A stretch of DNA of 64,000 nt. Source: Nitrospira japonica (lineage in GTDB: Bacteria; Nitrospirota; Thermodesulfovibrionia; Thermodesulfovibrionales; SM23-35). The stretch is taken from contig DYFC01000034.1 of assembly GCA_020725385.1 (NCBI GenBank), positions 32,001 through 96,000 on the forward strand, read 5' to 3'. This document shows, piece by piece, positions 1-64,000 of the stretch. The notes beneath the pieces are model-generated. The model ran no database searches. It was not told where the DNA came from and was given only the letters and a program-made list of their open reading frames with translations. Within the stretch, counting starts at the first letter, position 1; the number at the start of each line of letters is the position of its first letter. Both the position numbers and the translations under genes were made by a program.

Positions 1-1030
1 AATAAACACCATGAATTATTCTCATAAAGTGCATCGTTGGATAAAGACGGGCTATTATTTTTGCTTCACCCTCAAGATTCGCAACAGGCACTAATAGTCC
101 TGAATAAAGAAATGCAGGTATTACTGTTACAATAACAGTAACAATCTGTGCTGCAACCATAGTCCTTGTTACCGAAGAAACAAGCAGCCCTATTGAAACA
201 TTAATAAGCACATATACAATTGCACCGGGCACCAGATCAATAAAATTACCTTTCATTGGTATCTTAAAAAGAAGGCTTACGGTAATTATCAATATATTAA
301 AATTTATCGCTGAAATGATTAGGTAAGGTATTATCTTTCCTGTAAGAAATTCCCACTTTTTTATTGGTGTTGAGTAAATGTTATAAATTGTTCCAGTTTC
401 CTTTTCTCTGGATATTGCAAGGGCTGTTAATACAGCGGGATTCATAAGTAATATAACAGCAATCATGCTTGGTACCAAAGCATAGCTACTTTTTAAGGAT
501 TCGTTGTAGAAATAACGGGTTTCGACTTTTAGAGGAGAAATTGTTTGAAGTTTTCCTTTATATTTTTTCATTGCCATTTCTGTATTAAAAGCAGTAAGAA
601 TAGATTCACAATATCCTCTTATAGTAATTGCTCTGAAAGGATAGCCTCCGTCGATTAAAAATTGAACCTGTGCATTATTCCCCCTATAAATATTTTTGGA
701 GAAATCAGAAGGGATAATCATAACAGCTCTAAGTTTACCCGAGGATAAAAGCATTTCTGCATGTTTAAGTTCTGTTAATTCGTACTTCAAATCAAAATAT
801 CTGTTTTTGAATTTCTCTACAAGATTAGCACTCAACTGACTTTTATCATGGTCAATATACGCAAAAGGCATATTTTCGTTATCGAGACTAATTCCAAAAC
901 TAAATACATTAAACATTATGAAAGGCACAATAAATGCAAGCATAAGAAAAAGCCTGACCCTGACTATTTCCTTAATTTCTTTGGTTGTAACTGCAAATAT
1001 TCTCTTTAGACTTTCTTTTAAAAATATCAT
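1..1030 (-). CDS. ABC-2 type transporter permease (YbhR/YbhS-like), runs off the window start
   Basis: Manual translation from ATG at 1030 gives MIFLKESLKRIFAVTTKEIKEIVRVRLFLMLAFIVPFIMFNVFSFGISLDNEN..., with an ISREKETGTIYNIYSTP motif. Lies directly downstream of the ABC ATPase. Confidence 0.85.
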   Translation of the reverse strand, partial: MIFLKESLKRIFAVTTKEIKEIVRVRLFLMLAFIVPFIMFNVFSFGISLDNENMPFAYIDHDKSQLSANLVEKFKNRYFDLKYELTELKHAEMLLSSGKLRAVMIIPSDFSKNIYRGNNAQVQFLIDGGYPFRAITIRGYCESILTAFNTEMAMKKYKGKLQTISPLKVETRYFYNESLKSSYALVPSMIAVILLMNPAVLTALAISREKETGTIYNIYSTPIKKWEFLTGKIIPYLIISAINFNILIITVSLLFKIPMKGNFIDLVPGAIVYVLINVSIGLLVSSVTRTMVAAQIVTVIVTVIPAFLYSGLLVPVANLEGEAKIIARLYPTMHFMRIIHGVY

Positions 1031-1035
1031 ACCGT

Positions 1036-1098
1036 GCTCTTCGCTCTATGTTATATACTCTTTGCTCTATGCTCTTTGCTCTATGCTCTTCGCTCATT
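1036..1098. repeat. Degenerate heptanucleotide tandem repeat (GCTCTWT)x9
   Basis: gctcttc gctctat gttatat actcttt gctctat gctcttt gctctat gctcttc gctcatt. Confidence 0.85.
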
Positions 1099-2782
1099 GC
1101 TTTTCAATGAAATAAATAAAAACATCTTCCATTAATGGTTTTATCCTTTTTATGTATCTGTTGCTGATATTTGAAGATGAAAGTATGTCTTGAATTTGAT
1201 TTTCTGTAAGGTCTTTACTCCACAAATGAAATCTTCTCCCAAATGGGGCAATTGATATATTTTTTGAAATGAAAATCGTTTTATCCAGTTCTATATCGGG
1301 ATAAATTTCAAATACTTCCCCGGAAGATTCTGAAAATTGTTGTCTTAAATTTTCAGGAGTGTCAATTGCAATAACTTTTCCTTCATTCATAATAGCTATT
1401 CTGTCACAGAAGTCTGCTTCAACAAGATTATGTGTTGTAACAAGAACAGTCATACCGAGTTTCTGGGATAAAGCTCTTATCAATTGCCAGAAAGATTTTC
1501 TTGCGACAGGATCAACACCTGATGTGGGCTCATCAAGGATAAGCACATCTGGCAAATGTAAAGCAGAACATCCGAGCGCAAGCCTCTGCTTGATTCCCAG
1601 CGGGAGTCTTGATACTATCGTATCACCTTTTCCTTTAAGCCCTGCAACATTTACAACCCAATCTTTTCTAATTTTAAAATTTGCTTTATCAATGCTGTAA
1701 AGACTCGCATATAGTTCAAGATTTTCATCAACAGTCAAATCTCCATAAAGGGAAAATATCTGTGACATATATCCTATCCTGTGTTTTATTTCTTTTTCCC
1801 GTGAATCTATTCCAAGAACTTTAATTGTGCCTGAATCGGATTTTAAGATTGATAATATGCACTTAAGCAATGTTGTTTTCCCTGCACCATTTGGGCCAAG
1901 AAAACCAAAAATCTCACCTGTGTTTATTGTTAAGCTTATATTGTCGAGTGCTTTAAAAGAACCAAAAAACTTGCTAACACCCTGTATATCTATAGCAATA
2001 TCATTGAGACCAATTTTACTTTTTTCAAAAGGAACTTCATAGTAAGGAATATCCTTGTCTTTCAGAAGCAAATTAAAAAAAGCATTTTCAAGGTCATTAT
2101 ATCCGGATACAAGCATTTCAGGATCGCCTGAAAATAATATTTCACCATCGTGAAGAAATCTTACTGAATAACATCTCTCAGCTTCATCCATATAAGAAGT
2201 GGCAAGTATTAGAGTTGTTCCTGTTTCTGTAATGAAATTATTAAGAATCTCCCATAATTGTCTTCTTGATAAAGGATCAACACCTGTTGATGGTTCATCG
2301 AGTAAAACAACTTCTGGATTGGATATAAGGGAGCAACATATTCCAAGTTTTTGTTTCATGCCGCCAGAAAGATTTCGTGCATGCCGTGTTCTAAATGGAA
2401 TTAGTCCTGTCGCAAATAATAATTTTTCTTTAAGTTCATTTCGCTTGTTAATTGGAACATCTTTTATTGCTGCAAAAAAATCAATATTTTCTTCTACAGA
2501 CAAATCCATGTATAAATTTAATCCAAGCCCCTGTGGCATAAAACTCAACCATTTTTTTATTGCTTCAGGTTGTTTTTTTATATCTATGTTTTTGAATTTT
2601 GCCTGACCTTCAAATGATAAGACTCCTGCACATATTTTCATCAAAGTGCTTTTACCTGCGCCATCAGGCCCGATTATGCCTGTAATTTCAGAGGATGCTA
2701 TATCAATGTCAATATTTTTTAGAGCCAGAGTTTTTCTATACTTTTTTGAGACATTCTTAAGCGATATTAGAGGATTATTCAT
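1094..2782 (-). CDS. ABC transporter ATP-binding protein with two ATPase domains (YbhF-like)
   Basis: Two Walker A motifs (GPDGAGKS, GPNGAGKT), LSGGMKQ signature, LLDEP Walker B motifs. Confidence 0.92.
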   Translation of the reverse strand: MNNPLISLKNVSKKYRKTLALKNIDIDIASSEITGIIGPDGAGKSTLMKICAGVLSFEGQAKFKNIDIKKQPEAIKKWLSFMPQGLGLNLYMDLSVEENIDFFAAIKDVPINKRNELKEKLLFATGLIPFRTRHARNLSGGMKQKLGICCSLISNPEVVLLDEPSTGVDPLSRRQLWEILNNFITETGTTLILATSYMDEAERCYSVRFLHDGEILFSGDPEMLVSGYNDLENAFFNLLLKDKDIPYYEVPFEKSKIGLNDIAIDIQGVSKFFGSFKALDNISLTINTGEIFGFLGPNGAGKTTLLKCILSILKSDSGTIKVLGIDSREKEIKHRIGYMSQIFSLYGDLTVDENLELYASLYSIDKANFKIRKDWVVNVAGLKGKGDTIVSRLPLGIKQRLALGCSALHLPDVLILDEPTSGVDPVARKSFWQLIRALSQKLGMTVLVTTHNLVEADFCDRIAIMNEGKVIAIDTPENLRQQFSESSGEVFEIYPDIELDKTIFISKNISIAPFGRRFHLWSKDLTENQIQDILSSSNISNRYIKRIKPLMEDVFIYFIEKQ

Positions 2783-2807
2783 ATTAATTATGAAGATGCT
2801 GGAAATT

Positions 2808-3896
2808 TTATTTTGTTTTGATATTAAATCTTACATCAACAGGCATACCTTTTTTCAAAGTCGAAATCCCTTTGTCAGTCTCATCAATTTTTGAAGATTT
2901 GACGCAAACTTTAACAGCAAATACCTGCTTAACTCTTTCTTCGTATGACTGTACTTCTTTTGGTGTGAATTCAGCCTTATCAGAAATATAACAAACATAG
3001 CCTTTGATTGGTTTATCCGGATATGCATCGGTAAATATTTCTGCTTCAATATTATTATTAAGATTGCCAATGTATTTTTCAGGCACAAAAGTTCTTATAT
3101 GTATGCTTTCAGGATTAATCATTGTTCCGATTACGCTTCCACTTGAAATAACCTCCCCGGACTCTGCAATTTTTCTCAGAATTATTCCATCAACGGGTGC
3201 TGTAATTTTTGTATAGCCAAGATTTATATCAGCCTGCTGTAATAATTCTTTTAATTGCCCGAGAGATTTTTTCATTGAGAGGATTTCCTGTTCCTTTGCG
3301 TTTATTAAAATTCTTGAATCTTCCGCTTTTTTCAATGCAACTTTTGCTTTCTCAACATCGCTCAATGCAACTTTATTCTCTTCGGATGAAAGATCAAATG
3401 CAAGTTTTACAGAATCAAATCTCTCTTTTGATATTACATCTTTCTCAAGAAGCGCTGAATATCTCATAAGTTCTTTCCTTGCATTCTCAAGTTTTGTATT
3501 TGATTGTTTTAGTCTTGCTTCTGATGCTTCGAGCACTCTTTTTGCTTCTTCAATAGAATGTGATATGTTGTTTCTTGTGAATTCAAGATTTAATTCTGCT
3601 GCTTTGATGCTTTCTGTTATTTCAGCGATTTTGTTTAATATTTCCCTTCGTTTCGATTGAATTTCATCATCTTCAAGGAAGGCTATTAAATCACCTTTTT
3701 TTACATTAGAGCCGTCATTTATTAGAACTTTTGCAAGTCTTCCGGAAATTCTTGAAGATAATTCTATTTCATCGGCTTCAACCCTTCCACTTACTTTAAG
3801 AAGATTTTCTTTTGGTTTCAGATAGGGCAGCAAGATAAATATTAACAATATAATAGCGGTTATAATTAAACCTGAAATCAAAATTTTCTTTCTCAT
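2808..3896 (-). CDS. HlyD-family efflux periplasmic adaptor (YbhG-like)
   Basis: N-terminal TM anchor, SGRVEA, coiled coil, ISDKAEFTPKEVQ motif. Confidence 0.88.
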   Translation of the reverse strand: MRKKILISGLIITAIILLIFILLPYLKPKENLLKVSGRVEADEIELSSRISGRLAKVLINDGSNVKKGDLIAFLEDDEIQSKRREILNKIAEITESIKAAELNLEFTRNNISHSIEEAKRVLEASEARLKQSNTKLENARKELMRYSALLEKDVISKERFDSVKLAFDLSSEENKVALSDVEKAKVALKKAEDSRILINAKEQEILSMKKSLGQLKELLQQADINLGYTKITAPVDGIILRKIAESGEVISSGSVIGTMINPESIHIRTFVPEKYIGNLNNNIEAEIFTDAYPDKPIKGYVCYISDKAEFTPKEVQSYEERVKQVFAVKVCVKSSKIDETDKGISTLKKGMPVDVRFNIKTK

Positions 3897-3899
3897 ATT

Positions 3900-5672
3900 T
3901 TACCAGCTACCTCCACCGCCTCCGCCAAAACCTCCACCGGATGAGCCGCCACCAAACCCTCTGCCGGAACTAACCCCGCTTCCTCTTGGTGCGGAAAACA
4001 TTGCCGAAGCCATGCTTGAAGTTGCCGAACTTATTGAGCGCGAAAAACTATGGGGGTGGAATGTTCCGATGCCTGTGTGAGAAACATACCAGTTAGGCAT
4101 CTCCTGAAATATTCCCTCAAAAGCTTTTGCCCAGTTATCAACAACATCAAGTGCAATAGCATAAGGCAGAAATTTTGAAAAAAGATCCTTATCACCCATT
4201 CTTAAAAGTCTATCTTTCTCCGCACGGTTTAAAAATTCCCTGAAACCAAGAATTTCCATATAAGCCTTAGTACCTATTTTTGTTTTCACAGGCATTGCTT
4301 TGGCAAATAAGATAACAGGGATACCTGTCAACAATCCAGCTATCAGACCTGCCGGAGAATTTGATGCAACAGGGAGAATAAAACTACAAATAATTAAAAT
4401 TATTATGCCTATAATAATATAGGTTTGTCTAACCTTTTCGGGGCTTACAAGAAAATATTTCTTTGAGACAAGTTCTTCATATAAAGTCTTTTTTAGAAGA
4501 TTAAGATTTTTATAAAATTCATTCTTCATTTCAGAAACCATTCTTCCGGATACAGGCAAATCCGTAGTGAATATTTTATTCAAAAGCATCTTTTCAAATA
4601 TACTTAAATTATCATCTGGCTCTTTTATTCTTTTTAAATAATAATCTGTTGAATCAAACAAAATACCTTCTTTTTTTATTTCTTCAATCTGAATATATCC
4701 TTTTACTGCAAGACCCACAATTGTTGAAGTTATGTCTCTTGGATCAAGTTTTTCATCAATCAATGTGCCTGCTTCTCCAGGTGTTATATAATTGTTATTA
4801 AACTTTGGTGGCTCATACATAACTGTAATTGATTCTCTCACTTCAGGATCTCTACCTTTTTTTCTCCATAGGTTAAACATGATAATTAATGATATTAAAG
4901 GAACTATAAATACCCAGTTCTGCCTTAGATTCAAAAACCAGATTAATCTTTTTAATCTTGATGGCTGAACGACAAGCCCTTTATCCCAGCCAAAAGCTAC
5001 TGTGAATCCTTCACGTACTCCGAGATTTCTGACTGTTAGAAAATTTCCACTGTTGTTTGATGTCTCGAAACGACAGGCAGTTTCTTTTGATCCTGTAGCG
5101 CCAGTATAGCAAGCTGCCCACAAGTTATGGCTCTGTTTTGTTGTAGAAAGATTAATATTGGCTGAAGCTTCTTTTATTGGAGCCCACCAATAATTGCCTG
5201 TGACATTCCAATAAAGCTCATCATGATCTTCAAAAAATAAGATAGCGTTTTCAACATTGTAAGAAATTATATACGTTTGCAAACCATCAATATATTTTTG
5301 GGGATCGCCTATACGGATATTTATTACATTTCCTTTTCTACTAACATTGTATTTCCATTTGTTTCCGTTTCTATCGGTAACGGATAATATATCCACCGGT
5401 GTAATTATTGTTCCTCCTCTATCATCCGAATATCTGTAAGGTATTTCTCTATATATACCATGTTTTTGTCTATGAAATTCTACAGTAATATTTTCGGTAA
5501 CAGTAATTGAGGAATCCTCTTTAATTAAAATATCAGAATGAAATTTATTTATTGTAAAATCCTGGGCAAGTGCAGGGGTAATAATATTAATTGATAAAAA
5601 AATTATCAATAAGGCAAAAATTTTTAATAAAAAATAAAATTCATGAAAATAATTATTGTATTTGCTTTTCAT
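3900..5672 (-). CDS. DUF2207 family membrane protein
   Basis: HGIYREIP, DELYWNVTG, LPYAIAL, Gly-rich C-terminus ending GGGGGGSW; adjacent to lemA. Confidence 0.88.
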   Translation of the reverse strand: MKSKYNNYFHEFYFLLKIFALLIIFLSINIITPALAQDFTINKFHSDILIKEDSSITVTENITVEFHRQKHGIYREIPYRYSDDRGGTIITPVDILSVTDRNGNKWKYNVSRKGNVINIRIGDPQKYIDGLQTYIISYNVENAILFFEDHDELYWNVTGNYWWAPIKEASANINLSTTKQSHNLWAACYTGATGSKETACRFETSNNSGNFLTVRNLGVREGFTVAFGWDKGLVVQPSRLKRLIWFLNLRQNWVFIVPLISLIIMFNLWRKKGRDPEVRESITVMYEPPKFNNNYITPGEAGTLIDEKLDPRDITSTIVGLAVKGYIQIEEIKKEGILFDSTDYYLKRIKEPDDNLSIFEKMLLNKIFTTDLPVSGRMVSEMKNEFYKNLNLLKKTLYEELVSKKYFLVSPEKVRQTYIIIGIIILIICSFILPVASNSPAGLIAGLLTGIPVILFAKAMPVKTKIGTKAYMEILGFREFLNRAEKDRLLRMGDKDLFSKFLPYAIALDVVDNWAKAFEGIFQEMPNWYVSHTGIGTFHPHSFSRSISSATSSMASAMFSAPRGSGVSSGRGFGGGSSGGGFGGGGGGSW

Positions 5673-5688
5673 TATTTTGACTGTAGCA

Positions 5689-6249
5689 TTATGAAAAGCT
5701 AACCTTTACAGGCTTTCTTTCGACCTCAGGAGACTCAAGTTCAAAGAATTCTTCCTGCTTGAAATTAAATGTGCCAGCAATTATATTCGAAGGAAATGAC
5801 TCTATAGTTATATTGAAATCCCTTACAACAGCATTATAATATCTTCTTGCATATTCAATATTGTCTTCAAGTTCTTTGAGCTGGGACTGCAATTGTAAAA
5901 AATTTGTATTAGCTTTCAAATCAGGATAGGCCTCAGCGAGAGCAAAAAGACTTTTTAAAGTAGATGTAAGCATATTTTCAGCTTTTGCCTTATCTGCTGG
6001 AGATGAAGCATTCATTGCCATGTTTCTTGCTTTTGTTACATTCTCAAAAGTTGTTTTTTCATGAGAAGCATATCCTTTAACTGTTTCTACAAGGTTCGGA
6101 ACAAGATCATATCTCTTTTTTAATTGAACATCTATATCAGACCATGAAGATTTAACAGTATTACGGAGTTTTATCAATTTGTTATATATTGCTACACCAT
6201 AAAACAAAACAAGTAAAACTACACCAGAAATAATAAGTAAAGCAATCAT
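5689..6249 (-). CDS. lemA: LemA family protein
   Basis: [29 protein letters not shown] and [16 protein letters not shown] motifs; ATG at 6249 follows a GGGGG SD-like sequence. Confidence 0.92.
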
Positions 6250-6601
6250 CTTTCCCCCTAAGTTATTGTATATAAGCAAATCTATAAATTAATTGGTCAT
6301 TATGACCGAGCCCGGTTATAGCTATATCAATATGGATTATAAACCTTCTAGGAATATTCTCGAGCTCGTTAACTTTTTCTTCTATTTCAGGCATATTGAT
6401 AACTCCTCATTAATTTCATATTCTACCATAAAAAAACAACTTATCTTACAAATAAGCTGTTTGAACAAAAATACAAATAAACATGTAATAGGGTATAGGA
6501 AGAGCAGAGACCAAAGAACTGTAAAGCGTAAGGCATGAACACGCAAACAGCTAAAGAGTTAACGTGGGCAAGTAATACTTGAATCTGGATACTTGATTTT
6601 T

Positions 6602-8782
6602 TTAGTGCGTCTTACGATTTCCTTTGACTTCGAATTTAACCGAGTCAAGAATGTTTTCATGTTTATCAATTAATTGAACTGTGTGTTTTCCTGAAACAGG
6701 TTTTATTATCAGCGGCATTTTTGTATTCATATTTGTGTTATGTCCATCAAATACCCATGATATTTCATCGCTTAATGGATTTGCTTCAATAATGATTTTC
6801 TGTATTTCATCTGGAATGTCAGGATCAAGAGTTATTATAGTGCCATCAGGAGGATAAACAATTTGCGGGATAAAGTGTTTTTCATTTAAAGAAATTATGT
6901 GTCTTGAACTTTCTTTAAATGACGGTTCTGTGCCTTTAATAAACCATTCCTCTATTTCTAAAAGATTGGTTGAATCGATGAATACAGGCTTCTTTACTAT
7001 GCCATCAGGAGGTTTAATTTCTTCATCAATATTATCCTTATAGAGATAATTCATTATAGAAAGCCAAATAGGAGCAGCTCCTGTTATTCCTGTTACATTC
7101 CACATTGCCTCACCTGAAAAATTACCAACCCATACGCCTACTGTATATTTATTTGTATAACCAATGCACCAGTTGTCTCTCATATCTTTGCTTGTGCCTG
7201 TTTTTACCGAACTCCGGAATTTTGTATTCAAAGGGTTTTCTAAACTAAATGTATAAACTCTTGCCTCTCTGTCAGAAAGTATATCAGATATTATAAAAGC
7301 AGCCTCTGGTGAGAATACCCGAAATTTAGTATGTAAAACATCTTTATTTTGCAACCTTAAATTACTATATATGCCTCCATTTGCGAGCATTCGGTAAGCA
7401 TTAACAAGTTCATATAATGTAACATCAGCCGAGCCAAGAGCTAAAGAATGGCCGTAATAATCTGCATTTCTCAGATTTTTAAACCCCGATTCTTTAAGTT
7501 TCAGGACAAAATTTTCTATTCCAATCAGCGATAATGTTCTTACAGCAGGAACGTTTAATGATGAGGCAAGAGCAGTTCTTAAAGTAACCAGACCTTTAAA
7601 ATCATTTTCATAATTTTGTGGTTTATATATCCCATATTCTGTTGAAATATCAACAGGACTATCCGGGATAATTGATGCGGCAGTCAGCAAATGTTTATCT
7701 ATGCTTAGTGCGTATAGAAACGGTTTCAGGGTTGAACCTGCCTGTCTTTTTGCTCTTACACCGTCAACATATGGAGCAACCGAGCCTTTCCCGATGCTTC
7801 CAACATAAGCCAGTATATCGCCAGATTTATTTTCAACAACAATAGCTGCTCCATCATTCACATTCCTTGATTTAAGAGAAGAAATATGTTCTTCTAAAGT
7901 TTCGGAAACAAAACGCTGAATATCATAATCCAGAGTGGTAGAAATGGACTCTGTTCCAAAATAGGTAGGATTAATATTATTGTCATTCCTGTTTAAGAGA
8001 ATATGTGCTACATGCGGAGCAAGATTTTCTTTTTGTCTTACATAATATTTTCTATTGAATGTTTCTTTTATCTTTTCTTCAATTTTTTCTGGTTCAACGA
8101 CAGGCGTAAGGGATTGATTTAATAAATTAGCTCTATTAATAATTTTATCTATTTCCGCATTTGGTGAACGAATAAGTACAGCAAGAATAATTGATTCAAC
8201 GCTATTCAAACCCGATGGTTCTTTATTAAAAAGACATCTTGATGCAGCGGCAATTCCCTGCAACTCTCCTCTATATGTAACAAGATTTAGATAGGCTTCA
8301 AGTATTTCATCTTTTGACCAGATTTTCTCAATTTCAAGTGCTTCTTTCATCTGTCTCCATTTCTGTAAAACTGATCTGCCATTCTGCGCCGGTTTTAATT
8401 CTTCATTAAGAAGAGAAACAAGTTGCATTGTAATAGTGCTTGCCCCTCTTTTTGTTTTACCAGTAATATTTTTGATTAAGGTAGAAATAACAGAAAGCCA
8501 GTCAACACCGTAATGGCTGTAGAACCTTTTGTCTTCTGAATAAATAACAGCTTCTATCAGAGCTGGAGAGATGTCTTTTAAAGAAATCCATTCAAGTTTT
8601 CTTATATCGGGATTAAACCGCAATTCATGAATGATTTTCCCATTTCTGTCAAAAAGAAGTGCATCGGATGTAACATAAGAGTTTTTTACCTCCTGAAAAG
8701 AAGGCAAGGCATAAACATCAGAAACTACTAAAAGTATAAATAAGATAAGAAATTTATTTAAAATGAAAAATTTTTTTTTCAT
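6602..8782 (-). CDS. pbpC: Penicillin-binding protein 1C
   Basis: Transglycosylase motifs EDKRFY and GASTITMQL; transpeptidase motifs GSTLKPF, SLN, KTGTS; PBP1C-type C-terminal domain. Confidence 0.88.
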   Translation of the reverse strand: MKKKFFILNKFLILFILLVVSDVYALPSFQEVKNSYVTSDALLFDRNGKIIHELRFNPDIRKLEWISLKDISPALIEAVIYSEDKRFYSHYGVDWLSVISTLIKNITGKTKRGASTITMQLVSLLNEELKPAQNGRSVLQKWRQMKEALEIEKIWSKDEILEAYLNLVTYRGELQGIAAASRCLFNKEPSGLNSVESIILAVLIRSPNAEIDKIINRANLLNQSLTPVVEPEKIEEKIKETFNRKYYVRQKENLAPHVAHILLNRNDNNINPTYFGTESISTTLDYDIQRFVSETLEEHISSLKSRNVNDGAAIVVENKSGDILAYVGSIGKGSVAPYVDGVRAKRQAGSTLKPFLYALSIDKHLLTAASIIPDSPVDISTEYGIYKPQNYENDFKGLVTLRTALASSLNVPAVRTLSLIGIENFVLKLKESGFKNLRNADYYGHSLALGSADVTLYELVNAYRMLANGGIYSNLRLQNKDVLHTKFRVFSPEAAFIISDILSDREARVYTFSLENPLNTKFRSSVKTGTSKDMRDNWCIGYTNKYTVGVWVGNFSGEAMWNVTGITGAAPIWLSIMNYLYKDNIDEEIKPPDGIVKKPVFIDSTNLLEIEEWFIKGTEPSFKESSRHIISLNEKHFIPQIVYPPDGTIITLDPDIPDEIQKIIIEANPLSDEISWVFDGHNTNMNTKMPLIIKPVSGKHTVQLIDKHENILDSVKFEVKGNRKTH

Positions 8783-8803
8783 TTCACGACTATAAAAATA
8801 ATT

Positions 8804-10231
8804 TTAAGTTATTAATTTTCTCGTGTCCCAGAATTTCCATTTTAGGTAGTCATTAATGCCTTTAGCTGCTTTTCTGCCTGCACCCATCGCAAGAATTACT
8901 GTTGCAGCGCCTGTAACAATATCACCTCCTGCAAATATGCCGGGTTTTGAAGTCATTCCTGTTTCATGGTCAGCGATTATATAATTTTTCTTGTTAAGAG
9001 CAAGATCTGGTATTGTGCTGGTTAGCAATGTATTCGACCTTGTTCCTATAGCAGGTATTGCAACATCTATATCAAGCTTAAACTCGCTTCCTTTTATTGG
9101 TACAGGTTTCCTCCTTCCAGAAGCATCAGGCTCGCCAAGTTCCATTTTTATACATTCAACAGCACAAACATTTCCTTTGCCATCATCAATGAATTTTAAT
9201 GGAGCAGTGAGAAACATGAATTCAATTCCTTCTTCTTTTGCGTGATGTATTTCTGCTTTCCTTGCAGGCATTTCTTCTTCAGAGCGACGGTAAATGAGAT
9301 ATACTTTTTCCGAGCCAAGCCTTAAAGCAACTCTTGCAGCATCCATTGCAACATTGCCGCCTCCAAATACAGCTACATTTTTTCCTTTTTTAATAGGTGT
9401 ATCATATTCGGGAAAAAGATAAGCTTTCATAAGATTTGCTCTTGTAAGAAATTCATTCGCAGAATAAATTCCATTTAAGTTTTCACCCGGAATTCCAAGA
9501 AAAACAGGCAGTCCCGCGCCTGCCCCAATATAACATGCATCATAACCCTGTTTATTCATGAGGTCATCTATAGTAAAAAGTTTCCCTATTACCGAATTAA
9601 GTCTTATCTCAACTCCGAGCTTTTTTATATATTCAACTTCTTTTTCAACTATAACCTTTGGCAATCTGAATTCCGGTATCCCGTAAATAAGGACTCCCCC
9701 GGGTTTGTGGAGTGCTTCAAACAATGTAACCCGATGTCCTTCTTTTATAAGATCTGCTGCGCATGAAAGTCCTCCGGGTCCGGAGCCGATTACAGCAACT
9801 TTTCTTCCTGTTGATTTAGGTTTTTCCGGTATTTGTATTTCACCGCTTTCACGTTCAAAATCAGCGACAAATCTTTCAAGATTACCAATTGCAACTGGCT
9901 CTCCTTTTTTTCCAAGAATACATCTTGATTCGCACTGTATTTCTTGAGGACAAACTCTTCCACATACAGCAGGCATTGCATTTTCTTCTTTTATTTTCCA
10001 TGCTGCTTCTATAAATTTTCCTTGTTTAATTAATTTAATAAATGCAGGTATATCAATCGATACAGGGCATCCTTCCCTGCATGTAGGTTTTGCACAATTT
10101 AAACAACGGGAAGCTTCTTCAACAGCTTCTTTAGGAGAATAACCAAAAGGCACTTCATCAAAATTTCTTGCTCTTATTATAGGGTCCTGTTCTCTCATCC
10201 TGATTCTGCTTTTTTGTTTCTTTTCTTCCAT
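8804..10231 (-). CDS. nfnB: NfnB/SudA-like large subunit of NADH-dependent ferredoxin:NADP+ oxidoreductase (GltD-like)
   Basis: EASRCLNC..C..GCP, CGRVCPQE.QCE, GSGPGGL, YGIPEFRLPK, GGGNVAMD, AGGDIVTGAATVILAMGAGR; overlaps the small subunit gene. Confidence 0.88.
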   Translation of the reverse strand: MEEKKQKSRIRMREQDPIIRARNFDEVPFGYSPKEAVEEASRCLNCAKPTCREGCPVSIDIPAFIKLIKQGKFIEAAWKIKEENAMPAVCGRVCPQEIQCESRCILGKKGEPVAIGNLERFVADFERESGEIQIPEKPKSTGRKVAVIGSGPGGLSCAADLIKEGHRVTLFEALHKPGGVLIYGIPEFRLPKVIVEKEVEYIKKLGVEIRLNSVIGKLFTIDDLMNKQGYDACYIGAGAGLPVFLGIPGENLNGIYSANEFLTRANLMKAYLFPEYDTPIKKGKNVAVFGGGNVAMDAARVALRLGSEKVYLIYRRSEEEMPARKAEIHHAKEEGIEFMFLTAPLKFIDDGKGNVCAVECIKMELGEPDASGRRKPVPIKGSEFKLDIDVAIPAIGTRSNTLLTSTIPDLALNKKNYIIADHETGMTSKPGIFAGGDIVTGAATVILAMGAGRKAAKGINDYLKWKFWDTRKLIT

Positions 10232-11061
10232 TATTTCACCCCTGCTTTATAGTGTTCCATGGCAATTTTTTCTTCATCAATATACATTCTTTGCCTTGAC
10301 ATTAAGAGATTGAAATCAACCTTATGTCCATCGAATTCAGGTCCATCAACACATGCAAATTTTGTTTCACCGCCGACTTCAACCCTGCATGCTCCACACA
10401 TTCCTGTTGCATCAACCATTATGGAATTCAGACTGACAATAGTTTTAACATTATGTTTTTGAGTAGTAATGCATACAAATTTCATCATTATCGCAGGTCC
10501 AATTGCATAAACGAGTTTTACACTTTTATCTTCATGCAAAATTTCATCAACAGGCACGGTAACAACAGCTTTTCTTCCGTAAGAACCATCATCGGTTACA
10601 ACTATCAATTCATCCGATACACTTCTCATTTTGTCTTCCCAGAAAATGAGTTCTTTCATTCTTGCTCCAATTATAGATATTACAGTATTGCCTGCTTCTT
10701 TTAATGCACGTGCAATAGGATAAACAGGTGCGATTCCAACACCGCCTCCAACACAAATAACTTTGCCAAAATTTTCAATATGCGAAGGAATTCCGAGAGG
10801 ACCTATAACATCTGTAATATAGTCACCTTCGTTTAATGTAGAAAGCTCATGGGTAGTTTTACCGATTTTTTGGAAAACAGTTGTAATAGTTCCTTTTTCT
10901 CTGTCAAAGTCTGCTATTGTAAGGGGAATTCTTTCTCCTTTTTCATGAATGCGAAGCACAAAAAAATTGCCTGCCTTTGCTTTTTGTGCTATTTCTTTTG
11001 CATCAATTACAAATAGAACTACAGCATCAGACAAGATCTGTTTTTCGAGGATTTTGAACAT
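10231..11061 (-). CDS. nfnA: NfnA/SudB-like small subunit (PyrK-like FAD/NAD-binding, [2Fe-2S])
   Basis: GERIPLTIAD, GGGVGIAP, MVDATGMCGACRV..ACVDGPEFDGH (Asp-ligated 2Fe-2S motif). Confidence 0.88.
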   Translation of the reverse strand: MFKILEKQILSDAVVLFVIDAKEIAQKAKAGNFFVLRIHEKGERIPLTIADFDREKGTITTVFQKIGKTTHELSTLNEGDYITDVIGPLGIPSHIENFGKVICVGGGVGIAPVYPIARALKEAGNTVISIIGARMKELIFWEDKMRSVSDELIVVTDDGSYGRKAVVTVPVDEILHEDKSVKLVYAIGPAIMMKFVCITTQKHNVKTIVSLNSIMVDATGMCGACRVEVGGETKFACVDGPEFDGHKVDFNLLMSRQRMYIDEEKIAMEHYKAGVK

Positions 11062-11096
11062 TAAAAACTCCTTTCTAATACGGCGGTGCCGGGATG

Positions 11097-11152
11097 AACT
11101 TAAGATCTAAAACTCAAAATTCAAGATTCAAAACTCAAAACTCAAAATTCAA
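11097..11152. repeat. Degenerate heptanucleotide tandem repeat (AAYTCAA)x8
   Basis: aacttaa gatctaa aactcaa aattcaa gattcaa aactcaa aactcaa aattcaa. Confidence 0.8.
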
Positions 11153-11321
11153 GAATGGGTTTCTATAGCTAATGCTTTCATAGTATAAACTCTCAATAAA
11201 TTTTTTGGAATAATTTTTTATACAAATTAAAAATAACCTCTATTTATGATGATTTTATAATTGAAAATAATAAGCTTATCAAGCTATTAAAAAAATTATT
11301 TTACATTAATCAATTTTTTAC

Positions 11322-11351
11322 TTGACAAGACCGAGCACTTTCAAGTATAAC
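11322..11351 (+). promoter_or_regulatory. sigma70 promoter of the nuo operon
   Basis: TTGACA-N18-TATAAC, 10 nt upstream of the nuoA ATG. Confidence 0.6.
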
Positions 11352-11361
11352 ATACTCGCTT

Positions 11362-11733
11362 ATGCCTGGAACGTATTTGCCAACAGAATATTTACCGGTT
11401 TTGATTTTTATACTCGTTGCAGAGGCGTTTGGTTTTGGCGCACTGTTAATAGGAGTAGTATTCAGACCTAAAAAGCCTTACCTTGAAAAATTACTGCCTT
11501 ATGAATCAGGTATTGATCCCAAAGGAGAACCTCGCACAAGATTTGCAATTCGTTTTTATATAATAGCAATGCTTTTTGTGGTTTTTGATGTTGAAGCAAT
11601 TTTTATTTATCCATGGGCAATTGTATTTGATAAGATCGGCATATTTGCATTTATTGAAATGGTTATCTTTATTCTGATACTTTTAGTCGGATACATCTAT
11701 GCCTGGAAAAAAGAAGCTTTTGTCTGGGATTAA
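11362..11733 (+). CDS. nuoA: NADH-quinone oxidoreductase subunit A
   Basis: PYESGIDP, FYIIAMLFVVFDVEAIFIYPWA. Confidence 0.95.
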   Translation: MPGTYLPTEYLPVLIFILVAEAFGFGALLIGVVFRPKKPYLEKLLPYESGIDPKGEPRTRFAIRFYIIAMLFVVFDVEAIFIYPWAIVFDKIGIFAFIEMVIFILILLVGYIYAWKKEAFVWD

Positions 11734-11758
11734 AATACCTAACAGGGGGTTATTGTAG

Positions 11759-12277
11759 ATGCTGGATACATCGAGTTTAGGCCTGATTCAAGTGCAGCAG
11801 GATGTTAAGATACTGCCTCCAAATGCTATTATTACGACTTTTGACAAAATTATTAACTGGGGCAGGCTTTCATCTATATGGCCTATGACATTCGGACTTG
11901 CTTGATGTGCTATTGAGATGATGGCCGTGGGCGCATCACATTATGATTTTGACAGGTTCGGTGTTATTTTTAGAGCTTCACCCCGACAGGCAGATTGCAT
12001 TATAATCGCAGGCACAGTTACTAAGAAAATGGCTCCAATTGTAAGAAGAGTTTATGATCAAATGCCTGAGCCGAGATATGTTATCTCTGTTGGAAGTTGT
12101 GCATGCACCGGAGGGATTTTCAAAACATACAGCACAGTACAGGGTTGCGATACTTTCCTGCCGGTTGATGTTTTTATCCCTGGTTGCCCTCCAAGACCCG
12201 AGACATTTCTTGAAGGTGTAATGTTGCTTCAGGAAAAAATAAGAAAAGAACAGGCGAGGTGGAGTCCATGGCGGTAA
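11759..12277 (+). CDS. nuoB: NADH-quinone oxidoreductase subunit B, probable selenoprotein (TGA at 11903-11905 read as Sec49)
   Basis: The frame from ATG 11759 reads ...[43 protein letters not shown]. The TGA occupies the first Cys of the conserved CC motif and is followed by a hairpin. Confidence 0.88.
11903..11941 (+). promoter_or_regulatory. Candidate bacterial SECIS element of nuoB
   Basis: TGATG-GCC-[GTG]-GGC-G-CATCA stem-loop; the loop G lies 22 nt after the UGA. Confidence 0.6.
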
Positions 12278-12849
12278 CCGAAGTTGTAGCAGGTTTGTAT
12301 CCTGCCGGAATAGAGCAGGAAAAAATAGCTGAAATGATAAAAGAAAAATTTCCCGAGCAGGTAATTGATGTTACCAATTTCAGGGATCAGGTTGCTGTTA
12401 TTATAAAGAAAAATCAGAGTTTTTCAATCCTTAAATATCTCCATGATGAACCAACTCTTAGTTTTGACCATCTTAGAGATCTAACTGCTGTTGACTGGTC
12501 TAATAAAAAAGAAGTAAGATTTGAAGTCGTTTATAATCTTTTATCAACAAAATACCGTCATATACTAAGAATAAAAGTACAGGTTCCGGAAAATGACGTG
12601 AAAATTGCTTCGGTTGTGCCGATATGGGCAGGAGCAAATTGGCATGAACGTGAATGTTTTGATATGTTCGGAATTCAATTTACAGGTCATCCCGATTTAA
12701 GAAGAATTTTAATGCCAGAGGACTGGGAAGGTTATCCATTGAGAAAAGATTATCCTTTAAAAGGATATGAAGGAGATAAAGACTGGCCTGGATTTATTCA
12801 AGTTATTAAAAGATCTCAAGAACTGAAGGAGTTTGAGTGGCATGATTAA
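12268..12849 (+). CDS. nuoC: NADH-quinone oxidoreductase subunit C
   Basis: [47 protein letters not shown]. Confidence 0.95.
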
Positions 12850-14311
12850 GATGCAGGAGCCTGAAAAGATTTTTGAGACGAGAGAACTGAATGTTAATAT
12901 GGGGCCACAGCATCCGGCTACCCATGGGGTATTAAGAGTTGTATTGGACCTTGATGGTGAAACTATTGTCAGACTTACTCCATACGTTGGTTATCTGCAT
13001 CGTGGTATAGAAAAGCTCGGTGAAAGTCTGAGTTATTTTCAGGCATTGCCTTTAACAGACAGGATGGACTATGTCTCAGCAATGTCCAATAATATAGGTT
13101 ATTGCGTAGCTGTTGAAAAACTTTATGGAATAGAACCTCCGCCAAGAGCAAAATTCATAAGAACAATTGTTGGAGAGTTGTCAAGAATTTCAAATCATCT
13201 CTTATGGCTTGCAACACACGCTCTTGACATCGGCGCAATGACAGTCTTTCTTTATTGTTTCAGGGAAAGAGAATGGATACTTGAATTATTTGAGATGATA
13301 TGCGGTGCAAGACTTACCGTTACATATCCAAGAGTTGGTGGAGTAAGAAACGATATATCCAAAGAATTTATAGATCATCTCGTAAAATTCCTTGCAGAAT
13401 TTCCTTCAAGAATACTTGAATATGAAACATTAATTGATCAGAATAGAATCTGGCTTCAAAGGACTGTAGGTATTGGTGTTATCTCTGCTGAAGAAGCCAT
13501 TAACTGGGGAATGACAGGACCTACATTAAGAGGTTCTGGAATTCCGTATGATATTAGAAAATTTATGCCTTATGATGCCTATGATCAGGTTGAATTTGAA
13601 ATTCCTATAGGTACCGCAGGCGATACATATGATAGATACCGTTGCAGAATGCTTGAAATGAGGCAGTCTGTAAAAATAATCATACAATGTCTCGAGAAAC
13701 TTCCTGCCGGTCCTGTAATGGCTGATGCTCCAAAGTTTGTACTTCCTCCAAAAGACAAAATGTTAATAATCACACATCCTGTAAATGAAATTGCATATTT
13801 CATAGATGAAAAAGCATGTAAAGGATGTGGAATGTGTTTAAGAGCATGTCCTGCAAAAGCAATAACAGGTGAGAAAAAGAAACCGCATAAAATTGATCAG
13901 GCTTTATGTCTGCAATGTGCCACCTGTTTTGTTACATGTAAGTTCAAGGCTTTAAAAATAGTTCCGGGAGGAAAAGGACAGACAGAGGAGAAACTTGTAG
14001 AGCTTGCAGCGCAGCCTGTTTCGGATGAACTAAAACAGGCTCAAGAAGCACTCGTTGCTCATTTTGATTTCATAAAGAAAGGACCCAAGGTTCCTGAAGG
14101 TGAAGTATATGTAGCAACAGAAGTCCCGAAAGGAGAGCTTGGATTCTATTTTGTCAGTGATGGTACGCATAAACCATATAGAATGCGTGTTAGGTCGCCA
14201 TCCTTTATTCATGCAGGATGTCTTGAAAGACTCTGTAAAGGGCATTTGGTTGCGGATGTTATAGCTAATATTGGAACGATTGATATCGTTCTTGGAGAGT
14301 GTGACAGGTAG
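12842..14311 (+). CDS. nuoD: NADH-quinone oxidoreductase subunit D with an internal 2x[4Fe-4S] ferredoxin domain
   Basis: [52 protein letters not shown]; insert contains [12 protein letters not shown] and [12 protein letters not shown]. Confidence 0.93.
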
Positions 14312-14314
14312 AAT

Positions 14315-15373
14315 ATGAATATGGCAAATGTAATAAGTCCTACAACTGTTGATGCTTTAATTAAATTTGGCATTGATGTAGCTATTATTCTTCTTAAAAT
14401 AGTAATAGTTCTTGCGGTTGGCTTACTTCATGTAGCATATGCAACATATTTCGAACGTAAAGTAATAGGTCATATGCAGGTAAGACTTGGACCAATGAGG
14501 GTTGGACCTCACGGTCTTCTTCAGCCTTTTGCTGATGGTATAAAACTTTTCTTTAAAGAAGACATAATCCCTGCTCAGGCTGATAAAGTAGTCTTTTATA
14601 TTGCTCCTATTATTTTTATGGCTGCTGCAATGGTTAATTTGTCCGTAATTCCATTTGATGCAAATTTTGTAATTGCTGATATTAATGTTGGATTGCTTTT
14701 CATCTTTGCGATGGCTGGAGTTGGTGTTTATGGAATATTTATATCAGGATGGGCATCAAATTCAAAATATGCATTCATGGGAGGACTTAGATCATCTGCA
14801 CAGGTTATAAGTTATGAAATTGCGATGGGTCTCAGCCTTGTTGGTGTTATGATGATGGCGGGTTCTTTAAATCTCTCGGATATAATCAGGGCACAAGGTG
14901 AATCAATATTTGGCATGTACGCTATCCCCCAGTTTATAGGATTTATAGTATTTGTAATTGCTGCAGTTGCAGAAACAAACAGAACACCGTTTGATTTGCC
15001 CGAAGCCGAAAGCGAATTAGTAGCAGGTTATTTTACAGAATATAGTAGTTTCAGATTTGCTCTATTCTTTCTTGGCGAATATATAGCAATGATTCTTATG
15101 GCGTCATTATGCACAATATGTTTCCTCGGTGGATGGACATTGCCATGGTATGTTTTGAAAATTTTCCCGTTCCTTAGTTATGTGCCGGGAGTTGTATGGT
15201 TTGTGTTGAAAGTTTATGCATTTTTCTTCTTCTATTACTGGATAAGAGCAACAGTACCAAGATACAGATACGACCAGTTTATGGCTATAGGCTGGAAGAT
15301 TTTAATTCCGGTTGCGATAGGAAATATATTATTAACAGGTCTTGTGAAAATTATTTTGAAAGAGGTATTGTAG
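14315..15373 (+). CDS. nuoH: NADH-quinone oxidoreductase subunit H
   Basis: ERKVIGHMQVRLGP, GLLQPFADGIKL, AETNRTPFDLPEAESELVAGY. Confidence 0.96.
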   Translation: MNMANVISPTTVDALIKFGIDVAIILLKIVIVLAVGLLHVAYATYFERKVIGHMQVRLGPMRVGPHGLLQPFADGIKLFFKEDIIPAQADKVVFYIAPIIFMAAAMVNLSVIPFDANFVIADINVGLLFIFAMAGVGVYGIFISGWASNSKYAFMGGLRSSAQVISYEIAMGLSLVGVMMMAGSLNLSDIIRAQGESIFGMYAIPQFIGFIVFVIAAVAETNRTPFDLPEAESELVAGYFTEYSSFRFALFFLGEYIAMILMASLCTICFLGGWTLPWYVLKIFPFLSYVPGVVWFVLKVYAFFFFYYWIRATVPRYRYDQFMAIGWKILIPVAIGNILLTGLVKIILKEVL

Positions 15374-15374
15374 C

Positions 15375-15899
15375 GTGACATTCAAACATTTCATTAAAAC
15401 AATTACCTTTATAGAAATATTGAAAGGTATGGCTTTAACATTAAGAAGGATGTTTTCTAAGGCAGTTACAATACAATATCCCGATGAAAGAAGAAAGATT
15501 GCGCCTGGTTTTAGAGGGCAACATGCTCTTTCAAAACGTGGCGGGAAAGCAAAATGTGTTGGTTGCGGATTATGCGCTACAATATGCCCTTCGCAATGTA
15601 TAAGCATAACGAGAGAAAAAGGTCAGGTTACAAAATATCAAATAGAGCTTCTAAGATGTATATATTGTGGATTTTGTGTTGAAGCTTGCCCGTATGGAGC
15701 TATCTCTCTAACTGAGAATTATGAATATTCTTCTTACAACAAACAGGATTTAATGATGACAAAGGAAAAATTATTATCAAACTGGGATAAATATATGCCC
15801 GGTACAAAAGGCGAAGAATATTACAAAAAATTCTGGAGGCCTATGTCAGAGGATTTCGGTACACCTCCCGGACAGGCAATGTATGGAGGTAAAAGATAA
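15375..15899 (+). CDS. nuoI: NADH-quinone oxidoreductase subunit I
   Basis: TIQYPDE, FRGQH, CVGCGLCATICP and CIYCGFCVEACP. Confidence 0.95.
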   Translation: MTFKHFIKTITFIEILKGMALTLRRMFSKAVTIQYPDERRKIAPGFRGQHALSKRGGKAKCVGCGLCATICPSQCISITREKGQVTKYQIELLRCIYCGFCVEACPYGAISLTENYEYSSYNKQDLMMTKEKLLSNWDKYMPGTKGEEYYKKFWRPMSEDFGTPPGQAMYGGKR

Positions 15900-16411
15900 T
15901 GGTATCCATAGGCTTTTTTATATATTTTGCTTTTGCAATTGTAGTTCTTTCATTGCTTGTAGTAACAAGAAGGAATCCTGTTCACAGTGTTTTATGGATG
16001 CTTCTTTTGTTTTTCCATATAGCAGGAGTATATTTGTTCCTTAACGCTGAATTTATGGCTGCAATACAGGTCATTGTATATGCAGGAGGTATCCTTGTTT
16101 TATTCTTATTTGTTGTTCTTTTAATGAACTTACGAGAAGAGTTATCAATAGGTAAATACACCACATTTGGCCCGACAGGTTTTACTTTCGCTTTAGGACT
16201 TTTTGTAGCTGTTTCTATGGCACTGAGTTCTTTTATAGCTGCGCCTCCCGGCAAATATTCAATAGATTTAATCAAGCAGGAGACACATGTAAAAGCACTC
16301 GGTAAATTGTTATATACAGAGTTTATTTATCCTTTTGAAATTGCTTCTTTGATTCTTTTAGTTGCAATGATTGGAGCAATAGTCCTTGCGAAAAGGAGGC
16401 TTAAGAGTTAA
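15899..16411 (+). CDS. nuoJ: NADH-quinone oxidoreductase subunit J
   Basis: NPVHS, LNAEFMAAIQVIVYAGGILVLFLFVVLL, PFEIASLILLVAMIGAI. Confidence 0.95.
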   Translation: MVSIGFFIYFAFAIVVLSLLVVTRRNPVHSVLWMLLLFFHIAGVYLFLNAEFMAAIQVIVYAGGILVLFLFVVLLMNLREELSIGKYTTFGPTGFTFALGLFVAVSMALSSFIAAPPGKYSIDLIKQETHVKALGKLLYTEFIYPFEIASLILLVAMIGAIVLAKRRLKS

Positions 16412-16412
16412 G

Positions 16413-16718
16413 ATGGCGGTTCCATTAAGCTGGTACATGTTATTGAGTCTTGCTGTATTTTCAATCGGTGTGTTTGGTTTTCTTTCAAGAAGAAACATTA
16501 TTATTATGTTAATGTCTATAGAATTAATGTTAAACGGAGTAAATATTAATTTAATCGCTCTCAGTCATTATATTCAGGATTTAAGGGGCCAGATACTTGC
16601 GTTTTTTGTGATAGCGGTTGCAGCAGCCGAGGCGGCGATTGGACTTGCGATTGTGATTGCGATGTTCAGGAACAGGGCAACTGCGCATGTTGATGAAATC
16701 AAAGAGATGCAGGGTTGA
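16413..16718 (+). CDS. nuoK: NADH-quinone oxidoreductase subunit K
   Basis: RRNIIIMLMSIELMLNGVN, AVAAAEAAIGLA; ATG at 16413. Confidence 0.95.
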   Translation: MAVPLSWYMLLSLAVFSIGVFGFLSRRNIIIMLMSIELMLNGVNINLIALSHYIQDLRGQILAFFVIAVAAAEAAIGLAIVIAMFRNRATAHVDEIKEMQG

Positions 16719-16747
16719 TTAACAAATGAGTATAGAGGAATAAGAAT

Positions 16748-18832
16748 ATGGCAAATATGGAATTACAATGGTATCATGTTTTAATACCTTTTCTTCCGCT
16801 AACCGGTTTTATAATTAATATTCTACTTGGCAAAGAAGTAACCAGATATAAAGCTCACTGGTTTGCTGTTTCTTCTGTTTTTGGTTCATGGCTATGTTCG
16901 CTCGCTACATTACAGGATGTTCTTGGAGGCAAGATAATCGATGCCGATCTTTATACATGGATACTTTCAGGCACATTTAAGGTAGGGGTGGGATTTTTAA
17001 TTGATCCTTTAACTGCAGTTATGCTCATTGTTGTTACAACCTGTGCAACTTTGATTCATATTTATGCAATAGGTTATATGCATGGTGACACAGGTTATTA
17101 CAGATTTTTCTCATATCTGAATCTTTTCACATTCTGTATGCTTATGCTTGTAATGGGCAATAACTTCCTCCAGCTTTATTTCGGATGGGAAGGTGTAGGA
17201 CTTTGCTCTTATTTCTTGATTGGATATTATTTCAATAAAAAATCTGCTGCAGATGCTGGAAAGAAAGCCTTCATAGTCAATAGATTCGGCGACTTTGGTT
17301 TTGGAATCGGTGTTTTTATGGTCTTTTTAACATTTGGAACTTTACACTATGCTGATGTTTTTGCGAATGTTAGCAGTATTGCCGGTAAAACAGTCAATTT
17401 TCTTGGTTTAAATGTTGACCTTCCAACATTGATTGCACTATTACTTTTTTGCGGTGCGGTTGGAAAATCAGCCCAGATTCCATTACATGTCTGGCTTCCA
17501 GATGCAATGGAAGGTCCCACACCTGTCAGCGCATTAATCCATGCTGCCACAATGGTTACAGCGGGTGTATTTCTCGTTGCAAGATGCAATCCTATTTTCA
17601 ACCTTTCTGAAATTGCAATGAATACAGTCGCAATTATCGGGGCGTTGACAATGTTCTTTGCAGCAACAATCGCTATAACGCAAAATGATATAAAAAGAAT
17701 TATAGCTTTTTCTACATGTAGTCACTTAGGTTATATGTTTCTTGCCTGTGGAGTTGGAGCTTATGCAGCAGGAATATTCCATCTTTACACCCATGCATTT
17801 TTCAAAGCACTTCTATTTCTTGCAGCAGGTAGTGTAATTCATGCAGTTCATACAAATAATATTCAGTTTATGGGTGGATTGAAAAAATATATGCCTATTA
17901 CATACGCGGTTTTCGTTATTGCTGGGTTAAGTGCCGGCGGATTTCCCGGTCTTTCCGGATTCTTCAGCAAGGATGAGATTATATGGTCTGCATATGCTTC
18001 CCATTCAAGCGTAGGTAAATTTGTATGGATACTCGCACTTGCCGGAGCATTCTTTACACCTTTCTATACATTTAGATTAATATTCAGGACTTTCTTCGGA
18101 GAATATCGTGGTGGACTCGAGGCAGAAGAAGCAGCGACTCATGCACATAGCAGTTCACATGGTTCGGGGCATAGTTCACATGGTGCCGGTCATGATTCTC
18201 ACGGTTCAGGACACGACCCGCACGGACATGATTCATCTCATGGTTCCGGACATGATTCACACGGAGGACATGGACATGGTCCCCATGAATCACCTTATAT
18301 TATGACAGTGCCCTTGATGTTTCTTGCTGTTGGAGCAATAGCTGCCGGCTGGGTTGGCATTCCGCCTTTACTCGGGGGAGGAAATCATTTTGCTCATTTC
18401 TTACAGCCTGTTGTAGGCCACCCGGAATTTCATGGCACTCATGCTGAAGAATGGGGTGTAATGATATTATCAACCACAATTGCACTAATTGGCCTGGGAC
18501 TTGCAGCATTTATGTATTTAAGAAAAACCGATTTACCCGAGAGAATTTCAAAACAATTCTCATTGTTATATAAAATTTTATATAACAAATATTATGTGGA
18601 TGAATTTTATAATCTTACTATTGTGCAGCCGACTCTTAAACTTGCAAATAAAGTGCTTGTAGGATTTACAGATGCCAAGATAATTGAAGGTATAGTTAAT
18701 GGTGTGCCTAACTTAATAGGAATATTCAGCCAGAAACTTAGAAGGCTTCAAACAGGAATAGCGCATCATTATGCAATATTTATGGCAGCAGGTGCAGTTT
18801 TTATAGTTGCACTGGTAATTTTATTGAGTTAA
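16748..18832 (+). CDS. nuoL: NADH-quinone oxidoreductase subunit L (His/Gly/Ser-rich loop)
   Basis: GWEGVGLCSY, KAFIVNRFGD, GKSAQIPLHVWLPDAMEGPTPVSALIHAATMVTAGV. Confidence 0.96.
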   Translation: MANMELQWYHVLIPFLPLTGFIINILLGKEVTRYKAHWFAVSSVFGSWLCSLATLQDVLGGKIIDADLYTWILSGTFKVGVGFLIDPLTAVMLIVVTTCATLIHIYAIGYMHGDTGYYRFFSYLNLFTFCMLMLVMGNNFLQLYFGWEGVGLCSYFLIGYYFNKKSAADAGKKAFIVNRFGDFGFGIGVFMVFLTFGTLHYADVFANVSSIAGKTVNFLGLNVDLPTLIALLLFCGAVGKSAQIPLHVWLPDAMEGPTPVSALIHAATMVTAGVFLVARCNPIFNLSEIAMNTVAIIGALTMFFAATIAITQNDIKRIIAFSTCSHLGYMFLACGVGAYAAGIFHLYTHAFFKALLFLAAGSVIHAVHTNNIQFMGGLKKYMPITYAVFVIAGLSAGGFPGLSGFFSKDEIIWSAYASHSSVGKFVWILALAGAFFTPFYTFRLIFRTFFGEYRGGLEAEEAATHAHSSSHGSGHSSHGAGHDSHGSGHDPHGHDSSHGSGHDSHGGHGHGPHESPYIMTVPLMFLAVGAIAAGWVGIPPLLGGGNHFAHFLQPVVGHPEFHGTHAEEWGVMILSTTIALIGLGLAAFMYLRKTDLPERISKQFSLLYKILYNKYYVDEFYNLTIVQPTLKLANKVLVGFTDAKIIEGIVNGVPNLIGIFSQKLRRLQTGIAHHYAIFMAAGAVFIVALVILLS

Positions 18833-18859
18833 AAAGGATAAAACTCTTAGAGGAGAACA

Positions 18860-20401
18860 ATGGAACAGGTAATAATGAATAATCTGAATTACCCCATACT
18901 TAGCACCGTTATATTTCTACCAGTTTTGGGCGCGCTTCTAATTCTCATTAACAGAAGATCATGGGAGACCCTGACAAAATGGATAGCATTGGGAACGAGC
19001 ATTTTAACTTTTATAGCTTCAATTCCTTTATTTACTCATTTTGACAAGACCACCCATAAGATGCAATTTGTAGAGAGATTTTCATGGATTCCCAACTGGA
19101 ATATTTATTATTTTCTCGGAGTTGATGGCATAAGCGTTCTATTTGTTCTTCTTTCGACACTATGCGCTATTCTTTGTGTATTAATATCATGGACAGCAGT
19201 TACTAATAAAATTAAAGAGTTTTATATAGCTATTTTATTAACAACATCTTTTATGATCGGTGTCTTCTGCTCCCTGGATTTTTTCCTTTTTTATCTTTTC
19301 TGGGAAGCGATGCTTATACCTATGTTCCTGATCATCGGTGTCTGGGGCGGACCAAATCGTATATATGCTGCAATTAAGTTCTTCCTTTATACATTAGTAG
19401 GAAGTGTCCTGATGCTTGTTGGAATAATCGTTCTTTATCTTTATTCAGGTAAAACATTTGATATTCTTACAATGATGACAAAGAATTATCCTTATACAAT
19501 GCAAATATGGCTTTTCTGGGCATTTTTTGCAGCTTTTGCTGTTAAGGTGCCAATGTGGCCAGTGCATACATGGTTGCCCGATGCACATACCGAAGCTCCA
19601 ACAGCAGGTTCGGTTATTCTTGCTGCTGTCCTTATTAAAATGGGTGCTTATGGTTTCCTGAGATTTTCATTGCCCCTGCTTCCCGAAGCATCAAAAGCAA
19701 TGACACCTGTTATGTTAACGTTATCAGTTATTGCAATTATTTATGGAGCTATCATATGTTTAGGCCAGACAGACCTGAAAAGACTTATTGCATACAGTTC
19801 GGTAAGTCACATGGGATTTGTAACACTCGGTATTTTTGCACTAAATACACAGGGAGTTGAAGGCGGAATACTACAAATGCTCAATCATGGTGTAGTAACA
19901 GGAGCTCTCTTTTTATCTGTAGGTATTGTTTATGAAAGAACACATACAAGATTAATTGCTGATTATGGTGGTCTTGCTACCGAGATGCCAATATATTCAT
20001 CATTTTTTATGGTGTTTACCTTAGCAGCAATTGGGCTTCCTGCAACAAATGGTTTTATAGGTGAATTCCTGATCCTTTTGGGTGGATTCGCTGCAAATAA
20101 ATGGGCTGGAGTCCTTGCTTGCACTGGAATAATCATAGGTGCAGGTTATATGCTCTGGCTATATCAAAGAGTATTTTTTATGGAAGTAAATCCCAAGCTT
20201 CATGGACTGGTTGATATGAATGTAAGGGAAACTATAGCATTATTGCCCATGTTAATACTCGTATTCTGGATAGGTGTTTATCCTAATTCATTCCTTAGCT
20301 TTATGCATACTTCTGTGCAACATCTTTTAGAGAGAGTTAATAGTGGCGGGATTGCCCAGGAAGCACAGATAGCTAAAAATATTATGGAGGTAATCAGATG
20401 A
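18860..20401 (+). CDS. nuoM: NADH-quinone oxidoreductase subunit M
   Basis: FWEAMLIPM, KVPMWPVHTWLPDAHTEAPTAGS, DLKRLIAYSSVSHMG. Confidence 0.96.
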   Translation: MEQVIMNNLNYPILSTVIFLPVLGALLILINRRSWETLTKWIALGTSILTFIASIPLFTHFDKTTHKMQFVERFSWIPNWNIYYFLGVDGISVLFVLLSTLCAILCVLISWTAVTNKIKEFYIAILLTTSFMIGVFCSLDFFLFYLFWEAMLIPMFLIIGVWGGPNRIYAAIKFFLYTLVGSVLMLVGIIVLYLYSGKTFDILTMMTKNYPYTMQIWLFWAFFAAFAVKVPMWPVHTWLPDAHTEAPTAGSVILAAVLIKMGAYGFLRFSLPLLPEASKAMTPVMLTLSVIAIIYGAIICLGQTDLKRLIAYSSVSHMGFVTLGIFALNTQGVEGGILQMLNHGVVTGALFLSVGIVYERTHTRLIADYGGLATEMPIYSSFFMVFTLAAIGLPATNGFIGEFLILLGGFAANKWAGVLACTGIIIGAGYMLWLYQRVFFMEVNPKLHGLVDMNVRETIALLPMLILVFWIGVYPNSFLSFMHTSVQHLLERVNSGGIAQEAQIAKNIMEVIR

Positions 20402-21825
20402 ATTTCCCCCTTCCTGATCTTAATCCTGTAATGCCTGAAATACTGATGACTGCATTTGCATTAATTGTGCTTTTACTTGATTTGATTGTGAAAAAGAAAG
20501 AAGCTGTAGCTGTAATTAGCATTGCAGGCACAGCAATAGTATCACTAAGTCTTCTAAATACATCAGGCTCTACATTCGGGGGAATGTATATAGCTGACGG
20601 ATATAGCACATTCTTTAAAATCATATTCTTTATAAATGTCATATTAACGATATTGATTTCAATTAAATATATTGCTGTAGAAAGAGTTAATTATGGTGAA
20701 TATTATAGTTTAATACTTTTTTCGACAGTTGGTATGATGATAATGGCCTCAGCTTCTGACCTGATAACGCTTTACTTAGGTCTTGAATTAATGGCATTAA
20801 GCACTTATGTATTAGCCGGATTTATAAGACATAATCTTAAATCGACTGAATCTGCACTTAAATATTTTCTTCTGGGAGCTTTTTCATCAGGATTCTTGCT
20901 CTATGGTATTTCTATTGTATATGGACTTACAGGTACAACGGATATAAAGGCAATAGCAACATTCATAACAGAAAGAGGATTAAGCGGAAATTTATCGCTT
21001 CTTCTTGCGATTGGAATGCTTACTGTTGCGTTTGGATTTAAGATTGCTGCGGCTCCATTTCATATGTGGGCTCCCGATGTATATGAAGGAGCTCCAACTT
21101 CAATAACAGCATTCATGTCAGTTGGCCCAAAAGCAGCTGGTTTTGCTGTTATTGGAAGAGTTTTTATGATAGCTTTTGCAGCTGTAAAAGCAGACTGGGC
21201 AACTATCTTGATCCCGATATCAATTCTTACAATGGCAGTTGGTAACATTGTAGCATTATCACAGACGAACATAAAGAGAATGCTCGCATATTCTTCTATA
21301 GCCCATGCTGGATATGCATTGCTTGGTATAATTACAGCCAACTCAGAGGGTATATCAAGCATGATGAATTATCTCTTTATCTATGCTTTCATGAATATCG
21401 GAGCATTTGCAGTTATCATAATGCTTAGAAGCGAAGGCATAAAAGGTGAAGATTTAAGCGACTATGAAGGGCTTTCAAAAACACATCCTATGGCAGCGGC
21501 TTTAATGCTGATTTTTATGTTTTCATTGACCGGAATCCCACCAACAGCAGGTTTTATTGGTAAATTATATATTTTCATGGCTGCAATTAATGCAGGATAT
21601 ACATGGCTTGTTATTATAGCTGTCATATTTAGCGCTATTTCAGCATACTTTTATTTACGAGTTGTAATGTATATGTATATGAGGGATCCAAAAACTGAAC
21701 TACCTTTAACTACATCCTTTACAAATGGATTAGCCCTTGCAGTTACAACAGCAGCAGTATTGATCATAGGTGTTTTCCCGACAATGCTTGTGGAATTTGC
21801 CCGTGCTGCATTGAAGAGTTTTTAG
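20398..21825 (+). CDS. nuoN: NADH-quinone oxidoreductase subunit N
   Basis: ESALKYFLLG, FKIAAAPFHMWAPDVYEGAP, KRMLAYSSIAHAGY. Confidence 0.96.
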   Translation: MNFPLPDLNPVMPEILMTAFALIVLLLDLIVKKKEAVAVISIAGTAIVSLSLLNTSGSTFGGMYIADGYSTFFKIIFFINVILTILISIKYIAVERVNYGEYYSLILFSTVGMMIMASASDLITLYLGLELMALSTYVLAGFIRHNLKSTESALKYFLLGAFSSGFLLYGISIVYGLTGTTDIKAIATFITERGLSGNLSLLLAIGMLTVAFGFKIAAAPFHMWAPDVYEGAPTSITAFMSVGPKAAGFAVIGRVFMIAFAAVKADWATILIPISILTMAVGNIVALSQTNIKRMLAYSSIAHAGYALLGIITANSEGISSMMNYLFIYAFMNIGAFAVIIMLRSEGIKGEDLSDYEGLSKTHPMAAALMLIFMFSLTGIPPTAGFIGKLYIFMAAINAGYTWLVIIAVIFSAISAYFYLRVVMYMYMRDPKTELPLTTSFTNGLALAVTTAAVLIIGVFPTMLVEFARAALKSF

Positions 21826-21878
21826 AACTTCTGAGATTTTCCACAAAATAAAAATAACAAGAGTAAATTCTTTCCGAT

Positions 21879-22703
21879 ATGAAAATCCATGATGACATTT
21901 TTTGTTTATCAAATAATGACTGTTATATAACTGATCCAAAAAGGAAACGTTCATTTCTTTCAAAATTATTTCTGTCCGGCAAATTATCATTTTATCCACA
22001 AATATTATCATGTATCTTAACTAATGGTATTAAAGCAGCTTTTAGTCATTACAGTAATGAAGACTGGGTAAAAGCAAGTTACTGGATTCTTAAAATACTT
22101 GAAAATGTTGGAATTATTGTTAATATAAGCGGCCTGAAAAATATTTCGAGTTTTGACGGGCCTTGTGTTTTTATAGGGAATCATATGAGTGTTCTTGAAA
22201 CATTTGTGTTACCATGCATTATACAGCCCATTAAGCCAGTTACATTTGTAGTAAAAAAAGAGCTTCTTCATGTGCCTGTTTTTAAACATGTAATGCGGTC
22301 ACGTGACCCGATTGCAGTTGGAAGAGTTAATCCGCGTGAGGATTTCAGAACAGTGATGGAAGAAGGAGTAAAAAAAATCAAGAATGGTATATCGATCATA
22401 ATTTTTCCACAAAGCACACGCTCGGTTGAATTCAAACCCGTGGAATTCAATTCTCTCGGGGTAAAGCTTGCATTAAGAGCTAATGTGCCTGTAATTCCAT
22501 TAGCTTTAAAAACAGATGCATGGGGTATTGGCAAAATTATAAAAGATTTCGGGAAAATAAATACTAATAAAAAGGTATGGTTTAGATTCGGTGAACCTAT
22601 GAGAGTTCAGGGTAGGGGTGCAGAAGAACATGAGAAAATAATCAAATTTATACAGGATTGCCTTGCGGAATGGAATAAGGAAGAAAAAGCACCTGTAACA
22701 TAA
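21879..22703 (+). CDS. 1-acyl-sn-glycerol-3-phosphate acyltransferase (PlsC family)
   Basis: NHMSVLE (HX4D/E), FVVKKEL, IIFPQSTR. Confidence 0.8.
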   Translation: MKIHDDIFCLSNNDCYITDPKRKRSFLSKLFLSGKLSFYPQILSCILTNGIKAAFSHYSNEDWVKASYWILKILENVGIIVNISGLKNISSFDGPCVFIGNHMSVLETFVLPCIIQPIKPVTFVVKKELLHVPVFKHVMRSRDPIAVGRVNPREDFRTVMEEGVKKIKNGISIIIFPQSTRSVEFKPVEFNSLGVKLALRANVPVIPLALKTDAWGIGKIIKDFGKINTNKKVWFRFGEPMRVQGRGAEEHEKIIKFIQDCLAEWNKEEKAPVT

Positions 22704-22723
22704 CAATCATGTTCTTCATCAGG

Positions 22724-23275
22724 TCATTTGATTCTTGCAGCTATTGTTTTAAATTCTTGCGTTCCTGCGATTTTTAGCAACTGGAAAAGCACTGTTTCGG
22801 TGCAAGTGATTACAGCTCCGGCATCTCTCATAAATTCAATACCTGTTTTCCAGTTATCTTTCGACCTTGAGCAGATTGCATCTTTAACAATATGAACATT
22901 ATATCCTTCGGATATAAGCCCGATGCATGTTTGAAGAAGACATACATGTGTTTCCATGCCGGAAAGAATTAGCGTCTTTTTATTTATCTTTTTGATTTCG
23001 TCAAGAAAAGAAGGTTCATCGCAACAACTAAAAGTTAGCTTCTCAATAGGTTTATATTCAGGCAGGGCATTTTTAATTTCTTCAACAGTTGGACCGAGAC
23101 CCTTCGGATATTGTTCGGTTAATATTATGGGTATGTTTAATAAACGGGATAATTCAATAAGATGCAAACAATTATTTATGACTTTGTCTTTTTCTTTCAT
23201 AACAGCAGCAAGTCTTTCCTGAATATCAATAATTACAAGAGCTACATTGTCCCTATCAAGATAAAACTTTTTCAT
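22724..23275 (-). CDS. Isochorismatase family hydrolase
   Basis: IIDIQERL, TEQYPKGLGPT, EKLTFSC, GMETHVC. Confidence 0.9.
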   Translation of the reverse strand: MKKFYLDRDNVALVIIDIQERLAAVMKEKDKVINNCLHLIELSRLLNIPIILTEQYPKGLGPTVEEIKNALPEYKPIEKLTFSCCDEPSFLDEIKKINKKTLILSGMETHVCLLQTCIGLISEGYNVHIVKDAICSRSKDNWKTGIEFMRDAGAVITCTETVLFQLLKIAGTQEFKTIAARIK

Positions 23276-23443
23276 AAAAACACCTCTAATTTATTAGAAT
23301 AAAATTTATTATACTAATTTATTTGTGTCAAAGTATAAAATAATTTTTTGTAATATCTTCAGTATCTCCATACAAATAATGCAGACATTGCTCAAAAATT
23401 TATGGTTCTTCTCCAAAAAAGTTGCTGAATAAATAGACAAACT

Positions 23444-23580
23444 GTCATTCTACGACTTGCCTGCCCACCGATTTTGTGGTGGGATTGAGAATCCAGTTTG
23501 AATAGTCTCTGGATTCTCGGGTCAAGTCCGAGAATGACAAGTAATCAAAGGTCATTCCCCGACTCGATCGGGGAATCCAG
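23444..23580. repeat. Cluster of three REP-like palindromes (GTCATTCCC-N-GGGAATCCAG family), alternating orientation
   Basis: Copies at 23444-23496 (with a 24-nt insert), 23509-23538 (inverted) and 23551-23580 (gtcattccccgactcgatcggggaatccag). Confidence 0.8.
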
Positions 23581-23586
23581 AAAAAT

Positions 23587-23625
23587 ATGAAAAATTATTA
23601 TGTTTATATCCTTATTTCAGGGTAA
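23587..23625 (+). pseudogene. Remnant N-terminus of a GIY-YIG (UPF0213-like) endonuclease
   Basis: Reads MKNYYVYILISG* immediately after the REP-like cluster; YYVYIL is the typical start of such nucleases. Confidence 0.4.
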
Positions 23626-23636
23626 AATATTTAATC

Positions 23637-24368
23637 ATGAATTTTTGGAAGGACAATATACATTTTATTCTTATTGAACCCCGGGAACCCGGAAATATAG
23701 GCGCTGCTGCAAGAGCTATGAAAAATATGGGATTCAGCAAACTTGAACTTGTAAATCCTGTGCCTTTTCATACTAAAGAAGCAAAGTGGATGTCATGCCA
23801 GGCTTATGACATGGTAAAAAGAGCTAAAGTTTATCAAACATTTGAAGAGGCAATTAATGGTAAAAGTTTAATTATCGGAACTACAAGAAGAATTGGAAAA
23901 AGGAGAGGAATAATCCTACCTCTTAAAGATAGTGTAAAAAGAATCGTTGTTGCTGCGAAAAAGAATAAAATAGCAATACTGTTTGGAAGGGAGAAAAACG
24001 GTCTTTTAAATAGAGAAGTTGAATCATGTGGTTTTATGATAACGATTCCATCATCACCCGAAGCAGCATCACTGAATCTATCACAAACTGTTATGCTTGT
24101 AGCATATGAACTTGCCCAAAAAACGTATAAAGTGGAAACGCCTGAATTTGTTAAACATGAAAGGCTTAATACTCTATATGAAAGAATTGAATATCTGTTA
24201 AAACTTCTCGATTATATTCCCAGAGGTGACAGACAGATTGAAAAAAAGATAATGAAAAACCTCAAACATTTCATTGGAAGGGCAGGATTAACAGAATGGG
24301 AATTAAATATGCTACAGGGGCTATGTACACAAATAGAGGAGAAAATAAATTTTTATCAACATCTTTGA
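23637..24368 (+). CDS. trmJ: tRNA (cytidine/uridine-2'-O)-methyltransferase, TrmJ/LasT family
   Basis: PGNIGAAARAMKNMG, LFGREKNGL, SLNLSQ. Confidence 0.85.
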   Translation: MNFWKDNIHFILIEPREPGNIGAAARAMKNMGFSKLELVNPVPFHTKEAKWMSCQAYDMVKRAKVYQTFEEAINGKSLIIGTTRRIGKRRGIILPLKDSVKRIVVAAKKNKIAILFGREKNGLLNREVESCGFMITIPSSPEAASLNLSQTVMLVAYELAQKTYKVETPEFVKHERLNTLYERIEYLLKLLDYIPRGDRQIEKKIMKNLKHFIGRAGLTEWELNMLQGLCTQIEEKINFYQHL

Positions 24369-24388
24369 TTTTTTAACCCCATTTTTAT

Positions 24389-24847
24389 TTAAAAATAATC
24401 ATCCCATTTGAATATTAAAGGTTCGGCATCTTTTTTTAGTATTTTTGCATCTGTTACTGTGCCGGTAAAGATTGAATGGTCTCCGGCTTTGAAATCATCG
24501 ATCAGTTTGCATTCAAAGTATGCAACTGCATCCATTAAAACCGGTGAGCCATTTGAAGCATCAAAATAAGGAATATTCTGAAATTTATCATGCTTTCTTC
24601 CACTTTTAAAGCCAAATAGCTTTGCAATCTCTATTTGATTTTTTGAAAGAGTATTAACGGCAAAATAGCCTGATTCTTTAATAAGACCGTGTGTAAATCT
24701 TGCCGGAGCAATTGCAACCATAAGCATTGTTGGCTTCAAGGATACCTGTGATACCCATGCTGCTGTCATTCCATTTATTTTTTCTTTTGTTCTTGTAGTT
24801 ATTATATATACCCCATGAACTATTGCTTTTGAGACAATATCCTGCAT
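24389..24847 (-). CDS. Flavin reductase family protein
   Basis: NGMTAAWVSQVS, FGFKSGR, AGDHSIFTG. Confidence 0.88.
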   Translation of the reverse strand: MQDIVSKAIVHGVYIITTRTKEKINGMTAAWVSQVSLKPTMLMVAIAPARFTHGLIKESGYFAVNTLSKNQIEIAKLFGFKSGRKHDKFQNIPYFDASNGSPVLMDAVAYFECKLIDDFKAGDHSIFTGTVTDAKILKKDAEPLIFKWDDYF

Positions 24848-24862
24848 TTTTAACCTCCTGAT

Positions 24863-25414
24863 TTAGTTATTAGTGTGTAAAGTTTTAATCAATCTGCCTG
24901 TGTCATAATTTTGTTGTTTTAATTTTTCAATTATATTCATATAGAGTTCTTCATCCATTGAAGGCCTGCGGCTTAATATCCAGAGATATTTTCTATCAGG
25001 GTGACCGACTACAGCATATTCATAATCTTTACCGAGATCAATAATCCAATAATGACCCGAGAAAGGCCAGAAAAATGTTACCTTTAACTTTGAATTAGTT
25101 TTGTTATCAACAATTCGCGCAACACCATGAGCTGTTTTGAATTTTCCATCTGGAGAACCTATTTGACATTTGTTCAACACGTCAATTTTACCATCTCCGC
25201 GAATTGTATAGGTGGCAGAAGTATTTATACATCCTTCCTGGAAACGATGAGGGAAACGGGCAATCTCATACCATGTGCCTGTATATTTTGTTAAGTCAAC
25301 ATAGGGAACAGTTTGAAGTGGGACTTCTGATTTCTTAAGGTTCGAAGTGCAGGAAGTTGAATATAAAAGAACAAATGATAAGATTAAAGATATTTTGAAT
25401 CTAAGATATATCAT
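24863..25414 (-). CDS. blc: Bacterial lipocalin lipoprotein (Blc-like)
   Basis: Lipobox-like Cys, YTGTWYEIARF, LKVTFFWPF, YLWILSR. Confidence 0.88.
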   Translation of the reverse strand: MIYLRFKISLILSFVLLYSTSCTSNLKKSEVPLQTVPYVDLTKYTGTWYEIARFPHRFQEGCINTSATYTIRGDGKIDVLNKCQIGSPDGKFKTAHGVARIVDNKTNSKLKVTFFWPFSGHYWIIDLGKDYEYAVVGHPDRKYLWILSRRPSMDEELYMNIIEKLKQQNYDTGRLIKTLHTNN

Positions 25415-25573
25415 TTTTTGCCTTTTTATAATTTTCCCACAATAACTGCATTATTTCAACAAATTTTTTTAATATCGTATCAGTAGAAAAATGTTCTTCT
25501 CTAAAAGAAATATTTAATATGATAATAAATAAGTTATAATTCATTAATGTATCAATTAGGATAATATATTCGT

Positions 25574-25780
25574 ATGAAGTATTTTTTTATAGAATCTACT
25601 TTAAGATATAGTGATGAAAAAGGTTTTGGTGAAGCATATTATATTCTTTGTCCTGTTTGCTGGAATTCGAGCATAATGTATATTAAATGGGAGGATGGGA
25701 CAGAGGAAACAAGTGAATGTAGAGTGTGTGAAAGAATGCTCAGGATATTAAACAATGAAGATGATTATTCTAATACCTGA
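25574..25780 (+). CDS. Small hypothetical protein, possible Zn-ribbon
   Basis: 68 aa with CPVC...CRVC; co-oriented just upstream of rluD. Confidence 0.5.
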   Translation: MKYFFIESTLRYSDEKGFGEAYYILCPVCWNSSIMYIKWEDGTEETSECRVCERMLRILNNEDDYSNT

Positions 25781-25801
25781 TACGAAAAATCTTATTAACC
25801 T

Positions 25802-26725
25802 ATGAATCAAGAATTTATTGTAACATCCTCTGAAGCCGGGCAAAGGATAGATGTCTTTCTCTCTTTAAAGACAGGCATTACCCGTTCACAGATACAAAAA
25901 GCTATCGATAGAGGCGATGTGTTTGTTAGTGGAAAAATTATTGAGAATAAATACAGGATACGACAGGGTGATGTTATTCTGATTAATTTAAAAGAGAAGA
26001 AAGACGAAGGACTTATTCCTCAGAATATACCAATCGAAATTCTTTTTAAAGATGAATATGTCATTGTAGTAAACAAGCCAGCAGGTATTGTTGTCTATCC
26101 AGCAGCAGGGCATGAGGATGGAACATTGATGAATGCAATTACGTATCATTGCGGCACAATTGTAGCGCCAGGTGCTCCATTGAGACCGGGTGTAGTACAT
26201 AGACTTGATAAGGATACTTCAGGCGTTATGGTAATCGCTTTGAACGATATTTCCTATTACAATCTAATTGAACAATTTCGCAAAAGAACAATTAACAGAA
26301 AGTATATAGCTTTGGTTTATGGGATAATGAATGAAGACAGTGGAGAAATAATCAGGAAGATAGGCCGTTCAGAGTCTGATCGAAAAAAAATGTCCACCCA
26401 TGTTAAAAAAGGTAAAGAAGCATTAACACGATGGAGGGTTATCAAAAAATTACCGTTTGCTACAATAATAGAAGCAAAACTCGGAACCGGAAGAACACAC
26501 CAGATAAGGGTACATTTTGCATCTATAGGCCATCCTGTACTTGGAGATAGGGTTTATGGGAAAAAATGTGAGATTCAACTGAAGACAGGCAAGAAGATAG
26601 TTTTCCCGAGACAGATGCTTCATGCAGAGATGCTTGGTTTTATTCATCCCGCAACCAATGAATATCTTGAATTTTCAAGTCCTTTACCCGATGATATGGA
26701 AAAAACAATTAGAGAAATGGAATAA
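25802..26725 (+). CDS. rluD: RluA/RluD family 23S rRNA pseudouridine synthase
   Basis: S4 domain, VNKPAG, HRLDKDTSG, TGRTHQIRVH, MLHA. Confidence 0.9.
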   Translation: MNQEFIVTSSEAGQRIDVFLSLKTGITRSQIQKAIDRGDVFVSGKIIENKYRIRQGDVILINLKEKKDEGLIPQNIPIEILFKDEYVIVVNKPAGIVVYPAAGHEDGTLMNAITYHCGTIVAPGAPLRPGVVHRLDKDTSGVMVIALNDISYYNLIEQFRKRTINRKYIALVYGIMNEDSGEIIRKIGRSESDRKKMSTHVKKGKEALTRWRVIKKLPFATIIEAKLGTGRTHQIRVHFASIGHPVLGDRVYGKKCEIQLKTGKKIVFPRQMLHAEMLGFIHPATNEYLEFSSPLPDDMEKTIREME

Positions 26726-26753
26726 AATAAATTCCAGGAAAATAATCTGCATG

Positions 26754-27065
26754 TCAAAAAGTAATAATTTTATCTGCTTCTTTTACTGATTCATAAAGGT
26801 CATTCATATAGCCTATTGGACACATTTTTGAGCTCACAAGTCCGTGAGCTTTCATACAAACTCCTCAGACAAACATGTTGCCTTTAAATTTATCTATTTG
26901 TTCTTTTACATTGAATTTTTCATCATTAATTTGCTCAAATAAAACTGCTTTCCCGAGCATAAAAACATTTACTTCATCACCCTTTTCTACAGCTATATTT
27001 GCTAATCTCATAGCATTATAGATTTTTTCTGCATCATCGGTACTTAAAATAAATAGGATATTCAT
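26754..27065 (-). CDS. DsrE/DsrF-like protein, probable selenoprotein (UxxC; TGA at 26867-26865)
   Basis: Read-through gives ...FKGNMFV*GVCMKAHGLVSSKMCPIGYMNDLYESVKEADKIITF, a complete DsrE-type C-terminus; a perfect hairpin follows the TGA. Confidence 0.82.
26831..26867 (-). promoter_or_regulatory. Candidate bacterial SECIS element of the dsrE-like gene
   Basis: AGCTCAC-[GGACTT]-GTGAGCT perfect 7-bp stem; the loop G lies 22 nt after the UGA. Confidence 0.7.
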
Positions 27066-27086
27066 TTTATATCCCCCTAAATTTTA

Positions 27087-28169
27087 TTAATCTCCAAAAC
27101 TAATACCCATTGATCTTGCTGTAAGAACTATATCAGAGTCCAGAGGCACTGATTTCATCTGTCCAATTGCTTCTTCAATAGGAACTGCGATTATTTCGGT
27201 AGAACGTACAGCAGCCATCATACCAAATTTACCTGCTTCAACAAGACGAACAGCAGCTGTGCCAAATCTTAAAGAAAGTAATCTATCGAAAGTCGTAGGC
27301 GCGCCTCCTCTTTGTAAATGACCGAGAACTATATCCCTTGTTTCTTTGCCGGTTTTTTTCCCGATTTCTTCTCTTACTTTTCTTCCTATACCACCTAATC
27401 TTACTTCAGAACCTCCTGGCTGTTTGCCTTCAGCAATTGTAATTTCTCCTCCAACAGGTTTGGCTCCTTCAGCAACAACGACAATTGCATAATCTCTTCC
27501 CATCAAAGCAAGCTGTCTGATTTTGTTGCAAACTTTATCAATATCAAAAGGTATTTCAGGAATTAGAATAACATCCGCAGAACCCGAGATTCCTGAATGA
27601 AGGGCTATCCAGCCAACATAACGACCCATTACTTCAACAACCATAACTCTGTCGTGAGATCGTGCTGTAGTGTGAAGACGATCAATTGCTTCAGTAGCAA
27701 TGTTAACAGCAGTATCAAAACCAAAAGTTGCGTCAGTACAGCTAATATCATTATCAATTGTTTTAGGAACACCAATAATTGGCATTCCTTTTTTTAGAAA
27801 TTTATTTGCAATTCTGAGGCTTCCGTCACCTCCGATAGCGATTAATGCGTCAAACCCGAGCGCCTTGAAATTTGAGACAATAATATCCGAAATGTCTGTT
27901 TCAACAACACTTCCATCAGGCTGGTTTACTGCATATTTAAACGGGTCGCCTTTGATTGCTGTGCCAAGAATTGTTCCTCCAATATCTGTAATATCCCAAA
28001 CTGATTCCGGTGTAAGACGAACAATCTGCTTTGTGTCAATCAGTCCTCTATATCCATATTTAATGCCATAAACTTCCCAGCCTTTCTGGTGAGCTGCAAG
28101 AACAATGCCTCTTATTACGGCATTAAGTCCGGGTGCATCCCCCCCGCCAGTATTAACAGCTATTTTCAT
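27087..28169 (-). CDS. pfkA: 6-phosphofructokinase (PfkA family, mixed-substrate group)
   Basis: TGGGDAPGLN, GGDGS, PKTIDND, EVMGR, LGHLQRGG. Confidence 0.92.
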   Translation of the reverse strand: MKIAVNTGGGDAPGLNAVIRGIVLAAHQKGWEVYGIKYGYRGLIDTKQIVRLTPESVWDITDIGGTILGTAIKGDPFKYAVNQPDGSVVETDISDIIVSNFKALGFDALIAIGGDGSLRIANKFLKKGMPIIGVPKTIDNDISCTDATFGFDTAVNIATEAIDRLHTTARSHDRVMVVEVMGRYVGWIALHSGISGSADVILIPEIPFDIDKVCNKIRQLALMGRDYAIVVVAEGAKPVGGEITIAEGKQPGGSEVRLGGIGRKVREEIGKKTGKETRDIVLGHLQRGGAPTTFDRLLSLRFGTAAVRLVEAGKFGMMAAVRSTEIIAVPIEEAIGQMKSVPLDSDIVLTARSMGISFGD

Positions 28170-28681
28170 TTTATAACCTCCACTGCATCTTTTTTAGAGA
28201 CCCTCGGAGGAGGGCTTGGAATTTTTGATGGATAACCAACAGGTACAATTGCAACGGGTCTTAAATAATCCGGCATCTTCAATATCTTATGTACATCATT
28301 TTCATTGAAAGCACCAACCCAGCATGTGCCAAGACTGTTTTCATGAGCAACAAGCATCATGCCCATTATGCTTAATGCAACATCCTGAATTGAATAAAGA
28401 TATACACCCCTTTCCCTGTATTTATATGATATACGGCTGTCTGTACATCCAATGATTACCAGTGGTGCTTCTGCGATAAAATTCTGGTTTAAAGCAGCAA
28501 TAGCAATTTTTTTCTTTATATCACCATTCATAACAAAATAGAATTTTCTCGCCTGTAAATTTCCAGCACTTGGAGCCCAGATTAAAGCTTCTGCAAGTTT
28601 GTCAAGCAAAAAATCGGGGATTTCCTTTTTTTGAAAATCCCTTATGCTTCTTCTTTCTTTAACAGCTTTTAAAATATCCAT
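28166..28681 (-). CDS. Nitroreductase family protein
   Basis: RRSIRDF, APSAGNLQ, LGTCWVGAF, PVGYP. Confidence 0.9.
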   Translation of the reverse strand: MDILKAVKERRSIRDFQKKEIPDFLLDKLAEALIWAPSAGNLQARKFYFVMNGDIKKKIAIAALNQNFIAEAPLVIIGCTDSRISYKYRERGVYLYSIQDVALSIMGMMLVAHENSLGTCWVGAFNENDVHKILKMPDYLRPVAIVPVGYPSKIPSPPPRVSKKDAVEVIK

Positions 28682-28688
28682 TTTTTAA

Positions 28689-29798
28689 TTACGGTTTCCA
28701 GAATTCCTCAAATTTTCCGTTTTTAGTAATCCATACAACGTACGGAGAAACAGTTACATCTCCTTTTGAGTCAAATTTTATTTTTCCGAGAGCAACATTA
28801 AATTCCATTGAATGTAGTTTTTCGGAAATTGCTGCTCCATCTGTTGAATTTGCAGCATTTATTGCTGTTAATAAAATATTTGCTGCATCATAGGCATAAA
28901 TTGAATATGGTCCTATTTCGCCAAATTTTGATTGGTAATTTTTTATGAAATCTTTTGCAGACGGAATATTTTTTGGATCAGGACTAAAAGTAAGATAAGT
29001 ACCTTCGGCAGCAGATGCGCCTGCAATTTCTATGAATTTCGGGTCAATTGTTCCATCACCGCTTAGAAACGGCACATTCAAACCCAGTTCTCTTGATTGT
29101 TTCACAAGAAGACCTGCTTCAGGATATATTCCTCCAAAAAAAACAATTTCAGGTTTCTTTGATTTTACAGTGGTTAATACCATTTTGAAATCTTTATCAC
29201 CTTGAACTATTCCACCATAATATACGACCTTAGCTTTATCACCAATGTGTTTTTTGAATTCGTCAGCCAGTCCCTGTCCATATGTAGTTTTATCGTGTAA
29301 AATTGCTACATTCTTTAATTTAAGCTGTTCGGTGACAAAAACAGCTCCTACTTTACCCTGCTGGTCATCTCTACCGCATACCCTGAAAACATTTTTATAT
29401 CCTTTGTCCGTGAGTTGTGGATTTGTAGAACCCGGTGTAATCATAGGGATTCCACTTCTATTGTAAACATCGGATGCAGGGATAGAACAACTTGAATTAA
29501 AATGTCCGACAACTCCGACCACACCATCATTTATCATCTTATTTGCTATTGAAACAGCTTGTTTAGGGTCATGCTGATCATCTCCTACTATAAGTTCAAT
29601 CTTTTTGCCCAATACCCCGCCTTTTTGATTCCATTCTTCAACCGCAAGTGTAGCTCCGTTTTTAAAATCCATTCCCATTTTTGCCTGATCACCTGTCATC
29701 GGTCCTGCAATTCCAATTTTAATAGTATCTTGTTGCTTCGATTGACATCCGGTGGATATGAAGAATGCAAAAAAAATTAAAATAAAAAATTTTTTCAT
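28689..29798 (-). CDS. Branched-chain amino acid ABC transporter substrate-binding lipoprotein (LivK-like)
   Basis: Lipobox STGC, GPMTG, GHFNSSCS, FRVCGRDDQQG, YGQGLA. Confidence 0.88.
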   Translation of the reverse strand: MKKFFILIFFAFFISTGCQSKQQDTIKIGIAGPMTGDQAKMGMDFKNGATLAVEEWNQKGGVLGKKIELIVGDDQHDPKQAVSIANKMINDGVVGVVGHFNSSCSIPASDVYNRSGIPMITPGSTNPQLTDKGYKNVFRVCGRDDQQGKVGAVFVTEQLKLKNVAILHDKTTYGQGLADEFKKHIGDKAKVVYYGGIVQGDKDFKMVLTTVKSKKPEIVFFGGIYPEAGLLVKQSRELGLNVPFLSGDGTIDPKFIEIAGASAAEGTYLTFSPDPKNIPSAKDFIKNYQSKFGEIGPYSIYAYDAANILLTAINAANSTDGAAISEKLHSMEFNVALGKIKFDSKGDVTVSPYVVWITKNGKFEEFWKP

Positions 29799-30415
29799 GA
29801 TCTAACCCTCCCTATTGAGTCAAGAAAATATTTAATATTAGTTTTTATATCACCTTTCAATATTCCTGAAGAGACAGCAATACCATCTGCACCGGCATCA
29901 AGAACTGATGCCAGATTTTCCGTGTTAATCCCGCCAATGGCAATTACAGGAATATTCACTATTTTTTTTACTTCCTTTAAAGCTCCTATTCCTTTTGGTT
30001 CACCCGCATCTTTTGTGTTTGTGTGAAAAATTGGACCAAATCCTAAATAATCAGCTCCTGTATCCTGAGCTTCAAGCGCCTCTTCAATTGAGTGTGTTGA
30101 TATACCAATAGTAAATTTTTGTCCAGTGATTTTTCGAGCCTCTTTTAAAGGTAAGTCATCCTGTCCAAGATGAACTCCTTCAGCATCAGAAGCAAGTGCA
30201 ATATCTGTGTGATCATTTATAATTAAAGTCGCATCATATTCAGAAGTTATTTGTCTCAAGTCAACAGCATTTTCGTAAATTGCTCTTCTTGTGTTTTTTT
30301 TGTCCCTGTATTGAATCCATTTAATGCCGCAATCGAGAACAATACGTGTCATCTCTATAAAAGACAGATTGCAAATATTCTGATCGGTAATGAAACAGAT
30401 GCCAGCCAGATACAT
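29795..30415 (-). CDS. thiE: Thiamine-phosphate synthase
   Basis: QYRDK, IIND, GVHLGQDD, GISTH, TNTK, AIGGI. Confidence 0.93.
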   Translation of the reverse strand: MYLAGICFITDQNICNLSFIEMTRIVLDCGIKWIQYRDKKNTRRAIYENAVDLRQITSEYDATLIINDHTDIALASDAEGVHLGQDDLPLKEARKITGQKFTIGISTHSIEEALEAQDTGADYLGFGPIFHTNTKDAGEPKGIGALKEVKKIVNIPVIAIGGINTENLASVLDAGADGIAVSSGILKGDIKTNIKYFLDSIGRVRS

Positions 30416-30419
30416 TGTA

Positions 30420-31781
30420 TTAACCTTCTTTAGTGTTATTGTTATTCTTTTCGATAAAACCTGTATTGAAATTACCGCTAATAAAATCAGGATGGCTCAT
30501 TACTTTTTTATGGAAAGGAATTGTAGTCTTGACCCCTTCTATGATGAATTCATCAAGCGCTCTTTTCATTCTTGCTATAGCCTCATTTCTGTCTTTGCCA
30601 TAGACAATAAGTTTTGCGATCAAAGAATCATATTGTGAGGGGATAACATATCCCTGATAGATTGCTGTGTCTACCCTTACACCCGGTCCACCCGGTAAAG
30701 ACAAGAATGTAATTTTGCCGGGTGAAGGAATAAAACGTTCCGGGTCTTCAGCATTAATTCTGCATTCGATAGAATGACCTGAAAGTTTAATTTGATTCTG
30801 TTTATATCCGAGAGGAAGTCCGGCTGCGAGTTTTATCTGTTCTTTAATAATGTCAATTCCGGTAACAGCCTCTGTAACGGGGTGTTCGACCTGTACACGA
30901 GTATTGACTTCAATAAAATAAATATTTCCTTTATTGTCAACAATGAACTCAATTGTACCTAAGTTACGATACTTTAAAGCTTTTGCAGCTTTTACCCCAA
31001 GCTCTCCAATTCTTTTTCTGAATTTTTCAGTTGTTATAAATGGTGAAGGAGATTCTTCAATAAGTTTTTGATGCCTTCTTTGTATGGTACAGTCTCTTTC
31101 ATGAAGATGAATTATATTCCCTTTATTGTCAGCCATAATCTGGACTTCAATATGTCGTAATTCAGGTATATATTCTTCTATATATACTTCGCTGTTACCA
31201 AAAGCTGTGAGAGCCTCCCTTTGAGCTATAAAGAAAGCCTGCTCAAGAGCCTTTTCTTCTTTTATGATTTTCATTCCATGTCCGCCACCACCTGCTGATG
31301 CTTTCAAGACAATAGGAAACCCGATCTTTTTTGCGACCTTCATGGCAGTTTCTTCATCAGGAATAGGGCCATCGCTACCTGATACTATAGGAACACCTTT
31401 TCTTTTCATTGTCTGTCTTGCCTTGGCCTTGTCTCCACCGAGACGTATATTTTCAGGTGAAGGACCTATAAAAATAATTCCGGATGTCTGGCAGGCTTCT
31501 GCAAAATGATAATTCTCTGCGAGGAACCCGTATCCAGGATGTATTGCGTCGGCGTCAGTAATTTCAGCAGCACTCAAAATTGCAGGAATGTTAAGATAAC
31601 TCTGGCTTGCCTGAGCAGGACCAATGCAGACAGATTCATCTGCAAGACGCACATGTAATGACTCCCTATCGATATCAGAATAAACAGCAACAGTTTTTAT
31701 TCCCATTTCACGACAGGCTCGTATTATGCGTACTGCTATTTCACCTCTATTTGCGATCAAAACTTTCTTAAAAATTTTCAT
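30420..31781 (-). CDS. accC: Acetyl-CoA carboxylase biotin carboxylase subunit
   Basis: [38 protein letters not shown]. Confidence 0.95.
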
Positions 31782-31836
31782 ACTCTTAACATTACTGGAT
31801 TTTTATAAAAAGAGATTAATCAAGTTTGTCGAATAT

Positions 31837-32274
31837 CTATAAAGGTTCTATTAAGAACAAAGGTTCACCATATTCGACTGGCTGTCCATTTTCCACAAGA
31901 ATTTTTACGATTATTCCATCTGTTTCGCTCTCAATTTCATTCATGAGTTTCATTGCTTCAACAATACATAGAACCTGACCTTTTGATACCTTTGAGCCAA
32001 TTTCTACAAAAGGATTTGCATCGGGCGAGGGTGCTCTATAGAAAGTGCCTACAATTGGAGAAGTAATTGTAATAAGCCTTTGGGTTTCTTCTTCTTCCGG
32101 GATGTCTGTAGTTTTAGTATGAATAACAGAAGGTTTTTGTAAAGGCATTTCTATAGATGTCAAGATTTTTTCTCTTTTAATTTTTACTCTGGTACCTTCT
32201 TTTTCAACCTGAAGTTCTGTAATGTCTGTATCCTTGAGAAGTTCAATTAAAGCTTTTAAATCCTCAAGTTCCAT
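31837..32274 (-). CDS. accB: Biotin carboxyl carrier protein
   Basis: [17 protein letters not shown] biotinylation motif. Confidence 0.95.
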
Positions 32275-32837
32275 TATTTTACCCTTTCTATATACTCTGA
32301 AGTTCGAGTGTCTATTTTAATTACGTCTCCTTCATTTATATGAAAAGGAACTTTTACTACAGCGCCTGTCTCAAGTGTTGCTGGTTTGCCTCCGCCTGAA
32401 GCTGTATCACCTTTAAAGCCTGCAGGGTCTGTTTTTATTACAGTTAGTTCAACAAAAGTCGGGATGTCAACACTTATTGGTATTTCTTTATGATATAGTA
32501 TTTTGACTGTCATGTTTTCTTTAAGAAAGTTTTTTGCATCTCCAAGTTGCTCCACTGTTAATGGAATTTGTTCATATGTTTCGGTATCCATAAAGAAATA
32601 CTGGTCTGCCTGGTTGTAAAGATATTGCATTGATTTTTCTTCAAGACCTGGCTTTTCGAGTTTTTCCCCTGATCTAAAGGTTTCCTCGATAATCGCACCT
32701 GTTTTCAAATTCCTGAGTTTTGTTCTTACAATAGCACCACCCCTGCCCATCTTGACATGCTGAAAATCTACTATTTCGCAAGGTTCACCTTTAAATTCAA
32801 CTTTTAAACCCCTTTTAAAATCACTTGTTGAAATCAA
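32274..32837 (-). CDS. efp: Elongation factor P
   Basis: HVKMGRGGA (Arg-type loop), [16 protein letters not shown]. Confidence 0.95.
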
Positions 32838-33025
32838 ATCTAATACCTCCTGATAAGATGAGTATTATTTTAGCATTTTCTGCAAATTTTTCCACTATCT
32901 TAACGGAGTTAACTAGTTATTCATTTGCTAACATAAAAAGAAAAAATAAAAAAATTTACTTGACATTAATTTTTAAGATATGTAACTCTACGTAGCATAT
33001 ATTTTTTATTAAAGGAGGGAATTGG

Positions 33026-34357
33026 ATGAAAAAGGGGTCTGTAGTAATGTTTAGCAGTATTTTTCTTGCAGTATTTACCATTTTATTCTTTTCTTGGGGT
33101 TCTGCTTTCGGAGCTGGATTCGCACTTATTGAGCAAAGCATGAGCGGTCTTGGAAATGCATATTCAGGAGGTTCAGCAATTGCTGAAGATTCATCAACAA
33201 TATTTTATAATCCTGCTGGAATGACAAGACTCAGCGGTAATCAAATTGTAGCCGGTACCCATGTAATTATGCCTTCCGTTGAATTTAATAATGAAGGCTC
33301 AAAACACGTAACAGGAGCGCCTTTAAGCGGTGGAAATGGAGGAGATGGTGGTGTAACGAAACTTGTACCCAATCTTTATTACAGCAGAAAAGTTACCGAT
33401 AAATTTGCTGTCGGTATTGGAATAAACGCTCCATTTGGACTTGCAACAGAATACGATAAAAATTGGGTCGGTCGCTATCATGCGGTTGAATCAGATGTTC
33501 TTACTGTAAATATTAATCCATCGGTAGCTTATAAAGTAAATGATAATCTTAGTATTGGAGCGGGTTTTAGCGCAATGTATTTAAAAGCCCTTCTTTCCAA
33601 TGCAATAGATTTTGGAACTGTTGGATATATGCTTAAAATTCCTGGCTTACTTCCTCAAAAAAATGATGGTTTTGTTGAACTCGAAGGAGATAGCTGGGCC
33701 TTTGGTTTTAATGCAGGTATCCTTTATGAATTCAATAAAAATACAAGAGCAGGTATAGCATATCGTTCAAGAGTAGAACATACTCTAAAGGGTGAAGCTG
33801 ATTTTTCAAAAGTTCCGGCACTATTAAAGTCTGCATTTAAGGATGGAGATGTTGAAGCAGATATTACTTTACCCGATAGTCTGTCAATAAGTTTATACCA
33901 TCAGTATAATCCTAAATGGGCTGTTATGGCTGATTTCACATGGACTAACTGGAGTGTATTTGACAAGCTTGTTGTAGAATTCGATAATCCTGCACAGAAA
34001 GACGCTGTTACAACTGAAAAATGGCAGGACAATTACCGTTATTCATTGGGCGTAACATATACTCCGGATGATAAGTGGAAATTCAGGGCTGGAACTGCGT
34101 ATGATACATCGGCAGTCGCAAGCTCAAAATATCGTACTCCAAGAATTCCTGATGGAGACAGAATATGGATAGCTTTGGGATTCGGTTATAAATTTACAGA
34201 CATGTTTGCGGTTGATTTCGGTTATGCACATCTTTTTGTGAATGACCCTGAAATAAACAAATCAGCAACAGGTGAAGATCAGCTTAAAGGTGCGTTGAAG
34301 GGCACATTTGATGCAGCTATTGATATACTTAGCGCCCAGTTGACATTAAGGTTTTAA
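33026..34357 (+). CDS. fadL: FadL/OmpP1 family outer-membrane long-chain fatty acid transporter
   Basis: Signal peptide, AGFALIEQS..LGNAYSG, NPAGM, PFGL, RIPD, C-terminal Phe. Confidence 0.88.
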   Translation: MKKGSVVMFSSIFLAVFTILFFSWGSAFGAGFALIEQSMSGLGNAYSGGSAIAEDSSTIFYNPAGMTRLSGNQIVAGTHVIMPSVEFNNEGSKHVTGAPLSGGNGGDGGVTKLVPNLYYSRKVTDKFAVGIGINAPFGLATEYDKNWVGRYHAVESDVLTVNINPSVAYKVNDNLSIGAGFSAMYLKALLSNAIDFGTVGYMLKIPGLLPQKNDGFVELEGDSWAFGFNAGILYEFNKNTRAGIAYRSRVEHTLKGEADFSKVPALLKSAFKDGDVEADITLPDSLSISLYHQYNPKWAVMADFTWTNWSVFDKLVVEFDNPAQKDAVTTEKWQDNYRYSLGVTYTPDDKWKFRAGTAYDTSAVASSKYRTPRIPDGDRIWIALGFGYKFTDMFAVDFGYAHLFVNDPEINKSATGEDQLKGALKGTFDAAIDILSAQLTLRF

Positions 34358-35880
34358 TGCTTCTTCACCAGCATTTCATAAAAATAGCGAAAAGGTGCGG
34401 TGATAAATTTGCTTTTATTGACCGCACCTCTGATAAACGCATTACCTATTCAAAGGCTTTGATTGCCTCATTAATTCTTTCCGACAAGATAAAAAAATAT
34501 CATGAAGGATTTATTGGCATTATGATTCCAACATCAGCAGGTTGTGCTCTTTCGATACTCGGGACTTTGATGAGCGGAAAGATACCTGTAATGATTAATT
34601 ATTCAACAGGCGCTGCAACAAATGCTTTATACGCACAAAATAAATGCAGTTTCAAGACAATTATTACATCCAAAGCTTTGCTCGAAAAAATTAATTGCCC
34701 TGTAATTGATGGCATGGTATTTATCGAAGATATCATGGAAAGTGTTACGGCAGGCGATAAGCTGAAAGCTGCTTTCATATCTAAATTACCCGTTGCTGTA
34801 ATCCAAAGGCTCGTTTATAGCGGTAATGAGGATGACAATATTGTGATACTTTTTACGAGTGGAAGCGAGAAAGATCCAAAAGCTGTACAACTGACGCACA
34901 AAAATATATCATCCAATATAAGAGATTTCAGTCAGGTTATGAAAATGTTTGAAAATGATATTATGCTTGCAAATCTTCCATATTTCCATGTATTCGGCCT
35001 GACTGTAAATCTCTGGACACCGCTTTATTTTGGAATGACCATTGTATCATATGCAAATCCTCTGGATTATAAAATGATCTGCACCATCCTTAGAGAAGAG
35101 AGACCAACTGTAATGGTTGGCACCCCGAGCTTCTTGTGGGGGTATCTTCGCAAATCAGAATCCGGGGATTTCAGCAGCATTCGCCTTATTGTAAGTGGTG
35201 CTGATAAGTGTCCTGATGTACTTAGAAAAGAATTCAAGGAAAAGCACGGCATTACACTTTATGAAGGTTATGGTACTACCGAAACATCACCTGTTATTTC
35301 AGTAAATACACCCGAGTATAATAAACCTGGAAGTGTTGGCAGGGTATTGCCCAATGTTAAAGTTCGGATCGAAAATTATGAAACAGGAAATGAATGCAAA
35401 CCCGGCGAAGTTGGACGAATTCTTGTTAAAGGTGATCTTGTAATGAAGGGTTATCTTGATGATTTTGAAGAGACTTCTATGCGTATTAGACACGGATGGT
35501 ATGACACCGGCGATATGGGTTATATTGACAAGGATGGTTTTTTATGGCATTCCGGAAGATTAAAAAGATTTGTTAAGATAGGCGGGGAGATGGTATCGCT
35601 CGTAAAAGTTGAAGATGTATTGCAAAAACTTTTACCAGAAGATATTGCATGTTGTGTAGTTGAAGTGCCTGATGCATTGAAAGGTGTAAAGATTGTTGCT
35701 GCTGTAACCAAAAAGATTGATGAAAGAAAAATCCTCAAACAAATGTCAGCACATCTTCCTAATATAGCCCTGCCCAAACAATTTGTTGTTATAGAAGAAC
35801 TTCCTAAAATGGGAAGCGGCAAGATAGATTTCCGTACAGTAGCAAATATGCTGCATGAAATATTGAGGGAAAAGGGATAG
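34357..35880 (+). CDS. AMP-binding acyl-ACP synthetase (Aas C-terminal-like) / acyl-CoA ligase
   Basis: FTSGSEKDPK, YEGYGTTETSP, YDTGD, GRLKRFVKIGGEMVS, GSGKID. Confidence 0.85.
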   Translation: MLLHQHFIKIAKRCGDKFAFIDRTSDKRITYSKALIASLILSDKIKKYHEGFIGIMIPTSAGCALSILGTLMSGKIPVMINYSTGAATNALYAQNKCSFKTIITSKALLEKINCPVIDGMVFIEDIMESVTAGDKLKAAFISKLPVAVIQRLVYSGNEDDNIVILFTSGSEKDPKAVQLTHKNISSNIRDFSQVMKMFENDIMLANLPYFHVFGLTVNLWTPLYFGMTIVSYANPLDYKMICTILREERPTVMVGTPSFLWGYLRKSESGDFSSIRLIVSGADKCPDVLRKEFKEKHGITLYEGYGTTETSPVISVNTPEYNKPGSVGRVLPNVKVRIENYETGNECKPGEVGRILVKGDLVMKGYLDDFEETSMRIRHGWYDTGDMGYIDKDGFLWHSGRLKRFVKIGGEMVSLVKVEDVLQKLLPEDIACCVVEVPDALKGVKIVAAVTKKIDERKILKQMSAHLPNIALPKQFVVIEELPKMGSGKIDFRTVANMLHEILREKG

Positions 35881-35922
35881 TAATTTCGGAATTTTTTGCT
35901 TAATTTAGAAAATTTTTTGGGG

Positions 35923-37002
35923 TTAAATGATTTCAAGTTTTTTGGGCAATTGAGTAAGAACTTCGCAGCCTGCTTCTTTTACAATAACCATATCCTCAAT
36001 CCTTACACCTCCGAGTTCAGGTATGTATATCCCCGGTTCTATGGTAAATATCATATTATGTTTAAGAATTGTGTTCTGATTCCATGTGATTCTCGGAGCT
36101 TCGTGCACCTCAAGTCCTACCCCGTGTCCTGTTCCATGTCCAAAATAATTGCCGAAACCTTTTGCCTTTATATATTCTCTTGCAATTGAGTCAATTTTTT
36201 TGGATTTGATTCCGGGTTTAACAGATGAAATAGATTTTTGATTAGCCCTTAAAACAATATTATAAATAGCGGTTTTTTTTCTGTAGTCCTTACCACCATT
36301 TAATAGAAAAGTACGGGTCATATCCGAAAAATAACCATCCGCCTCTCCGCCCCAATCAATAATTATCATATCACCTTTCTGAAATCTTCTATCCGTGGGT
36401 TTTGCATGAGGCATTGCGGAATTAGGACCTGATGCTACAATAATATCAAATGGTAAACAGCGACATCCCTGTTTTTTTAACCTCTCTTCAAGTAGATTTG
36501 ATAGTTTTAATTCAGTTTGACCTTCTTTTATTAAAGGTTTTGTTTCAAGAAAAGCATTTTCAGCTCTTTTTATAGCCAGTTTTATTTTTTCGATTTCTTC
36601 TTCTTGTTTTATCAGACGTATCTGTTCAACAACACCATCAACATCTCTTAGGGTGGTCTTTGATTTTGTCAGCTTTCGATAGAAATTATATGATATACTC
36701 GATTCAAATCCTGTTATTTTTGAAAAAGTTTTTTTAATTAGTTTATCTATAATTTGAATACGATTCCCTGCTTCAATAATTATGTCCCAACCATTTATTT
36801 CTTTATGTGCCTGTTCTTTGTATCTAAAATCGGTTACAAATACATTATGTTTATGCGTTATAAATAAAAAACCCGATGAGCCTGTAAAACCTGTAAGATA
36901 CCTTATGTTAATAATATTAAATATGAGTAATGAATCTACCCCTATTTTTTTGATTGCTCTTTTAACAGCATCGAGTCTTGCCTGAAATGAAGATGTAAGC
37001 AT
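35923..37002 (-). CDS. Xaa-Pro aminopeptidase (M24 family)
   Basis: YLTGFTGS, TDFRY, SDMTRT, HGTGHGVGLEVHE, TIEPG, GVRIED. Confidence 0.92.
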   Translation of the reverse strand: MLTSSFQARLDAVKRAIKKIGVDSLLIFNIINIRYLTGFTGSSGFLFITHKHNVFVTDFRYKEQAHKEINGWDIIIEAGNRIQIIDKLIKKTFSKITGFESSISYNFYRKLTKSKTTLRDVDGVVEQIRLIKQEEEIEKIKLAIKRAENAFLETKPLIKEGQTELKLSNLLEERLKKQGCRCLPFDIIVASGPNSAMPHAKPTDRRFQKGDMIIIDWGGEADGYFSDMTRTFLLNGGKDYRKKTAIYNIVLRANQKSISSVKPGIKSKKIDSIAREYIKAKGFGNYFGHGTGHGVGLEVHEAPRITWNQNTILKHNMIFTIEPGIYIPELGGVRIEDMVIVKEAGCEVLTQLPKKLEII

Positions 37003-37185
37003 AATGATGTAGATACAATAACAAAAAATATCCTTAAATGTCTAAAGTGAAAATCTGTTATTAAAATTCTCAAATTCTCATTCTTATTTATCAAATTGAG
37101 AATTTTTAGATATTTCAAAAATATATTAAGTCCGCATTTTTATATAACTATAGGAAAAATAAGTAAAAATTACATTGTAAGAATA

Positions 37186-37201
37186 TGGCATTTAATTTGC
37201 T
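37186..37201 (+). promoter_or_regulatory. sigma54 (-24/-12) promoter
   Basis: TGGCAT-TTAAT-TTGCT with exact GG-N10-GC spacing, about 45 nt upstream of the sigma factor gene. Confidence 0.6.
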
Positions 37202-37244
37202 GCTATATTTTCAGATTGAAGTACAAATTAGTTTTAAGTAGCAG

Positions 37245-38555
37245 GTGATGTTTATGGAAGAAAACAATTTATTTGAGGATATTATACAACTGGGGTTAGA
37301 TAAAGGAAGTTTGACCTTCAATGACATAGATGAAGTAATACCGCCTGAATTTATGGTAAATAAAGATTTTGAATCATTTGTATATCAGATACAAGATGCA
37401 GGAATTAGATTAGAAGATGAAATTGAATCGGATTTGAAAAATAAGGAAAATAATGGAGACGATTTATTTGATGATATTGAAAATGACAATCTTGTCCGGA
37501 CTTATCTCCATTCAATGGGAAATATCAATATTTTTACAAAAAACGAGACTATCGAAATTGCAAGAAAAATCAAAGAAGGTAACAGGATTTTAATAAAAAG
37601 CATTTCACAGTTTCCGGTATATAAAAGAATTAAGAAGGAGAATCGGGAGAACGGTGGGCATAACAATAATATTACAAATAACAACAATGACCAGGAAATT
37701 TTAAAGAGGTGTATGGAGGTTTTAAAATCTCTTCTTGGAAAAAATAAAATTAAGGATATAATTGCTGAAACAGGTGTTAATTCAAAAGAGTTTAAAAAGA
37801 AATATGAAAAAATATTAGAAGTTCAGAAATTTATCGATGATGCAAAAAATGAATTTGTAATACACAATTTAAGGCTTGTTGTTAATATAGCAAAACAATA
37901 TATAGGAAGGGGGCTACCTCTGCTAGATTTAATACAGGAAGGAAATATAGGGCTCATGAAAGCTGTTGAAAGGTTTGATTATAGAAGAGGCTTCAAATTC
38001 AGTACTTATGCGGTCTGGTGGATTAGGCAGGCAATTTTAAGAGCTTTAATCGAGCAAACAAGAACTGTTAGATTGCCTGTTCATGTGATCGAGATGTATA
38101 ACAAAATGAATCAATCGGAGAAAGAGATAACTAATATGCTCGGAAGAAAACCCGGGATTGCTGAAATTGCCGATAAAACAGGTGTATCTTTTGAAAAAGT
38201 TGAAAATGTATATAATGCATTGCAGGATACTGTTTCAATGAACGAACCAATTGGAGATGACAAAACTTCTCTCGGCGAATATATCCCTGACACAAGAAGC
38301 TTGTCACCTTATGAAAGTACAGAACAGAAAAAAATGAGGGAATATCTGCTGAAAATACTTCATACACTTACACCTAAAGAAGAAAAAGTTATCAAAATGA
38401 GGTATGGAATAGGCTGTGACAGGGATTATACACTCGAAGAAATAGGCAAGCATTTATCTATTACAAGAGAACGTGTGAGACAGATTGAAGAGAAAGCAAT
38501 TAAAAAGCTCAGGCATCCAAAACGGCTTAAGGCAATAAGGGAAATGCTTCATTAA
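37245..38555 (+). CDS. RpoD-like sigma-70 family sigma factor (probably an alternative paralog)
   Basis: NLRLVVNIAK, DLIQEGNIGLMKAVERFDYRRGFKFSTYAVWWIRQAI, TLEEIG..TRERVRQIE; regions 1.1 and 1.2 are degenerate. Confidence 0.9.
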   Translation: MMFMEENNLFEDIIQLGLDKGSLTFNDIDEVIPPEFMVNKDFESFVYQIQDAGIRLEDEIESDLKNKENNGDDLFDDIENDNLVRTYLHSMGNINIFTKNETIEIARKIKEGNRILIKSISQFPVYKRIKKENRENGGHNNNITNNNNDQEILKRCMEVLKSLLGKNKIKDIIAETGVNSKEFKKKYEKILEVQKFIDDAKNEFVIHNLRLVVNIAKQYIGRGLPLLDLIQEGNIGLMKAVERFDYRRGFKFSTYAVWWIRQAILRALIEQTRTVRLPVHVIEMYNKMNQSEKEITNMLGRKPGIAEIADKTGVSFEKVENVYNALQDTVSMNEPIGDDKTSLGEYIPDTRSLSPYESTEQKKMREYLLKILHTLTPKEEKVIKMRYGIGCDRDYTLEEIGKHLSITRERVRQIEEKAIKKLRHPKRLKAIREMLH

Positions 38556-38560
38556 ATAAT

Positions 38561-38694
38561 AAAAAGAAAAGGGACAGAGACTATGTGGGAGTCAATCCAC
38601 AGTGTAATATCGCCTCTGCCCCAACCTGAAATCTGTTTTTGAAGGTTCCTGAATACAGTTTCAGAAATCAAAGAGGCAGTGTTAATTTTTCAAT
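38561..38694 (-). ncRNA. Candidate structured small RNA / attenuator-like element
   Basis: Upstream TTGACA-N19-TAAAAT with an extended -10 TG (38731-38701); two overlapping long hairpins ending in a U-tract; no ORF. Confidence 0.4.
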
Positions 38695-38937
38695 TCTGAA
38701 ATTTTACCATAATTTTAAAATAATTTGTCAATCAAATTGCTCAAAATAAATTGATTTATAAAAATTTTTGATGAAATAAAATTTACTATAATTCGAAGCA
38801 ACAGCCGGATATTCTGAAATTTGTGCTATACTTACTTATAATCCGTCTTCTCTATTCTTAGCTTTGAGCAATTGGTCCGGTTATTCTGGTTAACAATTGT
38901 AAATATTAAAGTAGCAAAGAATTATTTCATTATTAAA

Positions 38938-39600
38938 ATGAGTTCGAGATCAGAAGAAAAACTATATAAAACCAGTGAAGAAATAGTCCACGGGATTACA
39001 CATGGCATTGGTATTTTGTTTGCTCTTGCAGGTATGATAATTCTTTTGTACTTTGCTATAATGCACGGAACCTTCCGTCATATTATAAGCTGTACAATTT
39101 ATGGAGTATCACTGATTTTACTCTATACTACTTCAACCCTCTATCATAGCATTCAACGTCCTAAAACAAAAAAAATCTTAAGACAATTAGACCATACATC
39201 AATTTATATTTTAATTGCAGGCTCATATACACCCTTTACACTTGTTAATCTTCGTGGCATATGGGGATGGACATTATTCAGTATAGTGTGGGGGCTTGCA
39301 TTTGCCGGAATAATTATGCAATTATCTCCATTAAGAAAATGGAAAATAATAAGAATGCTCATTTATATAGTAATGGGTTGGATTGCAATAACTGCAATTA
39401 AACCCTTACTATTTTCTCTTCCTCTTAATGCTTTTATTCTTATAGTAGCAGGAGGGATAATTTATACCTCCGGAATAGTGTTTTATCTCTGGAGGCGCAT
39501 CCCTTTTAATCATGCTATATGGCATGTATTCGTTCTCGCAGGCAGTATAATGCATTATTTTGCAGTTCTTCTATCTTTAAACCGTTCATGGTCTTTATAA
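38938..39600 (+). CDS. Hemolysin III / PAQR family membrane protein
   Basis: EEIVHGITHG, STLYH, DHTSIYILIAGSYTPF, HAIWHVFVLAG. Confidence 0.92.
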   Translation: MSSRSEEKLYKTSEEIVHGITHGIGILFALAGMIILLYFAIMHGTFRHIISCTIYGVSLILLYTTSTLYHSIQRPKTKKILRQLDHTSIYILIAGSYTPFTLVNLRGIWGWTLFSIVWGLAFAGIIMQLSPLRKWKIIRMLIYIVMGWIAITAIKPLLFSLPLNAFILIVAGGIIYTSGIVFYLWRRIPFNHAIWHVFVLAGSIMHYFAVLLSLNRSWSL

Positions 39601-39766
39601 TCGAGACAATTCTATATTTTTTGACCATCAAGAATAAAAGCTTTATAGCATCTTTTGCATTTCGCAAATGCCTATGTGAAAACATAAAGCAAAAAGAAAC
39701 AATACCCGAACCCTCTTCAGGGCACCTCTCTCGGTAAAAATAAAAACAGATAATAATTCGTGATTT

Positions 39767-40108
39767 TTATAACCCGAGTGCTTCGGCTATTCTTTTCTTT
39801 TGTTTTTCTATTGTCCTCTGTCCGTGTTCAAGATTTTTTAAGAGTTCTTTTTTTGCATTATCCGAAATATCCTTGCCACTGTCAATAAGATCGGAGATTT
39901 TTTCTTTTACATCATCTGCAAAATCATTAATGGTATCAATTGCATCTTCAACGATATTTACAGTTTCTCTCTTGATTTTACGCGCTGTTCGTGCAATATC
40001 TTTTCTTGTATCTTTACCCGACTGCGGTGCGTAAAGTAACGCAATTCCGGCTCCTACTGCACCTCCAATTAAAAATGCAAGCGCTATTTTCTTATAATCT
40101 TCGTCCAT
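39767..40108 (-). CDS. YtxH domain-containing protein
   Basis: FLIGGAVGAGIALLYAPQSGKDTR; AAGGAGG SD upstream of ATG 40108. Confidence 0.85.
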   Translation of the reverse strand: MDEDYKKIALAFLIGGAVGAGIALLYAPQSGKDTRKDIARTARKIKRETVNIVEDAIDTINDFADDVKEKISDLIDSGKDISDNAKKELLKNLEHGQRTIEKQKKRIAEALGL

Positions 40109-40298
40109 TAATACCTCCTTCTTAGTAATTACTAAATTGCTAAGCTTAAACAAAGAATTTGCTATGTTTCACAATAAAATCTTAAATCAATACAGGTAAA
40201 ATGTGCCAACCGTAGAAACTATTTTCAAAATATTTTTGGTATTACCTAAATTATAATAGTTTGATTTTATTAATTCCAGCAAAATGTTGCAGAGCTTT

Positions 40299-41084
40299 TT
40301 AATATTTTAATAAATCCGATAGACGCGCAAATTCTTCGATTGTTAATGTCTCGGGTCTTCTATTAGGTTCTATTCCTGCACTCAATAGCCATTGCCCCGG
40401 GTTCTCATGCAGGGGTTTCAATGAATTCGAAAGCATTTTCCTTCTTTGTGAAAAGGCAGTCCTGATTATATTAAAAAATTTTTTTTCATTCGAGATAGTC
40501 ACCGGAGGTTTCTCTAAAATTTGCATATGTACTACCGCAGAATCAACCTTAGGTATCGGCCTGAAAGCTTCTTTTGGAATAATAAATTCAAAAGATGGCT
40601 TTGCATAATACTGAACCATTATTGTCAGTATGCCATAATCTTTACTACCAGGTTTAGCAACAATTCTTTCGGCGACTTCTTTTTGAATGCTCATTGTAAT
40701 TGATTTTAAATTACGTAAAAAATCTCCTTTTTCAGATTTAATTTCAAGTAAACGGAATATTATTGGAGTAGTTATATAATATGGAATATTTGCTACTACT
40801 TTAAAAGCAGGCAGTTTGTTGAAAGGATATTCAAGTGCATCTCCACATACCACTTCTATATTTTTATATATAGATAATTCTTTCTGTATCTTTTTATAAA
40901 GTTCTTCATCCAGCTCAATTGCTATTACTTTTTCGACTTTTTCCGCTATTATTTTAGTTAGTGTACCATGACCCGGACCTATTTCTACTACAAGATCATC
41001 AGGCTCAAGCCTCGCAACCTCAACTATTCTGCCAAGAATTTGAGGATTATAAAGAAAATGTTGTCCAAGTGATTTTTTTGCCAT
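40299..41084 (-). CDS. rsmA: 16S rRNA m6,2A dimethyltransferase KsgA
   Basis: KKSLGQHFL, EIGPGHG, ANIPYYITT, FSQRRKML. Confidence 0.95.
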   Translation of the reverse strand: MAKKSLGQHFLYNPQILGRIVEVARLEPDDLVVEIGPGHGTLTKIIAEKVEKVIAIELDEELYKKIQKELSIYKNIEVVCGDALEYPFNKLPAFKVVANIPYYITTPIIFRLLEIKSEKGDFLRNLKSITMSIQKEVAERIVAKPGSKDYGILTIMVQYYAKPSFEFIIPKEAFRPIPKVDSAVVHMQILEKPPVTISNEKKFFNIIRTAFSQRRKMLSNSLKPLHENPGQWLLSAGIEPNRRPETLTIEEFARLSDLLKY

Positions 41085-41117
41085 AGATTCTATTGCCTGT
41101 TGTGACTCCAGTATTAA

Positions 41118-42356
41118 TTAATTAGAGCCGTGATTTTGTTTTATATTAGGATAACCTCCTTTTACATTATAAAGTATAATTATTCCGGAAAGAAAAAACA
41201 TCGCTACAGAAAGAATAGCAGGTCTCTGGCTTCCGAAAGTACTTGATATATAACCGAAAACTATGGGGCCGATAATAGCAGAAGATTTCCCGGCGAGTGA
41301 ATATACTCCGAAATATTCTGCTTCTTTCCCTTCCGGTATAAATTGAGCAAAAAATGCTCTTGATGCAGCCTGTACAGTACCGAGTCCAAGACCTGCGAAT
41401 GAAGCGAGAAACCAGAACATTGTTTTAGTTTTTATAAAATATGCTACGATTGCAACGACTGTCCACATTAAAAGAGAGAGCATTACAACTTTTTTAGGCC
41501 CCCAGAAATCTATCGGTCTTGCCATTATGAAAGAGCCTGCAAGTGCAGTTGCCTGGACAATTAAGTATAGAAAAACAAGCTCCTGGGTATTAAATCCCAA
41601 TGTTACAGAAGCAAAGATACTTGAAAAGACAATTACAGTATTTACACCGTCTTCGTAAATAAAATAAGAAGTGAGAAATTTCAATGAATTTTTGTTTTGA
41701 AAAACCTCTATAAAAGTTTTGTATGTATATTTGAATCCTTTAATTCCAGAATCAAATAGGGAATCTTGTTTGCTATTTCCCGGAAGAAATAAAAATGCTG
41801 GCATAGAGAAAATTCCAAAGAAAGCTGCAACTGTAATCCATACTATCGTGAAATTTCCTGTTTTTATGAAGTAAAGAGCTATAAGCAACGCAGCAATAGA
41901 ACCGGCATATCCTACCATAAACCCCCATGCTGATACTCTTCCCAAAAATTCCTTTGGAGCAATCTGCGGTAGAAATGAATTATAAAAAACAAGACCTCCT
42001 TCCATTCCTACGTTTGCAATAACAATAAGCGTAAAACCAATTAAAGCCATACCTTTATCAAGTAATGAAAAACATGCAACAGAAGATATACAGATTGCTG
42101 TATAAATAAAAAGGAACCTTTTTCTTAATCCACCATAATCGGCAATTCCACCAAGAAATGGAGAACTGAATGCAACTATAGCCATACTTAAAGAGATAGC
42201 TCTCCCCCACCATAAATCACCCAGACCGCCTTCATTGCCAACAATGAAATTTGTATAATAAACAGGGAAGATTACTGCTGCGATTACTGCTGAATAACTT
42301 GAATTCGCAAAATCGAATAATGTCCAGCTAATTATATGTTTTTTATTCAAAGACAT
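41118..42356 (-). CDS. MFS transporter (UMF1/Atg22-like)
   Basis: SWTLFDFANS, FYNSFLP, EYFGVYSLAGKSSAIIGP; about 12 hydrophobic segments. Confidence 0.85.
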   Translation of the reverse strand: MSLNKKHIISWTLFDFANSSYSAVIAAVIFPVYYTNFIVGNEGGLGDLWWGRAISLSMAIVAFSSPFLGGIADYGGLRKRFLFIYTAICISSVACFSLLDKGMALIGFTLIVIANVGMEGGLVFYNSFLPQIAPKEFLGRVSAWGFMVGYAGSIAALLIALYFIKTGNFTIVWITVAAFFGIFSMPAFLFLPGNSKQDSLFDSGIKGFKYTYKTFIEVFQNKNSLKFLTSYFIYEDGVNTVIVFSSIFASVTLGFNTQELVFLYLIVQATALAGSFIMARPIDFWGPKKVVMLSLLMWTVVAIVAYFIKTKTMFWFLASFAGLGLGTVQAASRAFFAQFIPEGKEAEYFGVYSLAGKSSAIIGPIVFGYISSTFGSQRPAILSVAMFFLSGIIILYNVKGGYPNIKQNHGSN

Positions 42357-42459
42357 TCTTATATAATAAATGAATAAATTATTTATTTGTTAATATAAGA
42401 AATGCTATTACAATAATTCTGGTTTTAAGAAAGAATTTAGTTGAAATTGCTTAAATCTA

Positions 42460-43248
42460 TTAATTTCTTGGTTTTAGTAGCTTTCTAATTTCTGTGATTC
42501 TTTCATCGTCTATCGGATGAGTTGAAAGATAAACTAATGGTTGTTTTTCCTGCCTTCTTTGTTTCATCCTGTTTCAGAATTCTAAAGCTCCAATCGGATT
42601 ATATTCTGCTTTACTCATCAAATCAATCCCAATACGGTCGGCTTCCAGTTCCTGTTTTCTGCTAAATGGTAGAACTATACCTATTTCTGTCCCCAATCCA
42701 TAAGCTTGGTTTAATGCCTCAAGAACAATAGGATTATCAACATCCAAAATAAAGTTCAATGCAATCTGTCCCATCTTTGCAATTAATGCTATGCTCAACC
42801 GCTCTGCACCATGACGTGCTATTGCATGCCCTACCTCATGCCCAATCACTGCAGCCAACCCCTTTTCATCTTTAGTATAGGGTAGAATTCCTGTATAAAT
42901 TCCTATTTTCCCACCCGGGAGACAAAAGGCATTTACTATGTTATCATCTTCTATTACTATAAATTCCCATTTATAGTCTGAACGGCCAGAAGCTTCTGCA
43001 ATACGAGTTCCTACCTTTTTTACTTGGTTAATAAGATACTGGTTTTGGCTCAGTTTTAATTCTTTTTTGATTTTTCTTAAAGCATCTTCTCCTATTTTTA
43101 TTTCGCTTGATTCAGGGATAATAATCAATTGTTTTCGCTCTGTTAAGGGGGCTTCCTTACATGAAGCGAAGAATAAAACAATAGCAAATAATATAATAAT
43201 TGCTTTAAGTGATTCTTTTCTGCTTCTATTTTTTATAAACAAATTCAT
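42460..43248 (-). pseudogene. M48 family Zn metallopeptidase (LoiP/Oma1-like) interrupted by an in-frame TGA at 42576-42574
   Basis: NAFCLPGG, HEVGH, FSRKQELEAD; after the TGA the frame continues NRMKQ..YLSTHP..RI..* to 42460; the TGA is at the usual Trp of EFWxRM. Confidence 0.7.
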
Positions 43249-43982
43249 TCTGAACTATCTATAGCCTCTCGACCTTTTTGTTTTCTTATTCCTGATAGGA
43301 TATTCAAGGTTTCAACAAATCCAGAAAATCCCATCGCAAAATAAATATAGGCCTTTGGTATATGAAATTCCAAGCCCTCAGCTATTAAAGTAACTCCTAC
43401 CATAAGTAAAAAACTTAATGCAAGCATTTTCAATGAAGGATGACGATTGATAAAATTGCTTATAGCTTCTGAAGCTATTAGCATAAGTATCATTGCAATA
43501 ACTATAGCTGCTATCATGACTCCAATCTTCTGTGCCATACCTATTGCTGTAATCACAGAATCAATCGAGAATACAATATCAAACAAAATTATTTGTGTTA
43601 CAACTGCTGCAAAAGTAGCTTTTACTTTTGTAATTATCTCTTTATGTTCTTTTTCAAATATGCCATGTATTTCATGAGTTCCCTTATAAAGAAGGAAAAG
43701 ACCTCCAGCTATCAATATTAGATCTCGTACGGAAAAACTGATATTAAATAATGAAAATAAAGGTATTGTTAAGTTCGCCAGCCATGCGATACTCAGAAGA
43801 AATAGTAATCTTGTAATTAGAGCTAAACCAATGCCAATTTTGCGTGCTTTTGGTTGTTCTACATAAGGTAGTTTGCTTGTTAAAAGAGAAATCACTACAA
43901 TATTATCTATTCCTAGAATTATTTCTAATGTAGTAAGAGTTATTAGACTCACCCATATCTGTGAATCTGTTATCCATTCCAT
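43245..43982 (-). CDS. TerC family membrane protein (probable Mn-related exporter)
   Basis: LEIILGIDN, DIVFSIDSVITAIG, PKAYIYFAMGFS. Confidence 0.92.
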   Translation of the reverse strand: MEWITDSQIWVSLITLTTLEIILGIDNIVVISLLTSKLPYVEQPKARKIGIGLALITRLLFLLSIAWLANLTIPLFSLFNISFSVRDLILIAGGLFLLYKGTHEIHGIFEKEHKEIITKVKATFAAVVTQIILFDIVFSIDSVITAIGMAQKIGVMIAAIVIAMILMLIASEAISNFINRHPSLKMLALSFLLMVGVTLIAEGLEFHIPKAYIYFAMGFSGFVETLNILSGIRKQKGREAIDSSE

Positions 43983-44016
43983 AGCCTCTCCTCTGAAAAC
44001 GTTATTCTATAAGTCG

Positions 44017-44295
44017 CTAATCGAAGATTTCTTCAAGGAATGACTTTATCTTGTGTTTTTTATGCTTGTGTTTATATTCATTTTCATATCTATGGTGTTT
44101 TGAATACCCCTCATATTCTCTCTTGTGTTCATTTCTTTCGCGATTTTCGCTATCTTGATAGGAAGCAGACCTATCAATAATCTTGTCAAGCTCACCTCTG
44201 TCAAGCCAAACTCCTCTACATTGAGGACAGTAGTCAATTTCGATTCCATGCCTTTCTGAAATCATTAATGATACATTGCATACTGGACACTTCAT
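44017..44295 (-). CDS. zf-TFIIB Zn-ribbon domain protein
   Basis: MKCPVC..EIDYCPQCRGVWLDRGELDKII..SFLEEIFD. Confidence 0.88.
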   Translation of the reverse strand: MKCPVCNVSLMISERHGIEIDYCPQCRGVWLDRGELDKIIDRSASYQDSENRERNEHKREYEGYSKHHRYENEYKHKHKKHKIKSFLEEIFD

Positions 44296-44317
44296 TTTTA
44301 CCTCCTAATATTACCAT

Positions 44318-44367
44318 AAAAAAAGACCTTCACCACGAAATACAATTCTTATCGTGATAAAGGTCTT
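44318..44367 (-). terminator. Intrinsic terminator / expression platform of the riboswitch
   Basis: Minus strand AAGACCTTtatcacga...tcgtggtgAAGGTCTT-TTTTT; the stem uses the 3' strand of the aptamer. Confidence 0.75.
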
Positions 44368-44452
44368 GCTTATTAGATTTATCTAACCAGTGGTACCAGT
44401 CTGATTAAATAGACGTATTGGTGATAGCCACTGCTCAGCTACTCCCCTTTAC
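44357..44452 (-). ncRNA. yybP-ykoY (Mn2+) riboswitch
   Basis: Minus strand AAAGGGGAGTAGC...CAATAC...GCAAGACCTTT consensus ends; upstream of the Zn-ribbon and TerC genes. Confidence 0.85.
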
Positions 44453-44557
44453 TTCATTTAATAATATATAAACATGAAATATGAAGTCAATATGAATTCT
44501 CATTCAGGGGTTAAATAATAATAGCAATCTCTTTATTATTTATTTAAAATAATAACT

Positions 44558-45460
44558 GTGAATATTATTGTATGTGGTGGAAATGGTTTTATTGGCTCAA
44601 ATCTTGTACAGCATCTTCTGAGAAAAGGACATAGTGTAACAATACTTGATAGAAATAAGACACGCTATTCATTACCAAATCTAAAATCTTTTCAAATTGA
44701 TTTATTGAAACCTGACTTGTTTCAAGAAGAATGGTTTAATAATATAGATGCTGTAATCAATCTTAGCGGAAAAGATATTTTTACATTCTGGAATCAAGAA
44801 GCTAAGAAGCTGATCTGGGAAAGCAGGGTAACTGTAAATAAGAATCTTGTTGATTTTATAAGTAAGCTTCCCGAAAAACCAAAGACATTTGTATCTGCAT
44901 CTGCTGTAGGTTTCTATGGCAATAATGGTGATGATGAGCTTACTGAAGAATCTCCTCATGGTAGAGGTTTTCTTGCTGAGGTTTGTATTTCCTGGGAAAA
45001 AGAAGCTTTGGAATCTGAAAAATACGGGATTCGCTCGGTTCAGGTAAGAACAGCTCCTGTGCTTTTAAAAAATGGTGGGATAATGCATCAAATGATGAAG
45101 TCCATGCGATTCGGTTTTACTTTTGTTTTTGGAGATGGCAACCATTGGTTTCCGTGGATTCATATGCATGACCTTCTAAGAATTTACGAAGAAGTTACAG
45201 TTAATGATAGTTTCTCCGGGCCTGTAAATGCTTCTTCTCCGGAACCTGTAAGGTTTAAGGATTTTATTAAATCTCTTGTTAGTTTTAAAAAAGCTTTAAT
45301 AATTCCTTTCCCAGTTTTTTTACTGAAGTTGTTTCTTCAGGAAACATCAGATGTTCTATTGTTCAGTCAACGAGTTGTTCCTTCAAAACTACAAAAATAT
45401 GGATTCACTTTTGAATATCCAAATTTAAAAAATGCTCTTAAAGAAGTTTTTAAGAATTAA
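44558..45460 (+). CDS. TIGR01777 family NAD-dependent epimerase/oxidoreductase (YfcH-like)
   Basis: GGNGFIG, SASAVGFYG, FPWIHMHD, GPVN, SQRVVP. Confidence 0.88.
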   Translation: MNIIVCGGNGFIGSNLVQHLLRKGHSVTILDRNKTRYSLPNLKSFQIDLLKPDLFQEEWFNNIDAVINLSGKDIFTFWNQEAKKLIWESRVTVNKNLVDFISKLPEKPKTFVSASAVGFYGNNGDDELTEESPHGRGFLAEVCISWEKEALESEKYGIRSVQVRTAPVLLKNGGIMHQMMKSMRFGFTFVFGDGNHWFPWIHMHDLLRIYEEVTVNDSFSGPVNASSPEPVRFKDFIKSLVSFKKALIIPFPVFLLKLFLQETSDVLLFSQRVVPSKLQKYGFTFEYPNLKNALKEVFKN

Positions 45461-45466
45461 CAAACT

Positions 45467-46444
45467 TTAATTTTTTAGTTTTACCCCGAGCTTTATAGCT
45501 TCTATCATACTTGATGGATTAGCTATGCCTTTCCATGCTATATCATAGGCTGTTCCATGATCAGGTGATGTTCTTACAAAAGGGAGACCTACTGTAATAT
45601 TTACACCTTTATCGAAAGCAATCATTTTTAATGGAATCAAACCCTGATCATGGTACATACAAACAACTATATCAACTTCACGTTTATATGCTTTATGGAA
45701 TATTGTATCCGGTGGATAAGGTCCTTTAACCTCAATCCCCTCTTTACGGGCATCTTTAATTGCAGGAATTATTTTTTTAATTTCTTCATCCCCGAATATT
45801 CCTGATTCTCCTGCATGTGGATTAAGACCTGCAACTGCTATTTTCGGATTTTTTATAGAGAACATATCACATGCTTTCTTTGCAAGATTGATTGTTTTTA
45901 ATATTTTCTTCCTCGTAATTAAATCAGGTACATTTCTTAATGCAACGTGAATTGTTACAAGGATAACTCTTAAAAGCCCACCCGCAAGCATCATTGCATA
46001 ATCTTTAGTCCCCGAGAGATTTGCAAGCATTTCTGTATGACCATGCCATTTGCTACCAGCCATTTTGAGTGATTCTTTTGATATAGGAGCGGTAACTATA
46101 GCATCAACTTCTTTATTTAAAGCAAGTTCAACAGCCTTTTTAATAAATAAAATACATGCTCTTCCACTTTCAAGAGTAGGTTTACTCAAAATTTTATCTT
46201 TTACAGAATTGGATTGGTGAATTATATGAATAATATCTTCTGCTGGTTTAACCTCGTTTATTGATTTTATGACTTTTAATTTTGTTGAAAGTCTCAATAA
46301 TTTTTTTGCTGATTCAATTACATTTATATCCCCTATTACAATGGGCATACATATTTTTCTAACATCCGGCAAAGTAAGTGCCTTAAGAATGATTTCAGGA
46401 CCTATACCTCCTGAATCTCCCATTGTTATAGCTATTTTTTTCAT
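45467..46444 (-). CDS. pdxA: 4-hydroxythreonine-4-phosphate dehydrogenase
   Basis: GIGPE, GHTE, GLNPHAGE, MYHDQGL, RTSPDHGTA. Confidence 0.95.
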   Translation of the reverse strand: MKKIAITMGDSGGIGPEIILKALTLPDVRKICMPIVIGDINVIESAKKLLRLSTKLKVIKSINEVKPAEDIIHIIHQSNSVKDKILSKPTLESGRACILFIKKAVELALNKEVDAIVTAPISKESLKMAGSKWHGHTEMLANLSGTKDYAMMLAGGLLRVILVTIHVALRNVPDLITRKKILKTINLAKKACDMFSIKNPKIAVAGLNPHAGESGIFGDEEIKKIIPAIKDARKEGIEVKGPYPPDTIFHKAYKREVDIVVCMYHDQGLIPLKMIAFDKGVNITVGLPFVRTSPDHGTAYDIAWKGIANPSSMIEAIKLGVKLKN

Positions 46445-46475
46445 TATTTGACTTTAGTTGTGAATCCTCTTTAGA

Positions 46476-46829
46476 TCAAGTATTGACAACTTTTTGTATT
46501 GCAGATGAAGGATTGTCTGCCTGCACAGTTGCTAAAAGCTCAAAGCCATGCTCCCTAAGATTATTCATATGCCAATTATTACCATTTACTCCTACTATAA
46601 TGTAAATTCCTAACTCAAGAATAATAACCATTATGGAAGTTTCGGCATTATTATAATATATCTCGATTGAAGTCAATAAAATAATACTGCACACAACGAT
46701 AAAAGCGTGTACCCATAACTTTTTTATTACAAGCCAGATAACTGAAAACAAAAACCCGGGCCACGAAAAACCAATCTTAACAGCCTGGTAACCAAGCGCA
46801 TAATGTTTAAAAACATTAAAGGTTTTCAT
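46476..46829 (-). CDS. DUF2628-like small membrane protein
   Basis: AVKIGFSWPGFLFSVIW..KKLW; hydrophobic segments. Confidence 0.65.
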   Translation of the reverse strand: MKTFNVFKHYALGYQAVKIGFSWPGFLFSVIWLVIKKLWVHAFIVVCSIILLTSIEIYYNNAETSIMVIILELGIYIIVGVNGNNWHMNNLREHGFELLATVQADNPSSAIQKVVNT

Positions 46830-46870
46830 TCCATTCTGAAAAGTATTTTAATTAAAAGGCCTATTTATTT

Positions 46871-47365
46871 TTAAAGTTGAATTTTTATACACGTTCTTTG
46901 TTTTAGTTCATTAATATGTAATTTAAGATGCTCATTAAGTTGTCTTTCAATAAGATAGGTTTCAATCTCATCCCAGACATCTTCTACCTGTTTTCCTTCA
47001 AACTTTTCGGGATTGGCTCTGTAAAAGTTGTGTATATCTTCTTCTTTTATTCTAATAAGAGCTTTTATTTTAAGATCTATATAATCATTTAGAATTTCTT
47101 CTTCTGTCGGCGCTTCAAGTCTGATTTTTTTTGCTTCGCCAAGCAAAAGAACCCTGTTTATCATAGTATTTAGAACTTCCTCTATTTTTATATCAGGCAA
47201 AATTTTTTTCGTTTCCGAGAATTTATTTTCAAGTTCACTCAAAGTAATTGCCTGTGTATCCACATACGCAACGATTCTATCATTTATTCCGCCAAAAACA
47301 ATTGAGTTGAAAGATAATATTAAAATTAAAATGAGTATAATTTCTTCTTTCATAATTTTTAGCAT
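46871..47365 (-). CDS. SurA N-terminal-domain-like protein (no PPIase domain)
   Basis: Signal peptide then DRIVAYVD..AITLSEL; lies between the Omp85 gene and pdxA. Confidence 0.65.
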   Translation of the reverse strand: MLKIMKEEIILILILILSFNSIVFGGINDRIVAYVDTQAITLSELENKFSETKKILPDIKIEEVLNTMINRVLLLGEAKKIRLEAPTEEEILNDYIDLKIKALIRIKEEDIHNFYRANPEKFEGKQVEDVWDEIETYLIERQLNEHLKLHINELKQRTCIKIQL

Positions 47366-47387
47366 AATAATTTAAATTTAAATGGAA

Positions 47388-50072
47388 TTAAAAAGCATGG
47401 CCGATACTAAAATGTATTTCACCGGCACTTTCACCTGCTTCTTTTTGCAGTTTTCTGCCATAATCAATTCTTACAGGTCCAACAGGTGTATTATACCTTA
47501 ACCCCAGTCCGGCAGTGAATTTAACATCGGATATATTTATATCTCCGGTCTTTATCCAGACGTTTCCACCATCAAGAAATGCAACGATACCAAAATTTTT
47601 ACTGACTGAAGTCCTTAGCTCGACATTCTCCATAAGAAATGTATTCCCACCAATGGGGTTACCATCACTTCCTTTAGGACCGAGAGTATCCTGGTCATAT
47701 CCCCTTACAGTTGTTCTTCCGCCGAGAAAGAAACGCTCAACAATGGGGAGTTCATTCGTGTTAAAAAAACCCTGCGCTACACCGCCGCGTAATGAAGCAG
47801 CTAAAACCACCCCCTTTGCTATTTCATGGTAAATATTTCCGTAAAGCATTAATTTTGCAAAATTTGTTTCGGATAAAAAAACAGGTGCGGTGAACTTCAA
47901 CGTAGCACCTGCGAAAATACCCTTCTTCGGATAAAACTGGTTATCTCTTGTATCATAAATAAGTCCCAATCTAAGTCCGCTGATTATTAGGGTGCCTGTA
48001 TCTTCCTTACTAAGGACAACATCTGGCTTTACATCGAATGTATTCACAAGTGAAAAATCGTAATACAGTTCTCCCCGTAATACATTCCCTATTTTTCTCT
48101 CGAAACCCGCTGCAACAGTATGTCTTATAAGTTTATAACGGGTTTCTCTTGTATCTATATTAATCTCTCTTTTATCTTCGCCAAGAATAAAAAGTCTAAA
48201 TGGCAACTCCTTTTGCATGAACCATGGCTCATAAAATTGCATGATATACCGTTTTTCAAGAGAACTCAATTCCAGGCGCAAAGAGGCTTCTCTGTTCATT
48301 CCCATAAGATTTCTGTAAGATAAATCGATTGTTCCTCTATACAGTTCATATTCGGCATATCCGAGACTAATCTCTACTGCTCCGGCATTTCCCTCCCTGA
48401 GTTTAATGAGTACATCCTTTTGACCATTAAATGTATCAAGTGGTTCCATATATATATCCGAGAATAAACCAAGTTTGTAAAGCTTCTGTCTCTCTTTAGA
48501 TAGAAGACTGGCGTCAAATGGAGCATTCTCTTTCTGTTGCAATTCTCTTCTTACTACATCATATTTTGTTTTTTGATTGCCGGTTACAATTGTCTTTCCG
48601 AAAAGAACTAAATTGCCCTCATATATATTGAATGCTAAGGAAGCGCTTCCATTTTTTATCTCGCGTTTAACCTCAACTTTTACATCAGGGAAACCTTTCG
48701 ATGTAAATAACTCTATAATTTTGTACCGTGCGTTCGAAATATCAACTTCATTATAAGCATCTCCGATTCTTATATTTATTAGATTCCTTAATTCGATTTC
48801 CGGGACAGAAGTTGTGCCAGATATTTGAATTTCATTTATTACGGTTTTTTTACCTTCATTTAATGTTACATATATATCCATTTTTTTATTATCGCTATCA
48901 TATACAGCCTGAACTTCCTCAACATTAGCATTAAGATAGCCGAGTGCATTATAAAAGTCCTTAATCGCATCTGTATCTGAATCAAGCATCTCGGAATTAT
49001 AGCTTTTACCTTCTTTGAGGGACATAATTTCTTTAAGCTTTTCTTGTTTAATCGTGTTACCATTAAAAAGTATTTTTCCTACGTTTATCTCCGGACCTTC
49101 AAATATAAAAAAAGTTACATCGATAATATTATTTTTTTCTGAAACAATAGGCGCAATCTGGGCGAATTCATAACCTTCGGTATGATATATATGAAGCAAT
49201 CTACTTAAAGATTCCTGCAAAATATCGTCATTGAAATCTTCTGCTTCTAAAAAAGGAAGTTCCCTTAAAAGCCTCCTATCCGATATTGAACTATTACCGC
49301 TTATATTTATTTTAAGTTGTTTCCCGGGACTTACTGAAAAAGAGAGAATACCATCTTTAAACTGTGGCTCACTTATCACAGGCTTAAAATAATCTCTTTT
49401 CTTATAATATGATCTTATTCGTTCTAAATCTTTTTTTAGGGTTGACCGGTTAAATATACTTCCGGTAGTTAGTTTCATAATTGACTTTACTTCTTCAGGA
49501 CCATTAATATCTATTCTTTTTATTATTTCAGGAACACCGGTATTAACTTTAAGTTTAATATCAACCTTATAGGGAGACTTAAGTCTAACGGTGCGGATAC
49601 TAATATCCGGGTTAGGGAATCCAAGATAAGATAGCTCTTTTTTTAGTTCATCAACTGCTCTGTCAAAAGGCTCACAGGAAAGATATTGCCCTTCTTTTAT
49701 CTGAAAAATTTCTCTTATTTTTCTTGATGAAATATCATGCTGTCCGGATATTGAAATTTTCCTGACAGAATCCTTTTCCTTTACCGAAACAAATACTTTT
49801 ACCCTTTCACCGTCTTCAGCACTAACCGAAATATCATCGAATATTCCTTTTAAAAAAGCTCTTTTTATGCCTCTACGGACAATATCAGGATCTATATTTT
49901 CACCCGCTTGAATACCAAGAAGATATAGCAATTCATCCTTTTGAATCGAAGAAAGCCCTTTAATTTCCACTTCAGAAACTATCGAGGCATGTGCACATAT
50001 TGCAAATGAGGAAATAATAACCAAGCAAAAAAGAAAGATAAACCGGATCCTATCAATAGCAAATCTTTTCAT
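47388..50072 (-). CDS. Omp85 family outer membrane protein (BamA/TamA-like, multiple POTRA domains)
   Basis: POTRA repeats, FFLGGRTTVRGY, GLGLRYNTPVGPVRIDYG, C-terminal FSIGHAF. Confidence 0.9.
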   Translation of the reverse strand: MKRFAIDRIRFIFLFCLVIISSFAICAHASIVSEVEIKGLSSIQKDELLYLLGIQAGENIDPDIVRRGIKRAFLKGIFDDISVSAEDGERVKVFVSVKEKDSVRKISISGQHDISSRKIREIFQIKEGQYLSCEPFDRAVDELKKELSYLGFPNPDISIRTVRLKSPYKVDIKLKVNTGVPEIIKRIDINGPEEVKSIMKLTTGSIFNRSTLKKDLERIRSYYKKRDYFKPVISEPQFKDGILSFSVSPGKQLKINISGNSSISDRRLLRELPFLEAEDFNDDILQESLSRLLHIYHTEGYEFAQIAPIVSEKNNIIDVTFFIFEGPEINVGKILFNGNTIKQEKLKEIMSLKEGKSYNSEMLDSDTDAIKDFYNALGYLNANVEEVQAVYDSDNKKMDIYVTLNEGKKTVINEIQISGTTSVPEIELRNLINIRIGDAYNEVDISNARYKIIELFTSKGFPDVKVEVKREIKNGSASLAFNIYEGNLVLFGKTIVTGNQKTKYDVVRRELQQKENAPFDASLLSKERQKLYKLGLFSDIYMEPLDTFNGQKDVLIKLREGNAGAVEISLGYAEYELYRGTIDLSYRNLMGMNREASLRLELSSLEKRYIMQFYEPWFMQKELPFRLFILGEDKREINIDTRETRYKLIRHTVAAGFERKIGNVLRGELYYDFSLVNTFDVKPDVVLSKEDTGTLIISGLRLGLIYDTRDNQFYPKKGIFAGATLKFTAPVFLSETNFAKLMLYGNIYHEIAKGVVLAASLRGGVAQGFFNTNELPIVERFFLGGRTTVRGYDQDTLGPKGSDGNPIGGNTFLMENVELRTSVSKNFGIVAFLDGGNVWIKTGDINISDVKFTAGLGLRYNTPVGPVRIDYGRKLQKEAGESAGEIHFSIGHAF

Positions 50073-50078
50073 AACTAT

Positions 50079-53000
50079 TTATTTAAACTCAAATCTGAAT
50101 TTGATATCACCACCGATACTTCCTCTTTCATCTCTAAGACCTATCAGGGATATATTTTTTCCGACTAAGTATTCAATTTTTATTATTTGTTCTTCCGATG
50201 CTCCAATTGAATTAGTATATGTAACAAACAACCTGTCTCCGATTAATCTTTTTGATACTGTAAACTGAGGTCCGATAGTTCCGGTTTTTGTTGAAACATA
50301 TGGTTCAACCTGAAATCGGTCAAGTCCTGTAATAGAGCGCAATCTTTCTTCGATAACGTCCTGCACTTTGCCGGTTATAAATGATGTTGCTTCTCCGGCA
50401 CCGATTCCACCTTCAAGACCTTTTAGCTGTTTACCAACCTGCCCTACTGTTAATAAAGCAAGAATATCAACTTCATCGAGTCGCGGGTCAGAAGATAGAG
50501 CAAGGTTAAAATGATCCATTTGCCCTTCAAGGGCAAGTCTTATATTATAGCCTTTTACCAGAGTTTCAGCGGTAAGATTGATAATGGGTTTTATTCTATT
50601 TGGATCGGCAAAATCAACACTTGCAAATATAATTTTGAACTCATTATTTCGAAAATATACATATCCCTCATTTGATTCGACTCTTCCAAAAATAACAGGA
50701 CTTGAAATTGAACCTTTGAGTATCATATCTCCTCTGATTTTCACCGGTGTTCTTGCAATATTATTATCAATCAAAATATTTTCATCTCCGGAAATTCTTA
50801 TATTCAACTGTGCTTTTTCAAAAATAGAGACTTCGGGTCTGATAGTCTCTTTTGGCTTTACTGCAAGGAGCCAGCTTCTCCACTCCACCATTTCTTTATA
50901 ACGTCCTTTCTTTATCTTCACATCCCCGGTAATGTTCATTGAGTCAGATGTTCCTCTACAAAGCAATTTACCATCAAATGTCACACTAAAATCTTTTGAA
51001 TAAGTGGTTGTAACATTATCAACGCTTGCCTGAATATAATATCTTTTAATTGATAGACCCTTAAGATAAACAACTCCTGAAAGAGAAACATCTCCTCCAC
51101 CGATTTTCCCGGATAAGCTTTCAAGAACAATTCTATCTTCATCTATATTGAGACGACCGTTAATTGAACTTATATACGAAGGAAAATCCTTAAGTCCGAA
51201 TGAAGTATCTTTTAATATCATATTTCCATTGATCTCCGGATCATCCCACCTCCCGCTTATTGATAGTTTAAACTCGGAGTCACCTTTAAGATAACCGATT
51301 TTTCTCGAAAGCCCCTTCAATGGAGCAAGATTTGATCTTCCTTCAAACATTAAATCATATTCTTTTCCTATTTCAAAACCACCGGAAAGTTTAAAAGAAG
51401 ATGCACCGCTTTTTATGGTCGCCATCTTTATTGAAAATTTTTTATTATTTAAAGAACAATGTAACGGTGTATCATTAGTAAAAGTTTGACCATAGAGTGA
51501 AAGATTAAAATGTTCAATATTTGCGGTAGCGGAAAGATTATTTCTATCACCTTTAAGGTCAATAATCCCTTCAAGATTTAGCTGTAGATCTTCGGGAATT
51601 TCCTTGAAGAAAGTACTTGCAATAAAATCATACCTTCCCTGCTGGATTGTTATTTCTGCATTCCATGGCAGTTTTTCATCAAAATATCCGTTTCCTTTTA
51701 TTTTAAGACTTTCATTGAATAGAGAACCGTTTATAGATATATCCCTGTTTTTAATAGATGCTGTTAATGTACCATTTATTATATTTTTACCCCTGAAAGT
51801 TCCTCCTGTTGCTTTTGCAAGAAAAAATATATCAGGATTATCAAAAGTACCGTGTCCTTTTGATTCAAATGAAAAAACAGCATTCTCCGGCGCTTTTCCG
51901 TATGTGGCATCCTTTAAATAAAATTTTTCTGATGATGCATTATATGTGAATTTATCTCCTGAAGAGAAAGAAGCCCCTGCTTTTATTAAAGAATCGCCTT
52001 TTCGGATTATTGCATCTGTCAAGAAAAATGTATGATTGGAATATTCAAATTTTGAAGCTCCTGAATCAAATGGTAATTTGAATACAGTAGCTTTTTCAAC
52101 AGTTCCTTTTCCTTTAACCTGGGGAGATTCCCCTTTGCCGGTTAATTTTATATCAGCATTCATTTTACCGGTGCCATCGAAGTCCCTGTAAAAAATCTTT
52201 ACTGCTTTTCCGAAGTCCGCATTCTTAATAGTTGCACTAATATCATAAATAGGTTTTGAAAGGTCAAAGAGTTTTTGTGCTTCTGGAAATAATATTTTCC
52301 CTTTAATAGAGTGTTGCTCGTTTTCTGATTTAAAAACACCCTCATACACTTCGAGCAGGTTTTTTTGATAATTAATAAAGGCTTCTATACTTAAGACAGG
52401 ATATTCTTCAATAACACTTTTTGTCATAACAACTTTTCCCGAGATTTTTGGGTCATCAAAAGTACCCTTAATATCTCCTGAAAAATCACCTATGCCTTTA
52501 ATTTCTTTATAATAAGGCAGTGCAAGATCAGAAGAATCTTCTGAGTGTAATTTCGCTCTTAAATTAATAGTTTTTGCTTTAATATCAAGAACCCCGTTAA
52601 GTTCGGCATTTGTCAGGTTTGTATTAATCAAAAGATTAGAAAGAGATAGCACATCATGGTTTAAAGAAAAAGCGCCCTTAATGGATTTTATTCTGTAAAG
52701 AACATCATCTACCGGTTTGCTGGAGTCCTTAACCCAGGTTCTTTGTCCCTGAATATGTGATCTATAAATAAAATTGCCGATAGGGTTAAAGTACCTTCCT
52801 TCTGAAAATAATTCTCCGTCTGCTTTACCCGGTGGTATTCCCGGATCCCATCCAATAAGATTCAAAAGAGGCTTACTATCAGCATCCTGAAATTTAATAT
52901 TTAGCGTGAAATGATCGACTACCGGTAAATGTATCGATGCTTCTGCCAATGCAGAACCATTATAAAGATGAGCATTACCATTTTTGAACTCCATTAAACC

Positions 53001-54116
53001 ATTTTTATAAGTAATTTCAGTTGCAAGAGTATTTATATCGACACCGAATAGATTTCCATTTTTCATGTTTGCTTTTCCTCTGGCTAATATGTCATTAAGC
53101 CTTCCTGTTATCTGTCCTTCAAAATTCGTGAACCCCTCAACTTTTTCCTTAACTCTCAATATTTCCATGAGCGTCTGCAAATAGAATCCCCCGCTTAATT
53201 TCAAATCAAGCACGACATTATCAAGATTAATTTTGGTTTGTGAGGAATTTTTTTCGGTTAACATCCTGCCATGTTCATTTCCAATTAAATTGATATTCCC
53301 TTTAACAGATACACTACCTTCACCGCTTGTTTCAAGTTTGAGAAGTTTTTTAATTGATCTGACTATTAAAGAAATTTCTGTTGAAAAAGCTCCTTTGCCT
53401 TCAGAATAATAACCGGAACTCCTTATTTTTGAACCATATGCATCTATTTGAAGTTTCTTTATTTCTATCCGATCTTTTTTGAAATCCATAGCTGAAGATG
53501 TACTACATGATATTTCAGGCCAGCCTTCCTTCAGCAACTTAAGTTCTTTTGTTTTTGCATCAAGTTTCTGTATATCACCAATAATAAATTCACCGCTCAA
53601 GCCTTTTATTTCAGCTCTTGCATTAAGCATTTCATCGCTAAGGAATAAATCACCTTTGAAAACTTCGACAACTTTAATTTTTACCTTAAATGCTTCTTCT
53701 CTTTCTTTTTCAAGATAAGCTTTTACACGTTTTATTATCTCTTCTAATTTATTTTTAGACACACCAATGACCGGTCCTTCAATAACAAGCCTTCTTAGAA
53801 TTATTCTTTTGTTAAATATTTCTGAAAGAGATGCATAAGCTTTGACTTCCTTAGCTGAAAGAATAGTATTACCTGTCGGTTCTTTTATAATTAAATCTTT
53901 TGCAACAATATATAGTGGTAGAATATTTATAGAAAATTTTTTTGCTTCTAATTTTTGGCCTGTTGCGAGCTCAAGCTCAGGGACTATAATATTTTTTATA
54001 GTATCAGATATAAACTGGCTATGAAAAAGGATAGTCAATCCAAAAAAAATAAGGACAAATAGAAACAACAATCCTATTTTTAGACGATTATTTTTTTGTT
54101 CTTTGTTCTCGGGCAT
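50079..54116 (-). CDS. tamB: Translocation and assembly module TamB-like protein
   Basis: 1345 aa, N-terminal TM anchor, beta-rich body, DUF490-type C-terminus ending GGDIKFRFEFK; adjacent to Omp85. Confidence 0.82.
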   Translation of the reverse strand: MPENKEQKNNRLKIGLLFLFVLIFFGLTILFHSQFISDTIKNIIVPELELATGQKLEAKKFSINILPLYIVAKDLIIKEPTGNTILSAKEVKAYASLSEIFNKRIILRRLVIEGPVIGVSKNKLEEIIKRVKAYLEKEREEAFKVKIKVVEVFKGDLFLSDEMLNARAEIKGLSGEFIIGDIQKLDAKTKELKLLKEGWPEISCSTSSAMDFKKDRIEIKKLQIDAYGSKIRSSGYYSEGKGAFSTEISLIVRSIKKLLKLETSGEGSVSVKGNINLIGNEHGRMLTEKNSSQTKINLDNVVLDLKLSGGFYLQTLMEILRVKEKVEGFTNFEGQITGRLNDILARGKANMKNGNLFGVDINTLATEITYKNGLMEFKNGNAHLYNGSALAEASIHLPVVDHFTLNIKFQDADSKPLLNLIGWDPGIPPGKADGELFSEGRYFNPIGNFIYRSHIQGQRTWVKDSSKPVDDVLYRIKSIKGAFSLNHDVLSLSNLLINTNLTNAELNGVLDIKAKTINLRAKLHSEDSSDLALPYYKEIKGIGDFSGDIKGTFDDPKISGKVVMTKSVIEEYPVLSIEAFINYQKNLLEVYEGVFKSENEQHSIKGKILFPEAQKLFDLSKPIYDISATIKNADFGKAVKIFYRDFDGTGKMNADIKLTGKGESPQVKGKGTVEKATVFKLPFDSGASKFEYSNHTFFLTDAIIRKGDSLIKAGASFSSGDKFTYNASSEKFYLKDATYGKAPENAVFSFESKGHGTFDNPDIFFLAKATGGTFRGKNIINGTLTASIKNRDISINGSLFNESLKIKGNGYFDEKLPWNAEITIQQGRYDFIASTFFKEIPEDLQLNLEGIIDLKGDRNNLSATANIEHFNLSLYGQTFTNDTPLHCSLNNKKFSIKMATIKSGASSFKLSGGFEIGKEYDLMFEGRSNLAPLKGLSRKIGYLKGDSEFKLSISGRWDDPEINGNMILKDTSFGLKDFPSYISSINGRLNIDEDRIVLESLSGKIGGGDVSLSGVVYLKGLSIKRYYIQASVDNVTTTYSKDFSVTFDGKLLCRGTSDSMNITGDVKIKKGRYKEMVEWRSWLLAVKPKETIRPEVSIFEKAQLNIRISGDENILIDNNIARTPVKIRGDMILKGSISSPVIFGRVESNEGYVYFRNNEFKIIFASVDFADPNRIKPIINLTAETLVKGYNIRLALEGQMDHFNLALSSDPRLDEVDILALLTVGQVGKQLKGLEGGIGAGEATSFITGKVQDVIEERLRSITGLDRFQVEPYVSTKTGTIGPQFTVSKRLIGDRLFVTYTNSIGASEEQIIKIEYLVGKNISLIGLRDERGSIGGDIKFRFEFK

Positions 54117-54436
54117 TTTAAATATAAGTCTTTCTGTATATCAGCCGAATTATAGACAGACAGAGAATATTTAATTAAATTAAGGCAGAAATCATGCAAA
54201 TCTATACTCCAGAAAACTGATGAATTAATAAGCATCTGTTGTCCCATCATATTTATCTAAACCAAATAATAATTTATTTTTTAGAATTTTTATATTTTAA
54301 CAATAACTTCATATGCTTGACTACTAATTCATTATCAAACCTTTGTGATTCGTTAACATAAAAATGCATTTAAAATAATGCAACTTTTGCAAATCCGTTA
54401 TCCATATAAAAATACGGATATAATGAACAATTCTAA

Positions 54437-54499
54437 CGTCATTGCCCGACTTGCCTGCCCGCTGTTTTTGTGGCGGGATCGGGGAAGCCGGTTTTGACG
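54437..54499. repeat. REP-like palindrome with a nested 24-nt palindromic insert
   Basis: gtcattgcccgacttg[cctgcccgctgtttttgtggcggg]atcgggg, homologous to 23444-23496. Confidence 0.7.
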
Positions 54500-54795
54500 C
54501 TTTAATTCTTACAATTTAAGAAAATATCATAAATTCATATAATTATAAATAAATATATATTAATAAATAAAATAGCAATAGCAAATTTATTTCTTGACTT
54601 TCAATACCTTTCCCATATATATTGCTTTATATTTGAATTGTTATAAAGACATTAATTAATAATGTTTTGTTATATTTTTTTAAAGAGCATATTATGTAGC
54701 TTTTTTAAAGTTATTTTTATAAGCAGGAAGGGGGTGAATATTTCTTATATTTATAAGTTTATCTTATTGATTAATCAAATGAAGGAGGGTGACAA

Positions 54796-56058
54796 ATGGG
54801 TTTTTTAAGAAAGACTTATGATTTTTTCATGGCTGCTTCAATAGCTCATGCTAAATGGGATTATGAAGTATCCATGAATATCATTAGAAACCGGAAAAAA
54901 CTTCTTATTATCTTCATACTTCTCCTGCCTATTCTTGCTATTTCATGGATTAATGCAGCTGATATTATTGGTGGCAAGACAGCATATGCGCCTGCCCATT
55001 ATTCAAACCTAATCTTTGCTGTCTCGATTGCAGTTGGTCTTGCAGCAGGTCTGATTACAGGATGTATCGGTGCAGGTGGTGGTTTTATTATTACCCCTGC
55101 TTTAATGGCAGCTGGTGTTAAAGGTATTCTTGCTGTTGGAACAGATGTTTTCCATATATTTGCAAAAGCAATCATGGGAACGACTGTTCATAAAAAACTC
55201 GGAAATGTTTCTGTAAAACTTGCGATAGCTTTTTTAATTGGTTCAGGTGGTGGCACATTTATAGGCGGTGCAATAAATAAAGGTCTTTATAATAAAGATC
55301 CGCTCTTAAGCGAGGCTTTCATCAGTACTGTTTATGCAACTCTTCTGGGATTTCTTGGATTCTATGCCCTTGCAGATTTTATTAAATCAACGAGAAAATC
55401 ATCAGGAGGTGGTGGAGGAGGGCATGGACATGACGCTCATGGTGGTCCTTCGGGCATGACAAATCTTGCAATCAGTCTTCAAAAAATAAACATCCCGCCT
55501 ATGATAACTTTTGACGAAGACTTTGGCGGAAGAAGAATATCATGGCTGTTTGTAGCAATAGGCGGTGTTATTGTTGGAATGCTTGCAGCAATTATGGGAG
55601 TTGGTGGTGGTTTTGTAACATTTCCTATGTTTGTTTATATTTTTGGTGTTTCAACAGCAACAACAGTTGGAACAGATATTTTACAAATAATATTTACAGC
55701 AGGACTTGCATCAATAGCTCAGTATGCGATTTACGGTTATGTTTTCTATACACTCGCAATGGGAATGTTAATTAGTTCATTGATAGGAATTCAGGTTGGA
55801 GCACTTACAACAAAAGTTGTTAAAGGAATCCACATCAGGGGATTCTATGCAATGTCAATTATAGCCGGTTTTGTAAATAGAGCTTCTACATTGCCTAAGA
55901 AATTAACGGAACTCGAGTATATAAATATGAATAAGTCTCTTATTAACAACATTGAATTTGCAGGTAATATAGTTTTCTGGATTGTTGTAGGTTTCTTCGG
56001 GTTCTGGGTTTTAAGTAAATTTTTTGTGAACATTGGCAAATTAAGAGAGGAGGGCTAA
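54796..56058 (+). CDS. Sulfite exporter TauE/SafE (TSUP) family protein
   Basis: GLITGCIGAGGGFIITP, AVGTD, IMGVGGGF, TVGTD duplicated halves. Confidence 0.9.
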   Translation: MGFLRKTYDFFMAASIAHAKWDYEVSMNIIRNRKKLLIIFILLLPILAISWINAADIIGGKTAYAPAHYSNLIFAVSIAVGLAAGLITGCIGAGGGFIITPALMAAGVKGILAVGTDVFHIFAKAIMGTTVHKKLGNVSVKLAIAFLIGSGGGTFIGGAINKGLYNKDPLLSEAFISTVYATLLGFLGFYALADFIKSTRKSSGGGGGGHGHDAHGGPSGMTNLAISLQKINIPPMITFDEDFGGRRISWLFVAIGGVIVGMLAAIMGVGGGFVTFPMFVYIFGVSTATTVGTDILQIIFTAGLASIAQYAIYGYVFYTLAMGMLISSLIGIQVGALTTKVVKGIHIRGFYAMSIIAGFVNRASTLPKKLTELEYINMNKSLINNIEFAGNIVFWIVVGFFGFWVLSKFFVNIGKLREEG

Positions 56059-56059
56059 G

Positions 56060-56830
56060 ATGGCAGGTTCGGCAAAGAAACATATGGGTCTTGGAATAAT
56101 AATGGCCCTGTCTTTTTTTGTAATACTTTTTCTGATGTTTTCACCTATTTTCCCAAAGACTTCAGACGGGCAGCCCCAGAATGGTTTACAATGGGCTGAT
56201 GAGATGTTCAACCAGCTTGCAAAGGGTTCATCTTATTTTATACCGAAAGTTGCAAAAAGTAATGAAAAGTTCATGGGTAGAATGTTTACAGCTACGTTTA
56301 AAGTTGATAAACCAGAAGATAAACCCGGTGATGCCGAAAAAAGAGCTCAAAGAGCATCGCAACTTTTTATTGTTAATCCCGGAGCAAAAGTTGAAGTTAA
56401 TGGCGCTGAATTAAAAATCGAGGGAGACCTCGGCATGGTATTGAAAGCCGCTTTAGAGGATGCAGATGTAATGTTTAAGAATGAAGGAGATAAACTGAAA
56501 GCAAAATATGCAGCAGCAATGGGAACTGACGATGTTAAACAGATTTTCAGACAGTGGAACAATGTTCTTCCCAAAATCGACAAACTTTTCAAGAAAGAAG
56601 GAAAAATAGAGGAATCTAAAATTGTATCGGATGTTACCAAAAAAACAGTAGAAGCTGCATATAATTTCTACGGAGTACAGGCAGTGCAGGTTAAAGAAAA
56701 AGCAGGGCTGATGACATTTCTTCTCGTTTTTTACGTTATTTATACAATGTGGTGGGGCTTTGCGATATTTTACATATTCGAAGGTCTTGGGTTAAGCATG
56801 AAAAAAGCTAAAGAAAAGAAAGAAGTCTAA
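56060..56830 (+). CDS. Hypothetical membrane protein, partner of the TauE exporter
   Basis: N- and C-terminal TM segments around a soluble domain; starts 1 nt after the upstream stop, with an SD. Confidence 0.75.
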   Translation: MAGSAKKHMGLGIIMALSFFVILFLMFSPIFPKTSDGQPQNGLQWADEMFNQLAKGSSYFIPKVAKSNEKFMGRMFTATFKVDKPEDKPGDAEKRAQRASQLFIVNPGAKVEVNGAELKIEGDLGMVLKAALEDADVMFKNEGDKLKAKYAAAMGTDDVKQIFRQWNNVLPKIDKLFKKEGKIEESKIVSDVTKKTVEAAYNFYGVQAVQVKEKAGLMTFLLVFYVIYTMWWGFAIFYIFEGLGLSMKKAKEKKEV

Positions 56831-56841
56831 AGGAGGATAAA

Positions 56842-57276
56842 ATGAAGATACTCGTTCCTGTAGACGGTTCAAAATATTCAATGGAAGGCGTTAAAATTGC
56901 TCTTGATTATGCTAAGACAAAAAAAGCTGATATAACTCTGATGACAGTTACTCCTTTTATTTCAGGACTTGACCTTGAAATATCAGCAAAAGAAATTGAG
57001 AGCATAAATGAAACAATGAGACGCAATGGTGAAGATGTGCTTGATAAAGCAAAAAATATTTTGAGCGCTGAAGGTATAACTGCCAAAACAATACTATTAT
57101 CAGCTATTTCTGCAGCAGATGAAATTTTAAATACAGCTGAAAAGGAAAAGATAGACCTTATTATAATTGGAAATCGTGGACTTGGTGGAACTGCTACAAG
57201 ATTTCTAATGGGTAGTGTTGCATCCAAGGTTGCTACAAATGCGCCTTGCTCGGTCTATGTTGTAAAAACAGCCTGA
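56842..57276 (+). CDS. Universal stress protein
   Basis: ILVPVDGS, DLIIIGNRG, LMGSVASKV. Confidence 0.92.
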   Translation: MKILVPVDGSKYSMEGVKIALDYAKTKKADITLMTVTPFISGLDLEISAKEIESINETMRRNGEDVLDKAKNILSAEGITAKTILLSAISAADEILNTAEKEKIDLIIIGNRGLGGTATRFLMGSVASKVATNAPCSVYVVKTA

Positions 57277-57297
57277 TTTCAGCCCCTCTACTTTATT

Positions 57298-57327
57298 AAA
57301 GGGCCTCATCATAAGAGGCCCTTTTTT
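57298..57327 (+). terminator. Rho-independent terminator
   Basis: aaaGGGCCTC-atcataa-GAGGCCC-TTTTTT. Confidence 0.85.
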
Positions 57328-57526
57328 GTTTTCTTTAACCAAAAAATGCAGTTTAAAAAGCTAACAAGCTATCAAATTCTTAAGAAAAAAGCTAAGAGCA
57401 AAAACACACCCCTCACCCCTCTTGATAGAGGGTAAGAGCTAATAAGCTAAATAATTAGAGCAATATCTGTATTATTTGGGTAAAATTAGATACAATAATC
57501 ATAAAAAAATAAAGGAGAAAACATTT

Positions 57527-58477
57527 ATGGAAAGAATGTGTCCGGTTCCAAGAATTCTTCTGCCAATTGATGGAAGTGAAAATTCTATAAGAGCTGTTCG
57601 TTTTGCAGGATATCTTACCTCAGCCTTGAAAAATGATCTTTTGCATATAACATTATTAAGGGTTATAACAGGAGGGTTCATAAGTCAGCATCTTTCTTAT
57701 ATTGATCTTATGGCTGATGTAGTTGGAGAAACTGACACATTCAAGAAAATAAAAGATGAACATATTGATAAGAATATCAAACCAGCATTGGAGCAAGCAG
57801 AGAAAATTTTTAAGGACATTGGTGCCAGAGTTGAAATTGAGAAAGTTGTCGCTGAGGGGGATGCTGCAAAGAAAATTGTAGAGATAGCAGATAAAAAACA
57901 CTGTTCAACAATTATTATGGCCAAGAGAGGGCTCTCGGAAATTAAAGGGTTCTTTCTTGGGAGTGTAACGAATAAGGTTATACATTCTGTTAAGAATCAG
58001 AGTATTTATATTGTTGGCCAGAGAATATTAGAAGATAGTGAATGTCCTTTACCTGATATTCTGATTCCAATTGATGGCTCTCAATATTCTTTGAAAGGTG
58101 TCGAACATGCTGTCTGTCTTGCATCCAGGATAGGTTCTGTCAAAAAAATAACGCTATTAAGAGTAATTAATCTTGCTGTAATTATGGAGCGTCTTCAGGG
58201 AGGAATGGAACCGATGGAGGAGGCAAACAAAATATTCGAAGAGGCTAAGAAAATTATTCTGAATACCGGAATATCCGAAAATGTTATACAGCCATTAATT
58301 AAAGTTGGGATTCCCGCTGAAGAAATACTCAAGGAGGCTGATAAAGGTAGTTATTCTTTGATAGTAATAGGTAGAAAAGGTCGTTCCGCAGTGAAAGATC
58401 TTGTACTTGGAAGTGTGAGTTCAGTTGTGATAGAGAGAAGTAAAAATCCAACAATTGTGATAGTAAGTAATGATTAA
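57527..58477 (+). CDS. Tandem-domain universal stress protein
   Basis: Two USP domains (ILLPIDGS..FLGSVTNKV; ILIPIDGS..LGSVSSVV); AAGGAG SD upstream of ATG 57527. Confidence 0.9.
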   Translation: MERMCPVPRILLPIDGSENSIRAVRFAGYLTSALKNDLLHITLLRVITGGFISQHLSYIDLMADVVGETDTFKKIKDEHIDKNIKPALEQAEKIFKDIGARVEIEKVVAEGDAAKKIVEIADKKHCSTIIMAKRGLSEIKGFFLGSVTNKVIHSVKNQSIYIVGQRILEDSECPLPDILIPIDGSQYSLKGVEHAVCLASRIGSVKKITLLRVINLAVIMERLQGGMEPMEEANKIFEEAKKIILNTGISENVIQPLIKVGIPAEEILKEADKGSYSLIVIGRKGRSAVKDLVLGSVSSVVIERSKNPTIVIVSND

Positions 58478-58564
58478 CCTGAATAAGCCAATTAATAAGC
58501 CATTTTTAAGTTTAATAATTATTGATTTTAACTAATTAAATAATTTGTTATAATATAAAGCAAG

Positions 58565-58969
58565 ATGATTGGATGGAACCAGATATGGCTTGGTATAATT
58601 GCAATAGCTGTTGCAGTTACAGCAGGTTATATAATTTCACTTATAATTGAATTAAAAAAGACGATAAATTCTGTTAATGTTGTTCTAAAATCAATTGAAG
58701 AAAATCTCAATCCTGTTCTTGATGAATTACAGTTGACACTTAAAAGTCTGCGAAATATATCCGATGATGTTAATGAAGTTACTTCTGATGTAAAAGTGCT
58801 ATCTAAATCAGTTAAAGATATAGGAACTAATATAAGTCGTGCGAGCAGTTTTATTGGTACCGCTGCTTCGCTGGCTACGATAAGGGCTTCAGGATTGAAA
58901 GCAGGGTTAAAAACAGGATTGGGTTTTTTAATTAGTAATATTTTTTCGAGGATAGGAGGCAGAAAATGA
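58565..58969 (+). CDS. DUF948 (YoxC-like) domain protein
   Basis: N-terminal TM plus coiled coil; overlaps the ytxH-like gene (ATGA). Confidence 0.7.
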   Translation: MIGWNQIWLGIIAIAVAVTAGYIISLIIELKKTINSVNVVLKSIEENLNPVLDELQLTLKSLRNISDDVNEVTSDVKVLSKSVKDIGTNISRASSFIGTAASLATIRASGLKAGLKTGLGFLISNIFSRIGGRK

Positions 58970-59286
58970 GAGAAGAAGGTGGATATGGCGCAGGAAGTAT
59001 AATACTGTCCTTTTTGCTTGGAGGTGTAGTAGGCGCTGGAGTTGCATTACTTCTCGCACCTCAATCAGGCAGGGAAACAAGACAAAAAATAATGCAAATG
59101 ACAGAAGATGTTAAAGGAAAAGCCATGGATTATGTTGGTGATGTTAAAGAAAAAATTACAGGCAGCATTGATAAAGGTAAGGAATTCTTTGATGAAAAGA
59201 AATCAATTATTACATCAGCAATAGAAGCGGGTAAAGAAGCTTACGAAAGAGAAAAAGAGAGATTGTCCCGAGAAGAAAATGCATGA
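58966..59286 (+). CDS. YtxH domain-containing protein
   Basis: FLLGGVVGAGVALLLAPQSGRETR. Confidence 0.85.
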   Translation: MREEGGYGAGSIILSFLLGGVVGAGVALLLAPQSGRETRQKIMQMTEDVKGKAMDYVGDVKEKITGSIDKGKEFFDEKKSIITSAIEAGKEAYEREKERLSREENA

Positions 59287-59623
59287 AGTTGGAATAGCTC
59301 AAGGGATTCTTGATATTGCACTTAATACATGTAAGAATAATAATTACACAAAAGTTGATTCAATAAAAGTTAGAATTGGTAAAGCTGCAGGAGTATTGCC
59401 TGATTCTTTAATTTTTGCTTTTGAGACAATGAAAATTGGCACAGAAGCTGAAAATGCCACTCTTATAATTGAAGAAGTTCCTGTAAGCGGTGTTTGTAAT
59501 AGTTGTAAAGAAAATTTTTCTGTTGATGATCCTTATATAATACAATGCCCAAATTGTGGAAACATATCATTACGTATCGATACGGGTCGTGAACTAAATG
59601 TATATGAGCTGGAGGTTTCTTAA
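59279..59623 (+). CDS. hypA: Hydrogenase maturation nickel metallochaperone
   Basis: N-terminal MHE, CNSC and CPNC, GREL. Confidence 0.93.
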   Translation: MHEVGIAQGILDIALNTCKNNNYTKVDSIKVRIGKAAGVLPDSLIFAFETMKIGTEAENATLIIEEVPVSGVCNSCKENFSVDDPYIIQCPNCGNISLRIDTGRELNVYELEVS

Positions 59624-59626
59624 GTT

Positions 59627-60280
59627 ATGAAAGTTAAGGTTGTTACAAATATTCTCGAGGCAAATGACAGACTGGCTGCTGAAAACCAGAAAATATTTGA
59701 TGAACTCGGGGTCTTCGTAATAAATCTCATGAGCGGTCCCGGTGCTGGTAAAACTTCTGTGCTTGAAAGTACAATTAAAGAAGTAAATGGAAAAATAAAG
59801 ATCGGCGTAATAGAAGGTGACATAGCCGGTGATGATGATGCCCGCAGGATTGAAAGTCTAAATATACCTGTTGTGCAGATAAATACAGGAGGTGCCTGTC
59901 ATCTTGATGCAAACATGATCAGGGTTGTAATGAATGAGCTTCCTTTAAAAGATATTGATTTGCTTTTTATCGAAAATGTCGGAAATCTCGTTTGCCCTGC
60001 TGAATTCAATGTTGGTGAAGATATTAAAGTAATGCTATTAAGCATTGCAGAAGGTCATGATAAACCATTGAAATATCCTTTGATGTTTCAAACATCTTCT
60101 GCTTTAATTTTAAATAAAATAGATCTTTTGCCTTATACAAATGCAGATATTCAAAAGATAAAGAAAGATGCATTATCTCTTAATCCCGGGTTGAAGATTT
60201 TTGAGGTTTCATGCAAAACAGGAGAAGGTGTCTCTGAATGGGTTAAATGGTTGTATTCAATTGTTAATAATAAACCTTAG
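59627..60280 (+). CDS. hypB: Hydrogenase nickel incorporation GTPase
   Basis: GPGAGKT, IEGD, GGACHLDA, ENVGNLVCPA, KPLKYP, NKIDL. Confidence 0.95.
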   Translation: MKVKVVTNILEANDRLAAENQKIFDELGVFVINLMSGPGAGKTSVLESTIKEVNGKIKIGVIEGDIAGDDDARRIESLNIPVVQINTGGACHLDANMIRVVMNELPLKDIDLLFIENVGNLVCPAEFNVGEDIKVMLLSIAEGHDKPLKYPLMFQTSSALILNKIDLLPYTNADIQKIKKDALSLNPGLKIFEVSCKTGEGVSEWVKWLYSIVNNKP

Positions 60281-60306
60281 AGTCTGGAGCTAAGAATATA
60301 CTTTTT

Positions 60307-60340
60307 AAAGGGTTCAGATTTTTCAAACTGAACCCTTTTT
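60307..60340 (+). terminator. Rho-independent terminator after hypB
   Basis: aaaGGGTTCAG-loop-CTGAACCC-TTTTT. Confidence 0.75.
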
Positions 60341-60497
60341 ATTGCCTTAAATAAAAAAGTTTCAACCCGTGTAAACCATATAAAATGTGTAAACCGTTAA
60401 ATTGTTTAAGTCGTTTGAACAACTCTTTGCTCTTCGCTATCTGGCATTTTAGCTTTTTTATCTGCATTTTTTGGGTAAGATTAAGTTATCATTAAAT

Positions 60498-62858
60498 ATG
60501 GATAAAAAACGGGTAAGGATTTTTGTTAAAGGCATAGTGCAGGGAGTAGGTTTCAGACCATTTGTGTATAATCTTGCAGAATTACTGGGACTTAAAGGTT
60601 ATGTGATAAATTCTTCAAAAGGCGTAACAATTGAAATAGAAGGAGATAAAATTGATTCTTTTATTCATAAATTAAAAAATGAAGCCCCTCCTTTATCTCA
60701 AATCCTGAGTGTAGAAATTATTGAACTGCCATATCATGGTTATAAAGATTTTAGAATTCAAGAAAGCAAAGATGAAGGTAGTTTTACTTTAATTTCTCCA
60801 GATGTCTCAATTTGTAATGACTGCTTTAATGAAATGCTTGATAGGAATGATAGGCGTTATTTATATCCTTTCATTAACTGCACAAATTGCGGTCCGAGAT
60901 ACACAATCACAAAATGTGTTCCTTACGATAGACCTAATACTACCATGGCTGTCTTTAAAATGTGCAAGGATTGTTTTAGAGAATATGATGATCCCCGTAA
61001 CAGGCGTTTCCATGCACAACCAAACGCATGTCCCGTATGTGGACCACAGGTTGAACTTTTTTATAAAGGGGAAAAATTAAAGGATAAAAGACAAAATCCA
61101 ATAAAACAAGCCATTGAAATTTTAAAAAAAGGAGAAATAGTAGCTGTCAAAGGTCTCGGAGGTTTTCACATTGCCTGTGATGCTTTAAATAAAGATGCTG
61201 TTGAAAGACTAAGAAGAGAGAAGAGAAAAAATAATAAACCATTTGCTTTGATGTCCCCTGATATTGAAACAATAGAAAAATATTGCTATGTATCTGAAGA
61301 TGAAGAAAAAATCCTGAAATCAAATAAAAGACCAATTGTTTTATTAAGAAAGAAGAAGAATAATTTGCCGGAGGCAATAGCTCCTGACAATCCTTCTATT
61401 GGTTTCATGCTTCCTTATACTCCCTTACATTATCTTTTATTCTATTATCCTCTTGAAAAAGAAAGTTGCAAAGGAAAACCGAGTCCAAATTTTGAAGCCT
61501 TAGTTATGACAAGCGGAAACATTTCAGAAGAACCAATTGTCACTGATAACAAAGAGGCTAGAAAGAAATTATCTGGAATAGCTGATGCATTTCTTGTCCA
61601 CAACAGGGATATTTTTATGAGAGTTGACGATTCTGTGATACGAATTATAGATAAAAAACCGTTGAAAAAATTAAAAGAACGCAACGGTATGGAATCTATA
61701 ATTTATTTTATAAGACGTTCGCGTGGTTTTGTACCTGATCCTGTTCAACTTCATGAAGAAGGGCCTGAGGTACTTGGCTGCGGTGCTGACATGAAAAATA
61801 TTTTTACCTTAACAAAGGGCAGCTTTGCTATACCATCCCAGCATATAGGTGATATGGAGAATTATGAGACACTACAATTTTTTGAGGAAAGCCTGAATAA
61901 TCTTAAATCTGTATATAGAGTTAAGCCTGTGGCTCTTGCGTATGACCTGCATCCAATGTACCTGTCAACACAATGGGCATTGAGGCAAAAAAATATAAAA
62001 AAGACACCTATTCAACATCATTATGCCCATGTTGCTTCTATAATGGCTGAAAAAGGTATTAAAGACAAAATAATCGGAGTTTCATTTGATGGAACAGGAT
62101 ATGGAACAGACGGCAATCTATGGGGTGGGGAATTTCTTATCGCTGATATAAAAGGCTTCGAGAGGGCAGGGCATTTAAAGTATATACCACTACCCGGAGG
62201 AGAAAAAGCTGTAAAAGAACCATGGAGAATAGCACTAAGTTATATCCATTCTTGTTTTAAGAATAAAACTTTATCCACCCTGCAATCTATAGGATTCACA
62301 AATAAATACGGGATAGATAATATTAATAGTATCCTGTCTATTATTAACAATACACAGTTTTCTCCTTTATCATCTGGAGCCGGCAGGTTATTTGATGCAG
62401 TATCAGCATTGATAGGAATATGTGATAAAAATACTTTTGAAGGTGAAGCAGCAATTGCTCTTGAAGCAGCGGTCAGCAATAATATTAAAGGTAATTATCC
62501 GGTGAATTTAATATTTAACAATTGCTATGAAATTGATTTTTCCCCAACATTTTTAAATATTGTTAATGATTTGAATAAAAAGACAGATAAAGGTATTATA
62601 TCTGCTAAGTTTCATAATACTGTTGTTAAGGTTATAGTTGAGATTGTTTTAAAACTTTCTGAAAAATATTCAATAAAGGATGTAGCCTTATGCGGCGGGG
62701 TATTTCAGAACATGTATTTGCTTTATAAAACAATTGAAGGACTATCTATAAAAAATTTAAACATTCATATACATGATAAGGTGCCAACAAATGATGCAGG
62801 TATATCGCTTGGCCAGGCTTATATTATACGGGAAAGAATTAAAATAGGAATTGAATAA
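60498..62858 (+). CDS. hypF: Carbamoyltransferase HypF
   Basis: GIVQGVGFRPFVY, CTNCGPRY, RRFHAQPNACPVCGP, QHHYAH, PTNDAGISLGQ. Confidence 0.96.
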   Translation: MDKKRVRIFVKGIVQGVGFRPFVYNLAELLGLKGYVINSSKGVTIEIEGDKIDSFIHKLKNEAPPLSQILSVEIIELPYHGYKDFRIQESKDEGSFTLISPDVSICNDCFNEMLDRNDRRYLYPFINCTNCGPRYTITKCVPYDRPNTTMAVFKMCKDCFREYDDPRNRRFHAQPNACPVCGPQVELFYKGEKLKDKRQNPIKQAIEILKKGEIVAVKGLGGFHIACDALNKDAVERLRREKRKNNKPFALMSPDIETIEKYCYVSEDEEKILKSNKRPIVLLRKKKNNLPEAIAPDNPSIGFMLPYTPLHYLLFYYPLEKESCKGKPSPNFEALVMTSGNISEEPIVTDNKEARKKLSGIADAFLVHNRDIFMRVDDSVIRIIDKKPLKKLKERNGMESIIYFIRRSRGFVPDPVQLHEEGPEVLGCGADMKNIFTLTKGSFAIPSQHIGDMENYETLQFFEESLNNLKSVYRVKPVALAYDLHPMYLSTQWALRQKNIKKTPIQHHYAHVASIMAEKGIKDKIIGVSFDGTGYGTDGNLWGGEFLIADIKGFERAGHLKYIPLPGGEKAVKEPWRIALSYIHSCFKNKTLSTLQSIGFTNKYGIDNINSILSIINNTQFSPLSSGAGRLFDAVSALIGICDKNTFEGEAAIALEAAVSNNIKGNYPVNLIFNNCYEIDFSPTFLNIVNDLNKKTDKGIISAKFHNTVVKVIVEIVLKLSEKYSIKDVALCGGVFQNMYLLYKTIEGLSIKNLNIHIHDKVPTNDAGISLGQAYIIRERIKIGIE

Positions 62859-62905
62859 AAAGAAGAACTAATTTGAAATAGATTAATCAGAGGAGGGAGT
62901 TGTAA

Positions 62906-63976
62906 ATGCAAAGGATAATAAAAAAAATTCACAGTTTAATGAAAACCATTAACAAACCTGTAAAACTTATGGAAGTTTGTGGTACTCATACTGTTGCTAT
63001 TTTCAGGCATGGCATAAGAGGTGTAATACCAAAAGAAATTGTTTTATTAAGTGGACCCGGTTGTCCTGTATGTGTTACCCCAATCAAAGATGTTGATATA
63101 GCAATAGCAATAGCAAAAAAAGATGGATATATACTTACAACATTCGGAGATATGATGCGAGTTCCGGGGAGTAAAAAACAATCTTTATTTCATGCGCAGG
63201 CAGAAGGCGCAAATATAAACATTGTATATTCTCCTATGGATGCTCTTAATATTGCCATAAAGAATAAAGAAAAGAAAGTTGTATTTTTTGCAACTGGTTT
63301 CGAGACAACATCTCCTTCTATCGCGGGAACCCTTTATCAGGCCGAGCATCTTGGTGTCAAAAATTTTTTTATATATTCTGCTCATAAAGTTGTTCCGCCT
63401 GCATTAAAAGCTCTGGTAAATTCACCTGATTTAAAACTTGATGGTTTTATACTGCCTGGGCATGTTAGCACAATAATAGGAAGCAAGCCTTATGAATTTA
63501 TTGCTACCGAATACAAAATCCCATCTGTTATAACAGGATTCGATGCTGAAGATATTCTTACATCAATAATGATGCTTCTTACACAGATAGCAGAAGGCAG
63601 GGCTGAGATTGAAATACAATATACAAGTGTGGTTAAACCCGAAGGAAATCGTAAAGCTTTGGAATTGATTAATGAATATTTTGAACCATGTGATGCAAAC
63701 TGGAGAGGTATTGGTGTTATACCGGGCAGCGGACTGAAATTAAGAAGAAGCAAGAAACATTTTGATATTAATACTATACTCAAGATAGATGTTGCCGAAT
63801 CAGCAGAACCCAAAGGCTGTCAATGCGGTCATGTTCTCAGAGGTGTTAAAATACCTACAGAATGTAAATTATTCGGAAAAGCATGTACACCGGAACATCC
63901 TGTCGGAGCTTGCATGGTCAGTACAGAAGGTAGCTGCGCAGCATATTATAAATATTCAGGAACGGTAAGATTTTAA
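62906..63976 (+). CDS. hypD: Hydrogenase maturation protein HypD
   Basis: MEVCGTHT, GPGCPVCVTP, GFETT, PGHVS, GACMVSTEGSCAA. Confidence 0.96.
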   Translation: MQRIIKKIHSLMKTINKPVKLMEVCGTHTVAIFRHGIRGVIPKEIVLLSGPGCPVCVTPIKDVDIAIAIAKKDGYILTTFGDMMRVPGSKKQSLFHAQAEGANINIVYSPMDALNIAIKNKEKKVVFFATGFETTSPSIAGTLYQAEHLGVKNFFIYSAHKVVPPALKALVNSPDLKLDGFILPGHVSTIIGSKPYEFIATEYKIPSVITGFDAEDILTSIMMLLTQIAEGRAEIEIQYTSVVKPEGNRKALELINEYFEPCDANWRGIGVIPGSGLKLRRSKKHFDINTILKIDVAESAEPKGCQCGHVLRGVKIPTECKLFGKACTPEHPVGACMVSTEGSCAAYYKYSGTVRF

Positions 63977-64000
63977 TGTTAAGAATTAAATTAGAGAAAC

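Follow-up and report, generated by a model that had tools for sequence, protein, structure and literature searches.

Gene organisation of the locus

The window analysed, a stretch of 64,000 nucleotides, belongs to a Nitrospirota MAG of the order Thermodesulfovibrionales that is 96.58% complete, so that the absence of a gene from this genome is not absolute. All eleven core genes of a complex I (nuoA, B, C, D, H, I, J, K, L, M and N) are contiguous on the forward strand (11362-21825), each with a Pfam match and nuoB with one TGA read through, while the genes nfnAB lie divergently on the reverse strand (8804-11061; Table 1). The stop codon of nuoD (TAG, 14309-14311) and the ATG of nuoH (14315) are separated by three nucleotides (AAT), which leaves no room for nuoEFG in the operon. 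Three further public runs, each from a different study, contain contigs that cross this junction (X6 record 23, X2 records 14 and 15, X7 record 30), and a contig of another public run (X1 record 3) covers the whole nfnA-nuoA spacer. An assembly error in this genome can therefore not account for the gene order. No RNA run was among those listed as containing the stretch. A sequence-only reading of the window had proposed this order, the 3-nt junction and the divergence of nfnAB from nuo across a 300-bp intergenic region, and the ORFs, Pfam matches and independent contigs bear it out.

Table 1. Features of the nfnAB-nuo locus (positions in the window).
Feature	Position	Strand	Basis
nfnB, NfnAB large subunit, GltD-like, 2x[4Fe-4S] + FAD	8804..10231	-	Pfam Fer4_20 + Pyr_redox_2
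nfnA, NfnAB small subunit, FAD/NAD-binding, DHODB-type Fe-S	10231..11061	-	Pfam DHODB_Fe-S_bind + NAD_binding_1
nfnA-nuoA divergent spacer, 300 bp	11062..11361		sequence
Heptamer tandem repeat AAAAYTC/AAGATTC in spacer	11109..11154	+	3 matches vs 0.08 expected
nuo promoter-like element (TTGACA, 18 nt, TATAAC)	11322..11351	+	read from sequence
nuoA	11362..11733	+	PF00507, E 8.7e-37
nuoB, one UGA read through	11759..12277	+	PF01058
In-frame TGA of nuoB, first Cys of tandem-Cys motif FGLA-U-CAIEMM	11903..11905	+	translation
nuoC	12259..12849	+	PF00329, E 1.7e-49
nuoD, 492 aa	12833..14311	+	PF00346, E 2.2e-115
2x[4Fe-4S] ferredoxin-like insert in NuoD, ~aa 311-404	13763..14044	+	Fer4 families at aa 322-373
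nuoH	14315..15373	+	PF00146, E 3e-127
nuoI, 2x[4Fe-4S]	15375..15899	+	Fer4 families
nuoJ	15899..16411	+	PF00499
nuoK	16386..16718	+	PF00420
nuoL	16748..18832	+	PF00361 + PF00662 + PF01010
nuoM	18860..20401	+	PF00361
nuoN	20398..21825	+	PF00361

The genes nfnA and nfnB are adjacent, with a 1-nt overlap at 10231, and encode ordinary, full-length proteins of 276 and 475 amino acids, respectively, without an extra docking domain. NfnB scored above the cut-off of TIGR01316 (580.5 bits) and NfnA above that of NF004862 (419.5 bits). Matches to NfnAB of Thermotoga maritima (4YLF) were found for NfnB (4ylf_B, residues 9-468; E 2.6e-188, 630 bits) and NfnA (4ylf_A; E 8.9e-87, 294 bits), as well as to NfnI of Pyrococcus furiosus (5JCA; NfnB with 5jca_L, E 6.7e-158, 530 bits; NfnA with 5jca_S, E 5.3e-108, 364 bits); scores against 5vj7 of P. 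furiosus were lower (485 and 187 bits). By its two-subunit architecture and its full-length similarity to these characterised enzymes the pair is an NfnAB orthologue, of predicted activity. The proteins do not differ from those of T. maritima and P. furiosus; what sets the pair apart is genomic, namely that it and a headless nuo operon lie divergently side by side in a conserved arrangement, of which literature searches found no description.

The promoter-like element of nuo ends 10 nt upstream of the nuoA ATG and is kept in all 31 spacers listed, including those adjoining pntA. A consensus promoter scanner made no call of this element, the second hexamer of which ends in C. Spacers of relatives are 76-349 bp long (126 bp or less in 18 of 25 measured), and the distance from the start of nfnA or pntA to that of nuoA is 76-126 bp in 22 of 29 spacers measured. 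The short spacers of relatives lack the heptamer repeat; in the analysed genome 29 matching 18-mers, three of them in the spacer, occur at about a dozen places on 10 contigs. In other runs, the repeat region shows many loose contig ends and very high contig depth.

Cofactor sites of NuoB and NuoD

NuoB keeps all four ligand positions of cluster N2, the in-frame TGA standing at one N2 cysteine. With TGA read as U, nuoB forms a single open frame of 172 residues closed by a stop. Among 61 nuoB genes this codon is TGA in 14 and TGC or TGT in 47. The possibility of a Sec-ligated N2 had been raised as a property of the headless complex; the TGA is real, but 8 of the 36 nuoB genes from insert-bearing headless operons have it and so do 6 of 17 from operons containing EFG; being found with and without nuoEFG, it is not specific to headless complexes.

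Of the selenocysteine machinery, tRNA-Sec (on contig C13), selA and two selB genes were identified, the selA and selB matches being above cut-off. No selD was found in the analysed genome, nor in two others (G005 and G024); it is present in G001, G015 and G011. ThiL and HypE were the best candidates for selD in the genome, and neither was taken as such. A second gene with a TGA encodes an FdhA-like protein (motif CARYUHSSSV). The hairpin predicted downstream of the nuoB UGA has an energy no better than that of shuffles (z = 1.06), and the mean fold energy after this position is -14.0 kcal/mol in TGA rows vs -14.1 kcal/mol in Cys rows. A stem of UGAUGYGC paired with GCGCAUCA is common to the clade's eight TGA rows and also occurs in some Cys rows.

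NuoD matched TIGR01962 with 554.7 bits (cut-off 459), and its residues 10-308 align to 17-315 of 2fug_4. Residues H31 and Y80, invariant in alignment A3, correspond to positions 38 and 87 of Thermus thermophilus Nqo4, which we take to form the quinone site. The best PDB matches were mitochondrial and bacterial complex I (451-386 bits), with NdhH behind (331 bits), and the score with the FpoD model (359 bits) was below its cut-off of 600 bits. On these matches NuoD is assigned as the quinone-site subunit rather than as the large subunit of a [NiFe] hydrogenase. Contig C60 has a separate group-4 hydrogenase-like cluster.

The ferredoxin insert noticed earlier in NuoD is confirmed by Fer4 families and by the eight cysteines of its motifs (CxxCxxCxxxCP and CxxCxxCxxxC), which every one of the 32 insert-bearing rows of alignment A3 keeps and all four insert-less rows lack. 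HydB/Bfu-type NuoF-like subunits carry the closest homologues of the insert as C-terminal 2x[4Fe-4S] domains (33 of 35 loci with insert-only matches). A structural model of NuoD, otherwise poor (mean pLDDT 62.7), gave pLDDT values of 71-87 across the insert. This clade-specific 2x[4Fe-4S] insert in NuoD is new.

NuoEFG-like proteins and upstream neighbours

Five proteins of the genome matched PF01512. One, RnfC, belongs to an rnf-type cluster; Pfam identified RnfC, RnfD and a poly-ferredoxin protein there, while the remaining members were assigned by ORF size and order only. The other four PF01512 proteins are NuoF-like and come from the four NuoE/NuoF(/G)-like sets that the genome has outside the operon; these sets are long HydB/Bfu-type modules adjoining FDH, FTHFS, CooS (CODH) or POR genes. 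These NuoF-like proteins measure 477+ to 899 amino acids, vs 419-422 for operon-type NuoF. L009 codes for a NuoG-like protein of 675 aa that has no molybdopterin dinucleotide-binding domain, which makes it NuoG-like rather than FDH-like.

Operon-type NuoF of the nearest EFG-containing relatives is 87% identical among them, and against this genome their operon-type subunits reached 29-32% (NuoE), 44-46% (NuoF) and 29-36% (NuoG) identity, all matches being to the long HydB-type paralogues. The corresponding values for core subunits are 66% (NuoD), 65-67% (NuoH), 70-72% (NuoB) and 54-56% (NuoI). No orthologue of operon-type NuoE, NuoF or NuoG was thus found in the 96.58%-complete genome, and judged by its gene content NuoEFG is lost, not relocated. 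The earlier view that the complex lacks nuoEFG therefore holds genome-wide for operon-type orthologues, though not for NuoE/NuoF-like proteins in general, and one of the four sets could be a detached NADH module docking on the complex.

Headless operons with the NuoD insert were identified in 37 species, in 34 of which the upstream side could be assessed. The divergent nfnAB seen in this genome is kept in 26 of them; pntAB occurs in four, a NuoE/F-type module in two (one fused to a GltD/NfnB-like domain, 1062 aa) and unrelated genes in two, namely yidD/yidC/mnmE in L056 and an R-M system with lpxK in L093. Neither nfnAB nor pntAB was found at the nuo site of 13 assessable EFG-containing relatives. 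The EFG-containing G030, G025 and G037 keep NfnB at 55-63% identity in unlinked places. One genome with pntAB at the site (G010) has no NfnB orthologue (best match 43%); the analysed genome has nfnAB and no pntAB. In an EFG-less operon outside the insert clade (L081) pntAB lies at the same spot, and as its pntA is only 47% identical this suggests a separate acquisition. Trees place the origin of EFG loss, of nfnAB proximity and of the insert on a single lineage, a basal insert-less member of which (L065) has nfnAB nearby. The adjacency arose essentially once, at the base of a single clade, so the 26 species do not count as 26 independent cases.

PntAB is a membrane enzyme without iron-sulfur clusters and has no contact with ferredoxin. 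Its replacement of nfnAB in four species, and its presence in L081, indicate that the conserved link is NADH/NADPH balancing and not the hand-over of ferredoxin by Nfn as such, and the neighbour alone is no pointer to ferredoxin as the donor. Both sequence checks put forward with the earlier reading, on nuoEFG elsewhere in the genome and on nfnAB-nuo synteny in relatives, turned out to support it, and the reading as a whole is supported in part. Of the proposed coupling of the complex to Nfn, the pairing stands, while Nfn itself is exchangeable; in terms of gene order, a conserved, replaceable neighbour of predicted transhydrogenase function is a new feature of headless complex I.

Electron input to the complex

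The host is predicted to be a sulfate/sulfite reducer with a Wood-Ljungdahl pathway. Sources of reduced ferredoxin (acsB, cooS, POR and rnf) and a sink for menaquinol (dsrA and aprA) are encoded in its genome. On balance, the eleven-subunit complex is probably a ferredoxin-fed, menaquinone-reducing proton pump, co-regulated with an enzyme balancing pyridine nucleotides and ferredoxin. Single electrons would most likely pass from reduced ferredoxin to the 2x[4Fe-4S] domain of NuoD and/or the clusters of NuoI, and from there to N2 in NuoB; menaquinone would be reduced at the conserved site of NuoD and proton pumping driven through NuoH, L, M and N. NfnAB, a putative soluble NADH-dependent ferredoxin:NADP oxidoreductase presumably expressed from the short control region shared with nuo, would balance NADPH, NADH and ferredoxin where complex I no longer oxidises NADH.

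Reverse operation, in which the proton motive force drives menaquinol electrons up to ferredoxin and NfnAB or PntAB then makes NADPH for Wood-Ljungdahl autotrophy, is unlikely. It would explain two unrelated transhydrogenases at one site, NADPH formation being the usual physiological direction of both, and acsB/cooS together with hyp genes fit growth on H2/CO2. However, electrons from menaquinol would have to climb about 350-430 mV to reach ferredoxin, for which the roughly four protons per two electrons expected from only the standard three antiporter-like subunits would be barely enough, and Rnf is present as an alternative maker of reduced ferredoxin. A precedent is NUO-2 of Nitrospina gracilis, a modified complex I with additional clusters of ferredoxin-like type, for which electron flow back to ferredoxin has been proposed (PMC3578206).

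It is quite improbable that NADH oxidation is restored by one of the distant NuoE/NuoF(/G)-like sets joining the membrane complex, in which case the neighbourhood of nfnAB would be inherited synteny without functional meaning. The number of such sets, the NuoG-like protein of L009 and an adjacency of essentially one origin, lost in L056 and L093, are in keeping with it. Against it speak the length of the NuoF-like proteins and their low identity to operon-type NuoF, their location beside FDH/FTHFS, CooS or POR genes, as is usual for soluble bifurcating enzymes, and the refilling of the site by the analogous pntAB in the clade and in L081, which is not expected of neutral synteny.

Docking of NfnAB, or of a Bfu-type NuoE/F module in some species, on the NuoD insert as a replacement head, which would give a proton pump linked to NADPH and independent of free ferredoxin, is very unlikely: EFG loss, nfnAB proximity (already seen in the insert-less L065) and the insert share one lineage, HydB-type flavoprotein subunits have a homologue of the insert as their C-terminal cluster domain and a NuoE/F-type module, once as a GltD/NfnB-like fusion, occupies the site in two species, but PntAB could not feed the chain, NfnA and NfnB have no docking domain and L065 has nfnAB nearby without any insert. 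Equally doubtful is a history in which, after NuoEFG loss, the C-terminal 2x[4Fe-4S] domain of a HydB/Bfu-type flavoprotein was copied into NuoD as a permanent socket into which NfnAB or a Bfu-type formate dehydrogenase module plugs as an exchangeable head; if true, the pump would be driven by NADPH or formate and free ferredoxin would not be needed.

The ferredoxin-fed pump favoured here resembles several known systems. Cyanobacterial and chloroplast NDH-1 likewise has eleven core subunits and no N module, but binds ferredoxin by extra small subunits from separate genes (NdhS/V/O), whereas the only extra element found here is a domain fused inside NuoD. Fpo of methanogens, with F420H2 or ferredoxin as input, and the NuoE/F-substituted complex I of Campylobacterota also combine a complex I core with an alternative input; Fpo uses a dedicated FpoF and Campylobacterota have replacement proteins at the E/F position, which is empty here. 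In PMC11238625, ferredoxin is cited as the donor of NDH-1 (ferredoxin:plastoquinone oxidoreductase) and flavodoxin/ferredoxin as the input in Campylobacterota. NUO-2 of N. gracilis shares extra ferredoxin-type [4Fe-4S] clusters and a proposed quinol-ferredoxin link but, according to PMC3578206, keeps modified NuoE/F/G with the extra clusters in NuoF2 and NuoG2; in the present complex E/F/G are absent and the clusters lie in NuoD.

For the same order, to which Thermodesulfovibrio belongs, headless complex I has been published before, as EFG-less nuo clusters of Thermodesulfovibrio sp. (PMC5165239). Those of strain N1 and of Desulfitobacterium hafniense DCB-2 (PMC11238625) have the order nuoABCDHIJKLMN in common with the present operon, likewise lack nuoEFG, have a conserved Q module and are proposed to reduce menaquinone with a non-NADH donor. 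In the available portions of both papers no mention was found of a NuoD insert or Nfn for these complexes; the NuoD-internal 2x[4Fe-4S] domain, the UGA at the NuoB N2 position and the divergent nfnAB (pntAB in some species) distinguish the present complex from them, and the N1 clusters, unlike this one, adjoin genes of Psr/Psh-type molybdoenzymes.

According to PMC11238625, no common donor protein has been found for the eleven-subunit complexes of anaerobes, which may serve several partners as a docking platform. The nfnAB-paired complex is a useful case for what feeds headless complexes, as this clade offers handles on the donor: a ferredoxin-type domain of traceable origin, a conserved neighbour with an analogous transhydrogenase where it is replaced, and sister lineages of the same order with NuoEFG or with independent loss. 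These form a natural comparative series for changes in the electron input of complex I and for NADH/NADPH rebalancing after loss of the NADH module. Among the independently EFG-less operons, three (L108, L109 and L112) have unrelated neighbours, which speaks against the favoured reading; in its favour, one (L083) follows, in the same direction and at a distance of 94 bp, an operon for a 2-oxoacid:ferredoxin oxidoreductase of four subunits.

The nfnAB-nuo locus and its control region

Two divergent transcription units were identified in this interval from ORFs and Pfam matches: nfnAB, encoding an NADH-dependent ferredoxin:NADP oxidoreductase, and an eleven-gene nuo operon (see table). The sequence-only reading had described the nuo order as A-B-C-D-H-I-J-K-L-M-N without room for nuoEFG, and nfnAB as divergent from it across 300 bp, and both descriptions hold. 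The last base of nuoD is 14311 and the first of nuoH is 14315, leaving no coding space between them. Contigs of three other public sequencing runs span the D-H junction and one contig spans the whole spacer; the locus order is therefore not an artefact of its own assembly, and this explanation was ruled out. The contigs from other runs leave parts of the locus uncovered, and the TGA codon of nuoB is covered by just one of them (X6 record 22), close to the end of that contig. Among the public runs listed for the stretch, none is of RNA. A group-4 hydrogenase was also ruled out, as the protein scores above the cut-off of the NuoD model and has kept the residues of the quinone site.

Features of the nfnAB-nuo locus (window positions) and NuoE/F-like gene sets elsewhere in the same genome (contigs, C)
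Feature	Position or contig	Strand	Size and remarks
nfnB-like	8804-10231	-	475 aa
nfnA-like	10231-11061	-	276 aa
Heptamer tandem repeat AAAAYTC/AAGATTC	11109-11154		7 bp unit; in the window's longer 300-bp nfnA-nuoA spacer
TTGACA	11322-11327		window spacer
TATAAC	11346-11351		window spacer
nuoA,B,C,D,H,I,J,K,L,M,N	11362-21825	+	300 bp from nfnA-like gene
NuoE/F/G-like set	C23		156 + 538 + 866 aa; third protein NuoG/FdhA-like
NuoE/F-like set	C27		152 + 592 aa and a TGA-split FdhA-like gene; adjoins FTHFS
NuoE/F/G-like set	C13		162 + 899 + 675 aa; adjoins POR subunit
NuoE/F-like set	C3, continuing on C11		adjoins cooS

A consensus promoter and terminator scan of 10950-11450 called nothing; the promoter-like element of nuo was read from the sequence and from its conservation among the spacers of relatives. 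Common to all of the 31 spacers listed are AATTTTTTACTTGACAAG, about 12 variable bases and CTTTTMAGTATAAC, with the nuoA ATG about 10 nt past TATAAC. In the window (11322-11361) only 10 nt separate the end of this conserved -10-like hexamer from the start codon of nuoA, and a Shine-Dalgarno sequence is not evident; the nuoA message, as read from this stretch, may be nearly leaderless. Of 29 spacers measured, 22 place the start of nfnA, or of pntA where membrane transhydrogenase genes (pntAB) occupy the site, only 76-126 bp away from that of nuoA, so that the two divergent promoters must overlap or abut. No Rex-type operator was seen in the window spacer on an unsystematic inspection by eye. 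The heptamer repeat of this spacer, which may be a simple repeat or a dispersed element, accounts for 29 matching 18-mers genome-wide, at some twelve sites spread over 10 contigs (elsewhere on C10, C26, C29, C36, C47, C53, C55, C62 and at another site on C31), and it is a point where contigs from other metagenomes accumulate and end.

Conservation of the arrangement and order of events

Seventy-one loci were examined. Besides the window itself, these are 40 taken from the genomes of 39 out of 40 relatives (G017, with short contigs, was left out and G034 was taken at two places) and 30 of the first 41 loci from a named collection, in which the close relatives are metagenome-assembled genomes (MAGs) with the label Nitrospirota, Thermodesulfovibrionales or Thermodesulfovibrionia; the remaining 11 were dropped as lying on the same contigs as the first set. 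Eight of the 71 belong to other phyla or are too distant. Headless operons with a ferredoxin-like insert in NuoD were found in 37 species, and wherever the sequence extends to NuoH (36 loci), NuoH directly follows NuoD. The upstream side could be assessed in 34 of these species (L057, L094 and L096 end too early), and the divergent nfnAB-nuo synteny, whose conservation the sequence-only reading had put forward as a check, is kept in 26 of them. At the same site, four species carry directly divergent pntAB by Pfam (L062, L089, L091, L105), two a NuoE/NuoF-type module (L046, L100) and two unrelated genes (L056, L093). In L100 nfnAB lies beyond the module, at 5.2 kb. L046, from the same-genus relative G001, encodes a 1062-aa fusion of NuoF-like and GltD/NfnB-like parts (12090-15278) divergent from its headless nuo and flanked by NuoE-like and NuoG/FdhA-like genes, a layout that resembles the Stn/Nfn-Bfu-type arrangement.

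Headless operons without the insert are more varied. L065 has nfnAB 2.8 kb off, with genes for a histidine kinase and for a response regulator in between; L081 has pntAB 159 bp away, its PntA being 47% identical to that of L062; and in L083 (G034:C1) porG-porD-porA-porB (1917-5392), encoding a four-subunit 2-oxoacid:ferredoxin oxidoreductase (POR), lie on the same strand 94 bp upstream of nuo. The neighbours of L108, L109 and L112 are unrelated, the gene order of L084 is scrambled, L066 and L070 were not assessable and L110 is a 2.5-kb fragment. In basal or sister lineages (L065, L080, L082) the divergent redox module is separated from nuo by a histidine kinase and response regulator pair, and one response regulator of L082 is fused to a NuoE-like domain; the pair is absent from the insert-bearing clade.

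Neither nfnAB nor pntAB was found beside any of the 13 assessable EFG-containing operons of the order (16 in total), with 4.9-6.3 kb upstream covered, and three of the 13 have NuoE/F-like genes 1.1-3.3 kb upstream. Among genomes with such operons, G030, G025 and G037 encode an NfnB of 55-63% identity that is not linked to nuo; in G026 no NfnB was matched at E 1e-40. G010, with pntAB as neighbour, is without an NfnB orthologue (best match 43%). The genome of the window has one nfnAB and no pntAB.

In a first tree (NuoD + NuoH, 63 rows, quick method) the insert-bearing rows form one clade (support 99) nested in a 36-row EFG-less clade (support 100), in which the basal L065 and L066 lack the insert. 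On a second tree of 58 rows, with the insert's columns removed, the EFG state changes at least five times, and a single group of all EFG-less rows, named after the first tree was seen, was rejected (p-AU 0.0015); NuoEFG has thus been lost repeatedly in the order. Judged from these sequences, the order of events in this lineage is loss of NuoEFG with nfnAB nearby, followed later by gain of the insert. The nfnAB adjacency goes back to what is essentially a single event followed by retention, and the 26 species, being kin, are not independent observations. The replacements by pntAB, seen within one or two sub-clades and as a separate case in L081, weigh more than that count.

The insert itself, claimed from the sequence as a ferredoxin domain, is present as such: NuoD owes its length of 492 aa to about 94 residues, inserted after residue ~310, that carry two complete CxxCxxCxxxC(P) motifs. 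The NuoD alignment was made without L121, whose nuoD has an in-frame stop. The predicted NuoD structure is poor overall (mean pLDDT 62.7), and the insert is predicted to fold confidently on its own. Insert-only matches were found at 36 further collection loci (45-76% identity to the insert part of NuoD). The insert-like match was recovered in 35 of the 36, and in 33 of these 35 it directly follows a NuoF-like core on the same strand, a position that identifies it as the C-terminal 2x[4Fe-4S] domain of a NuoF-like protein. Within the window's own genome the insert has its best paralogue at the C-terminal end of the NuoF-like protein on C27 (54.5% over 55 residues). Neither a ferredoxin insert in NuoD nor its derivation from a domain of HydB type, the long NuoF-like proteins of soluble flavoenzyme modules, was found described in the literature searched.

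The missing N module and the UGA codon of nuoB

The window's own genome (2.46 Mb, 71 contigs, 96.58% complete) has the NuoF FMN domain (PF01512) in five places, of which one is RnfC and four belong to sets of NuoE plus NuoF-like, in part with NuoG/FdhA-like, proteins. The NuoF-like protein of each set far exceeds the operon-type NuoF of relatives (419-422 aa) in length. Operon-type NuoE, NuoF and NuoG of the two nearest EFG-containing relatives, whose NuoF proteins are 87% identical to each other, match this genome at only 29-32%, 44-46% and 29-36% identity, whereas the core subunits reach 66% (NuoD), 65-67% (NuoH), 70-72% (NuoB) and 61-64% (NuoL), with NuoI at only 54-56%. This difference indicates that the canonical N module (NuoEFG) was lost, not moved. 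The absence of nuoEFG from the rest of the genome is thus upheld for operon-type proteins, with no match above 46%, but not for NuoE/NuoF-like sets in general. By sequence, the four sets look like soluble modules of the HydB/Bfu type, a family named in PMC9304861. One of them (L009; C13, 6710-9409) is an unusual Bfu-type module: its 899-aa NuoF-like protein has many extra Fer4 domains and lies beside a POR gamma subunit, and the 675-aa NuoG-like neighbour has no dinucleotide-binding domain.

nuoB is open only with read-through of a TGA (11903-11905) at the first Cys of FGLA-C-CAIEMM. Among 61 nuoB genes compared, 14 have TGA at this codon and 47 have TGC/TGT, the TGA genes comprising 8/36 insert-bearing, 6/17 EFG-containing and 0/8 EFG-less operons without insert. 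As it also occurs in EFG-containing operons, UGA was ruled out as a marker of headlessness and, whatever its status, is not linked to the loss of the head. Alternation of Cys and UGA at a ligand position is a classic selenoprotein signature. The genome encodes tRNA-Sec, selA and two selB, and at least two of its genes have an in-frame TGA at Sec-type positions. selD was not found in this genome, its nearest relative G005 or G024, and is present in G001, G015 and G011, each time with one in-frame TGA. A SECIS-type hairpin is predicted past the UGA of nuoB, with an energy no better than that of shuffled sequences (z = 1.06); mean folding energies of TGA and Cys rows are alike (-14.0 and -14.1 kcal/mol). 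An FdhA-like molybdopterin subunit (L008; C27, 4847-7564, minus strand) is interrupted by TGA within the motif CARYUHSSSV; adjoining NuoE/NuoF-like and formate-tetrahydrofolate ligase genes, it is very likely, from its sequence, a selenocysteine formate dehydrogenase.

Possible electron donors of the headless complex

NfnAB couples NADPH oxidation reversibly to the reduction of NAD+ and ferredoxin, and PntAB links hydride exchange between NADH and NADPH to the proton gradient. The genome encodes dsrA, aprA, acsB, cooS, FTHFS, POR and hyp maturation genes, together with an rnf-type cluster (RnfC, RnfD and a poly-ferredoxin protein by Pfam, other members by ORF size and order). By these genes the organism is an anaerobe of dissimilatory sulfur metabolism that has the Wood-Ljungdahl pathway and many ferredoxin-linked enzymes. 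Headless complex I is already known, also from within the Thermodesulfovibrionales: PMC5165239 describes two such clusters in Thermodesulfovibrio sp. N1, with the same gene order as here, and NuoA-N, NfnAB and Rnf have been described for 'Ca. Sulfobium' (PMC5812927). For the Nfn/Pnt-nuo pairing no description was found, nor was an in-situ swap of the transhydrogenase for an analogue beside nuo, in the literature searched, which takes in only a minority of subscription journals.

Eleven-subunit complexes are thought to accept ferredoxin, flavodoxin or F420H2 (PMC3144371, PMC11238625). The most economical reading of the locus is a ferredoxin-fed, menaquinone-reducing pump with a co-expressed transhydrogenase. 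Ferredoxin would be reduced by CODH/ACS, POR, the Bfu-type modules and NfnAB; electrons would pass from it through the NuoD insert and/or NuoI to N2 and menaquinone, with proton pumping, and menaquinol would be consumed by the sulfate-reduction machinery. The transhydrogenase would handle the NADH and NADPH that the headless complex could no longer oxidise. The por-nuo arrangement of L083 supports a ferredoxin donor in an independent headless lineage, and the replacements by pntAB show that transhydrogenation, not ferredoxin delivery, is conserved at the site. Less likely rivals are operation of the complex in reverse, which the sequence-only reading had also proposed, direct docking of NfnAB or the Bfu modules on the complex, and a detached NADH module, for which one of the four NuoE/F-like sets, none of operon type, would dock on the complex. 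The locus is of moderate interest, mainly as a comparative system for what feeds an 11-subunit complex I.

A second complex-I-like cluster was noted on C60 (L167, 4271-11917), a candidate group-4 membrane-bound hydrogenase with a NuoC/D-fused NiFe-hydrogenase-like large subunit of 531 aa, a 257-aa NuoB-like protein, and further subunits resembling NuoH and antiporters. Genes hypA/B/F/D lie at 59279-63976 of the window. Some Thermodesulfovibrionales relatives are magnetotactic, and given this a partial, below-cut-off match of a 196-aa protein (window 5689-6279) to the MamQ/LemA model may be of note.

Follow-up and report, generated by a model that had tools for sequence, protein, structure and literature searches.

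The window, the whole stretch of 64,000 nucleotides analysed here, carries a complex I operon on its forward strand with the gene order nuoABCDHIJKLMN and without nuoEFG. All coordinates below refer to the forward strand unless stated otherwise. The operon starts with nuoA (11362-11733), nuoB (11759-12277, read through an in-frame TGA that is discussed below) and nuoC (12259-12849, 196 aa). The next gene, nuoD, is flanked by nuoC and nuoH (14315-15373), the latter lying immediately 3' of it with no nuoEFG between. NuoI (15375-15899, 174 aa) contains two 4Fe-4S motifs, C61-C71 and C95-C105, and the membrane arm is encoded by nuoJ, nuoK, nuoL, nuoM and nuoN (15899-21825). On the reverse strand, a NfnB/GltD-like gene (8804-10231) and a NfnA-like gene (10231-11061) form the divergent neighbour of the operon. 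Complex1_51K has five matches across the genome; one is RnfC, the other four are HydB/NuoF-like genes, and all lie outside the nuo operon.

The ORF list gives nuoD as 12833-14311, i.e., 492 aa from a TTG at 12833. The start is probably the ATG at 12842, 9 nt downstream, which gives 489 aa and matches the database representatives. Pfam identifies the protein by Complex1_49kDa (PF00346, 384.8 bits versus a cut-off of 24), and the match falls into two stretches that flank an insert. An alignment with 49 relatives that lack the insert (396-400 aa) shows gaps at residues 312-401, which defines an insert of 90 residues encoded at 13766-14035. The first-pass annotation, made from the sequence alone, had described a NuoD of about 490 instead of about 400 aa, with some 90 extra residues and two CxxCxxCxxxC motifs at 13760-14045 (aa 310-404). 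Translation, Pfam and the alignment bear this out, and the limits were correct to within three residues. It had also placed the insert between PPKDKM and EALVAHF and regarded these two segments as normally adjacent. The site is right; however, a spacer of 7-8 residues normally separates the flanks, as the insertless relatives read PPKDYIL-KDMEHLIHQF across it.

The insert consists of an N-terminal linker (312-322), a Fer4 dicluster core (323-375) and a C-terminal linker (376-401) with predicted helices. In the translation, the first motif, CxxCxxCxxxC(P), is formed by C329, C332, C335 and C339 followed by P340 (13817-13849). The second, CxxCxxCxxxC, is formed by C359, C362, C365 and C369 followed by KFK (13907-13939), and this CKFKA ending is also present in the genome's own HydB-like paralog. 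The motifs are spaced by ~30 residues, as in 2x[4Fe-4S] bacterial-type ferredoxin domains. At aa 322-373, Fer4_6 (38.5 vs 25), Fer4 (36.9 vs 21.1) and Fer4_7 (29.7 vs 27) exceed their cut-offs, while Fer4_21 (33.4 vs 35), Fer4_10 and Fer4_9 stay below theirs. Between the motifs lies a basic loop (aa 346-356, 13868-13900) in which G346, E347, K348, K349, H352, I354 and Q356 are invariant and which is a candidate docking surface. The net charge of the Fer4 core is +5 to +8 in 69 sequences. Outside the insert, all 54 sequences compared have H31, Y80 and D132 at the quinone site. With an offset of +7 to 2fug_4 these correspond to H38, Y87 and D139 of T. thermophilus Nqo4, whose roles are described in PMC6992706. 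Pfam finds no match in NuoD to PF01512 or PF10589, and hence no FMN/NADH-binding Complex1_51K domain, which indicates that only the terminal domain of a flavoprotein was copied.

Such an architecture could in principle be an assembly chimera, or a recent insertion that is functionless or decaying, but apart from the oddity itself nothing speaks in favour of this. Among 120 database clusters listed, 72 carry the insert, and all 72, which stem from several sources, keep both motifs and all eight cysteines. The insert is also found in 27 genome loci of different species. One Logan contig (X1 record 4, 13523-14245, 0 differences) spans both junctions; X1 may be the window's own sample. The upstream junction is spanned by X2 record 11 and the downstream one by X6 record 18, contigs of other runs. 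No RNA run is among the 22 runs listed. The reading frame is intact, and the pairwise dN/dS of 25 sequences (300 pairs) has a median of 0.084 in the insert, 0.067 in its core and 0.040 in the NuoD flanks, by which measure the insert is under purifying selection. The conserved cysteines, the junction-spanning contigs and the dN/dS of ~0.08 rule out an assembly artefact as the source of the insert, and we consider a chimeric or decaying insertion extremely improbable. The chimeric junctions and missing cysteines about which the first-pass annotation was cautious are thus not what is found. A single locus, L045, is an exception with a broken nuoD.

Searches with aa 308-404 reveal the evolutionary origin of the insert. 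Beyond the NuoD rows, all 48 listed matches are proteins with the PF01512+PF10589+Fer4 architecture at 57-74% identity, and the named ones among these 48 are Nitrospirae/Nitrospirota. At the genome level, the match is at the C-terminal end of proteins of ~590-670 aa in 34 of 37 loci (the exceptions are L063, L065 and L080), and the four such proteins scanned with Pfam all contain Complex1_51K, NADH_4Fe-4S and Fer4. The best paralog in the same genome, 54.5% identical, is found at the C-terminal end of a HydB-like protein of 592 aa. Matches in the PDB are 7p5h_B, 9bov_B, 8oh5_B, 9n5u_B and 7q4v_B; together with 8a6t_B and 7t2r_B, these chains represent the C-terminal domain of HydB/NuoF-like subunits from bifurcating hydrogenases and related enzymes, which is closest in sequence to the insert and shares with it the pattern Y.I....C.GCG.C...CP..AI.G....PH.ID...C..C..C...C. 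The likeness to this domain that had been noticed earlier is therefore well founded. In a tree built from 81 columns, 68 NuoD inserts fall on one side of a branch and 48 HydB C-terminal domains on the other (SH-aLRT 100), so that the phylogeny proposed earlier unites the NuoD inserts in one group. By these matches, the nearest kin of the insert outside NuoD is the C-terminal two-cluster domain of Nitrospirota HydB/NuoF-like flavoproteins, and a single capture by NuoD is the best explanation of the tree. The two contexts differ, as the HydB-type domain forms the C-terminus of an FMN flavoprotein and is free at that end, while the insert is internal, tethered at both ends and without a flavin module. 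The HydB C-terminal domain is mobile in HydABC structures.

The distribution of the insert is narrow. It is present in 41 of 55 genomes of the host family. An insertless NuoD in the same EFG-less operon is found in 10 of these 55 and in nearly all of the 12 other families of the order. In this sampling the insert is mostly confined to one family of anaerobic Nitrospirota. On the tree of the NuoD flanks, its presence and absence require at least three changes, which marks the insert as either dispensable or mobile; by the same tree it was lost or moved at least twice.

All 27 insert-bearing loci have the same nuoEFG-less order, within the reach of each contig. The first-pass annotation had proposed that the insert may replace the missing NuoEFG, which implies that it co-occurs with their loss. 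Such a co-occurrence does not hold, because insertless loci of the host family (L093, L095 and L099) and of other Nitrospirota (L037, L039 and L041; L042 could be followed only up to nuoI) have nuoABCDHIJKLM(N) and lack nuoEFG as well. A tracking of nuoEFG loss by the insert is thereby ruled out both inside and outside the family; EFG-less operons are the background to which the insert was added, and close relatives manage without it. It also follows from these relatives that the enzyme works without the insert, which consequently cannot be the sole electron entry.

Compared with the canonical NuoD/Nqo4/49-kDa subunit (NDUFS2), the protein is otherwise ordinary. It has a full-length Complex1_49kDa domain (best PDB matches with E from 1e-134 to 1e-93), the same quinone-site residues and the same operon slot between nuoC and nuoH, but canonical NuoD has only 7-8 residues at the site of the 90-aa two-cluster domain and binds no cofactor. 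Among the 54 PDB sequences that match NuoD, none covers query residues 312-393. In NuoG (Nqo3) of the 14-subunit complex I, clusters N4 and N5 feed N6a in NuoI, and the insert may be analogous as the last clusters before NuoI. NuoG, however, forms its own subunit, which binds to NuoEF, and no homology between its N-terminal Fe-S domains and the insert was found. The cyanobacterial and chloroplast NDH-1, a ferredoxin:plastoquinone oxidoreductase, has eleven core subunits and no NuoEFG, as here. Its donor enters at the NdhI/NdhH corner according to PMC6992706 and PMC7021789, and in our model the insert lies at the homologous corner. NDH-1 uses a soluble 2Fe-2S ferredoxin together with NdhS, V and O, whereas here a 4Fe-4S dicluster would be built covalently into NuoD. 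The 11-subunit enzymes of anaerobes such as Desulfitobacterium share the nuoABCDHIJKLMN operon; as far as the text of PMC11238625 shows, where NuoD is never mentioned, they have a plain NuoD, in contrast to the two clusters added in this clade. In the main texts searched, we found no published NuoD with a ferredoxin insert and, in agreement with the first-pass annotation, no described complex I with this architecture.

Structurally, NuoD was modelled together with NuoI, NuoB and four [4Fe-4S] clusters, with contacts as output. The ipSAE for the partner NuoI is 0.87, compared with 0.54 for the best control. Of 80 solved complexes, 58 attain the mark used, as do 2 of 110 mismatched pairs. Contacts agree by at least 95% between runs, with a pLDDT of 80 or more for the partner. 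Solved structures of the NuoD-NuoI pair are textbook knowledge, so the predictor may have passed by having learned them, and it is the contact list of the model, rather than the pass, that is informative. The NuoD residues contacting NuoI in the model include 303-310, 314, 316, 340-341, 343, 357-364, 407, 410-411 and 414-415; residue 414 contacts NuoI 66, 69, 70 and 104, and residue 410 contacts NuoI 106. The loops around one insert cluster are thus predicted to pack against NuoI, and a position far from NuoI, which had been considered earlier, is not what the contacts at 314, 316, 340-341, 343 and 357-364 suggest. The inter-motif GEKK..H loop is absent from the modelled contacts. A single-chain AF2 model of NuoD (54-row alignment) has a mean pLDDT of 63.4 and is too poor for geometry.

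The site of insertion is also suggestive by analogy with NDH-1. According to PMC6992706, ferredoxin docks on NDH-1L at NdhI and at a fragment from the C-terminal part of NdhH, at a distance of 9.6 A to N6a, and PMC7021789 describes contacts of ferredoxin with NdhH K315 and K321. These two lysines would fall at NuoD aa ~413-421, a placement obtained by counting from the shared C-terminus and not by alignment, so that the insertion point appears to be directly before the stretch that matches the ferredoxin-contacting part of cyanobacterial NDH-1. In PMC8880783, the ferredoxin site of the bifurcating hydrogenase is proposed to be the C-terminal domain of HydB, which contains clusters B3/B4.

We suggest, with a probability of about 0.6, that the insert is a tethered, basic two-cluster relay and docking domain, captured once, that lengthens the NuoI wire towards the outside as an electron entry or exit of the 11-subunit enzyme. 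In one event, NuoD would have acquired a 2x[4Fe-4S] domain from the C-terminus of a HydB/NuoF-like flavoprotein of the same phylum, spliced into a surface loop just ahead of the NuoD helix that rests on the NuoI cluster loops. There it would occupy the corner equivalent to the soluble ferredoxin dock on NdhI/NdhH of cyanobacterial NDH-1. The insert most likely binds two [4Fe-4S] clusters, as predicted from its motifs; (i) the cluster of C359/C362/C365 and C339 would face NuoI and (ii) that of C329/C332/C335 and C369 would face outward, so that the wire of the Q-module would grow from three to five clusters. The domain is strongly basic, unlike the acidic soluble ferredoxins, and for this reason we interpret it as a tethered platform for docking and relay. 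We infer that the clusters are loaded and on the electron path, which would lead from a low-potential donor, either ferredoxin or an oxidoreductase directly, through the insert and NuoI to NuoB (N2) and menaquinone. In the reverse direction, the insert would be the exit where ferredoxin becomes reduced.

The partner could also be more specific. The insert might be a plug for a dedicated soluble flavoprotein that connects directly to the complex in place of the N-module and makes free ferredoxin unnecessary; candidates are the adjacent, divergent NfnAB-like pair and a HydB/NuoEF-like module. Of the 27 insert-bearing loci, 17 have divergent NfnB/NfnA-like genes upstream (L012 has only a larger GltD-like ORF), PntAB is found there in four, and a NuoE-like/HydB-like/FdhA-like trio in L027. 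The apparent descent of the insert from the exit domain of a flavoprotein would fit, as would the 538-aa NuoF-like protein of this genome, C23, which is without that C-terminal two-cluster domain. However, NuoF-like proteins without this domain are common in general, and NfnAB-like genes also adjoin the insertless operons L094 and L095 of the host family. The pair adjoins the nuo operon at the level of the family and is not tied to the insert, which weakens its adjacency as a pointer to the partner, and we consider the dedicated plug unlikely.

An equally doubtful alternative is that the insert carries no catalytic flux, being instead an off-path accessory that stabilises the NuoD/NuoI corner bared by the absence of NuoG, senses redox state or stores electrons. 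Close relatives do without it, and complex I has off-path clusters such as N7, which is said in PMC10068793 to help maintain the structure. The modelled position is nevertheless in line with the NuoI wire at the NDH-1 ferredoxin site and not sideways, and strong constraint acts on the cysteine ligands and on the exposed basic loop, more than a purely structural filler would need. The on-path relay is the reading that we prefer.

If the relay reading is correct, evolution has marked an entry point in this clade, a ferredoxin-facing two-cluster domain on NuoD at the NDH-1 ferredoxin corner. The electron donor of the 11-subunit NuoEFG-less complex I, which is widespread in anaerobes, is still described as open in PMC11238625, and the position of the insert would provide a testable prediction of the donor site for this whole enzyme class. 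A natural comparison with and without the insert exists within one bacterial family. It would also be a clear example of the recruitment of an Fe-S relay module onto the complex I core, bearing on how the N-module was acquired.

A further peculiarity of the operon is found in nuoB, where the in-frame TGA at 11903-11905 (FGLA-TGA-CAIEMM) takes the position of the first Cys of the CC motif. N2 is ligated by the tandem Cys in Nqo6. Besides the window, 8 of 32 related loci with the motif have the TGA, the other 24 having TGT or TGC there. The 48 codons upstream of it are open in nine of nine TGA loci, with pN 0.128 versus pS 0.759. The genome encodes tRNA-Sec, SelA and two SelB-wing_3 hits, and SelA is present in five of five TGA genomes and also in five of five Cys genomes.

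A stem-loop that includes the TGA (11903-11938, with 11903-11911 pairing with 11930-11938) is a candidate SECIS; in the SECIS of E. coli fdhF, the UGA is also within the lower stem. Read directly from the alignment, the 9-bp stem is fully paired in eight of nine TGA sequences and is the minimum-free-energy fold in seven of them. In those eight, the synonymous sites of the 3' arm are fixed while the flanking ones vary. Covariation is modest, being attained by 11 of 500 shuffles, and an Rfam scan of 11700-12300 gives no SECIS family and only three chance-level matches. From these sequence features, the TGA probably encodes selenocysteine. No NuoB selenoprotein was found in the main texts searched or by term look-up in two reviews of prokaryotic selenoproteomes. 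If confirmed, selenocysteine at the N2 ligand position of NuoB would be a selenoprotein family that is not in these reviews under the terms searched.

Combining both peculiarities, it can be speculated that the insert, once the exit domain of a bifurcating flavoprotein, serves on NuoD as a fixed socket for exchangeable soluble input modules, or that it lets the pump run in reverse to form reduced ferredoxin, with N2 retuned by selenocysteine in some species, although we hold this to be improbable. NfnAB-like or HydB/NuoEF-like enzymes would then dock and bypass free ferredoxin, and low-potential electrons derived from NAD(P)H, H2 or formate would enter the proton pump directly. In some species, including this one, the other end of the wire, N2, would be retuned by the selenocysteine ligand of NuoB.

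NuoC is ~17 aa longer in the insert-bearing loci than in insertless Nitrospirota outside the family, but this N-terminal extension is also present in the insertless family loci L095 and L097 and is therefore rejected as a feature that co-evolves with the insert. Finally, NuoI is 4-5 residues shorter between its cluster motifs than the insertless forms outside the family.

The window carries a complex I operon, nuoA, B, C, D, H, I, J, K, L, M and N (11362–21825, + strand, from ORFs and Pfam), in which nuoE, nuoF and nuoG are absent between nuoD and nuoH among the window ORFs and Pfam matches. The nuoD gene (12833–14311, +) encodes 492 aa counted from a TTG; its database representatives are 489 aa long and start at the ATG three codons after it. 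In Pfam, Complex1_49kDa matches NuoD in two stretches (384.8 bits, cut-off 24), and between them, at aa 322–373, Fer4_6 (38.5 vs 25), Fer4 (36.9 vs 21.1) and Fer4_7 (29.7 vs 27) are found, Fer4_21 scoring slightly under its cut-off. Alignment with 49 insertless relatives (396–400 aa long) sets the borders of a 90-residue insert at aa 312–401 (nt 13766–14035, +), so the first-pass annotation, which had described a 2x[4Fe-4S] ferredoxin domain at 13760–14045, was right in both coordinates and description. All on the + strand, the insert consists of a short N-linker (aa 312–322), a dicluster core (aa 323–375) with C329/C332/C335/C339-P and C359/C362/C365/C369, and a 26-residue C-linker after aa 375, predicted to be helical. 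The quinone-site residues H31, Y80 and D132, corresponding to H38, Y87 and D139 of Nqo4, are invariant, thus the host subunit is, judged by its sequence, an ordinary, working NuoD.

The insert is present in 72 of the best 120 database clusters, and the cysteine conservation expected of a genuine domain is found, as both CxxCxxCxxxC motifs are kept in all 72. It also occurs in 27 species-level genome loci, always within the same nuo operon. An assembly chimera had been considered in the first-pass annotation; however, Logan contigs from other sequencing runs span both junctions. Record 4 of run X1, possibly the sample from which the window derives, spans the two together (13523–14245, 0 differences), while record 11 of run X2 spans the upstream and record 18 of run X6 the downstream junction. 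The median dN/dS (Nei-Gojobori, 300 pairs, 25 sequences) is 0.084 for the insert vs 0.040 for the flanks, and within the insert 0.067 for the Fer4 core and 0.138 for the linkers, although these ratios are rough because dS is about 1.5, close to saturation. Given the 72 clusters, the 27 loci, the bridging contigs of other runs and the low dN/dS, an artefact is excluded. One of the 27 loci, L045, has nuoD broken into three ORFs of 95, 136 and 197 aa (region 6001–7437) and a short nuoC, i.e., it is either an operon in decay or reflects assembly errors of its genome.

When aa 308–404 are searched alone, NuoD rows rank first, and all 48 non-NuoD matches listed combine Complex1_51K, NADH_4Fe-4S and Fer4, at 57–74% identity; the named ones among them are "NuoF" of Nitrospirae/Nitrospirota. 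The likeness to HydB/NuoF C-terminal domains, proposed in the first-pass annotation, is thus confirmed by this search. Another 37 genome loci match the insert only, in 34 cases at the C-terminus of a ~590–670-aa protein (L063, L065 and L080 are the exceptions), and all four such proteins scanned have the HydB architecture. The window's own genome holds a paralog, a 592-aa protein on contig C27 with 54.5% identity over 55 aa, which shares the unusual C-K-F-K-A ending with the NuoD insert. Solved structures that match in a single stretch do so with the C-terminal domains of RnfB, HydB (7p5h_B, 7q4v_B, 8a6t_B), HoxF, NfnB and a NuoF-like chain. In HydB the domain is C-terminal, whereas in the window it is an internal insert of NuoD. 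The phylogeny proposed in the first pass, built on a short alignment of 81 columns, places 68 NuoD inserts on one side of a branch and 48 HydB C-terminal domains on the other (SH-aLRT 100), a sequence pattern that fits a single capture.

The distribution was searched in 301 genomes from 13 families of the order Thermodesulfovibrionales. The tally was made by hand from E-values, plus query ranges and ORF lengths where given, and rests on the matches listed, with 294 further matches outside them. Among the matches listed, full-length insert-covering ones occur in 41 of 55 genomes in the family to which the window belongs, including the window's genome; the remainder of the family comprises 10 genomes with insertless-type matches, two with ambiguous fragments and two with no match. 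Outside it, again among the matches listed, two genomes of one family (G058 and G160) have insert-covering matches, and the remaining families of the order have insertless-type matches. Genus g15 holds both forms. In the ESM Atlas, one Fer4+Complex1_49kDa cluster, with 50 members from Nitrospirota, is found among the nearest clusters. When the insert columns are taken out, 65 insert-bearing rows group as one clade in the flank tree (SH-aLRT 97); the insert-bearing rows P0050 and P0042+P0060 adjoin insertless rows (99 and 96), and therefore at least three presence/absence changes are required. As the insert has a single origin, each such change is either a loss or a transfer by recombination.

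It had also been proposed that the insert may replace the missing NuoEFG, with co-occurrence with their loss as the check. Such a co-occurrence is not seen, as insertless loci are equally EFG-less, both in other Nitrospirota (L037, L039, L041, L042) and in the own family (L093, L095, L096, L099). In every related locus, insert-bearing or insertless, nuoD runs directly into nuoH, so the insert was added to a complex whose background state is already EFG-less. The own genome contains five Complex1_51K matches, namely an RnfC that belongs to an rnf cluster and four HydB/NuoF-like genes on other contigs, each adjoining a NuoE-like gene.

NuoD was modelled with NuoI and NuoB, using an alignment per chain and four 4Fe-4S clusters, the NuoB chain being the Cys-type homolog from locus L014. 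As a partner, NuoI reaches an ipSAE of 0.87 vs 0.54 for the best control, with at least 95% contact agreement among the runs and a partner pLDDT of at least 80; 58 solved complexes out of 80 attain the same mark, as do 2 of 110 mismatched pairs, in a calibration without small molecules and with other alignments. Because NuoD-NuoI is a solved textbook pair, this pass may reflect memorised structures and shows only likeness, and the informative part of the model is the contact list (expected error <8 Å). The modelled NuoI contacts include residues at the junction (NuoD 303–310, 314, 316), within the insert (340–341, 343, 357–364) and on the helix just after it (407, 410–411, 414–415). In the model, NuoD 414 sits on NuoI 66, 69, 70 and 104, and NuoD 410 on NuoI 106, i.e., on the loops surrounding C67 and C105. 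In the usual ferredoxin topology, C359, C362, C365 and C339 would ligate one cluster, whose loops are modelled against NuoI, and the predicted second cluster (C329, C332, C335, C369) would face away from it. That the insert is a genuine Fe-S domain, under selection and located at the NuoD/NuoI corner, is very likely.

In cyanobacterial NDH-1L, ferredoxin sits on NdhI and a C-terminal fragment of NdhH, 9.6 Å from N6a (PMC6992706), and the NdhH residues in contact with it are K315 and K321 (PMC7021789). NdhH has 394 aa, and query aa 296 aligns with NdhH 289. Counted back from the shared C-terminus, not aligned, K315/K321 fall at about NuoD aa 413–421 (F-I-K-K-G-P-K-V-P), which is 10–20 residues past the insertion point, on the helix-loop modelled against NuoI. 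According to Feng et al., the HydB C-terminal domain aligns with the NdhI fold, and its clusters B3/B4 are the proposed ferredoxin site (PMC8880783). Together with the NDH-1 corner, this suggests that a domain presumed to face ferredoxin in its parent enzyme now occupies the corner of complex I where ferredoxin docks.

The Fer4 core has a net charge of +5 to +8 (median +7, 69 sequences), and the invariant loop G-E-K-K-x-P-H-x-I-x-Q lies outside the modelled NuoI contacts. Soluble clostridial-type ferredoxins are acidic, whereas this core is strongly basic, which argues for a relay with a basic docking face and not for an imitation ferredoxin taking the donor's place. We suggest that the insert could be a fixed two-cluster relay docking an acidic donor, from which electrons would pass to the outer insert cluster, the inner insert cluster, the NuoI clusters, N2 in NuoB and finally menaquinone; the reverse direction, a pmf-driven reduction of ferredoxin, is equally possible. 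We put the probability that the insert is on the catalytic path at about 0.6. An off-path stabiliser or sensor, similar to N7, would be compatible with relatives that do without the insert, but it is unlikely given the modelled position on the line of NuoI clusters and the constraint on the exposed loop.

It can also be speculated that the insert serves as an adaptor dedicated to a flavoprotein module, as genes of this kind lie divergently upstream of the operon. In the window, these are an NfnB/GltD-like gene (475 aa, Fer4_20 + Pyr_redox_2) and an NfnA-like gene (276 aa, DHODB_Fe-S_bind + NAD_binding_1) at 8804–11061 (− strand), divergent from nuoA. Of the 27 insert-bearing loci, 17 have NfnB/NfnA-like genes at this place (in L012, just a larger GltD-like ORF); four loci have PntAB instead, and L027 has a NuoE/HydB/FdhA-like trio. 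However, the insertless loci L094 and L095 also have NfnAB upstream, so these genes go with the family and not with the insert, and an adaptor is improbable. The arrangement suggests a family-wide tie of this complex to pyridine-nucleotide/ferredoxin transhydrogenation. The L027 trio (2100–4404, −, divergent from nuoA) encodes NuoE-like (151 aa), HydB-like (619 aa) and molybdopterin/FdhA-like (691+ aa) proteins, a soluble module of NuoEFG-like or formate-dehydrogenase type adjoining an EFG-less nuo operon; the C-terminal domain of its HydB-like protein matches the NuoD insert.

Among the papers covered by a literature search, none was found to describe a NuoD with a ferredoxin domain, and a 2024 paper still calls the donor to the 11-subunit enzyme unknown (PMC11238625). 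The core enzyme and the domain are known; the fusion is, as far as these papers go, new, and its site mechanistically telling.

The nuoB gene (11759–12277, +, read through a TGA) reads MLDTSS... and has an in-frame TGA at 11903–11905, at the first Cys of the homologs' CC pair. Both Cys of this pair are, we assume, N2 ligands, as in T. thermophilus. The motif was found in 32 of 41 loci scanned, with TGA in eight (L013, L018, L020, L030, L031, L034, L035, L042) and TGT or TGC in 24, and seven additional loci all have Cys codons at this position. The TGA and the NuoD insert are independent, since L042 combines the TGA with an insertless NuoD. In all nine TGA sequences the 48 codons 5' of the TGA are open, and their pN of 0.128 vs a pS of 0.759 indicates that they are under purifying selection. 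Contigs of runs X2 and X9 contain the TGA with 0 differences.

The own genome has Sec machinery (tRNA-Sec, SelA and two SelB-type matches); SelA is present in 5/5 TGA genomes and likewise in 5/5 Cys genomes tested. By alignment and folding, a UGA-containing 9-bp stem is predicted, pairing 11903–11911 with 11930–11938 (+). It is fully paired in eight of nine TGA sequences when the alignment is read directly and is the minimum-free-energy fold in seven of these; among these eight sequences its 3' arm is invariant at synonymous sites, whereas adjoining synonymous sites vary, and the overall covariation is modest, being matched by 11 of 500 shuffles. Gene callers shorten the TGA form, giving four 119-aa and one 118-aa versions among 120 listed NuoB relatives. 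In a term search of two prokaryotic selenoprotein reviews, neither "Nuo" nor "complex I" appeared, only NqrE. The NuoB of this organism is likely a selenoprotein.

Further along the operon, NuoL contains a 52-residue His/Gly/Ser-rich run at aa 465–516 (18140–18295), HAHSSSHGSGHSSHG...GHGHGPHESP, which possibly binds metal; this loop is variable, as NuoL lengths in related loci span 637–700 aa. On contig C60 of the own genome, a second NuoD-like gene (locus L011, 7216–8811, −; a 531-aa ORF of NuoC-D-type length) adjoins ORFs of 480, 716 and 257 aa, which together look like a membrane-bound hydrogenase-type (Ech/Hyf-like) complex. The best Complex1_51K match of the genome (locus L010, contig C31:131000-147000, 4626–8725, −) is a 435-aa RnfC-like ORF followed by ORFs of 331, 196, 204 and 197 aa. 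This rnf-type cluster, assigned by ORF sizes and the Pfam match only, shares its contig with nuoD, at a distance of ~93 kb, and gives the genome a second ferredoxin-linked membrane complex.
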